DNA from: an uncultured Bacilli bacterium
GTDB taxonomy: Bacteria; Bacillota_I; Bacilli_A; RF39; UBA660
Length of the DNA: 20,275 bases
Assembly (NCBI GenBank): GCA_910586635.1
Contig: CAJUJA010000019.1
Location: 1 to 20,275, forward strand
Reading direction: 5' to 3'
In this document: positions 1 to 20,275 of the stretch, in pieces
Layout: each line of letters starts with the position of its first letter
Numbering within the stretch: the first letter of the stretch is position 1
The notes under the pieces: generated by a model
What the model was told of the DNA's origin: nothing
The model's input: the letters and a program-made list of their open reading frames with translations, nothing else
Databases searched by the model: none
Program-made: the position numbers and the translations under genes

Positions 1-135
1 GACTTATTGCTTTTTTTCTATATAATTGGTGTCACATCAATTGTAACGCTACAAAAAGGGAATTAAATAAGTAGAAATCTCCTTTTTTTATGTCGAAATT
101 TATGATATACTGTTGATACTAAGGTGGTTGATAGA

Positions 136-834
136 ATGGACTTGATTCGATTAAAAAATGTTAAAAAACAGTACAAAAATGGTGTTACCGCAATACACGA
201 TATGAACTTATCCATAAAAAAAGGTTCTTTTGTCTTTGTAATAGGAGGATCAGGAAGTGGAAAGTCAACTTTGATCAAAATGCTATATCGTGAGGAAAAA
301 CCAACTAGTGGAAATATTGTAGTGGGTGGAGTAAATGTTGCAAAGTTAAGGAATAAAAAGGTTTATAAATTACGTAGAAAATTAGGAATTGTTTTTCAAG
401 ACTATCGCTTACTTCCAAAACTAACTGTGTTTGAAAATGTAGCTTTTGCAATGGAAGTATTGGGAGCCCATAAAAACGAGACTAGAGTAAAGACCTTAAA
501 GGCAATTGAAATGGTTGGATTAAAAAATAAAGTCCATAATTATCCTGATCAATTGTCTGGTGGAGAACAACAACGTGTTGCAATCGCTAGAGCAATTGTC
601 AATGACCCTAAATTATTATTATGTGATGAGCCAACAGGAAACTTAGATCCAGAAATGAGTATGGAAATAATGAAAGTGTTAGAAAATATTAATACGAAAA
701 AGGGTACTACTATTTTAATGGTTACTCATGATAAAGATATTGTTAATAAAATGAAGAAGCAGGTTATTACTTTAAAGGACGGAAGACTTATCAATAATCA
801 AGAGAAAGGAACATATGACGATGAAGATATTTAG
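136..834 (+). CDS. ftsE: Cell-division ABC transporter ATP-binding protein FtsE
   Basis: ORF track 124..834. Walker A GGSGSGKST, ABC signature LSGGEQQR, Walker B LLLCDEPTGNLD. N-terminus MDLIRLKNVKKQY is FtsE-like and the gene overlaps an FtsX-like permease. ATG 136 is preferred because AAGGTGG (121-127) lies 8 nt upstream, whereas GTG 124 sits inside that RBS. Confidence 0.9.
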   Translation: MDLIRLKNVKKQYKNGVTAIHDMNLSIKKGSFVFVIGGSGSGKSTLIKMLYREEKPTSGNIVVGGVNVAKLRNKKVYKLRRKLGIVFQDYRLLPKLTVFENVAFAMEVLGAHKNETRVKTLKAIEMVGLKNKVHNYPDQLSGGEQQRVAIARAIVNDPKLLLCDEPTGNLDPEMSMEIMKVLENINTKKGTTILMVTHDKDIVNKMKKQVITLKDGRLINNQEKGTYDDEDI

Positions 835-1720
835 AATGTTGGGCAGAGGTATAAGAGATGCCTTTAAAAGCGTATTTAGAAATTTCAGTTTATCTCTAGC
901 TTCTATATCATGTATTACGATTACCTTAGTGATTGTAGCAGTCTCTATTATAGCGTCTTTTAACGTTGAAAATTTTACAAAAGAAATTGAAAGCGATTTA
1001 ACGATTGTTGTATTTCTAGAAAATGATGCTACACAAGAAGATGCAGATAAGGTAACCCAAAAAATTAAAGAAATAAAAAATGTGGATTCTTATAAATTTC
1101 AGGGAAAAGAAGAAGTAAAAGAGGAAATGTCTAAAGAATCAGATGTTTTTAAATCCTTAATGGCGGAATGGAGTAAGGAAGATAACCCTTTAAAAGATAC
1201 TTATCAAATAAAAGTTAAGGATGCAAAACAGATAGGGAAGACAGCAAAAACCATTAAAGAAATAGAAAAAGTTTCTTTAGTCCGATATGGAGAGGGAATG
1301 GTAGAAAAGTTAGTCAAGGCATTTTCATCGATAGAAAAAGTATCTTATGGGGTAGTTATTGCCTTAATATTAGTTACTATATTTTTAATTATTAATACGA
1401 TTAAATTAACGATATTTTCAAGAAAAAGGGAAATTAGTATTATGAGATTAGTAGGTGCTAGTAATTTTTCTATTAAAACACCATTTATTATAGAAGGAAT
1501 GTTTTTAGGATTAATTGGTTCTATTCTTCCCGTTGTATTAACGACTTTTGGATATTTGACCTTTTATAACCATTTTGGTGGATATCTATTTACTGAGTTA
1601 ATAGAATTAATCAAACCAGAGCCGTTTATTTATCAGACTTCAGGAATTATTGTGATTATTGGAATTTTAGTTGGTATGATTGGTAGTGCAAGTGCAGTAA
1701 GGAAGTATTTAAAAGTATAA
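815..1720 (+). CDS. ftsX: Cell-division permease FtsX
   Basis: 301 aa. One N-terminal TM (LSLASISCITITLVIVAVSIIA), a large extracytoplasmic loop and three C-terminal TM helices, which is the FtsX topology. The start overlaps the ftsE stop. ATG 821 is an alternative start (GAAAGGA at 804-810). Confidence 0.9.
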   Translation: MTMKIFRMLGRGIRDAFKSVFRNFSLSLASISCITITLVIVAVSIIASFNVENFTKEIESDLTIVVFLENDATQEDADKVTQKIKEIKNVDSYKFQGKEEVKEEMSKESDVFKSLMAEWSKEDNPLKDTYQIKVKDAKQIGKTAKTIKEIEKVSLVRYGEGMVEKLVKAFSSIEKVSYGVVIALILVTIFLIINTIKLTIFSRKREISIMRLVGASNFSIKTPFIIEGMFLGLIGSILPVVLTTFGYLTFYNHFGGYLFTELIELIKPEPFIYQTSGIIVIIGILVGMIGSASAVRKYLKV

Positions 1721-2928
1721 TGAGTAAGAAATTAGTAAAAGTTATAAGTATAGTATCTTTAATATCTTTGGTAGCACTACCCAATAATATTAAAGCAAAA
1801 AGTATAAGGGACTTTGAAAATGAAGTGGCAAAATATACCTCTGAATTACAGGCTAAAAAGGATAAGATCGCTAAAAATGATGCTGAGGTTGCTCAAATCA
1901 AAAAGAAAATTTCAGAAATTAAAAATCAGATCAAGAATACAAAAGAAGAAATTTCTAGCCTAGAGGCTCAAATCAAAAAGAATAACGAGGAAATTGCTAA
2001 AAAGAAAGAGGAAAGTAAAAAAATTATGAAATACTTTCAAGTAATGAATGGAGAAAATTCTTATTTGGAATACGTATTTGGTTCAACTAGTATCACCGAT
2101 ATGATTTATAGAATATCTGTAGTCGAACAATTAACAGATTATAATCAAAAAATGGTAAAAGAGTTAACTGAATTAATAGAAACTAATAAAAGGCAAAAAA
2201 GTGAATTAGAGCAAAAGAGAAAAGAATTAGAAGGATTAGAAAAATCCCTTGTCGATCAAAAAGAAAGAATTGGTGCAGATACTGCTTCTATTAAAGCTGG
2301 GATGCCAGGAGTAGAGCAGCAAATTAAATCAGCAAAAGAACAAGTTGCATACTTTAAAAAATTAGGTTGTGGAGCAAACGAAGATGTAGCTGCTTGCTCC
2401 TATAGGAAACTACAAAGCAGTGGAGGATCGGGGGGAGCTTCCCTACCTAGTGTAAATGGATTTTATAGACCAATTGAATATGGATATATTGTTAGAGGGT
2501 ATACGGGCTGTGGAACTTACTTAGGATTTGCAGGATGTACAGGTCATACAGGAATCGATATTGGAAGTTCTAACAAATCGATTAATGTTTATCCAATCGC
2601 TAGCGGAACTGTTTCAGCGACCTATCACGATCCAGCAGGTGCATTAGTTGTAAAAATAAGACATAACTACAATGGTAGATTTATTTATTCAACTTATGCT
2701 CATCAAAGAAATTTTGCAGTATCAACAAATCAGTATGTATCTCATACAACCTCTATTGGACAAATGGGTTCTACTGGAAACTCCTCAGGACCACATCTTC
2801 ATTTAGAAGTATCAACCTGTGATTGGAAATCGGATGGAGGGGGCTGTACTTGGGAATCCTATGCCAAATATAATACTAGAAATCCTGCTAATTATGTGAG
2901 TTTTCCATCAAGATGGAGTAATCGATAG
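1720..2928 (+). CDS. Secreted coiled-coil M23 (LytM-type) peptidoglycan endopeptidase, likely FtsEX-controlled hydrolase
   Basis: TAATG overlap with the ftsX stop. Signal peptide MSKKLVKVISIVSLISLVALPNNIKA, a long K/E-rich coiled coil, and a C-terminal M23 domain with HTGIDIG (HxxxD) and GPHLHLEV (HxH). Gene order ftsE-ftsX-hydrolase matches the known FtsEX-PcsB/EnvC/CwlO paradigm. Confidence 0.85.
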   Translation: MSKKLVKVISIVSLISLVALPNNIKAKSIRDFENEVAKYTSELQAKKDKIAKNDAEVAQIKKKISEIKNQIKNTKEEISSLEAQIKKNNEEIAKKKEESKKIMKYFQVMNGENSYLEYVFGSTSITDMIYRISVVEQLTDYNQKMVKELTELIETNKRQKSELEQKRKELEGLEKSLVDQKERIGADTASIKAGMPGVEQQIKSAKEQVAYFKKLGCGANEDVAACSYRKLQSSGGSGGASLPSVNGFYRPIEYGYIVRGYTGCGTYLGFAGCTGHTGIDIGSSNKSINVYPIASGTVSATYHDPAGALVVKIRHNYNGRFIYSTYAHQRNFAVSTNQYVSHTTSIGQMGSTGNSSGPHLHLEVSTCDWKSDGGGCTWESYAKYNTRNPANYVSFPSRWSNR

Positions 2929-2972
2929 CATACAGGTAGAAGTTTAAAAAAATTAAGTATAAAACAAAAGAA

Positions 2973-2996
2973 CCTCCTAATACTATTATTAGGAGG
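2973..2996 (+). terminator. Perfect 10-bp hairpin (CCTCCTAATA-ctat-TATTAGGAGG) whose 3' arm is the RBS of the next gene
   Basis: Read directly from the sequence. The stem is followed by ATTTTAA and ATG 3004. The T-tract is weak, so it may act as an attenuator or RBS-sequestering element rather than a full terminator. Confidence 0.4.
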
Positions 2997-3003
2997 ATTT
3001 TAA

Positions 3004-3441
3004 ATGGAAGAAAAATTTGAATTATTAGAACAAGTATATCATGATGCATCTATGGGATCTTATACAATAGAAAAATTATTAGAACAGTTAAAGGAAAAAG
3101 ATAATAAAATTAAGGCATATCTAGAAGAGGTATTGAAAGAATATCAACAATATCAAGAAGAAGCTGGAGAAATTTTAAAAGAGAATAATATAGAGCCAGA
3201 TAATCCTGGATGGATGTCTAAAATGGGATCAGCAATGGGGATTAGTAAAGAAGTAAAGGAAGATAATAGTGACTCAGCAATAGCTGATATGATGATTAAG
3301 GGTGTATCTACAGGTTCTATTGAAATTGAAAAAAAATTAAAAGAGTATGAACAAGATATTGATAAGGAACATAAGAAATTGGCAAGAAATTATTTGAAAT
3401 TTCAACAAAAAGCGATCCAACACTTAAAAGAATATTTATAA
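3004..3441 (+). CDS. Hypothetical helical (coiled-coil / helix-bundle-like) protein
   Basis: 145-aa ORF with a strong AGGAGG RBS 7 nt upstream. K/E-rich helical composition; I do not recognise a catalytic motif. Confidence 0.7.
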   Translation: MEEKFELLEQVYHDASMGSYTIEKLLEQLKEKDNKIKAYLEEVLKEYQQYQEEAGEILKENNIEPDNPGWMSKMGSAMGISKEVKEDNSDSAIADMMIKGVSTGSIEIEKKLKEYEQDIDKEHKKLARNYLKFQQKAIQHLKEYL

Positions 3442-3442
3442 C

Positions 3443-3472
3443 CAAGAGTAAATTCTCTTGATTTTTTATTTT
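3443..3472 (+). terminator. Rho-independent terminator
   Basis: CAAGAG-taaatt-CTCTTG stem-loop directly after stop codon 3439-3441, followed by ATTTTTTATTTT. Confidence 0.6.
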
Positions 3473-3537
3473 GGTTCATGTAGTATAAGTAAATATGGTA
3501 TTTACCATGAATTGGAAAATAGAAGTGAGATAAAAAT

Positions 3538-4125
3538 ATGGTAGAGCAAGTTAGTAGAAATAATAATTTAAAAATACCAAAGGAGATTGAAGTGGTAGTA
3601 AAAAATACCAATTCTATAGAAGATGAACTTTCATCCATAGAAGCCGTTGCAACAGCAAATGACCAAAAGTTCCAAAAGAATAGGATCAAAAAAAAATTAG
3701 AGGATTCTAATAAGGATACAGAGGTCATATCACAAATACCTACCAATGCCAATGACTTAATGGTAATAACAGTAGTGAAAAAATTAGGTGCTTATATTAT
3801 TGCAGTAACAGAAAAATCACCAAAAAAATTTAGAGGAGTTTTTGTTGTAAGAATGCAGAATTACTGTCTAGATACTTTAGAAAATCTGTTAGAGGCAAAC
3901 TTTATTAGAATGGATAGTTTAGAAAATAAAAATAAAAGAGCAGAGTTTCAAAAACAAGCCATCATAAAATTAAAATTATTAGGATATATTTCTATGTTAG
4001 CAGAAATATCTGGATGTATTTTAAAAAGACAATATAAGCAAATATCTATACAAGTAGCAGAATCAATTAATTTAATTACAGCTTGGAAAAAAAGTGATGA
4101 TGCTAGATGGAATAATAAAAAATAG
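3538..4125 (+). CDS. avd: DGR accessory variability determinant (Avd-like four-helix-bundle protein) with N-terminal extension
   Basis: The C-terminal ~120 aa (MVITVVKKLGAYIIAVTEKSPKKFRGVFVVRMQNYCLDTLENLLEANFI...INLITAWKKSD) resemble the four-helix-bundle/Avd family, including the basic SPKKFR segment and terminal aW+K. The gene sits directly upstream of TR and RT. The first ~74 aa are an extra acidic/basic extension. An internal ATG at 3760 has no RBS. Confidence 0.7.
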   Translation: MVEQVSRNNNLKIPKEIEVVVKNTNSIEDELSSIEAVATANDQKFQKNRIKKKLEDSNKDTEVISQIPTNANDLMVITVVKKLGAYIIAVTEKSPKKFRGVFVVRMQNYCLDTLENLLEANFIRMDSLENKNKRAEFQKQAIIKLKLLGYISMLAEISGCILKRQYKQISIQVAESINLITAWKKSDDARWNNKK

Positions 4126-4477
4126 GATTTTAAGTCGAAAGACTTTTAATTAAGGGAAAAATCAATTTTTCCTGAATCCCACTGTTTGCGGCTCTTCGCC
4201 CGCGTCGTTAACTAAAATGGTAATAGTAACAACAACAATGTTAATAACCGAAATGGTGGGATTCGCGTCGATTCACTTTTGAAGAGATTCATAAGGAATC
4301 TAAAAAACGAATGTGAGAATTCTATTCTAAGTAGAATAGTACAGAATTTAAAGTGAAGGGATTTTTCTCTTTTCTAACCGCTTAAAGTGCGGTGGAAGAA
4401 CTAGAACACTTACACTTTCCAACGAGAATTTCTTTTTGGATGTTATCAGAGGTGTTCTTTTATTTGGAGGATTATAA
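4126..4477 (+). ncRNA. DGR template RNA region (leader hairpins, TR, structured spacer before RT)
   Basis: 352 nt with no ORF. Stem-loops read from the sequence: 4132-4145 (AAGTC-GAAA-GACTT), 4155-4172 (GGAAAAA-tcaa-TTTTTCC), 4285-4301 (AGATTC-ataag-GAATCT), 4322-4339 (CTATTCT-aagt-AGAATAG), 4377-4393 (ACCGC-ttaaagt-GCGGT). There is also long-range AGAACAC (4403-4409) / GTGTTCT (4452-4458) pairing. Transcript ends are not determinable from sequence. Confidence 0.5.
4197..4276 (+). repeat. DGR template repeat (TR)
   Basis: Aligns without gaps to 5763-5842 (offset 1566). It contains ten AAY codons in the VR reading frame, is GC-rich relative to its surroundings, and has the identical 3' block GGTGGGATTCGCGTCG (4255-4270). 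Confidence 0.9.
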
Positions 4478-5500
4478 ATGTTAGAGGATATATTTTCATT
4501 TGAAAATTTATATGAGGCACATAAGAATTGTAGAAAATCAAAACAGCATAAGGGAGAAGTTGTAAGATTTGAAGTTTCCCTAGCTACTAATTTAGAAAAG
4601 ATAAGAAAAGGGATCGTTACACATAAATATAAAATGGGTAAATATAGAATGTTTCTAATTTATGAACCTAAAAAAAGAGTAATAGAAGCTCCCTGTTATC
4701 GAGATAGAATTGTTATCAGATGTTTTTGTGAACAGGTATTAAAACCTAAAATAGAGAAAAAACTTATTTATGATAATGCAGCATGTAGAAAGGGAAAGGG
4801 AACCCATTTTTCTATTAATCGATTAGAAAAATTTCTTAAAAGAGAGTACTTAAAAAGTCATAATAATAATAATATATACTTTTTAAAGTGTGATATTAGT
4901 AAATATTTTCCTAGTATTGATCATAGTATTTTACTTAATTTATTAAAAAAAATAGAGTTTAGTGATGAGGAAATAGAATTTATAGAATTATTAGTAAAAG
5001 CTGTGCCAAGTAAACAAGGGCTTCCACTAGGAAATCAGTCTAGTCAGTGGTTTGCCCTACTATATTTAAACAAGATAGATAGACTAATTAAGGAAAAGTT
5101 AAGAATTAAAGGTTATATTAGATATATGGATGATATGATTTTAATTAGTCGGGATAAAAACTATTTAAGATATTGCTTAGAACAAATTAAAAAGGTATGT
5201 AAGAATGAACTACATCTTTTATTAAATCAAAAAACGCAAATTGGTAAAGTGAAAGACGGAATTGACTTTTTAGGATATCGACATATATTAGATCAAAATG
5301 GAAAAGTAATTAGAAAGTTAAGGGCCAGTTCTAAGATAAGATTAAAAAGACATCTAAAGTTTTTAAAAAAATTAAGAGAAAGCGAAATAGTGGATGATCA
5401 ATATGTTGATATAAGAAAAAATGCTTATTATGAGTATTTAAAGAATACTAAGGAAAGTAAAAATTTCAAAGAACAAGTAAAACAAGTGTCAAGTGATTAA
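4478..5500 (+). CDS. DGR reverse transcriptase
   Basis: 340 aa with a GGAGG RBS at 4466-4470. Catalytic YMDD at 5123-5134 (IRYMDDMILIS). LGNQSSQ at 5027-5047 matches the (I/L)GxxxSQ motif characteristic of DGR RTs. The compact size and the position directly after TR also fit. Confidence 0.9.
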   Translation: MLEDIFSFENLYEAHKNCRKSKQHKGEVVRFEVSLATNLEKIRKGIVTHKYKMGKYRMFLIYEPKKRVIEAPCYRDRIVIRCFCEQVLKPKIEKKLIYDNAACRKGKGTHFSINRLEKFLKREYLKSHNNNNIYFLKCDISKYFPSIDHSILLNLLKKIEFSDEEIEFIELLVKAVPSKQGLPLGNQSSQWFALLYLNKIDRLIKEKLRIKGYIRYMDDMILISRDKNYLRYCLEQIKKVCKNELHLLLNQKTQIGKVKDGIDFLGYRHILDQNGKVIRKLRASSKIRLKRHLKFLKKLRESEIVDDQYVDIRKNAYYEYLKNTKESKNFKEQVKQVSSD

Positions 5501-5541
5501 CGATTTTATTTCCAAAAGTTGGTATTAATGGTATATTATAA

Positions 5542-7512
5542 ATGGTGATAAATATGGAATTAACTTTATTAGAAGAAGATCAAATTAAAGGAAATAATCG
5601 GTTAGAGATATTTGACAAAATAGGAACAAAGGCAGCAATAACAGACTATGCAATCGCATTAGGGGGATTGGTTGCTTCAAATTTTTTTACAAAAGGTGGA
5701 GAGAATCAGTTAGAATGCAGAACAGGATATTATTGGACTAAAACATGTGATGGGGATAATGACGCCCGCGTCGTTAACTATTATGGTAATAGGAGCCGCA
5801 GCGTTGTTGATCGCCGCTGTGGTGGGATTCGCGTCGCTTTACCGTACTCAGAAATCGCTTCAATCGCCTCGAACGAAGTGAGAGGGCCAGATGGAGTAGT
5901 GCAGTTAGAAGCCGGATACCTTCCAAAAAAAATAACTTCAAAACAATTACAAAAGGAACTAGAAAGAATCTATGATCGAAAAAAAAGATTTTTTCAGAAA
6001 GATACAACTTTAAAGAATATTAGTAAAAACTATACAGTAGATAGTAGAAATTATGATGAGTATTCAGAAAAATTTGATCCTGAGCAATTAGAAGAGGTCG
6101 AATTAACCAATGGAAAAAAGTATACAAGAGTAATTATAAAACCACGTTTTAATGAGAAAATGGTAACATTTTCAGATGGAGAAATTTATCAAGTAGGGGA
6201 TGCTGTTTGGATAGAAAAATGTCCTGTTACATGGTATAGAGACTTAAAAACAGATACCGTTTTTAATAAGGACATCATTGTATCAGGAATACCATTTAAT
6301 CATGAGAGAAATTATACAGGAAATTTTTCTAAAACAGATATGTATAAATATTTAAATACACATTTATTAAAGGATATGGAACTTATTTCTCCACAAATTA
6401 GTTATGATAGTACAAACACAGAAAAAATTGAGGATTCAGTAACAAAAGCGAAAAAGAAAAATCCTTTTGATTTTGACTTCAGTATGGTAGATGAGGAAGA
6501 TATTATAAGGGGTGCTCTTGAGAGTGATGTTCCTATTTACTTACATGGTAGATCCAGTGAAGGAAAAAGTTCTAGAGTAAAACAATATGATCCAGATTGT
6601 GAGATTGTATATTTAGTATCAGCATCTATTGATTCAATTAATGGAAAAAGTGTGTATAATCAGGATACAGGAGAAATGATAGATATCCCTCCAACTTGGT
6701 ATGAACGCCTAAAACAAAAGTGTGAAAATGAGCCAGATAAACTTCATATTGTATTCTTTGATGAATTAGCTAACGCAGACCGCTCGATTAGAAAAAGTAT
6801 TTTTAATATCATTCTTGACAAAGAAATCAATGGAAAATGGAAACTTCCTTCAAACGCAAGGATCGTAGGGGCCGGAAATGAAATAGAAGACTCTAGTGTT
6901 GCAGAGGAACTACCAGCACCTTTATTTAATCGCTTTGCTCATGTATATATTCATACTTCAGTAGAGTCATGGCTTTCGTGGGCTATTACAGATAAAGGAG
7001 AATATGAACGCCTAGATTATAAAAAAGAGGAATTAAAATATAAAATCCATCCTGCTATTTACTCTTTTATAGCATACCGTGGGGAAGATGTATTAAGAAG
7101 TAAATATGATGGAAAAAGACCTAATGCTGATCCGAGAAAATGGGAACTAGCCTCTAAAATATTAGAAAAAACGAATCAACCAGAAATGATTCGTGCTTTG
7201 GTTGGAGAAGAGATTGCTAGTGAATTTATAGGTTTTTGTAGTCAAGAAGTCATTACTTTAGACGATGTATTAAACGATGATTATACAGACTATGATTTAG
7301 AAATGGATATGTCACAAAAGGCTGCTACGGTATTAGCTCTTTCAAATGTAGATATGGAAAATATGGAAAAGGTAAGGAACTTTACCATAAAGTTAGGACC
7401 TTCTTCTTGTGCACAATTTGAGAATCTATGGGCACATGGAGATGCAAATAGATTAGAGCAAATAGAACTCCTTCATATGAAAGATGCTGAAAAAGGGGGT
7501 GTACGAAGATGA
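5542..7512 (+). CDS. DGR target protein: N-terminal VR-bearing (C-type-lectin-fold-like) domain fused to a MoxR/AAA_5-like AAA+ ATPase
   Basis: 656 aa. The VR encodes aa 75-100 (ARVVNYYGNRSRSVVDRRCGGIRVAL). Walker A GRSSEGKS (6547-6570), Walker B IVFFDE (6748-6765), IVGAGNE sensor-like motif, PLFNRF. No signal peptide or TM is apparent. The start could be ATG 5554 (GGTGA 5 nt upstream) instead of 5542. Confidence 0.85.
   Translation: MVINMELTLLEEDQIKGNNRLEIFDKIGTKAAITDYAIALGGLVASNFFTKGGENQLECRTGYYWTKTCDGDNDARVVNYYGNRSRSVVDRRCGGIRVALPYSEIASIASNEVRGPDGVVQLEAGYLPKKITSKQLQKELERIYDRKKRFFQKDTTLKNISKNYTVDSRNYDEYSEKFDPEQLEEVELTNGKKYTRVIIKPRFNEKMVTFSDGEIYQVGDAVWIEKCPVTWYRDLKTDTVFNKDIIVSGIPFNHERNYTGNFSKTDMYKYLNTHLLKDMELISPQISYDSTNTEKIEDSVTKAKKKNPFDFDFSMVDEEDIIRGALESDVPIYLHGRSSEGKSSRVKQYDPDCEIVYLVSASIDSINGKSVYNQDTGEMIDIPPTWYERLKQKCENEPDKLHIVFFDELANADRSIRKSIFNIILDKEINGKWKLPSNARIVGAGNEIEDSSVAEELPAPLFNRFAHVYIHTSVESWLSWAITDKGEYERLDYKKEELKYKIHPAIYSFIAYRGEDVLRSKYDGKRPNADPRKWELASKILEKTNQPEMIRALVGEEIASEFIGFCSQEVITLDDVLNDDYTDYDLEMDMSQKAATVLALSNVDMENMEKVRNFTIKLGPSSCAQFENLWAHGDANRLEQIELLHMKDAEKGGVRR
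5763..5842 (+). repeat. DGR variable repeat (VR)
   Basis: It is the counterpart of TR. Across TR 4197-4271, 15 of 26 TR adenines are substituted in VR while only 1 of 49 non-A positions differs (TR T4227 vs VR G5793). Homology ends after the shared GC-rich block; TR 4271/4274 differ from VR 5837/5840. Confidence 0.9.
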
Positions 7513-7913
7513 TGGATCATTCAAAACTGGAAATGTTAACAACCTATATGAAAGCAAATGTAGCACCTATTTTAGTTGAAAATATTTCTAAAGATGTATT
7601 TGTTGAACAGGCTGTAATTATTGAGGCAACAATTGATAAATCCCTTTTAAATGGACATTATGAAGGAATTGAGTATTTACCTCCTGAGTGGTTTTCTAAA
7701 TTAAAGGAAAAAAAACTTTTAGTTATTAATCAGCTATCCAGTATTCCAAAATCGGATCAGAAAAAATTTATAGAACTTCTAAAATATAAAAAAATTAGTA
7801 CCTTTGAATTACCAGAAAACTGTGTGATTGTTATTACCTGTGAGGACTCTAGGATGATAAATGAAGAAATATATTCATTAGTTGCTCATATAGGAGAACA
7901 AAATGGCAATTGA
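7509..7913 (+). CDS. Hypothetical 134-aa protein translationally coupled between the ATPase and the VWA protein
   Basis: ATGA overlap with the target-gene stop (7509-7512), GGGGGT RBS 8 nt upstream, and an 11-nt overlap with the next ORF. No motif recognised. Confidence 0.7.
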   Translation: MMDHSKLEMLTTYMKANVAPILVENISKDVFVEQAVIIEATIDKSLLNGHYEGIEYLPPEWFSKLKEKKLLVINQLSSIPKSDQKKFIELLKYKKISTFELPENCVIVITCEDSRMINEEIYSLVAHIGEQNGN

Positions 7914-9180
7914 TATTGATGATATTAAGAGAAGGTTATTAATTAAATATCCATCCTTCGGTAGCACGATGGCAAAGGTAAAATTTGTTGAAGACGATAC
8001 TTGTTATTATAAAGGAAAACCTACGGCAGCAACCGATAATGATGCCACATATTTTCATCCGGATTTTATTAATAGTCTGAATAAAAATCAACAAGTTACT
8101 ATTTTTGCACATGAAATTGCACATATCGTATTGGACCACATTGATAGAAGTGGGGGGAAAGATCCAGATATATGGAACGAAGCAACGGATGCTGTTATTA
8201 ATGCTAATTTAAAAAAAGATGGATTAGAAATGGTTCCAGGTATGATTGATAGAGAGGATGCCCTTTATTATGATGAGGAGACATTATATGAAAAACTATA
8301 TAATGAGAAAAAACAAAGTAAAGGTAGGAAGGGACAAAAACCCCATGCATCTCATGGAAAATGGAAAAATGCAGTAGATAATAGAAAAAAGAAAAATCAG
8401 AATTCTATGAATGAGAAGAATAAGGAAAATAAAAATCAAAGTTCTGCGAATGAGGAGAATAAAGAGAATAAGGAAAATTTTACAAACGCAAATGAGCTTT
8501 TTAAAAGTGCTCGAAAAGAAAGAGTAAATAATTTAAAAAAACTAAAGAAGCAGTTAATAGAAAAATCTATGCAGAGTCAATCGAAAGGAACTTCTCAAAA
8601 CCGAAATATAAATAATATTGGAAATGCAACTAAATTAGTAGATTGGAGGATTTTGCTTGGAGATACATGCAAAATAGATGCTGATTGGACTTATCAAAAT
8701 GCAACCATAGAATACGGAGTATTAACTCCACACATGGAGGATATAAAAACAGTAGAAGTGGAGATACTCTTAGATACAAGTGGCTCAGTAAATGAAAATA
8801 TGTTAAGAAATTTTTTGAAAGAGTGCATGGGGATTTTAAAACAAGCTAATATTAAAATAGGTTGCTTTGATGATAGGTTTTATGGATTTCACACGATTCA
8901 TTCAAGAGGACAATTGGAGGATGTTCGGTTAGAAGGTGGAGGAGGGACAGATTTTAATGTAGCTGTAAATGCCTTTACTAAAAATGCTGATTATAAAATT
9001 ATTTTTACAGATGGTTTAGCAAAAATGCCGAATATGGAGGTAAACGCAATTTGGATTGTTTACGGTGGAAAGGTAATTAGCCCAAAAGGAGGAAGGGTAA
9101 TTAATATTGATAATGAAGCATTAAGAAAATTGAATTGTGTACAAACATTTAATCATGAAGTTAGATATAGAGGTAAATAA
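7903..9180 (+). CDS. HExxH metallopeptidase-like N-domain + VWA domain protein (DUF2201-type MoxR partner)
   Basis: AGGAG RBS 6 nt upstream. FAHEIAHIVLDH with HEIAH at 8110-8124. K/N/E-rich low-complexity linker (about 8290-8640). C-terminal VWA with MIDAS-like DTSGS (8773-8787) and GGGTDF. This domain pair next to a MoxR-like ATPase is a known genomic association. Confidence 0.8.
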   Translation: MAIDIDDIKRRLLIKYPSFGSTMAKVKFVEDDTCYYKGKPTAATDNDATYFHPDFINSLNKNQQVTIFAHEIAHIVLDHIDRSGGKDPDIWNEATDAVINANLKKDGLEMVPGMIDREDALYYDEETLYEKLYNEKKQSKGRKGQKPHASHGKWKNAVDNRKKKNQNSMNEKNKENKNQSSANEENKENKENFTNANELFKSARKERVNNLKKLKKQLIEKSMQSQSKGTSQNRNINNIGNATKLVDWRILLGDTCKIDADWTYQNATIEYGVLTPHMEDIKTVEVEILLDTSGSVNENMLRNFLKECMGILKQANIKIGCFDDRFYGFHTIHSRGQLEDVRLEGGGGTDFNVAVNAFTKNADYKIIFTDGLAKMPNMEVNAIWIVYGGKVISPKGGRVINIDNEALRKLNCVQTFNHEVRYRGK

Positions 9181-9355
9181 TACGCCAATTTTATCATTTA
9201 AAGGATTATCTTTAACTTTTCAATAATATATGTTTTTTAAGTCCTATATAATATAAAAATTCATTTTTCTTTTCTAAAGTAGTTTTCCTATTTCTGTGAA
9301 TCCACATATTATTAATACTTATTTCATGATCCTTTTGCCTTCCTAAAAACATCCA

Positions 9356-9484
9356 ACTCTTGCTAAATAAAGTTTGTCTACAAAATTATCAGGAAAAACT
9401 GGAAGAAGATAAAGAAAACGTGATATAATTCAAGAGAAATACTACTTGTTGATAAAGTATTTAACCGTTTTATTTAGCAAGAGT
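9356..9484. repeat. 16-bp perfect inverted repeat pair (ACTCTTGCTAAATAAA 9356-9371 / TTTATTTAGCAAGAGT 9469-9484) bracketing a promoter-like element
   Basis: Verified base by base. The 97-bp spacer contains the extended -10 at 9421-9429. The right arm ends 10 nt before the RBS of the 9509 gene. Confidence 0.6.
9421..9429 (+). promoter_or_regulatory. Extended -10 promoter element TGaTATAAT for the 9509-10718 operon
   Basis: Exact TGnTATAAT match; the -35 is weak. It lies about 80 nt upstream of ATG 9509. Confidence 0.35.
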
Positions 9485-9508
9485 ATTTAGTACGAGGGAG
9501 GTTTGAGA

Positions 9509-10183
9509 ATGTCTGAAATATATTCGGATGCTGATGATTGCCTTGATTTAGCAAGGTATCTAAAGACACAAATGGGGAGAAAAATTAGTTTTTATGGAAG
9601 CACATATCAAGAGGTAATAAGTGGATCTTACTTTTCTGACTTTGAAAGTAAATGTTGTCACGTTTATGGAGAGGGCTTAGCATTTTATTATAAATTTTGT
9701 AAAGAGGGATTTTTAAGAATTGGAATTGGTTCGTTTCCGTTACATAATAATTCTGTAGGGGAGAAATTAGCAGCTTTAAGTAGTTTTTATGAAGCATTGA
9801 GTGAGCAATATGGAGAACCGACTTTTTTTTATACAATAAAGGATGATGATGAGGGTACTTTATCCTTACAATGGTCCTTTGCTAATAAAGAAGAGGATAT
9901 CCAAAATTTAAGAAGCGGAAACTATTTTGACGATGGTGAAATAGATGAGCTGATTGTGATTGATGAACCAAGAACTCAAATGAATAGTTATGAATTAAAC
10001 GATACTACAAAAAAATTTAATGCAAACAAAATTGGCATTCCTTGTGGTTTGATCGATTTAGTTAATGAAAATATAGATGATTTTGTTAAATATAAAACTG
10101 GAAAAGAAATTGGTATCCCAGAAGGAACAAAAATTGATGGTGTTTCTGTAACATCATTTCAAAAGAAAATATCTTTGAAATGA
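9509..10183 (+). CDS. Hypothetical protein
   Basis: The ORF track starts at TTG 9503. ATG 9509 is preferred because GAGGGAGG (9494-9501) lies 7 nt upstream. No recognisable motif, signal peptide or TM. Confidence 0.7.
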   Translation: MSEIYSDADDCLDLARYLKTQMGRKISFYGSTYQEVISGSYFSDFESKCCHVYGEGLAFYYKFCKEGFLRIGIGSFPLHNNSVGEKLAALSSFYEALSEQYGEPTFFYTIKDDDEGTLSLQWSFANKEEDIQNLRSGNYFDDGEIDELIVIDEPRTQMNSYELNDTTKKFNANKIGIPCGLIDLVNENIDDFVKYKTGKEIGIPEGTKIDGVSVTSFQKKISLK

Positions 10184-10217
10184 ATAAAAAAATAATAATA
10201 TTAATAGGTGGTTCAAT

Positions 10218-10718
10218 ATGGAGTCTAAATTAGATAGTTTATTAAAAATAACAAGGGAAAATTATAAAAGGTTATTAGAAGGATATGAAAGACAGGTTAA
10301 AAATAATTTTGGTTTATCAGCAGAAAAAAAGGATGATATAGATAAATTATTTTCTAAGACAGGCGAAAATATATTATCAGAATGTTTAGAAAGATATAGT
10401 TTTAATGTAACTAGAAATTTAGGAAAAAAAACTAATTATTCTGTTGAAATACCAGCCATTGCGAAGAAAGATTTATCAGGAGCAGAAAAACAATACTTGT
10501 TATTCCTATTTTTAAATAAAATGGAAGAGTATTGTTTTGATGAAGTGGGTTTTCAGGGTGCTTCTATTATTAAAAAATATTGCTCAACTAGTAAATTAGA
10601 TCAGGATCTTATTATAGGAAAAAATCCAGATGTATTCTACTCTAGAGAATGTTACTTTTTGCATTTGAGTTTTTCTCCACATAGAACTTATTCAAAAAGA
10701 ATGATTAAAAGTAATTAA
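10218..10718 (+). CDS. Hypothetical protein
   Basis: 166-aa ORF with an AGGTGG RBS 6 nt upstream, 34 nt after the previous stop, so probably in the same operon. No motif recognised. Confidence 0.7.
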   Translation: MESKLDSLLKITRENYKRLLEGYERQVKNNFGLSAEKKDDIDKLFSKTGENILSECLERYSFNVTRNLGKKTNYSVEIPAIAKKDLSGAEKQYLLFLFLNKMEEYCFDEVGFQGASIIKKYCSTSKLDQDLIIGKNPDVFYSRECYFLHLSFSPHRTYSKRMIKSN

Positions 10719-10825
10719 TAATAAGAATAAAGAAAGTTTTTATAAAAAGATCAATCATCATAGAAACATTACTAGTTACATGATATAATATAATAAAGTA
10801 TTAGCAATTAAAGGAGTACATTAAA

Positions 10826-11216
10826 GTGAAGAGTATAGTATTATCTGGTAGTATGAAAGTAAAAGAGGAAATACTAAAAGTTGGGAAAGAATTAGAAAAA
10901 ATGGATTTTGTGTATTACTTCCAGATGAGTATATAAAAAAACAACCGAAAAAATTGCCTCTAGACAACATTTTAATCGAATTATAGATCCTGAGAATGAA
11001 ATTTTGTTAGTAGTAAATTCAAATCGAAATGGGATAGATAATTATATTGGAGCAAATTCATTTGCTGAAATAGCATTTGAATTTCAATTTAATAAGAATG
11101 TATATTTACTAAATGATATTTATGAGCCATTTAAAGATGAATTAATAGGTTGGAATATTAAAGTATTAAAAGGTGATTTATCCTGCTTAATAGATCAAGG
11201 AAATAAACATAATTAA
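10826..11216 (+). pseudogene. Frameshifted small Rossmann-like gene (tentatively nucleoside 2-deoxyribosyltransferase-like family)
   Basis: GTG 10826 with an AAGGAG RBS and an upstream TGaTATAAT. The reading frame continues sensibly only by shifting twice: VKSIVLSGSMKVKEEILKVGKELEK / GFCVLLPDEYIKK / KIASRQHFNRIIDPENEILLVVNSNRNGIDNYIGANSFAEIAFEF.... The shifts map to A-runs at 10896-10901 and at 10935-10941 or 10948-10953. The family assignment is a recollection-level guess. Confidence 0.55.
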
Positions 11217-11256
11217 TTATAAATACAGTTATATGAAATAACTAGGAGGAAATCTT

Positions 11257-12082
11257 ATGCTGATATATAAAAATACATTTGAAGATGAATCTGTAAAGGG
11301 GTATAATTACCCAATAGAAGATCAGTATTATGCGGAAGATACTATTGCAGTTATAGCAGATGGAATAACCAGGGATCCAGATGGAGTAACAGATATATCA
11401 GAGTATAGCTTTTTAGAGTTATTACAAAGATATCCTAGACCAAGTGGAGGAGAACTAGCAGCTAAAGAAATTATTCATACATTTAGAAATAGTAGTAGTC
11501 GTTCATTAAAAGAAAGATTGATTGAGTGTAATAGAGCAGTAAAAAAGTTGAATAATCAGTATATTAAAAAGTGTGATTACTTACAAAATGATTATTATGG
11601 GGCAGTAGCGTCTTGCTGTCAAATAAGGGATGAATGGTTAGAATATGCATATATTTGTGATTGTGGAATTATTGTCTATAATAGTAAAGGTAAAGTTAAA
11701 TTTCAAACAGAAGATGACAAAAAAATTTATAGTGATCCCTATATCAATAAAATTAGAATTCCATGGGAAAAAAGTGAGGCTAGAGTAATTGTAAGAAAGG
11801 ACTTTAGAAATAATGTAAATAACATTCGAGATGGAAGATGGAGCTATTACAGGAGAGTGTAATGCTGAAAGTTTTATTCGTTGTGGTAAGGTAAAATTAG
11901 ATAGAGAAGATATTATTCTAACCTATAGTGATGGTTTTACAGACTTGTTACAGGAAGAAGAGTTTATCAGTCAAATTCTCCATTTTGAAAAAAGTGAGTT
12001 TGAACAATTTATAACAGAAATTTCAAAGAAAGATCCTAAAAAGTATGGAAGAGAAAAAACTTTAGTTATTATGAAAAAATAA
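11257..12082 (+). pseudogene. PP2C-like protein phosphatase gene disrupted by a 7-bp tandem duplication
   Basis: AGGAGG RBS. ORFs 11257..11862 and 11831..12082 join into one frame if one copy of AGATGGA (11829-11835 / 11836-11842) is removed, giving ...NNIRDGAITGECNAESF.... PP2C-like motifs are AVIADGITRD and LTYSDGFTDLL. Confidence 0.6.
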
Positions 12083-12215
12083 AAATTTAGTGAAGTTAAG
12101 TAATATAACCTTACCTTTTTGTCTCTTTTATTATATATTGAATTCAACAACAAAAAGAGATAGTATTATAATAAAACTTATGTTATAATATTTACCAATA
12201 CAAAGAAGGGATATT

Positions 12216-14390
12216 ATGAGTGATATACAAACATCGTTTTATGAATCTATTTACTCTAACTTCAGACAATTAGACGAAAATGATTTAAATGTACAGAAAA
12301 AATATCAACAATATTTAGATAGATTGGTAGATGTTTTTTTAATGCTAGAATATAAAAAAGATAGAAAAAATAATGCTGTTTATACGATTGATCAAGTTCA
12401 CATGTATTGTATGAGTTTCTTTTGGGAGGTAAGATCGCAATGTCAGAAACAACAATTACAAATACTAGCTAACAAAATCGCATATATTACCAAAAAAAAA
12501 GATGAAATTCCTTATTATCTTAAGAAAGTAGAAAAATTATATGAAACTTATCAATCCTTAGGAAAATGTAATGATGCAAAATTTTATAATGAAATTTTAA
12601 ATAAACAACAAAATTTTTATCTTTCAAAAACAAAAAAGGAAATAATTATGGAATTAACAGATAGGTTTCCATTAACAGAAAAAGCAAAGCAAAGGTTAAT
12701 TAATAGGGTTAAAATTCCAATTATTATAGATAGAATAAAAAAAGGAGAGTATGCTTCCTTTTGTAGTACGAAGGAAGAATTGAAGAAACAATTAAAAAAA
12801 ATACACACAAGTCTTTCGAATAAAAGAGCTTTGAAAAAGACGTATTTTTTTTCAAAAGAGGATTATGAGTTTTTGGATAATCATTTTTTGATAGGAAACT
12901 TATCTAAGGATGTATTAGAAAAAAGGTTCCCGTTTTTTGATAAAGGAAAGATAAAGATGATAATAAATGTTTACTATCGTATATTGTTACCCTATCTAGA
13001 TAATATTTCATTAGATAGAAAGGATATTCCTAGAGTTAATATTTCATTAAATTATAAACAGTTAAAACTTTATAATAAACGGCAGCTAGAACAAAATATA
13101 AAAGATTTGGAAAGTTCCCTATCTCCTAATCAAAAAGAAAAAATATTACAGGAACCAGATTTTAAAGAATTAGTAAAATTATTACCTTTGGTTAATCAAT
13201 CTAAAATTTTTAAAATGGATACTTTTCTTAAAATAGCTTTAAATATCTCTAAAATAAAAGAATACTTACTGTTAAAAGAAGAAATGAATCTTAAGCTGAT
13301 TTTAAATCAGTTACCAAAGGTGATAGAGCTAGCAGATGCTTACAGTCAATCTAATGGAAGAACGTGTGCTATTTTAGGAGAAACCCTTATTAGTAGAATA
13401 ATTGAAGATAATGTCACTAGTTGTAAGCCAGAGGATTATCTAACGAGTTATTTAAAAATGTTAAATCAACCTTATAGTAAAATTCCACCTATTTGCGGAA
13501 AATTTCAAGAATATAGTTATGAAAGTGGTAATAACAGTGTAGATCGCTTATTGATTGGCAAAAATAGTTACAGAAGTTGTCTAGGACCTGCAGGAGCAGG
13601 AGAAAAGGCCTATGAACTGGCACTTTCCAGTGTAGATGCTGATGTGCTAATTATAAAAAAAGATAATAGTGAGTTTATAGGGAGAACTCTTTTATTTCGT
13701 CAAGGAAATTTCGTTATATTGGCACCCGTTATGGGAAGGAGAGGGCTTAATAAGATGCTATATGATGAGGAATTTTTGATGCAAATTGGAAATCAAATGA
13801 TAGAAAAAGCAATATTACAACAAGATCGTTTAGATTACGTGTTTTTAACGAAATTTGGACTTCTGAAAAAGTTGGACTTTTTCTATTTAGCTGATACTAA
13901 ATTAGGTAAAGGTTTGCCTCATTGTGATATAGAACCATTGGCATATCTTATAGCATCAAAGGAATTATTGAAAAATCCTGACAAGAAAGACTTCTTAAAG
14001 GAAGACATTTATCTAGATTTAGATGCAAAAGATCAAGTGCTTTATTTTAAAGAAAGACCTCCAGTAAATAAAAAAGAGGCTAACTATATCAAAGATATTC
14101 AAAAGATTAGAGGATTAAAAATGGATAATTCATCTAATGCTGAAATTAACATTTCGAAAGATGAAGATTATGATGAGGTTTATGTCGGACAAGATTGGTA
14201 TATTGCAATAAAGGATAAAAAAATTGTTGAGACCTGTGTTTATAAAGTGGAAGATCCAAGGCAGGATGCAGAAATAACTATGATTGTTGATAATCTTGTG
14301 GAACAGGGAATGATGAATAGTTCAGGCGAATATGGAAAACATTCAAAAGTCAGGATGAAAGAGTATTCAAGTAATAATAATTTAACTTAA
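12216..14390 (+). CDS. Large hypothetical protein (724 aa)
   Basis: Long uninterrupted ORF with a GAAGGGA RBS. N-terminal half is K/E/L-rich and helical. C-terminal half has a conserved-looking block SCLGPAGAGEKAYELALSSVDADVLIIKKDNSEFIGRTLLFRQGNFVILAPVMG. No family recognised, no TM or signal peptide. Confidence 0.75.
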   Translation: MSDIQTSFYESIYSNFRQLDENDLNVQKKYQQYLDRLVDVFLMLEYKKDRKNNAVYTIDQVHMYCMSFFWEVRSQCQKQQLQILANKIAYITKKKDEIPYYLKKVEKLYETYQSLGKCNDAKFYNEILNKQQNFYLSKTKKEIIMELTDRFPLTEKAKQRLINRVKIPIIIDRIKKGEYASFCSTKEELKKQLKKIHTSLSNKRALKKTYFFSKEDYEFLDNHFLIGNLSKDVLEKRFPFFDKGKIKMIINVYYRILLPYLDNISLDRKDIPRVNISLNYKQLKLYNKRQLEQNIKDLESSLSPNQKEKILQEPDFKELVKLLPLVNQSKIFKMDTFLKIALNISKIKEYLLLKEEMNLKLILNQLPKVIELADAYSQSNGRTCAILGETLISRIIEDNVTSCKPEDYLTSYLKMLNQPYSKIPPICGKFQEYSYESGNNSVDRLLIGKNSYRSCLGPAGAGEKAYELALSSVDADVLIIKKDNSEFIGRTLLFRQGNFVILAPVMGRRGLNKMLYDEEFLMQIGNQMIEKAILQQDRLDYVFLTKFGLLKKLDFFYLADTKLGKGLPHCDIEPLAYLIASKELLKNPDKKDFLKEDIYLDLDAKDQVLYFKERPPVNKKEANYIKDIQKIRGLKMDNSSNAEINISKDEDYDEVYVGQDWYIAIKDKKIVETCVYKVEDPRQDAEITMIVDNLVEQGMMNSSGEYGKHSKVRMKEYSSNNNLT

Positions 14391-14601
14391 TTTGAAATTA
14401 ATCATGAATTCTGTAATCTTTTTCCTTGGATTGATACTAATAGAAGGAGTCCATAAGCAACTACATTGAATGTTAATTAGAACCTGTTAATGAGTATATT
14501 AATCAATAGTTTCCTATTACTGCAATAGGAATTATTAATGAAAAGATATTGCATTAGTAACTAAATAAGGTGTATAATAAATTCTGATTAGGAGGTTTAG
14601 T

Positions 14602-15201
14602 ATGGGAAAAAAGTTAAATTCATTAACAAAATATCCAAAAGAAGGAGATCTATTTGGTATCAATCTTAAGTTTATAAAAATATTTAATATATATAGGGGA
14701 TTTGATGAAAAAGGAGTATATAATCGAAACATAGGTCTTATAGAGGGAGAGGAACATTTAGATGATGGACTTACAATATGTGAATATATTGGAGATGGAA
14801 TTTGTGTGGAATGCTTGACTGGAACAAAAATACAACTGTCATTCGAAATGAATCAATATGGATCAGAAAGAAGTTATAAAAATCATAAGGTTCAAATGGA
14901 TCAAGATTGGATAGAAATGAAAGAGGAGTATGAAAGAATAAAAGAGGCTCCTTTATCATATTCAATAGAACTAAGAAATAAATCGATTTTTTCTAACCTT
15001 TACAGAATAGATGATGGCTTTAAATTTGAATTTGGAAAACAGGAGAAGAAAGAGACGGAAATACAATCAGAGATTTCTAAACTAGCAAAGAGCAGTTTGG
15101 ATGTGATGGAAATATGCTTTAAGGAAATAAGTAAAGATGAGTATTCTATAGCTTATACAGATAATGTTATTTTTAAATATAAGAGCAAAAAAAATAATTA
15201 G
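14602..15201 (+). CDS. Hypothetical protein (199 aa)
   Basis: AGGAGG RBS 7 nt upstream and TATAAT at 14573-14578. No motif recognised. Confidence 0.65.
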   Translation: MGKKLNSLTKYPKEGDLFGINLKFIKIFNIYRGFDEKGVYNRNIGLIEGEEHLDDGLTICEYIGDGICVECLTGTKIQLSFEMNQYGSERSYKNHKVQMDQDWIEMKEEYERIKEAPLSYSIELRNKSIFSNLYRIDDGFKFEFGKQEKKETEIQSEISKLAKSSLDVMEICFKEISKDEYSIAYTDNVIFKYKSKKNN

Positions 15202-15245
15202 TTTTTATTTCATCCGCTTACAATAAAATATAATATTTAAAATCT

Positions 15246-15275
15246 AAACTGAAGAGACTTATTCTTTAGTTTTTT
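15246..15275 (+). terminator. Rho-independent terminator
   Basis: 10-bp stem AAACTGAAGA / TCTTTAGTTT with one G-U pair and a 7-nt loop, running into a T-tract (15270-15275). Confidence 0.5.
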
Positions 15276-15426
15276 AGTGATAGAAATGAAGAAAAATTAT
15301 TTATTGTATTAAAAGATGTGATAAATAGATGAAATAACTGTATAAGTCTAGATTTCGAGTTAAAAAACTCTGGTTTTTAGGTTTTACTTCATTACCTTCA
15401 ATATTAATATTAAATAGTTTAGGCTG

Positions 15427-15513
15427 TGTAAAATTACGTAAAGGTATGTAAAATATTTTACATATTAGTATTGAAAGTTTTACACTTGTGAGGTATATTA
15501 TAGGTGTAAAACT
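15427..15513 (+). promoter_or_regulatory. Sigma-A-like promoter (-35 TTGAAA 15471-15476, -10 TATATT 15494-15499, 17-nt spacer) embedded in a TGTAAAA operator array
   Basis: TGTAAAAT at 15427-15434. A 20-bp perfect palindrome TATGTAAAATATTTTACATA at 15445-15464. A 10-bp inverted repeat AGTTTTACAC (15476-15485) / GTGTAAAACT (15504-15513) straddles the -10. Confidence 0.4.
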
Positions 15514-15589
15514 TTAACCCAAGTAGGGTTATAATCAGAAAATATAAAATGTATGCTTAATAGAAATCTGTAAAAAGGAGATATGATGT

Positions 15590-18500
15590 ATGTTGAACAT
15601 AAAAAAGATTAGAATCTTTAAAATATTAGGTATAACGATATGTATTCTATCTATAACCGTAGGACTATGCTTCTTATGTAATAACATATTGATGAAAGAA
15701 AAGACTATGGCAAATGTAGAGACTATAGGTTACTATAATTCCAGAAGTAGTGATAGTTCTGCAGATTATAGACAAGTTTATTTAAGTGAATTGGAACCAA
15801 CTGAAAAACGTATTGGGTATGGGGAATTAGTAAATGATGCTGATTTATCCGGGAATCCAATTACTATGTTAATTGAAGGGAACTATTTCTCTTTTAAAAA
15901 AGGAGTATTTGCTCATGCCAATTCAACCTTGGTTTACGATTTAACAGATTATAGTGATTATAACTACTTCGTTACATTTATAGGATTGAATAAAACATCG
16001 ACTCAAGGCAATGGTGTAACTTATCATTTTTATACATCAAACAATAGAAATGAATGGACTGAATTTAAAGATCCGATTGTAAAAAAGCCTAAAGAGGCCG
16101 GAAGTTTTGTACAGATTCCTTTGGAAAACGTCAATTATTTGAAGTTAGTCGCAGACTCTAATGGATCAAATGCATCAGATCACTCTGTGTATGCTGATGC
16201 TAAATTGGTAACTGAAGTAAACGGGAATTTTATTTTAGATTCGATTGAAGATATAGATAAACAAATAAATAATATCTATAATGGTGGGGCAGCGATTAAT
16301 GGCGAATTAGAATATAGTATTTTAAAAAGAGAACTTGTCAAAAGAGTAGGTCAATATACACTAAACTCTTTCTATAATGAAAGTGAAGATAATAAAGCCA
16401 CTATAGACTGGCTTTTAAGTAACAAAGAGGTATTAAATTACTATATTTTAGGTGGAACCCCAGATGGAAATAGTTACTATAATTCTTTAACTCAATTATC
16501 TAGATTATATAAAAAATATAAAGAAGACTTTAAAATACAAGAAACTACGATATATGGTACAGTTTTAGGTGATTTATACACTCGTATGGCTATTGCTTTA
16601 TCACTTACTCACTCCCAAAGAGTTGGTCTGTGGATGCAATCTAGTATAAAAGAGAATCAGTCGGATGCCGTAGTTCGTTATCAGATATTCAAAGAATTAC
16701 ATAAAAACAACAAGTTTAAGGCAACTGAAGCGATGAATATGACAAAATGGTTTGAGCAATATAATGTTGAAAATATGAGGTTTGTAATGAATTCTAATAT
16801 CGATGATGAATCTATATTATGGTTAAACGAATATGTTCAAAGTAAAATTGATGAAAACCCAGGAAGAGCTTGGTCATATTTGACACCACATCCATATATT
16901 GCTTATGTTTGGCCAAACTATGCAAATCCAGTGTATTATGATGAGGAAAACTATGACTACTTTAATGAACTGTTTTCCGTTAAAGGAAAAAAGATGTATG
17001 ATTATGGTATCACTCGTGGGACAAATGATCATAAGGTATATAAACAATGGATGAATTTCAGAAATAAATTTGGTACTGGAGCAGTCTGTGGAGGAATTTC
17101 TAAATCGGGTGCTGTTATTCGTGCAACCCATGGTATTGCTGCAACAGTGATTGGACAACCAGGACATGCAGCACTTCTATATTATACAGCCGATGCAGAA
17201 GGTAAAGGATATTGGAGACTTGATAATGATGTCAGTGGGTGGACTCTATCGGAAAAAGGTGAAAGAATGCTTCTAGGATGGGGTAATGGTAGCTATGCAA
17301 AAGGTTCTTATCAGGTTGTCTATATGGCCTTAGCACAAGAAGCTTTAAATGATTATGAAAACTTCGAAAAAGCAGAAAAACTCATAATGTTAGCAAGGAC
17401 ATTTGGCGACAATCCCACAAAACAAGAGGAACTACTTAGAAAAGCTTTAGAAGTTCAATCTATTAATTTGGATGCATGGCTTGATTTAATAACTCTTTAT
17501 AATAATAGTGATAGTAAATCTGAAGGAGATTACTATGCTTTATCAGAAGAATTAGCAAATAGTTTAAAATATTTTCCACTTCCAATGTACAATTTAACTA
17601 ACTTGATCAAACCTAAGATGGTAAGTGTTGAAAACTCATTCAAATTTACATTACTACAAACTAGAACTTTAAATCAGGCAAAAAGTACGCCAAACAATAC
17701 TACAGACAGTTATACAGTTTATCAACCAGATTTGACTAGAATCGAGGCGAATTTCTTATTAGGAAAAGTTGATAGTTCTCTTGCTACATTCTCTTTTGAT
17801 GGAGTTGACGCTGAAAAAATTGTTCTATCCGAACGCTTTAATGGAAGTGGAGTGCGCTTTGATTATAGCTTAGATGGAAAAAACACCTGGAACGAAGTAT
17901 CATTCACTGGAGAAGAGGAACACAAATTACAATTGACCAAAGATCAAATTAATAATATCACCTCGGAAAATGATATCTATATCCATATTGTTGGAACAAG
18001 CTATGAAGAAAAAAATTTATATAAAATAGATATTACTGAAGGAAGTTTGCCTGCTGAATTGTTTGCAAATGACTTGGAAAACAGGGTGATAGGAGTCAAT
18101 TTGAATACTGAATGGCGTTATAATGAAAATGATTTTTGGACTTCATACAACGTTGCTTCCCCTGACTTGACAGGAAATAAGACAGTCCAAGTAAGACAGG
18201 CGGCCACTGGTACAGCACTTGCAAGCTCCCCATCACCAATGTATACATTTACAAAAGATGATCAACCCAATACAAGAAAATACATCCCTGTATCTCATTT
18301 GACTATTGAGACAGTTTCCACAGAGGCGGTTAACAATGGTGGTGGTGCTGTAAAAGCCATTGATGGGAACTATAATACGAGATATCATTCTGCCTGGAAT
18401 GGAACTGATACTGAACGTTTTATAATTATAAAACTTGATGAATCTGTTATTTTATCAGCAGTTGAGTTCGTCCCAGCGGGCGGAGGAAACGGTAAGATAT

Positions 18501-20275
18501 ACGATGGTACCGTTTATGGAAGTATGGATGGTAAGAATTGGGAAAGGTTATCGAGTTTGAAGAATCTAACATACACTAATCAGGCTAATACAGTAGACGA
18601 TGCTATTATAAATACAAAAAGTTTTGAAATAACTGGGGAAAAAGAGGTTCAGTATGTTAAAATTGTGGCGGATCGTACTAATGGTAATTGGTTTGCAGCA
18701 AGAGCATTTAATCTTTATCAAGATTTAACTAAAAATCCACATCCTACTGCTGGAATTGCTTACAGTACTACAGAACTTACAAACGGCAAAGTTGTCGCAA
18801 GGCTTATAAACCCTAGCAGGGAAATAATTATTACAAATAATGAGGGATCCGATACCTATACATTTAGTGAAAATGGCGAGTTTACTTTCGAATTCAAAGA
18901 TAAAAACGGTGTAACAGGATCCGCAACTGCTAAAGTTGATTGGATTGATAAGAATATACCTGATGCAAATATCGACTACAAATTAGATAGCAATCATAAA
19001 TTGAGCATTTCTTTAGATGATATTAGTGAAGATGTATATCTGTTAGATAAGAATGACAAACCTATCAACTTTATTGAGGTTAAAAACAAAAAGGTGACAA
19101 GAGTCTCTTATTTGAATTCTGAAAATGAAATAACTAAAACTGTATATCTCGATGAAAATGGATGTATTACAAAAATCGTCTATATTAACACAAATAAAAA
19201 TATCCCAGCAGTTGCAACCTATACCACTATAATAGCAAATGGAGCTGTAACCAGTGAAGAGTATTATGATGAGGTAGGAGGCAAAGTAGAAGTTTCCGAT
19301 GCAGATAAGGAAGCATTAAGAGGGTTACAACAGGCTATAACAGATCCTCTTGAATATACATTTGAAAACAGTGGAAGTCATGAATTTAAATTACTTGACA
19401 AAGCTAAAAACATTGCCTATAAGAGTGTTAAAGTTGACTATGATGAGGATAATGATAGGATTATAGCAAGTGATATATCCTATGATATAACCCACTTAAC
19501 TAATAAAGATGTTGTGGCTACCATCAAAGCATATGTATTCGAAGATGGGAAAAAGAAGAACGCAGCAATCACCTCAGGAGGGGATTCTTATACATTTAAT
19601 ACAAATGGAAAGTTTACATTCCAGTATAAAGGTAGTAATGATTCAGATGACGATGTAAAGAATCATACTGCTAAAGTTACTTGGATTGATAAGGTTGTTC
19701 CAACGGCTAAAGTTAAATACACTACAAGAGAAAATGGAGAAGTCATTGCAACTTTAGTCAACGAAAGTGAAAAGATAATTATAACCAATAATGGGTTCAG
19801 TAGGGAACGTAAATTCAATAAAAATGGAGAATTTACATTTATATTTGAAGATGAGGCTGGAAATGTAGGCAGAACTATTGCTAAAGTAAACTCTATACAA
19901 GAAAAAAAACCTAACAATTCATCTACTACTGGAGGCAATTCTTCTGTAAATCATTCTAAACCAAGTAAATCATCTAAGCCTAATAATAAACATAACCCTA
20001 CTACTAGTAACAATCAAAGCTCAAATATAAGTGAATCTAGCGATAAAACAACTTCCGAGGAGACTACTAAATCTAATAATAAAGAATCTAAAAATGCAGT
20101 AGATAAAAAGAACGTCGTTAGAGATATCAATAACAAGAATAATATGACTGAAAATCAAAGGTCAACCCGAGAGGATAAAAAAATGGATAATATAATAATC
20201 AAAGTCGTCGTAGTATTTATGGTTATTACATTGGGAGTGTTAACAGTAGGCTTCTATTTTAAAAAGAAAAACTAG
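15590..20275 (+). CDS. Large multidomain cell-surface protein (NPCBM-like, Cys/His/Asp core, F5/8 type C discoidin, Ig-like repeats, S/T/N-rich stalk, C-terminal TM anchor)
   Basis: AAGGAG RBS 9 nt upstream. N-terminal hydrophobic anchor (aa 8-33). NPCBM-like segment about 15773-16210 (GYGELVNDADL...KGVFAHANS...). Possible transglutaminase/papain-like triad C500 (17087-17089), H526 (17165-17167) and D in WRLDNDVSGW. Discoidin about 18284-18724 (AIDGNYNTRYHSAWNG...). Three related ~70-aa repeats (..TNN.GSDTYTF..NGEFTFEF.D..GN...A.V.WIDK..P). Low-complexity stalk. Terminal IIIKVVVVFMVITLGVLTVGFYFKKKN and stop at 20273-20275. Confidence 0.9.
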   Translation: MLNIKKIRIFKILGITICILSITVGLCFLCNNILMKEKTMANVETIGYYNSRSSDSSADYRQVYLSELEPTEKRIGYGELVNDADLSGNPITMLIEGNYFSFKKGVFAHANSTLVYDLTDYSDYNYFVTFIGLNKTSTQGNGVTYHFYTSNNRNEWTEFKDPIVKKPKEAGSFVQIPLENVNYLKLVADSNGSNASDHSVYADAKLVTEVNGNFILDSIEDIDKQINNIYNGGAAINGELEYSILKRELVKRVGQYTLNSFYNESEDNKATIDWLLSNKEVLNYYILGGTPDGNSYYNSLTQLSRLYKKYKEDFKIQETTIYGTVLGDLYTRMAIALSLTHSQRVGLWMQSSIKENQSDAVVRYQIFKELHKNNKFKATEAMNMTKWFEQYNVENMRFVMNSNIDDESILWLNEYVQSKIDENPGRAWSYLTPHPYIAYVWPNYANPVYYDEENYDYFNELFSVKGKKMYDYGITRGTNDHKVYKQWMNFRNKFGTGAVCGGISKSGAVIRATHGIAATVIGQPGHAALLYYTADAEGKGYWRLDNDVSGWTLSEKGERMLLGWGNGSYAKGSYQVVYMALAQEALNDYENFEKAEKLIMLARTFGDNPTKQEELLRKALEVQSINLDAWLDLITLYNNSDSKSEGDYYALSEELANSLKYFPLPMYNLTNLIKPKMVSVENSFKFTLLQTRTLNQAKSTPNNTTDSYTVYQPDLTRIEANFLLGKVDSSLATFSFDGVDAEKIVLSERFNGSGVRFDYSLDGKNTWNEVSFTGEEEHKLQLTKDQINNITSENDIYIHIVGTSYEEKNLYKIDITEGSLPAELFANDLENRVIGVNLNTEWRYNENDFWTSYNVASPDLTGNKTVQVRQAATGTALASSPSPMYTFTKDDQPNTRKYIPVSHLTIETVSTEAVNNGGGAVKAIDGNYNTRYHSAWNGTDTERFIIIKLDESVILSAVEFVPAGGGNGKIYDGTVYGSMDGKNWERLSSLKNLTYTNQANTVDDAIINTKSFEITGEKEVQYVKIVADRTNGNWFAARAFNLYQDLTKNPHPTAGIAYSTTELTNGKVVARLINPSREIIITNNEGSDTYTFSENGEFTFEFKDKNGVTGSATAKVDWIDKNIPDANIDYKLDSNHKLSISLDDISEDVYLLDKNDKPINFIEVKNKKVTRVSYLNSENEITKTVYLDENGCITKIVYINTNKNIPAVATYTTIIANGAVTSEEYYDEVGGKVEVSDADKEALRGLQQAITDPLEYTFENSGSHEFKLLDKAKNIAYKSVKVDYDEDNDRIIASDISYDITHLTNKDVVATIKAYVFEDGKKKNAAITSGGDSYTFNTNGKFTFQYKGSNDSDDDVKNHTAKVTWIDKVVPTAKVKYTTRENGEVIATLVNESEKIIITNNGFSRERKFNKNGEFTFIFEDEAGNVGRTIAKVNSIQEKKPNNSSTTGGNSSVNHSKPSKSSKPNNKHNPTTSNNQSSNISESSDKTTSEETTKSNNKESKNAVDKKNVVRDINNKNNMTENQRSTREDKKMDNIIIKVVVVFMVITLGVLTVGFYFKKKN

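Follow-up and report, generated by a model that had tools for sequence, protein, structure and literature searches.

What is being diversified, and in whose service, when the target of a DGR is an ATPase predicted to stay inside the cell? The question is raised by the window, the whole 20,275-nucleotide stretch of DNA analysed here, in which six elements run in one direction: avd, a template repeat (TR), a reverse transcriptase (RT) gene, a 656-aa target, a 134-aa ORF and a DUF2201 metallopeptidase–VWA gene (Table 1). The reading that we favour, at slightly less than even confidence, is that an active DGR rewrites the recognition head of a machine built from three cytoplasmic proteins, most likely for anticipatory recognition in biological conflict. 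The ORF coordinates given in the original prediction all match the window, as do the ATGA overlap between the target and the 134-aa ORF (7509–7512) and the 11-nt overlap between the latter and the DUF2201 gene (7903–7913), and every motif cited was located in the translated proteins. On the upstream side, the transcription unit probably begins after a terminator-like hairpin. None of the five proteins has a hydrophobic segment strong enough for a transmembrane helix or signal peptide (highest 19-residue Kyte–Doolittle score 1.53, in Avd; 1.31 in the target), in line with the original prediction for the target, and on this basis the target machine is predicted to be cytoplasmic.

Table 1. Features of the cassette, with positions in the window
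Feature	Position	Strand	Evidence or context
Terminator-like hairpin	3443..3460	+	3′ of upstream 145-aa ORF
avd, DGR accessory protein, 195 aa	3538..4125	+	PHROG match; homologues upstream of RT
Template repeat (TR)	4197..4276	+	TR/VR repeat comparison
In-frame TAA codon inside TR	4213..4215	+	Templates VR codon 80
DGR reverse transcriptase, 340 aa	4478..5500	+	RVT_1, PADLOC and PHROG matches; motifs
DGR target, 656 aa: N-terminal head, beta-rich middle, MoxR-like AAA+ core, C-terminal helical domain	5542..7512	+	
Head segment, target aa 1–105	5542..5856	+	DUF6273 matches in relatives
Variable repeat (VR)	5763..5842	+	TR/VR comparison; allele differences
Beta-rich middle domain, target aa ~115–285	5884..6396	+	Predicted secondary structure
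AAA+ module, target aa 317–611	6490..7374	+	PHROG, PDB profile, Foldseek, invariant residues
Degenerate AAA+ core paralogue, 134 aa	7509..7913	+	BLASTP and hhalign to target
DUF2201 partner, 425 aa: zincin-like peptidase domain, low-complexity linker, VWA domain	7903..9180	+	

The RT matches Pfam RVT_1 (5.9e-20), the PADLOC RT model (1.6e-38) and the PHROG RT family phrog_1423 (5.6e-102), and contains the motifs LGNQSSQ (aa 184–190) and YMDD (aa 216–219). Avd matches phrog_3206, ‘Avd protein of DGR’ (3.6e-14), and NCBIfam DivGenRetAVD at 4e-5, which is under that model's cut-off. The Avd-like four-helix part spans aa ~71–190 and follows an N-terminal extension of ~70 aa. Related loci encode homologues of both proteins, with 57–72% identity for the RT and 45–68% for the Avd upstream of it.

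The TR and VR are the sole such repeat pair within the window and differ at 17 of 80 nt, with 15 of the 17 mismatches at TR adenines. The A→C mismatch at 4271 and the C→T mismatch at 4274 are fixed IMH/IMH* differences common to all related loci; the other non-A change is T→G at 5793. The adenine-rich mutagenic part of the TR (4210–4253) is followed by an IMH*-like 3′ end (4254–4276), and the mutable VR codons 79–93 (5776–5819), which could specify about 5.5e13 peptides, by an IMH-like invariant 3′ end (5820–5842). Four near-identical contigs differ from the window at 3–18 positions within the mutable codons and elsewhere, across as much as about 8 kb, at 0–2 positions; all of their VR differences except one position (T/G, 5793) are templated by TR adenines. 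Variation is likewise confined to the VR in the P0018 cluster, and in more than 20 related species the TR and VR show 9–16 mismatches at TR adenines and 0–2 at thymines; some of the VR sequences were taken from MAG consensus assemblies. Because the near-identical contigs differ in the VR almost solely at TR-adenine positions, the DGR at this locus is active. Hypermutation of the target, as originally predicted, is borne out by these alleles, and the VR is not invariant among near-identical genomes.

An unexpected feature of the TR is its in-frame stop codon. The corresponding VR codon reads TAT in the window (5779–5781) and TAA in the OFF alleles L083 and L084. Fourteen of 21 related DGR loci have a TR stop codon, mostly at the same position, and VR stop codons occur at 6 of 23 full-DGR loci versus 0 of 57 other loci. 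In the window's own lineage three of six alleles are truncated at codon 79, and TGA is a true stop codon in these genomes. The TR TAA is estimated to yield null alleles in 19–52% of retrohoming events, and the DGR therefore doubles as a stochastic ON/OFF switch for the target gene. The frequency of OFF alleles is close to the neutral expectation, which could also reflect weak selection on the protein during periods of DGR activity.

The AAA+ module of the target contains Walker A (GRSSEGKS, aa 336–343; 6547–6570), Walker B (IVFFDE, aa 403–408; 6748–6765), the sensor-1 region (IVGAGNE, aa 441–447; 6862–6882) and the arginine-bearing PLFNRF motif (aa 460–465; 6919–6936). Residues G336, K342, S343, D407, E408, N446 and R464 are invariant in 24 homologues. 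The module matches the phrog_1297 ATPase (1.6e-43). A profile of the ATPase core searched against PDB sequences has the MoxR protein 2r44 as its top match (5.7e-5), with the CbbQ protein 5c3c also among the matches, and the top Foldseek match is NorQ. The ‘MoxR-type’ label first given to this ATPase stands at superfamily level, where it is supported by 2r44, by NorQ and by distant relatives that exceed the AAA_5 and AAA_3 gathering scores; the window target itself reaches no Pfam threshold.

The head had been described as a mutable ligand-binding domain. That it is mutable is clear from the alleles above, and its identity comes solely from DUF6273 sequence matches in some relatives, whose aa 23–97 align with positions 103–169 of the 172-position profile (P0065, 25.4 bits; P0004, 27.3 bits; cut-off 23.5). 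The window target scores under this threshold. These matches relate the head to the C-terminal portion of DUF6273, the portion that carries the VR. The middle domain might correspond to the N-terminal half of the same domain in circularly permuted form. Models of the head structure have pLDDT <50 over the VR, give no significant Foldseek matches and are too poor to confirm a lectin fold. In relatives the head is replaced by BspA-type LRR or WG repeats, or is duplicated.

The 134-aa ORF is, by its alignments with the target, an AAA+ core paralogue without a P-loop. BLASTP aligns it with target aa 358–468 (6e-6) and hhalign with aa 319–468 (probability 93.9%, E 1.5e-7); the P-loop is deleted and Walker B is not DE. 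The partner protein matches Pfam DUF2201_N (2.6e-28) and DUF2201 (3e-14) as well as phrog_1314 (1.2e-59). Its peptidase motif is HEIAH (aa 70–74; 8110–8124), and its MIDAS comprises DTSGS (aa 291–295; 8773–8787), GGGTDF (8938–8955) and FTDG (9004–9015). HExxH is kept in 48 of the 52 extracted partner homologues with an intact N-terminus, and DxSGS in 66 of 68.

An AAA+ ATPase that looks active and an HExxH peptidase, encoded in one run of overlapping genes, might form a machine that captures and degrades. The head would bind a protein, the AAA+ ring would unfold or remodel it and the DUF2201 metallopeptidase would cleave that same protein, giving programmable proteolysis rather than a trigger sensor, with targets that could be foreign or endogenous. 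Such an arrangement would follow the AAA+-plus-zincin logic of FtsH, and the NorQ/NorD ring, whose structures are among the Foldseek matches, engages a segment of its VWA partner. However, nothing points to a substrate, the models are too poor to judge pore loops and MoxR-clade ATPases are not known to be processive unfoldases, which counts against degradation. We consider this alternative unlikely, though not negligible.

Relatives of the family are found in 241 species among 185,579 species genomes. The trio of target, small ORF and DUF2201 gene occurs at nearly every one of the 77 species loci examined, with the small ORF 3′ of the target in nearly all, and an LRR-headed relative has the same small ORF and DUF2201 arrangement. 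Linkage of this operon to RTs is recurrent: of 80 loci, 23 have a full DGR, comprising avd and RT with A-specific TR/VR pairs, 10 more retain pieces of an RT, and in 32 at least 2.5 kb of upstream sequence is free of any RT. In all of these 32 the trio is present and the target intact; the trio exists widely without any DGR. The loci with RT remnants or no RT, and the near-neutral rate of OFF alleles, could be taken to indicate a DGR in decay, in which TR/VR differences and VR stops are relics and diversification has no current function. Yet RT and avd are intact in the window, RTs are well matched among related loci, otherwise identical DNA bears distinct VR alleles whose differences lie almost exclusively at TR-adenine positions, and very few non-A changes have accumulated, so that decay is very improbable. 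The original prediction did not mention the TR stop codon that generates OFF alleles, the AAA+ nature of the 134-aa ORF or the DGR-less trios.

PHROG families are matched by four of the proteins (RT, Avd, ATPase and partner), the cassette lies on one IMG/VR contig, and its chromosomal position varies between species. These observations would suit a cassette that serves a phage, prophage or other mobile element, for example in counter-defence or virion assembly. Against this, the full-length family occurs in only 1 of 2.9 million IMG/VR viral contigs compared with the 241 species genomes above, no phage genes were found next to the cassette on that contig, the head is matched by no phage record searched, and an ORF and Pfam scan of the window found no structural, integrase or repeat boundaries around the cassette. 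A phage-borne module is scarcely probable.

Canonical MoxR–VWA pairs are maturation chaperones, not immune proteins. NorQ/NorD, CbbQ/CbbO and RavA/ViaA share the AAA+ fold class and an obligatory VWA/MIDAS partner with the window proteins, but their ATPases have no recognition head, peptidase or hypermutation, and each acts on a fixed client. The trio might be a maturation or assembly chaperone of this type, with a client-binding head diversified to track a variable cellular client. The target's ATPase core and its partner are homologous to the MoxR-like ATPase and metallopeptidase–vWA pair adjacent in phage N4 (gp24/gp25) and also found in jumbo phages, where it has been proposed as a chaperone and co-chaperone; a role in virion assembly is likewise a proposal only (Iyer et al. 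2021, PMC7824862). Each member has homologues in many further phages, with the ATPase core matched in 508 phage records and the partner in 338, and DGR-less copies of the trio remain intact and conserved, as expected of a housekeeping gene. However, the phage ATPases, at about 350 aa, have neither head nor middle domain, and a small degenerate AAA+ ORF and a DGR, both present in the window, are unreported for the phage pair. The vast VR repertoire and frequent null alleles are hard to square with a fixed client, the heads of relatives are swapped or duplicated, and no conserved candidate client gene was found beside the trio at the loci whose flanks were examined. A chaperone role is, in our judgement, quite unlikely.

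Recognition in conflict, the reading that we prefer, would proceed as follows. Avd and RT copy the TR, with errors at adenines, into target codons 79–93. The ATPase would assemble into a ring, and its heads would bind a ligand that varies and is probably a foreign protein, with the VWA/MIDAS domain of the partner docking on this ring as NorD does on NorQ. ATP-driven remodelling would then couple ligand capture to the metallopeptidase, in a sensor model by activating that enzyme, in a capture-and-cleave model by handing the ligand over to it. The opponent would most likely be a phage, a mobile element or a competitor, and DGR-less lineages would keep a frozen, intact specificity. The anti-phage or anti-MGE sensor role originally proposed for the ATPase–protease module is an inferred one, and several observations speak against it, besides the chaperone role of canonical MoxR–VWA pairs. 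With PADLOC (E <= 0.1) the target and small ORF are unmatched and the DUF2201 partner has one chance-level match (Lit, E 0.041, 11 bits). No defence-island enrichment was found among 143 nearest neighbour genes at 35 loci, where defence-model matches comprise only about two methyltransferases and three HTH proteins. The cassette is flanked by housekeeping genes (ftsEX/pcsB in the window; rpsR/dnaB, secA or proS at other loci).

Earlier work predicted MoxR/vWA and STAND systems whose sensors are diversified by DGRs (Kaur et al. 2020, PMC7159879; Dore et al. 2024, PMC10907252). In these vWA–MoxR (VMAP) ternary and STAND systems, as is predicted for the window, a DGR varies the lectin-type binding domain of a protein in the cytoplasm, this domain is predicted to be an antigen sensor, and a MoxR-like AAA+ ATPase, a vWA domain and a peptidase work together. 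There, however, the vWA or STAND protein carries the VR at its C-terminal end and MoxR is separate and undiversified, whereas in the window the ATPase itself bears the VR head as an N-terminal fusion. The peptidase is a trypsin or caspase in those systems and a zincin fused to vWA (DUF2201) in the window, whose third component, unlike theirs, is a P-loop-less AAA+ fragment; a Pfam scan of all ORFs found no VMAP component in the window. Their hosts are multicellular cyanobacteria, actinobacteria and Chromatiales, in contrast to the small-genome gut Bacilli/‘Tenericutes’ MAGs of the present family, and their DGRs are reported to avoid nonsense codons (PMC7159879, PMC10907252), whereas the window TR contains one. 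These already predicted DGR-diversified NTPase conflict systems are the closest known kind, from which the VR head on the ATPase N-terminus sets the window module apart.

Uncultured organisms with reduced genomes also provide another case of an AAA-type ATPase as DGR target, the Midasin-like AAA proteins of CPR/DPANN (Paul et al. 2017, as cited in PMC10907252), with which the ‘UVR4’ targets (Wu et al. 2018, PMC5758913) are grouped. In that account, which permits comparison with the window target by description only, the VR is C-terminal and unclassified and partner genes are unreported. Tentaclins and other gut-phage DUF6273 DGR targets resemble the window target in having a VR near the N-terminus within a DUF6273-type segment, which in those phage targets is reported to adopt a C-type-lectin-like fold; they are extracellular phage receptor-binding proteins with Ig-like domains, whereas the window target is a predicted cytoplasmic ATPase (PMC10743442).

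The co-directional block read from the sequence was recovered in full: all five ORFs are present (table below), as are the ATGA overlap between the target and the small ORF and the 11-nt overlap between the small ORF and the partner. The template repeat (TR) and variable repeat (VR) form the sole long imperfect repeat of this region and of the whole window. The two copies differ at 17 of 80 nt, with 15 of the 17 mismatches at TR adenines, and in the reading frame of the target these differences change codons 79–93. The same adenine-biased pattern is observed in more than 20 related loci (adenine mismatches 12/12 in L012, 12/12 in L030, 10/10 in L033, 14/14 in L069 and 14/14 in L077). The mismatches nearest the 3' end, at 4271 (A to C) and 4274 (C to T), are constant: every related locus has them, and they probably mark the IMH/IMH* end of VR and TR. 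This end consists of the invariant G/C-rich sequence GGTGGGATTCGCGTCG followed by a fixed GCTTTAC in the VR or GATTCAC in the TR, an arrangement common to all related loci. In a search for a hairpin 3' of the VR, no inverted repeat was seen.

The reverse transcriptase (RT) matches RVT_1 (5.9e-20) and phrog_1423 (5.6e-102) and contains the motifs LGNQSSQ and YMDD. The first of these fits the DGR signature [ILV]GxxxSQ. From its motifs and profiles, the enzyme adjoining the TR is assigned as a DGR-type RT. The Avd protein matches the PHROG family 'Avd protein of DGR' (3.6e-14), but scores only 23.9 bits against the NCBIfam equivalog, whose cut-off is 80. Its Avd-like region is preceded by an N-terminal extension of ~70 residues, and Avd homologues in related loci are similar in length. 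Compared with shuffled controls, the intergenic RNA around the TR has a more stable fold (z = -3.3), in which a 9-bp stem appears. The stem corresponds to a perfect inverted repeat that flanks the mutagenic part of the TR. As a DGR element, this stem was rejected: it is not kept in 15 related loci and lacks covariation.

Positions of features in the window and in related loci, with the loci that carry template stops or RT remnants
Feature	Position	Remarks
Terminator-like hairpin	3443-3460	5' of avd
avd	3538-4125	
Avd N-terminal extension	3538-3750	
9-bp inverted repeat	4184-4192 / 4256-4264	GAATCCCAC / GTGGGATTC
TR	4197-4276	
Stop codon in TR	4213-4215	TAA; codon 80 in VR frame
RT	4478-5500	
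Target	5542-7512	
Target head	5542-5856	
VR	5763-5842	
VR counterpart of TR stop	5779-5781	
Target middle domain	5884-6396	aa 115-285
Small ORF	7509-7913	134 aa
DUF2201 partner	7903-9180	
Partner linker	8305-8610	between peptidase and VWA domains
Tandem repeat in linker	8380-8457	39 nt
Six ORFs downstream of block	9503-15201	166-724 aa
Surface protein	15590-20275	1561 aa
Paired ATPase paralogues	L086 6001-12455	with small ORF and DUF2201
BspA-type LRR relative	L088 5001-8893	
WG-repeat relative	L089 3977-6256	
Loci with TR stops, in addition to the window		L001, L006, L010-L014, L018, L019, L021, L040, L069
Loci with RT remnants upstream of an intact trio		L004, L008, L010, L020, L029, L041, L045, L057, L064, L070

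The DGR is active, and diversification is ongoing in natural populations. The protein database holds several versions of the target that are identical outside codons 79–93. At the DNA level, we compared the window with four near-identical contigs from other assemblies (L081–L084) over up to about 8 kb. These carry 3, 17, 18 and 18 substitutions at 5776–5819 and 0–2 differences elsewhere, and every variable position within 5776–5819 except 5793 is templated by a TR adenine. The exception is a T to G difference between TR and VR that L081 shares with the window, with L082–L084 retaining the TR base. An invariant VR among close relatives would have spoken against the original prediction; the VR differs on otherwise near-identical DNA. 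Variation confined to the VR is also seen among proteins 98–99% identical in the cluster P0018 (818 member sequences), and in an alignment of 24 homologues of about 50% identity, hypervariability is confined to the VR columns, the protein being well conserved elsewhere. About 11 codons can be rewritten, for a computed capacity of 5.5e13 possible peptides.

The VR lies within the N-terminal head of the target. In some homologues, residues 23–97 match positions 103–169 of the 172-position DUF6273 profile, its last third, at just above the gathering score, whereas the window protein falls below it; Fib_succ_major is also weakly matched. DUF6273 has been described in gut-phage 'tentaclins', where it reportedly carries N-terminal VRs on a lectin-like fold (PMC10743442). 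A profile search with the head alone retrieved only fragments of the target's own family, giving no bridge to other DUF6273 proteins, and the ~150-residue 'proteins' it returned are split genes. Against PDB sequences, the head profile gave chance matches only. AlphaFold models of the full-length target and of residues 1–300 have pLDDT values of 71 and 62, respectively, and both are unreliable over the VR, with pLDDT below 50 there. A Foldseek search of the N-terminal model found nothing significant in PDB or BFVD. By eye, there is a likeness between the middle domain and the first part of DUF6273, and between the head and its last part, suggesting a possible circular permutation. When the window sequence is permuted accordingly, a near-full-length DUF6273 match appears that is weak (only 17 bits), and permutation makes no difference for other homologues.

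The head is a modular position, as comparison with relatives makes clear. In the two-headed proteins P0004, P0007 and P0107 (about 910 aa), two tandem copies of the first ~280 residues, comprising the head and β domain, precede the ATPase, with a VR-like segment in both copies. Other relatives have only the ATPase core in common with the target and carry BspA-type LRR or WG-repeat N-termini, or extra AAA domains, in place of the head. The LRR-headed relative is followed by the small ORF and DUF2201 genes and has no DGR.

The assignment of the target as a MoxR-type ATPase holds at the level of the superfamily. Residues G336, K342, S343, D407, E408, N446 and R464, spanning Walker A, Walker B, sensor 1 and the arginine, are invariant in 24 homologues. 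In a Foldseek search, the full-length model, of moderate quality (pLDDT 71), has as its top match NorQ of the NorQ–NorD complex (E 7e-6, probability 1.0), with McrB, MCM, RNF213, dynein and the MoxR protein 2r44 among the other matches. PDB sequence searches with the target or an alignment of close homologues returned nothing; only a broader ATPase-core alignment gave matches, the best to 2r44 (5.7e-5) and then to NtrC-type ATPases, CbbQ, RNF213 and McrB. The adjacent VWA/MIDAS partner also agrees with the assignment. In the family databases, the window protein itself has no Pfam or NCBIfam match at threshold. AAA_5 is weakly matched by 10 of 24 close homologues, and distant relatives pass both AAA_5 and AAA_3. 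In PHROG, the core falls in the family of N4 gp24-like ATPases (1.6e-43), and 508 phage records contain a homologue, in some cases under the annotation MoxR-like ATPase.

The 134-residue product of the small ORF can be aligned from end to end with the target's AAA+ core (aa 319–468; BLASTP 6e-6; hhalign probability 93.9%, E 1.5e-7). Its P-loop is deleted and the Walker B glutamate is missing. Nearly every locus has this ORF behind the target gene, and the protein database places it in a cluster with the ATPase. It is a paralogue of the target's AAA+ core, not an orphan.

The partner, predicted to be a DUF2201-type peptidase–VWA protein, proved to contain both domains above the Pfam cut-offs (DUF2201_N, 99.9 bits; the DUF2201 VWA-like domain, 53.6 bits, 3e-14). 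Of the 52 homologues whose N-terminus was intact on extraction, 48 have HExxH; DxSGS, the MIDAS motif, occurs in 66 of 68. The gene adjoins that of the ATPase in nearly all loci, and the VWA domain forms the end of the protein. The partner is homologous to N4 gp25, whose gene is adjacent to that of the gp24 ATPase. The linker between the peptidase and VWA domains is of low complexity and rich in Asn, Lys and Glu, and includes a tandem repeat; in relatives it is of variable length, longer, and rich in Gln, Ser and Gly. No segment in any protein of the block is hydrophobic enough to be a membrane helix or signal peptide, supporting the expected cytoplasmic location.

Adenine-directed rewriting acts at the N-terminal head of a cytoplasmic MoxR-like ATPase with intact catalytic residues, and this ATPase co-occurs with an inactive, P-loop-less AAA+ paralogue and a peptidase–VWA protein in nearly every locus. 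We envisage an ATPase ring whose peripheral heads would bind a variable ligand. The VWA/MIDAS partner may dock on this ring, by analogy with NorQ–NorD, and ATP-dependent coupling could then link ligand binding to proteolysis.

No VMAP or related Pfam family is present in any ORF of the block. The cassette resembles the vWA–MoxR VMAP ternary system (Kaur et al. 2020) in its working but is not a member. The diversified VR is N-terminal and on the ATPase here, and on the vWA protein there; the vWA protein of the cassette has no C-terminal effector or FGS domains; its peptidase, a zincin, forms one protein with the vWA domain; and the third subunit is a degenerate AAA+ protein. A further resemblance is to the DGR targets of CPR bacteria that are AAA ATPases (PMC5758913, PMC10907252), and the gp24/gp25 pair of phage N4 is homologous to the ATPase–DUF2201 core of the cassette. 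In the searchable open-access literature, we found no description of DUF2201 together with DGRs or of the present architecture, which has the stop codon in its TR as one surprising property. Predictions of DGR-diversified intracellular NTPase systems mainly concern multicellular bacteria and CPR, and to our knowledge no such system has been put to a test. The cassette is compact (five genes, 5.6 kb), abundant and represented by natural VR alleles on identical backgrounds, and with its good experimental tractability it offers a convenient way to ask what cytoplasmic DGR receptors recognize. It also offers a testable role for the DUF2201 peptidase–vWA partner of MoxR-like ATPases, encoded by N4 gp24/gp25-like genes in hundreds of phages, and for the P-loop-less AAA+ subunit.

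At 90% identity, the target family divides into more than 2,000 clusters of proteins, with hosts that are mostly gut Bacilli with low-GC DNA. In a survey of one genome per species, 241 species contain a relative, mostly uncultured gut 'Bacilli', 'Tenericutes' and 'Mollicutes' MAGs (e.g. Coprobacillus sp. CAG:605 and Clostridium sp. CAG:417). The trio of target, small ORF and partner is present in nearly every locus examined, and, among 77 loci fetched, over 20 have the avd–TR–RT unit directly upstream. Linkage of homologous ATPase/DUF2201 operons to an RT, on which the original prediction depended, was confirmed by a census of 80 loci: 23 have a full RT and DGR and 10 have RT remnants (130–850 nt); in 32, at least 2.5 kb of upstream sequence contains no RT, and in 15 the upstream sequence is too short to decide. 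The trio is the constant part and the DGR an addition to it. Most of the remnant loci have no detectable TR, and the remnants point to repeated recent loss of the DGR. In L002/L003 (P0060), the targets are almost identical to P0050 and differ mainly in the VR, with no RT or TR within 8 kb; this may reflect either a DGR acting in trans or very recent DGR loss. An IS605-type TnpB gene and a RhuM gene lie upstream there. Another contig (L086) encodes two ATPase paralogues, one split by a frameshift, and likewise has no DGR.

Codon 80 of the TR, read in the VR frame, is TAA, and homing will therefore install a stop unless the adenines of this codon are miscopied. The VRs of L083 and L084, from two assemblies, contain the templated stop (ARVVG-stop), and two more database alleles terminate after codon 79 with Ser or His as the last residue. 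Three of the six known alleles of the window's lineage are thus OFF. Among 21 related DGR loci, TR stops in the VR frame, one or two per locus and mostly at the same position, are present in 14. In six of the 14, the VR has a stop at the templated codon, and in one more it has a frameshift; none of the seven DGR loci lacking a TR stop has a VR stop. Over 80 loci, VR stops are found in 6/23 with a full DGR versus 0/57 of the others. A reading of UGA in the VRs as tryptophan, known from Mollicutes (code 4), was ruled out: in every locus checked, TGA closes the target gene at the homologous C-terminus, so it is a true stop in these genomes. For 25–60% adenine retention, the computed stop rate is 19–52% per homing event, placing the observed OFF fractions near the neutral expectation. 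A caveat to all these counts is that many of the sequences are MAG consensus assemblies.

DGR codon composition has been said to prevent nonsense codons (PMC10907252), and the TR stop runs counter to this usual statement; no earlier report of a TR-encoded stop was found in the literature searched. The TR stop suggests that DGRs can double as ON/OFF switches. It is possible, although we consider it less likely than not, that the nonsense codon is a selected design feature, the 'germline' template encoding a null receptor and each retrohoming event being a lottery between a new specificity and OFF. The population would then consist of armed cells with differing cytoplasmic receptors and of unarmed cells. 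Such a design would unite hypermutation and phase variation in one element serving an intracellular recognition–ATPase–protease machine, and lineages losing the DGR would fix one useful specificity.

Among possible functions of the trio, we rank first a conflict role based on anticipatory recognition, because the repertoire is large, heads are swapped and duplicated, the system behaves as an ON/OFF switch, and DGR-diversified MoxR/vWA and STAND systems provide a precedent (PMC7159879, PMC10907252). Against this ranking stand the PADLOC results and the surroundings of the cassette. With PADLOC-DB v2, the RT alone matches; the target and small ORF have no match at E ≤ 0.1, and the 11-bit match of the partner to Lit (E 0.041) is at chance level. 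Defence models are not enriched among the 143 nearest neighbour proteins of 35 loci, and the cassette is flanked by housekeeping genes, with ftsE, ftsX and a PcsB-like M23 peptidase upstream of the block in the window. A phage origin of the cassette is unlikely and was rejected: the target family occurs on only one of 2.9 million viral contigs, where no phage genes flank the cassette.

The six ORFs downstream of the block in the window have no significant family match and are not conserved beside the trio elsewhere, with weak PADLOC matches only (AbiEii, 0.01; PDC-M49B, 5e-4). They are followed by a surface protein anchored in the membrane, which has NPCBM/NEW2 and F5/8 type C domains and ends in a stalk rich in Ser, Asn and Lys.

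Follow-up and report, generated by a model that had tools for sequence, protein, structure and literature searches.

The locus raises the question whether two GC-rich repeats, one close to a reverse transcriptase gene and the other within an ATPase gene, still take part in mutagenic retrohoming, and what follows from a stop codon that the template carries in frame. We analysed the window, the whole stretch of 20,275 nucleotides from an uncultured Bacilli bacterium (contig CAJUJA010000019.1), in which an earlier sequence-only reading had proposed a template repeat (TR) and variable repeat (VR) of a diversity-generating retroelement (DGR). The two repeats align without gaps at an offset of 1566, and every substitution listed in that reading was reproduced. 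Among the 16 mismatches, 15 fall on the 26 TR adenines and one, T4227>G, on the 49 other bases (Fisher exact p = 4.5e-8). The earlier count of 15 adenines holds arithmetically but has to be corrected in its meaning: A4271>C does not vary among the six alleles of the locus, and the boundary codon is GAT in TR and GCT in VR across all 19 related loci, thus this difference marks the 3' boundary rather than a product of mutagenesis, which leaves 14 changes at 25 mutable adenines. The fixed nature of this final substitution had been missed. Read in the VR frame, TR does contain the ten AAY codons described, although the frame begins at 4198, with base 4197 taking the third position of the codon before.

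The GC-rich block said to end both repeats was found as an exact 16-mer, GGTGGGATTCGCGTCG, with only two copies in the window; by chance no such repeat is expected (0 in 100 shuffles, with up to three mismatches allowed). A4261, which lies within the TR copy of this block, is unchanged in every allele. The description of GC-rich islands in an AT-rich background is roughly right (GC content 0.30 for the window, 0.43 for TR and 0.59 for VR), and TR is indeed short, with 75 nt as against 77-100 nt in relatives and 98-131 nt in most other DGRs sampled. Across the alignment of the target family, the columns matching VR are hypervariable.

Coordinates of the features of the element and its operon (positions in the window; all on the forward strand).
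Feature	Position	Strand	Remarks
Avd-like accessory gene, 195 aa	3538..4125	+	phrog_3206, residues 71-190
TR	4197..4271	+	4197-4270 homologous to VR; A4271 is the fixed TR/VR boundary difference
In-frame TAA of TR	4213..4215	+	templates codon 80 of target; frame from gapless TR/VR alignment
GC-rich 3' block of TR (IMH*-like)	4255..4270	+	exact 16-mer, recurs at 5821-5836
Structured non-coding spacer-like RNA between TR and RT	4272..4464	+	RNAalifold, 15 loci
DGR reverse transcriptase (RT), 340 aa	4478..5500	+	Pfam RVT_1, E = 5.9e-20
Target gene, 656 aa	5542..7512	+	VR domain, beta-rich middle domain, linker, AAA+ ATPase
VR	5763..5837	+	codons 75-99 of target gene
GC-rich IMH-like 3' end of VR	5821..5836	+	then fixed C5837
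Hairpin in coding sequence (candidate target-recognition element)	5867..5885	+	CCTC-gaACgaaGTga-GAGG; about 30 nt 3' of VR
134-aa operon partner	7509..7913	+	start overlaps target's stop codon
Metallopeptidase-like + VWA protein	7903..9180	+	DUF2201_N + DUF2201, Pfam E = 2.6e-28 and 3e-14

The machinery around the repeats supports the DGR reading, since an Avd-like gene, TR, RT and the VR-bearing gene are all intact in a single orientation, in the order Avd, TR, a structured spacer RNA of about 190 nt, RT and target. The Avd-like gene was matched by the PHROG family 'Avd protein of DGR' (E = 3.6e-14) and weakly by NCBIfam DivGenRetAVD (E = 4e-5, 23.9 bits against an 80-bit cut-off), thus this Avd is divergent; about 70 aa at its N-terminus form a conserved extension, and in related loci a gene at 61-68% identity lies immediately 5' of TR. 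The RT, about 205 nt downstream of TR, carries the GxxxSQ motif as LGNQSSQ (GNQSSQ at residue 185), whose SQ dipeptide is a hallmark of DGR enzymes (PMC3521204), and YMDD at residue 216, and its relatives in 18 loci are 59-73% identical. For the spacer RNA, the RNAalifold model comprises 39 pairs with compensatory double changes in 18 of them: a long-range helix 4272-4279/4350-4357 with internal hairpins, a hairpin at 4373-4396 and a helix at about 4405-4411/4449-4456, followed by a T-run ahead of the RT ribosome-binding site. This RNA matched no Rfam family. The hairpin downstream of VR shows compensatory changes in five of its seven pairs across 16 loci, which forces correlated amino-acid changes in the encoded protein. 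Among loci with a full RT, 21 of 23 keep it intact, as compared to 11 of 29 RT-less loci (p = 1.2e-4), several of the latter retaining AT-rich degenerate versions, and we regard it as a candidate target-recognition element.

The same cassette was found in 18 other species-level genomes, with VR at target residues 66-79 and with 7-16 mismatches at adenines and 0-2 elsewhere in the TR/VR pairs (five in L017). Comparison of the window with six other assemblies of the same locus, mostly MAG consensus sequences, yielded six VR alleles in all, namely that of the window and five more. TR was unchanged in all five of the other assemblies that hold it, while in each VR allele 10-15 of the 26 adenines and 0-1 of the 49 other bases were changed, with a substitution spectrum of A>G 36, A>T 25 and A>C 18. 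Five of the six other assemblies share their flanking DNA with the window at 99.8-100% identity, and of the 72 differences that separate these five from the window over 10-13.5 kb, 69 lie within the 75-nt VR (15/17, 3/3, 18/18, 18/19 and 15/15 of the differences per assembly), leaving 0-2 outside it; the VR changes between near-identical assemblies fall at TR adenines. The sequence-only reading had turned on between-strain variation of this kind, and the variation proved to be enriched at TR-adenine positions with TR constant. From these sequences, the repeats are very probably the TR and VR of an intact and currently active chromosomal DGR. Decayed versions do occur in the family, in which 23 loci have a full RT, nine have fragments only and 29 have none, and one RT-less species, taken as a control, has a frozen VR, which did not differ among 11 of the 12 cluster members sampled. 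That the element of this genome is such a relic, whose TR/VR differences record past homing only, is nevertheless highly improbable, as RT, Avd, TR, hairpin and spacer RNA are intact in this species and the six alleles include those on the five near-identical backgrounds.

The target protein comprises an N-terminal VR-bearing domain (residues ~1-110), a beta-rich middle domain (~115-280), a linker and a MoxR/NorQ-type AAA+ domain (~305-656) with Walker A GRSSEGKS at 336 and Walker B IVFFDE at 403. It matched the PHROG ATPase family phrog_1297 (E = 1.6e-43), and Foldseek aligned its AlphaFold2 model (pLDDT 85) to NorQ (9qhg_E, 9qh7_E), the putative ATPase 2r44 and MCM with E of about 1e-7. The protein of the window has no Pfam match, DUF6273 included, no Ig or Fn3 match and no membrane-like segment; among 38 homologues, weak matches to AAA_5 were obtained in 13 and to DUF6273 in 12 (best E = 3.8e-6). 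The VR domain itself (model pLDDT 92) found no match by Foldseek against PDB and BFVD, and its fold could not be linked to C-type lectins. The earlier reading had overlooked that the gene which carries VR codes for a multidomain ATPase and has VR close to its 5' end. The gene of the 134-aa protein adjoins the target in nearly all 77 related loci, and its product has no family match in Pfam, NCBIfam, PHROGs or PADLOC. The metallopeptidase-VWA gene is also kept in the operon among related loci, and its product, with HEIAH at residue 70 and a MIDAS-like DTSGS at residue 291, is likely a partner of the AAA+ ATPase. None of the PADLOC defence models matches the target, the 134-aa protein or the DUF2201 protein. 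By analogy with the DGR-diversified sensors of MoxR-vWA conflict systems, we infer that the VR-bearing domain may serve as the ligand sensor of an ATPase-VWA machine, possibly one with a role in conflict.

According to the established DGR pathway, TR and the structured 3' spacer (about 4272-4464) would be carried on one RNA and reverse-transcribed by RT and Avd, with the adenines of the TR RNA copied unfaithfully. The cDNA would then replace VR, with the shared GC-rich 3' block as its guide and the hairpin probably as a second one. The outcome, seen in the alleles, is that codons 75-99 of the target, in an N-terminal DUF6273-like binding domain, are rewritten. Since TR holds an in-frame TAA, roughly half of the retrohoming events should give a null allele, and the element would thus not only vary the protein sequence but also toggle the target on and off. 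The short TR, covarying hairpin and structured spacer RNA are compact, well-defined parts of possible use in DGR engineering.

The sequence-only reading had spelled out the TAA codon without remarking on the in-frame stop. At codon 80, VR has TAA in the alleles of L003/L004, L005 and L006 and TAT in those of the window, L001 and L002, thus three of six alleles carry the stop; it is also present in VR of both closest related species, L285 and L286. Eight of 19 related TRs (that of the window counted), plus that of L286, have TAA or TAG at the codon-80 position, and in-frame stops of any kind occur in TR of 12 of 19 related DGRs as compared to one of about 30 unrelated DGRs. Across the five genes of the 19 loci, in-frame stops are confined to VR, and TGA is an ordinary stop in these loci. 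TR codon choice is said to prevent nonsense (PMC10907252, PMC4372165, bioRxiv 10.1101/2024.11.15.621889), and the in-frame TR stop departs from this published 'no-nonsense' design rule. Under a neutral model, the probability of a stop is 0.54 per event, and null alleles were observed at six of the 12 loci with TR stops against an expectation of 7.8. Their frequency fits neutrality, and fits equally well a tolerated defect rather than an adaptive switch.

The stop-bearing alleles could in principle have arisen during assembly, by the merging of TR reads into VR, given that the repeats have 75 nt in common, that short-read assemblers can cross over in repeats and that several related contigs break at the target start. 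This is very unlikely, because in L003, L005 and L006 non-TR bases lie within 2-5 nt on both sides of the TAA (contexts GGCTAAAGT, AGCTAACGT and CACTAATTT, respectively, versus AACTAAAAT in TR), the same stop allele occurs in the separate assemblies L003 and L004, and other species have TGA or TAG in VR opposite a TR TAA, which could not be copied from TR. With the alleles taken as real, a possible but uncertain explanation is that the TR stops simply follow from codon choice, as a by-product retained where aromatic residues make contacts, with a nonsense cost of about 54% being tolerated. TAA (or TGA) is the sole adenine-mutable codon that reaches Trp, and gives also Tyr, Phe, Leu, Ser and Cys; the second recurrent stop position is TGG (Trp) in the TRs of L013 and L043 and W in many aligned family members, others having TGA or TAA, and the sense outcomes seen at stop-templated codons are Y, L, W, C, R and P. 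The TAT found at similar places in a sister clade speaks for this explanation, but it also counts against it, as TAT yields Y, F, S and C without nonsense risk; TAA therefore gains only Trp and Leu at the cost of about half of the events.

It is possible, if rather doubtful, that the TR stops are an adaptive ON/OFF device, a form of phase variation by which part of the population shuts down an intracellular sensor operon that is costly or self-reactive. TAA, TAG or TGA is kept at two recurrent codon positions in the stop-bearing TRs although the RTs have diverged as far as noted above, the TR of L286 falls into the same pattern, TR stops are nearly absent from unrelated DGRs and null alleles are common in nature. 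Moreover, downstream operon genes overlap the target's stop codon, which makes polarity on the whole operon plausible. On the other hand, null alleles occur at the neutral expectation, at which selection for or against them is undetectable, and TR stops are absent from the sister clade (L033, L036, L039, L042, L053, L064 and L080), thus the family does not need a switch device. We only tentatively, and with more doubt than belief, suggest that a clade of gut Bacilli DGRs deliberately keeps template nonsense codons, so that retrohoming would lead either to a new specificity of the AAA+-VWA sensor or to operon shut-off. If true, hypermutation and phase variation would be joined in one element, which could safeguard against self-reactive or costly sensor variants. 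With null alleles dominating about half of the sampled populations and template stops kept by the whole clade, the locus offers a natural system for asking whether DGRs also work as on/off switches.

With the canonical DGRs (Bordetella phage BPP-1 Mtd, Legionella LdtA and Treponema TvpA) the element shares a GxxxSQ RT, Avd, a TR adjoining the RT, adenine-specific TR-to-VR transfer, an AAY-rich TR and a GC-rich 3' homology block, and with BPP-1 also a hairpin downstream of VR (PMC3240598), which here lies inside coding sequence. It differs from them in its avd-TR-RT-target order with the target downstream, in its short TR with an in-frame stop codon and in the position of VR at codons 75-99 of 656 instead of the 3' end; N-terminal VRs were reported in three of 372 DGRs by Wu et al. 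(PMC5758913). DGR-diversified MoxR-vWA (VMAP ternary) conflict systems are known from cyanobacteria and gammaproteobacteria (Kaur et al. 2020, PMC7159879; Dore et al. 2024, PMC10907252), and share with this operon a DGR-diversified binding domain next to a MoxR-type AAA+ ATPase and a VWA protein, components without membrane-like segments and a sensor role that is inferred. In those systems a hypervariable CLec/FGS domain is C-terminal on the vWA protein, whereas here it is N-terminal on the ATPase, and the VWA protein carries no VR but bears a DUF2201_N HExxH domain. Nothing here was recognised as a VMAP, peptidase-adaptor, TIR or caspase effector; the 134-aa protein is the one further conserved partner, and a very divergent VMAP might escape the four databases. 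The theme of DGR-diversified NTPase-VWA sensors, described in multicellular cyanobacteria and proteobacteria, would here take in uncultured gut Bacilli/'Tenericutes' MAGs as well, with a new domain order in which the sensor is fused to the ATPase N-terminus. NorQ-NorD and CbbQ-CbbO likewise combine a NorQ-like ATPase fold with a VWA partner having a MIDAS-like DxSxS. They serve in the maturation of specific enzymes and lack a hypervariable domain, in contrast to the 300-residue N-terminal extension with a DGR-written loop and the metallopeptidase-like domain on the VWA partner seen here. Tentaclins and other DUF6273 DGR targets of gut phages (PMC10743442) have in common with the target a predicted beta-hairpin and loop region as well as the gut setting, but the DUF6273 signal is weak here and comes from homologues, not from the protein of the window. 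Tentaclins are, moreover, virion proteins in which an N-terminal C-lec/DUF6273 domain is followed by Ig/Fn3 domains and a conserved C-terminal Ig anchor, whereas here an AAA+ ATPase follows. Relatives were found in 239 species genomes versus one in 2.9 million viral contigs, thus the family is cellular.

The window holds a real, active diversity-generating retroelement (DGR), and the sequence-only reading of a template repeat (TR) and a variable repeat (VR) with adenine-specific mismatches as a record of past homing stands; the DGR is of a known kind with several departures from the norm. The gapless alignment of the two repeats (offset 1566) was reproduced with every reported substitution identical, 15 of 26 TR adenines differing in VR versus 1 of 49 other bases (T4227>G; Fisher p = 4.5e-8), and reading TR in the VR frame again gave ten AAY codons. 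Homology sets in abruptly at 4197/5763 and decays beyond 4271/5837. The terminal 16-mer GGTGGGATTCGCGTCG occurs in the window in two copies only, at the ends of TR and VR, for a chance expectation of none, and the GC content is 0.30 for the window, 0.43 for TR and 0.59 for VR. The change A4271>C, which had been counted as a product of mutagenesis, is a real difference but is identical in all alleles and in all related loci, every one of which has GAT in TR and GCT in VR at the 3' boundary; since it is constant, it marks a fixed difference at the boundary and did not arise by mutagenesis. A second VR was not found within the window.

VR alleles were drawn from the 90%-identity protein cluster of the target, which contains several versions from different assemblies, and the DNA of the respective loci (L001-L006) was fetched. 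TR is unchanged in each of the five assemblies that cover it, and VR exists in six alleles, the window's own included, each with 10-15 of the 26 adenines and 0-1 of the 49 other bases changed relative to TR (A>G 36, A>T 25, A>C 18 over the alleles). Taken together, the alleles show changes at 22 TR-adenine positions. In five assemblies compared with the window over 10-13.5 kb, 15 of 17, 3 of 3, 18 of 18, 18 of 19 and 15 of 15 differences lie in VR; for L006, a 1.8-kb contig of a more divergent strain (97.7% identity), the count is 18 of 42. The between-strain variation on which the earlier interpretation had been staked is present and restricted to VR and TR-adenine positions. The DGR has been at work over the period in which the strains diverged, and the diversification mechanism is demonstrated at the level of comparative data. 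The VRs of the window and of L002 (GCA_948850035.1) have 12 adenine substitutions and the rare T4227>G in common; three TR-adenine positions, 4243, 4251 and 4252 (region 4243-4253 / 5809-5819), distinguish them. Clean 3'-anchored partial replacement is ruled out for these two alleles because common and differing positions are interleaved; the pattern could reflect patchy heteroduplex repair or a mixed-population consensus.

Features of the DGR cassette and its operon (all cassette genes lie on the + strand).
Feature	Position	Strand	Evidence and remarks
Divergent Avd (accessory variability determinant)	3538-4125	+	PHROG 'Avd protein of DGR', E = 3.6e-14; NCBIfam match under cut-off
TR	4197-4271		
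Reverse transcriptase (RT), 340 aa	4478-5500	+	RVT_1, E = 5.9e-20; LGNQSSQ and YMDD motifs
Target, 656 aa	5542-7512	+	VR at codons 75-99
VR	5763-5837		
Hairpin in coding sequence	5867-5885		~30 nt past VR; covariation
134-aa protein	7509-7913	+	
DUF2201 protein, 425 aa	7903-9180	+	DUF2201_N (HEIAH) and DUF2201 VWA domain (DTSGS)

TR is positioned about 204 nt upstream of RT, and the VR-bearing target is the next gene after RT, starting 42 nt past the RT stop. The Avd-like protein has an N-terminal extension of about 70 residues (3538-3750) that lies outside the Avd profile match and is kept across related loci (tblastn coverage of residues 4-194). Upstream, the cassette is flanked by ftsE and ftsX and a gene for an M23 peptidase, a blastn search of 50,697 phage records with 3400-9200 as query yielded one 122-nt match at chance level, and a relative of the target is encoded by one contig in 2.9 million viral contigs; on these grounds a phage origin is ruled out, and the window DGR is a chromosomal element. 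The one viral-collection contig (L204, IMGVR_UViG_3300006217_003178; 40 kb) carries the whole avd-RT-target-p134-DUF2201 cassette, p134 being the 134-aa protein. Scanning viral contigs for a 15-nt TR-flank pattern returned chance matches only and was uninformative, Rfam had no family match anywhere in the window, and PADLOC reported generic RT models only, with the target operon unmatched. Further downstream, a very large ORF (15590-20275, running past the window end, >1,561 aa) with NPCBM and F5/8 type C domains probably encodes a glycan-binding surface protein, and a 724-aa ORF (12216-14390) has no family match; as far as we can see, neither is related to the DGR.

Relatives of the target number more than 2,000 in the protein database and 239 in species-level genomes, and nearly all of them come from MAGs of gut 'Bacilli', 'Tenericutes' or 'Mollicutes'. 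Target, 134-aa protein and DUF2201 protein make up a three-gene core that is found in essentially all 77 fetched loci. Where the upstream flank reached 2.5 kb or more, 20 loci have a complete RT with avd, 9 have RT fragments only and 29 have none; it seems that the DGR was lost repeatedly while the three-gene operon persisted. Many members have only RT/avd remnants upstream of the target, or nothing, RT remnants being found in L007, L011, L023, L032, L048, L067 and L073. In L008, L010, L026, L052, L057 and L066 no more than a few hundred bases separate the contig start from the start of the target gene; the TR/VR repeat may tend to interrupt assemblies, and DGR-positive loci would then be undercounted. 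A TR/VR pair was detectable in 19 loci, the window counted, with a TR of 77-100 nt in the relatives and 75 nt in the window, VR starting at target residue 66-79, and 7-16 mismatches at adenines and 0-2 at other bases per locus (five in L017). The distance from the TR end to the RT match is 204-253 nt in 18 of the 19 and 478 nt in L013, where the RT match is partial. In a related species with an RT-less locus (L287, P0008 cluster) 11 of 12 sampled cluster members have the same VR, and in an 818-member cluster VR differs in every sampled full-length member. In L207 (4595-4880), a close metagenomic relative, the target occupies two reading frames and the split runs precisely over the VR region; it stems either from a frameshift or indel in VR or from an assembly error.

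Read in the VR frame, TR contains an in-frame TAA (4213-4215; ...GTT AAC TAA AAT...), which is TAT in the window VR. TAA is kept in VR in three of the six alleles (L003 = L004, L005 and L006), which are annotated as a 79-aa stub and a 544-aa remnant. The two closest species (72% and 68% identity) have TAA at the same VR codon, and the one with TR on its contig has it there too. Across the family, TAA, TAG or TGA stands in frame in 12 of 19 TRs, at two recurrent positions, and 6 of these 12 species currently have a stop in VR; a sister clade has TAT instead, and its TRs are without stops. An alternative genetic code is ruled out, as stops within the five genes examined at each of the 19 loci are confined to VR; all three stop codons occur within VRs, and 3 of the 14 window ORFs terminate in TGA. 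TR/VR chimeras are very unlikely, since non-TR bases flank the stops on both sides and other species have TGA or TAG where TR has TAA.

Published statements hold that TR design prevents nonsense codons (PMC10907252, PMC4372165, bioRxiv 10.1101/2024.11.15.621889), and our control agrees: of some 30 distinct, unrelated DGRs collected by the same procedure, a single one had an in-frame TR stop, with 0-1 stop-capable codons per TR. If each adenine in a full retrohoming event changes at the observed rate (0.43) and according to the observed spectrum, the modelled stop probability per event is 0.54 in the window locus and 0.54-0.83 across the 12 loci with TR stops, and the observed stop counts are near the neutral expectation. 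Any role of the template stop is one that we infer: it may be an adaptive switch, it may be the cost at which Trp and other aromatic residues become accessible, or it may simply be tolerated.

Two cis elements accompany the repeats. Five of the seven pairs of the hairpin downstream of VR show compensatory double changes among 16 loci (for example CCTC/GAGG, CCCC/GGGG, CCAC/GTGG and CTAC/GTAG), which impose coupled amino-acid substitutions. An intact hairpin is present in 21 of 23 full-RT loci versus 11 of 29 loci without RT (p = 1.2e-4), several RT-less loci having AT-rich synonymous or degenerate versions. Single-sequence DNA folding of the region downstream of VR was no better than for shuffled sequences (z = +2.1); covariation is the hairpin's only support. 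It parallels the BPP-1 hairpin needed for target recognition (PMC3240598). The region between TR and RT is also conserved; its consensus fold has 39 pairs, and compensatory changes are seen in 18 of these. A long-range helix begins directly after TR, and a terminal helix and then a T-run precede the RT ribosome-binding site. This RNA matched no Rfam family; judged by the BPP-1 spacer, RT/Avd binding and priming probably fall to this part of the DGR RNA.

The AlphaFold2 model of the target (pLDDT 85 at full length, 92 for residues 1-285) places a MoxR/NorQ/MCM-type AAA+ domain at residues ~305-656 (Foldseek E ~1e-7 to NorQ-NorD complexes and the putative ATPase 2r44), with Walker A GRSSEGKS and Walker B IVFFDE motifs. 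The VR residues form two short strands and the following loops at the end of a ~110-residue N-terminal domain, whose fold had no Foldseek match in PDB or BFVD and for which sequence and profile searches against PDB gave nothing usable. Among 38 homologues, Pfam matched DUF6273 in 12 and Fib_succ_major in 4; in phage tentaclins, DUF6273 forms the C-lec-like domain at the N-terminus that the DGR targets (PMC10743442). Membrane-like segments are absent from all of the proteins. The architecture is reminiscent of DGR-diversified MoxR-vWA conflict systems (PMC7159879, PMC10907252), although the variable domain is at the ATPase N-terminus here and at the vWA C-terminus there; a VMAP or known effector was not recognisable in the window operon, on which PADLOC was silent, and the target may have a sensor or conflict function. 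Unlike in usual DGRs, VR is located towards the 5' end of a gene for an AAA+ ATPase fusion, the target is downstream of RT, TR is very short, the hairpin falls within coding sequence, and TR has a nonsense codon giving about 50% null alleles. In the survey of Wu et al. (PMC5758913), the NTPase of targets that contain one precedes a C-terminal VR, and an N-terminal VR was found in only 3 of 372 DGRs. Five longer homologues (P0004, P0005, P0011, P0025 and P0107; 892-936 aa) have a tandem pair of the N-terminal VR-type domain plus middle domain before the ATPase (alignment A1), and the ...GxRPxxPYS motif is also present in the second copy.

Follow-up and report, generated by a model that had tools for sequence, protein, structure and literature searches.

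A putative circular permutant of DUF6273 fused to an AAA+ ATPase as the probable target of an active DGR in uncultured gut Bacilli

DUF6273 (PF19789) is known as a C-lectin-like DGR target domain of gut phages, where it occurs in tentaclins and in small Mtd-like targets (PMC10743442, PMC11792537), and in the published DUF6273 targets the VR is located at the C-terminal end of the domain (PMC11792537). The N-terminal VR of tentaclins results from a canonical domain being placed first and not from permutation. Mtd of Bordetella phage BPP-1 and TvpA of Treponema, which are extracellular or virion-borne, carry the VR at the very C-terminal end of the entire protein. Ternary MoxR-vWA (VMAP/iSTAND) conflict systems linked to DGRs have also been described in cyanobacteria and proteobacteria (Kaur et al., 2020, PMC7159879; Dore et al., 2024, PMC10907252); their variable domain is of the FGE/FGS type, always C-terminal and usually borne by the vWA protein. 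The MoxR-vWA chaperone pairs of the NorQ-NorD type (PDB 9qh6-9qhg series) have no variable domain, DGR or HExxH domain and serve a dedicated client, NO reductase. Here we analysed a stretch of 20,275 nucleotides (the window) from an uncultured mouse-gut bacterium of the Bacilli, and conclude with good confidence that an active DGR diversifies a permuted DUF6273 module fused to an AAA+ ATPase.

A complete DGR, with Avd, TR, RT and VR all present, was identified upstream of and within the target ORF (Table 1). The Avd polypeptide matched phrog_3206, 'Avd protein of DGR' (E=3.6e-14), as well as NCBIfam NF033474 (E=4e-5, under the cut-off) and Pfam bAvd (E=0.012), and many related loci have a homolog of 193-201 amino acids ahead of the RT gene. 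The RT motif given in Table 1 is of the DGR type, defined as [ILV]GxxxSQ (PMC3521204). The TR, 200 nt upstream of the RT gene, is AAY-rich; translated in the frame of the VR it reads ARVVN*NGNSNNNNVNNRNGGIRVDS, with an in-frame TAA at 4213-4215. TR and VR were identical at 63 of 80 positions and 15 of the 17 mismatches fell on TR adenines (hypergeometric P=2.4e-7), the two others being T4227>G5793 and C4274>T5840. The G at 5793 is private to the allele of the window, since T was read there in other samples. The second non-adenine mismatch lies in the 3' end, in a region where TR and VR of the related locus L002 differ too (IMH/IMH*-like); the GC-rich block GGTGGGATTCGCGTCG is shared unchanged by TR and VR, and the TR- and VR-specific differences that come after it recur in L002. 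A small hairpin downstream of the VR (5855-5881) was not better than those of shuffled sequences (z=+2.5).

Table 1. Features of the DGR and of the associated cassette, in positions of the window
Feature	Position	Strand	Basis
Avd accessory protein, 195 aa	3538..4125	+	four-helix Avd-like part aa ~76-190; ~70-aa N-terminal extension
TR, non-coding, between avd and RT	4197..4276	+	80-nt copy matching VR
DGR reverse transcriptase, 340 aa	4478..5500	+	RVT_1 E=5.9e-20; LGNQSSQ motif in translation
DGR target gene, 656 aa: putative permuted DUF6273 module and AAA+ ATPase	5542..7512	+	identical NCBI protein P0200
Module N-half, aa 5-110, matching the ancestral C-terminal half of DUF6273	5554..5871	+	HHalign; Pfam matches in relatives
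VR, codons 75-101	5763..5842	+	80-nt repeat of TR 4197-4276
Module C-half, aa 116-285, matching the ancestral N-terminal half of DUF6273	5887..6396	+	HHalign
Predicted disordered linker between module and ATPase, aa 283-303, ~20 residues	6388..6450	+	pLDDT 26-35 in both models
AAA+ ATPase, putatively MoxR/NorQ-like, and helical C-terminal region, aa ~305-650	6454..7491	+	phrog_1297, Foldseek, motifs
Small conserved ORF, 134 aa	7509..7913	+	overlaps both neighbours
DUF2201_N (zincin-like) and DUF2201 vWA-like domain	7903..9180	+	PF13203 E=2.6e-28; PF09967 E=3e-14

An earlier note on this DNA had placed the VR near the N-terminus of the target (aa 75-100 of 656), about 1.67 kb before the stop codon, and this was confirmed, with 1,670 nt between the end of the VR and the stop. 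The codons changed between TR and VR are 80, 81, 84-88, 90, 91, 92 (a silent change), 93, 99 and 100; all of the variable residues named earlier (80, 81, 84-88, 90, 91, 93, 99) are among them, the list having fallen short of codon 100 and the silent codon 92. TR adenines also occur in codons 79, 83 and 96, the first two of which were variable in other samples. Within the VR, hypervariable columns alternate with invariant ones: positions 79-81, 83-88, 90, 91 and 93 are interleaved with invariant V78, G82, V89, R92, G95, R97 and L100, and DSSP on predicted models indicated a beta-hairpin at 75-78/84-86. The true start of the target is probably M5 (ATG at 5554), because relatives begin there; GGTGA sits 6 nt upstream, and with this start the numbering would shift by 4.

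The same note had likened the first ~100 residues to a DUF6273- or DUF1566-type pattern and the segment after the VR to the part that normally precedes this pattern, proposing a circularly permuted or split arrangement. Profile-profile comparison bore out the DUF6273 part of this proposal, while DUF1566 was never matched. The family profile of the N-half (the N-terminal ~105 residues) aligned with canonical DUF6273 columns 167-233 of 238 (HHalign Prob 96.1, E 2.9e-9) and that of the C-half with columns 37-111 (Prob 94.3, E 9.9e-8; shuffles at most 19.6). In native order the N-half alone aligned, to the canonical C-terminal part; colinearity appeared only with the halves swapped, when the C-half placed first gave a single colinear alignment (Prob 98.3, E 1.6e-14). 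Its score of 99.9, as opposed to 61.0 for the native order, is nearly the sum of those of both halves. Controls reached at most 23.5 (column-shuffled) and 14.9 (reversed), and under relaxed settings the swapped module aligned end to end (4-258 with 2-238). The last ~30 canonical columns are the ones matched by the VR residues ARVV...GGIRVAL. The N-half comprises, in order, a FLLS-like strand, the TDYAxALGG helix, the YYWTK strand, the VR hairpin and the GGIRVAL strand. After a connector of ~15 residues, the C-half follows with the GYLPKK strand (family consensus EYGEYPQ), GKKYxRV, PVTWYRD (consensus PIKWLVD) and a helix equivalent to the 'xWxxSxLRxWLN' helix. These sequence comparisons support the view that the module is a circular permutant of DUF6273 and not a canonical member. 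Because residues ~5-110 match the C-terminal half of DUF6273 and ~116-285 its N-terminal half, the VR would still occupy what was ancestrally the C-terminal end of the lectin domain, and with the halves swapped the hypervariable patch lies near the start of the protein and not at its end.

Searches with single models were less informative about the order of the halves. The N-half of the relative P0115 matched PF19789 with 25.6 bits (cut-off 23.5; profile positions 116-168 of 172) and several relatives carry precomputed PF19789 annotations, but the protein of the window reached no Pfam threshold, giving no PF19789 match in native, halved, doubled or permuted form. With the module, Pfam, PHROGs, NCBIfam and PADLOC gave weak Fib_succ_major and DUF6273 matches in relatives and nothing else. 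Counts of Pfam DUF6273 matches did not discriminate between permuted (2/44) and native (3/44) modules, and counting was replaced by profile-profile comparison because HMMER sees the N-half only and sums partial matches whatever the order. In a test with a doubled module the match crossed the junction, but its extension added almost no score, which is weak evidence alone. A DUF6273-like probe was used solely to retrieve real sequences and entered no alignment. The structural check suggested earlier did not bring out a lectin fold: Foldseek with the module model found no solved C-lectin-fold structure (Mtd, TvpA, FGE, CTLDs), so that the assignment of a lectin-like fold rests on homology.

In the AF2 model of aa 1-313 the module formed a single compact body (pTM 0.84, pLDDT 85.8) with aa 1-282 rigid, and the pTM fell to 0.55 for the full-length target. 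The ATPase part matched the phrog_1297 ATPase (E=1.6e-43) and contains Walker A (GRSSEGKS, 6547-6570) and Walker B (IVFFDE, 6748-6765) motifs. Its Foldseek matches were MCM subunits (E 1e-7) and NorQ and NorQ-NorD(VWA) complexes (E 6.6e-7, TM 0.44-0.48 of the target). The match to Pfam AAA_5 was weak (E=0.23), and PDB sequence and profile searches with the module, the ATPase and DUF2201 yielded nothing beyond weak NifA/NtrC matches. A homolog of the small ORF, 120-136 amino acids in length, is located between the ATPase fusion and the DUF2201 gene in most related loci; the 134-aa ORF itself had no Pfam, PHROG, PADLOC or NCBIfam match. The DUF2201 gene is the conserved last gene of the cassette, and its product is similar to phrog_1314 (E=1.2e-59) and carries an HExxH motif (HEIAH, 8110-8124) and a MIDAS-type DTSGS (8773-8787). 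No signal peptide or membrane segment was found in any cassette product. An ORF at 3004-3441 (orf145) was rejected as a member of the cassette, as L002 is without it.

Relatives of the fusion protein number more than 2,000 (>2,104 listed), from MAGs of gut Bacilli and Clostridia. An artefact or a peculiarity of the window was rejected as an explanation of the ATPase fusion, since the family as a rule has it. Adenine-biased TR/VR pairs of their own, at the same N-terminal position, were found for at least 30 related loci, and multiple paralogous targets per locus occur.

Two readings would deprive the locus of its active DGR or its permuted target. That the VR/TR pair is a relic of a DGR inactive now, as one non-adenine mismatch inside the VR (T4227>G5793) and the in-frame TAA of the TR might suggest, appears scarcely credible: the genes for RT, Avd and target are intact, the G at 5793 is confined to the allele of the window, and assemblies of individual mouse-gut runs branch into different VR unitigs with the same flanks on either side, each of the 18 polymorphic VR positions other than 5793 coinciding with a TR adenine. 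These alleles are not TR mis-laid, because many of the alternative letters are not A. We also consider it highly improbable that no permutation took place and that residues 1-105 are a complete autonomous mini-lectin with C-terminal VR, followed by an unrelated beta-rich domain. HMMER/Pfam does detect the N-half alone, which contains strand-helix-helix-strand elements with the usual GxRPAL strand at its end, and neither part received a Foldseek fold assignment. However, the C-half profile by itself aligns with the N-terminal part of canonical DUF6273, swapping the halves yields a single colinear alignment with nearly the sum of the two scores, AF2 renders aa 1-282 as a single rigid body, and the two halves occur together in all 2,682 representative clusters of the module.

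The permuted module is homologous to that of the phage DUF6273 targets (HHalign 98.3% once re-permuted) and has its VR on the same C-terminal hairpin and GVRPAL strand, with an AAY-rich TR. It differs in being permuted, predicted to be cytoplasmic and cellular, and followed by an AAA+ ATPase, whereas theirs is a virion protein with Ig-like domains; no tentaclin-type Ig or Fn3 domain was found in the target of the window, the C-terminal part of which is the AAA+ ATPase. With Mtd and TvpA it shares adenine mutagenesis, variable residues among an invariant scaffold and a terminal G-x-R-hydrophobic strand, although no sequence or Foldseek similarity to them was detected. Like the MoxR-vWA conflict systems, the cassette genetically couples a DGR-diversified, predicted C-lectin-type domain to a vWA protein and to an AAA+ ATPase that is putatively MoxR-like; every component is predicted to be intracellular, and there are often multiple paralogous targets per locus. 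It departs from those systems in that a permuted DUF6273 at the N-terminus of the ATPase serves as variable domain, the vWA partner is a DUF2201 protein with HExxH domain, the third gene is the 134-aa ORF without family match in place of VMAP or a peptidase, and gut Bacilli and Clostridia with small genomes take the place of multicellular bacteria as hosts; neither a VMAP/iSTAND third component nor a C-terminal FGS domain on the vWA protein was found in the cassette of the window. By analogy, the cassette would be a Firmicute counterpart of these systems. To NorQ-NorD it is similar in the AAA+ core (Foldseek E ~1e-6, TM ~0.46 of the target) and in the vWA partner with MIDAS-type motif.

On the anatomy that we infer with good confidence, the DGR (Avd, TR and RT) makes errors at adenines as it copies the TR into codons 79-93 (as well as 96, 99 and 100), which rewrites ~13 residues between fixed scaffold residues, and the permutation frees the C-terminus of the module, to which the flexible ~20-residue linker attaches the AAA+ ATPase. 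As to function, the cassette could plausibly be a cytoplasmic DGR-diversified sensor or conflict system, as neither signal peptides nor membrane segments were found in its products and the ATPase is partnered by a protein with vWA and HExxH parts. In such a system, a ligand bound by the variable lectin face may control the AAA+ ring, and the ring may work together with the vWA/zincin-like partner or act upon it, in the way that NorQ engages the vWA domain of NorD. A more specific proposal, which we regard as doubtful, is an anticipatory intracellular immune receptor of gut Firmicutes, in which capture of an invader protein by the DGR-rewritten permuted lectin face would make the AAA+ motor drive the vWA/zincin effector, and stops encoded through the TR (TAA/TAG at adenine positions) would make each retrohoming a chance ON/OFF switch of the receptor.

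Two other functions were weighed against that of a sensor. A phage- or mobile-element-derived cassette (for example replication-associated or anti-defence), with the lectin steering the ATPase/vWA pair towards a protein of the host or of a competitor that keeps changing, seems rather unlikely. It would fit the matches of the ATPase and DUF2201 to the phage families phrog_1297 and phrog_1314, the orphan cassette copies and decayed chimeras that were found, and the chromosomal position, which differs between genomes (after ftsEX and a PcsB-like gene in the window, between an SLT gene and glmS in L002). Yet these neighbours are housekeeping genes, no phage structural, integrase or lysis genes flank the cassette in the window or L002, and tblastn of the module, also in permuted form, found no match in 50,697 phage records and 72,556 plasmids. 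Similarity to NorQ and NorQ-NorD complexes in Foldseek and the intact MIDAS-type motif of the vWA domain would also agree with a chaperone pair of the MoxR type, comparable to NorQ/NorD or CbbQ/CbbO, that matures a cellular enzyme, the lectin-like module only picking the client. We judge this improbable, as a hypermutated client-binding face is of no evident use to a housekeeping chaperone, there are several paralogous targets per locus with fast allelic turnover in nature, no candidate client enzyme is conserved beside the cassette, and the partner carries an HExxH peptidase-like domain.

If the module is a permutant, the usual rule of a VR at the C-terminus of the target would be one of domain topology and not of gene position: with the VR-bearing end of the lectin domain first, a C-terminal ATPase can be carried. 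No report of a permuted DGR target was found in the literature searched. The module is also a candidate scaffold for evolving intracellular binders. The fusion defines a large unannotated family, for which there is no Pfam, NCBIfam or PADLOC model, and would add abundant, uncultured gut Bacilli and Clostridia with small genomes to the multicellular cyanobacteria and proteobacteria as hosts of DGR-diversified MoxR/vWA-type systems. Because the system is compact, predicted to be cytoplasmic and, as the VR alleles show, active in the mouse gut, it may offer a tractable case for asking what purpose cellular, non-phage DGRs serve.

A complete DGR cassette was identified on the plus strand within the window (see table). 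The template repeat (TR) and the variable repeat (VR) were identical at 63 of 80 positions, with 15 of the 17 mismatches located at TR adenines (P=2.4e-7), and the TR read in the frame of the VR was rich in AAY codons (ARVVN*NGNSNNNNVNNRNGGIRVDS). The VR encodes residues 75-101 of the target and its end lies 1,670 nt from the stop codon, exactly matching the N-terminal position claimed for it in the earlier note. The true start of the target is likely to be M5 (5554), preceded by a GGTGA motif, because relatives start at that point. The Avd-like protein has an N-terminal extension of ~70 residues (residues 1-70, window 3538-3750) ahead of its four-helix-bundle part, and its length of 193-201 aa was kept across related loci. 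The G+C content was ~30% in the window, 56% in the VR and 42% in the TR.

Features of the DGR cassette and of its target protein
Feature	Position	Strand	Matches and motifs
Avd-like protein	3538-4125	+	phrog_3206 E=3.6e-14
Template repeat, non-coding	4197-4276	+	
Reverse transcriptase (RT)	4478-5500	+	RVT_1 E=5.9e-20; DGR-type LGNQSSQ motif
Target ORF, 656 aa	5542-7512	+	
Variable repeat in target ORF	5763-5842	+	
Disordered linker between module and ATPase	aa 283-303		
AAA+ ATPase after linker			phrog_1297 E=1.6e-43; Walker A GRSSEGKS, Walker B IVFFDE
DUF2201_N + DUF2201 protein, second after ATPase fusion			HEIAH; MIDAS-type DTSGS motif

The locus was present in many mouse-gut metagenomes. 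Metagenome contigs aligned to window 5300-6300 had flanks identical to those of the window, and the mouse-gut assembly split at 5724-5847 into alternative unitigs, two of which occurred in one single run. Within the repeat, 18 of 19 polymorphic positions in these contigs were at TR adenines; many alternative letters were other than A, and misplacement of TR sequence onto the VR therefore does not account for them. The sole non-adenine mismatch inside the VR (5793; T in the TR, G in the VR) was private to the allele of this assembly, the position being T in 4/4 metagenomic runs examined. Given adenine-site allelic unitigs between identical flanks and a private G5793, the DGR is active now or was very recently, and VR alleles turn over in nature.

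Sequence searches with the native N-terminal 300 residues of the target gave no match in Pfam, PHROGs, NCBIfam or PDB. Homolog searches showed the first ~285 residues to be a conserved module with 47 close relatives; at E<=1e-3 the module was represented by 2,682 clusters of representatives, the VR-type motif always being found at residues ~70-100. In the AlphaFold prediction, aa 1-282 form a single compact body (pLDDT 85.8, pTM 0.84). The N-terminal part of the module in relatives weakly matched the Pfam profiles Fib_succ_major (120-167/187) and DUF6273 (81-168/172), and so looks like the C-terminal portion of both domains. When modules were doubled, Pfam DUF6273 matches crossed the junction (222-368 of doubled P0062 against profile 15-168; 199-356 of doubled P0115 against 29-168); the extension across the junction contributed no score, and Pfam DUF6273 match counts did not discriminate between native and permuted order. 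As this evidence was weak, profiles of 121 family members were compared by HHalign with a canonical (unpermuted) DUF6273 alignment, built from four database proteins with precomputed PF19789 and a probe-identified ORF of phage contig MT835514 (L004).

The profile of the N-half (aa 5-110, holding the VR) aligned with canonical columns 167-233 of 238 (Prob 96.1, E 2.9e-9, score 58.3) and that of the C-half (aa 116-285) with columns 37-111 (Prob 94.3, E 9.9e-8, score 52.7). Placing the C-half before the N-half resulted in one colinear alignment over canonical 37-233 (Prob 98.3, E 1.6e-14, score 99.9) vs the N-half part only in native order (Prob 95.2, E 2.6e-8, score 61.0), bearing out the circular permutation suggested in the earlier note. 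With relaxed settings the permuted alignment ran end to end (4-258 vs 2-238). Control scores were <=23.5 for column-shuffled and <=14.9 for reversed profiles. Paired motifs (family/canonical) were EYGEYPQ/FGSYPQ, GKKYxRV/GxKYxRL, PIKWLVD/IxW strand (consensus e.I.W.vl), TxIKxFMDxYF helix/MRTWLNxxF, ITDFAILLGG/TDYAxAxG, YWTK/WWTS and GxRPxL/GVRPV. Because the swapped halves align colinearly and controls score far lower, profile comparison identifies the module as a DUF6273 domain in circularly permuted order. Its present termini separate the WLN-type helix from the FLLS-type strand, and a connector of about 15 residues joins the old C-terminal strand (GGIRVAL) and the old N-terminal one. Relatives with modules in tandem (two matched stretches, 600-1,000 aa) were found, which fit the usual duplication route to permutation.

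DSSP analysis of the predicted models placed a hairpin at 75-78/84-86 and the final strand at 98-101. Across 93 modules, entropy was 2.4-3.3 bits at positions 79-81, 83-88, 90, 91 and 93, and V78, G82, V89, R92, G95, R97 and L100 showed little or no variation (0 to 0.6 bits in RT-linked loci). The modelled hairpin and the entropy pattern are consistent with exposed variable residues. Adenine mutagenesis hits about 13 codons in this ancestral C-terminal hairpin of the permuted module.

An in-frame TAA is present in the TR at an adenine-mutable site (4213-4215; VR counterpart codon 80, 5779-5781), and in-frame stops likewise occur in 9 of ~31 related TRs, two of which carry two (loci listed: L008, L024, L027, L043, L048, L052, L059 and L066). 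In L008, L024 and L043 the stop is kept in the VR, and the target ORF ends early, at aa ~85-99; elsewhere Y, W, L, C or R stands in its place. These patterns suggest a possible OFF/ON switch of targets by retrohoming, and a repertoire widened with aromatic residues by TAA/TAG codons at the cost of nonsense alleles.

A scan of species-representative genomes yielded 78 related loci, all from uncultured gut MAGs labelled Bacilli, Clostridia, Tenericutes or Erysipelotrichaceae, of human, mouse, rabbit, chicken and ruminant hosts. The usual layout is Avd, TR, RT, module::ATPase (1-3 paralogs), small ORF and DUF2201 gene, and the fusion is the norm (>2,104 relatives in a full-length search). In >=30 loci, a locus-specific TR/VR pair of 77-82 nt falls at module residues ~69-95, and nearly all of its mismatches are at adenines; in 5 loci, one TR is matched by two paralogous targets. 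RT was absent in about 22 loci having >=6.9 kb of upstream DNA (for example, L022, L031, L057, L070 and L084). Mean entropy of VR columns was 3.16 bits without RT within about 7 kb vs 2.82 bits in RT-linked loci (elsewhere about 1.0-1.2); equal hypervariability therefore points to trans targeting or past DGR activity, and RT-less loci are probably targeted in trans, now or formerly.

L001 encodes a 341-aa module that stands alone and has a coiled-coil tail (8001-9026; P0001); it shares 69% identity with the module of the window and lies among capsule/cell-wall genes. RT, ATPase and DUF2201 are all missing from the surrounding 8 kb, and the locus contains no TR. This module is a possible remote (trans) target of a DGR. 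In L002 and L003, module (8001-8840) and ATPase (8824-10215) are separate ORFs with a 17-nt overlap, so fusion and fission both happened or a frameshift separates them. Tandem module::ATPase paralogs in L028, L030, L031 and L081 have VR regions identical at 84/84 positions, unexpected among DGR targets and possibly due to recent duplication, gene conversion or assembly collapse. P0048, on 14 contigs of related Bacilli MAGs, is a 176-aa chimera that combines RT 1-116 with target ~22-53 and the C-terminal ~28 residues of the DUF2201 protein, with junctions at short shared peptides (RLE, KGG), and looks like a collapsed, decayed cassette.

The module is covalently joined to the AAA+ ATPase, which in a full-length model (pLDDT 84.9) gave Foldseek matches (E 1e-7 to 1e-6) to MCM subunits and to NorQ, among them NorQ-NorD(vWA) complexes. 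The first ORF after the fusion (134 aa) had no family matches; the vWA/HExxH protein is a conserved partner. No signal peptide or membrane segment was predicted in any cassette product, and a cytoplasmic location is therefore predicted. PADLOC had no model for any cassette part. Housekeeping and surface genes flank the cassette: upstream ftsE, ftsX and a PcsB-like M23 peptidase (124-2928), downstream an ORF of >1,561 aa (15590-20275) that carries NPCBM and F5/8 type C domains and runs past the window end. ORFs of 226, 166, 201, 83 and 724 aa at 9503-14390 had no Pfam match, nor did the first two, which the PHROG scan covered, match a PHROG; L002 has no homologs of these ORFs after its cassette.

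The presumed function of the cassette resembles that of the DGR-linked MoxR-vWA conflict systems that Kaur et al. (2020) and Dore et al. (2024) proposed. In those systems, however, the variable domain is of FGE/FGS type, C-terminal and usually carried by the vWA protein, whereas here it is a permuted DUF6273 at the N-terminus of the ATPase; the third component is VMAP there and the 134-aa protein here, and host ranges differ. N-terminal VRs as such (tentaclins; PMC10743442), DUF6273 as a DGR target and DGR-MoxR-vWA associations are already known. No paper in the literature searched joins DGRs with a permuted target, and the circular permutation of a DGR target, the direct lectin-to-AAA+ fusion with a DUF2201 partner and the wide occurrence of this fusion in gut Firmicutes appear to be new.

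A phage or mobile-element origin or role is possible, the ATPase and DUF2201 families being phage protein families (phrog_1297, phrog_1314), as is a chaperone role. For the function of the cassette we infer that the variable face would bind an intracellular ligand and that the AAA+ ring would couple this binding to the vWA/zincin-like partner.
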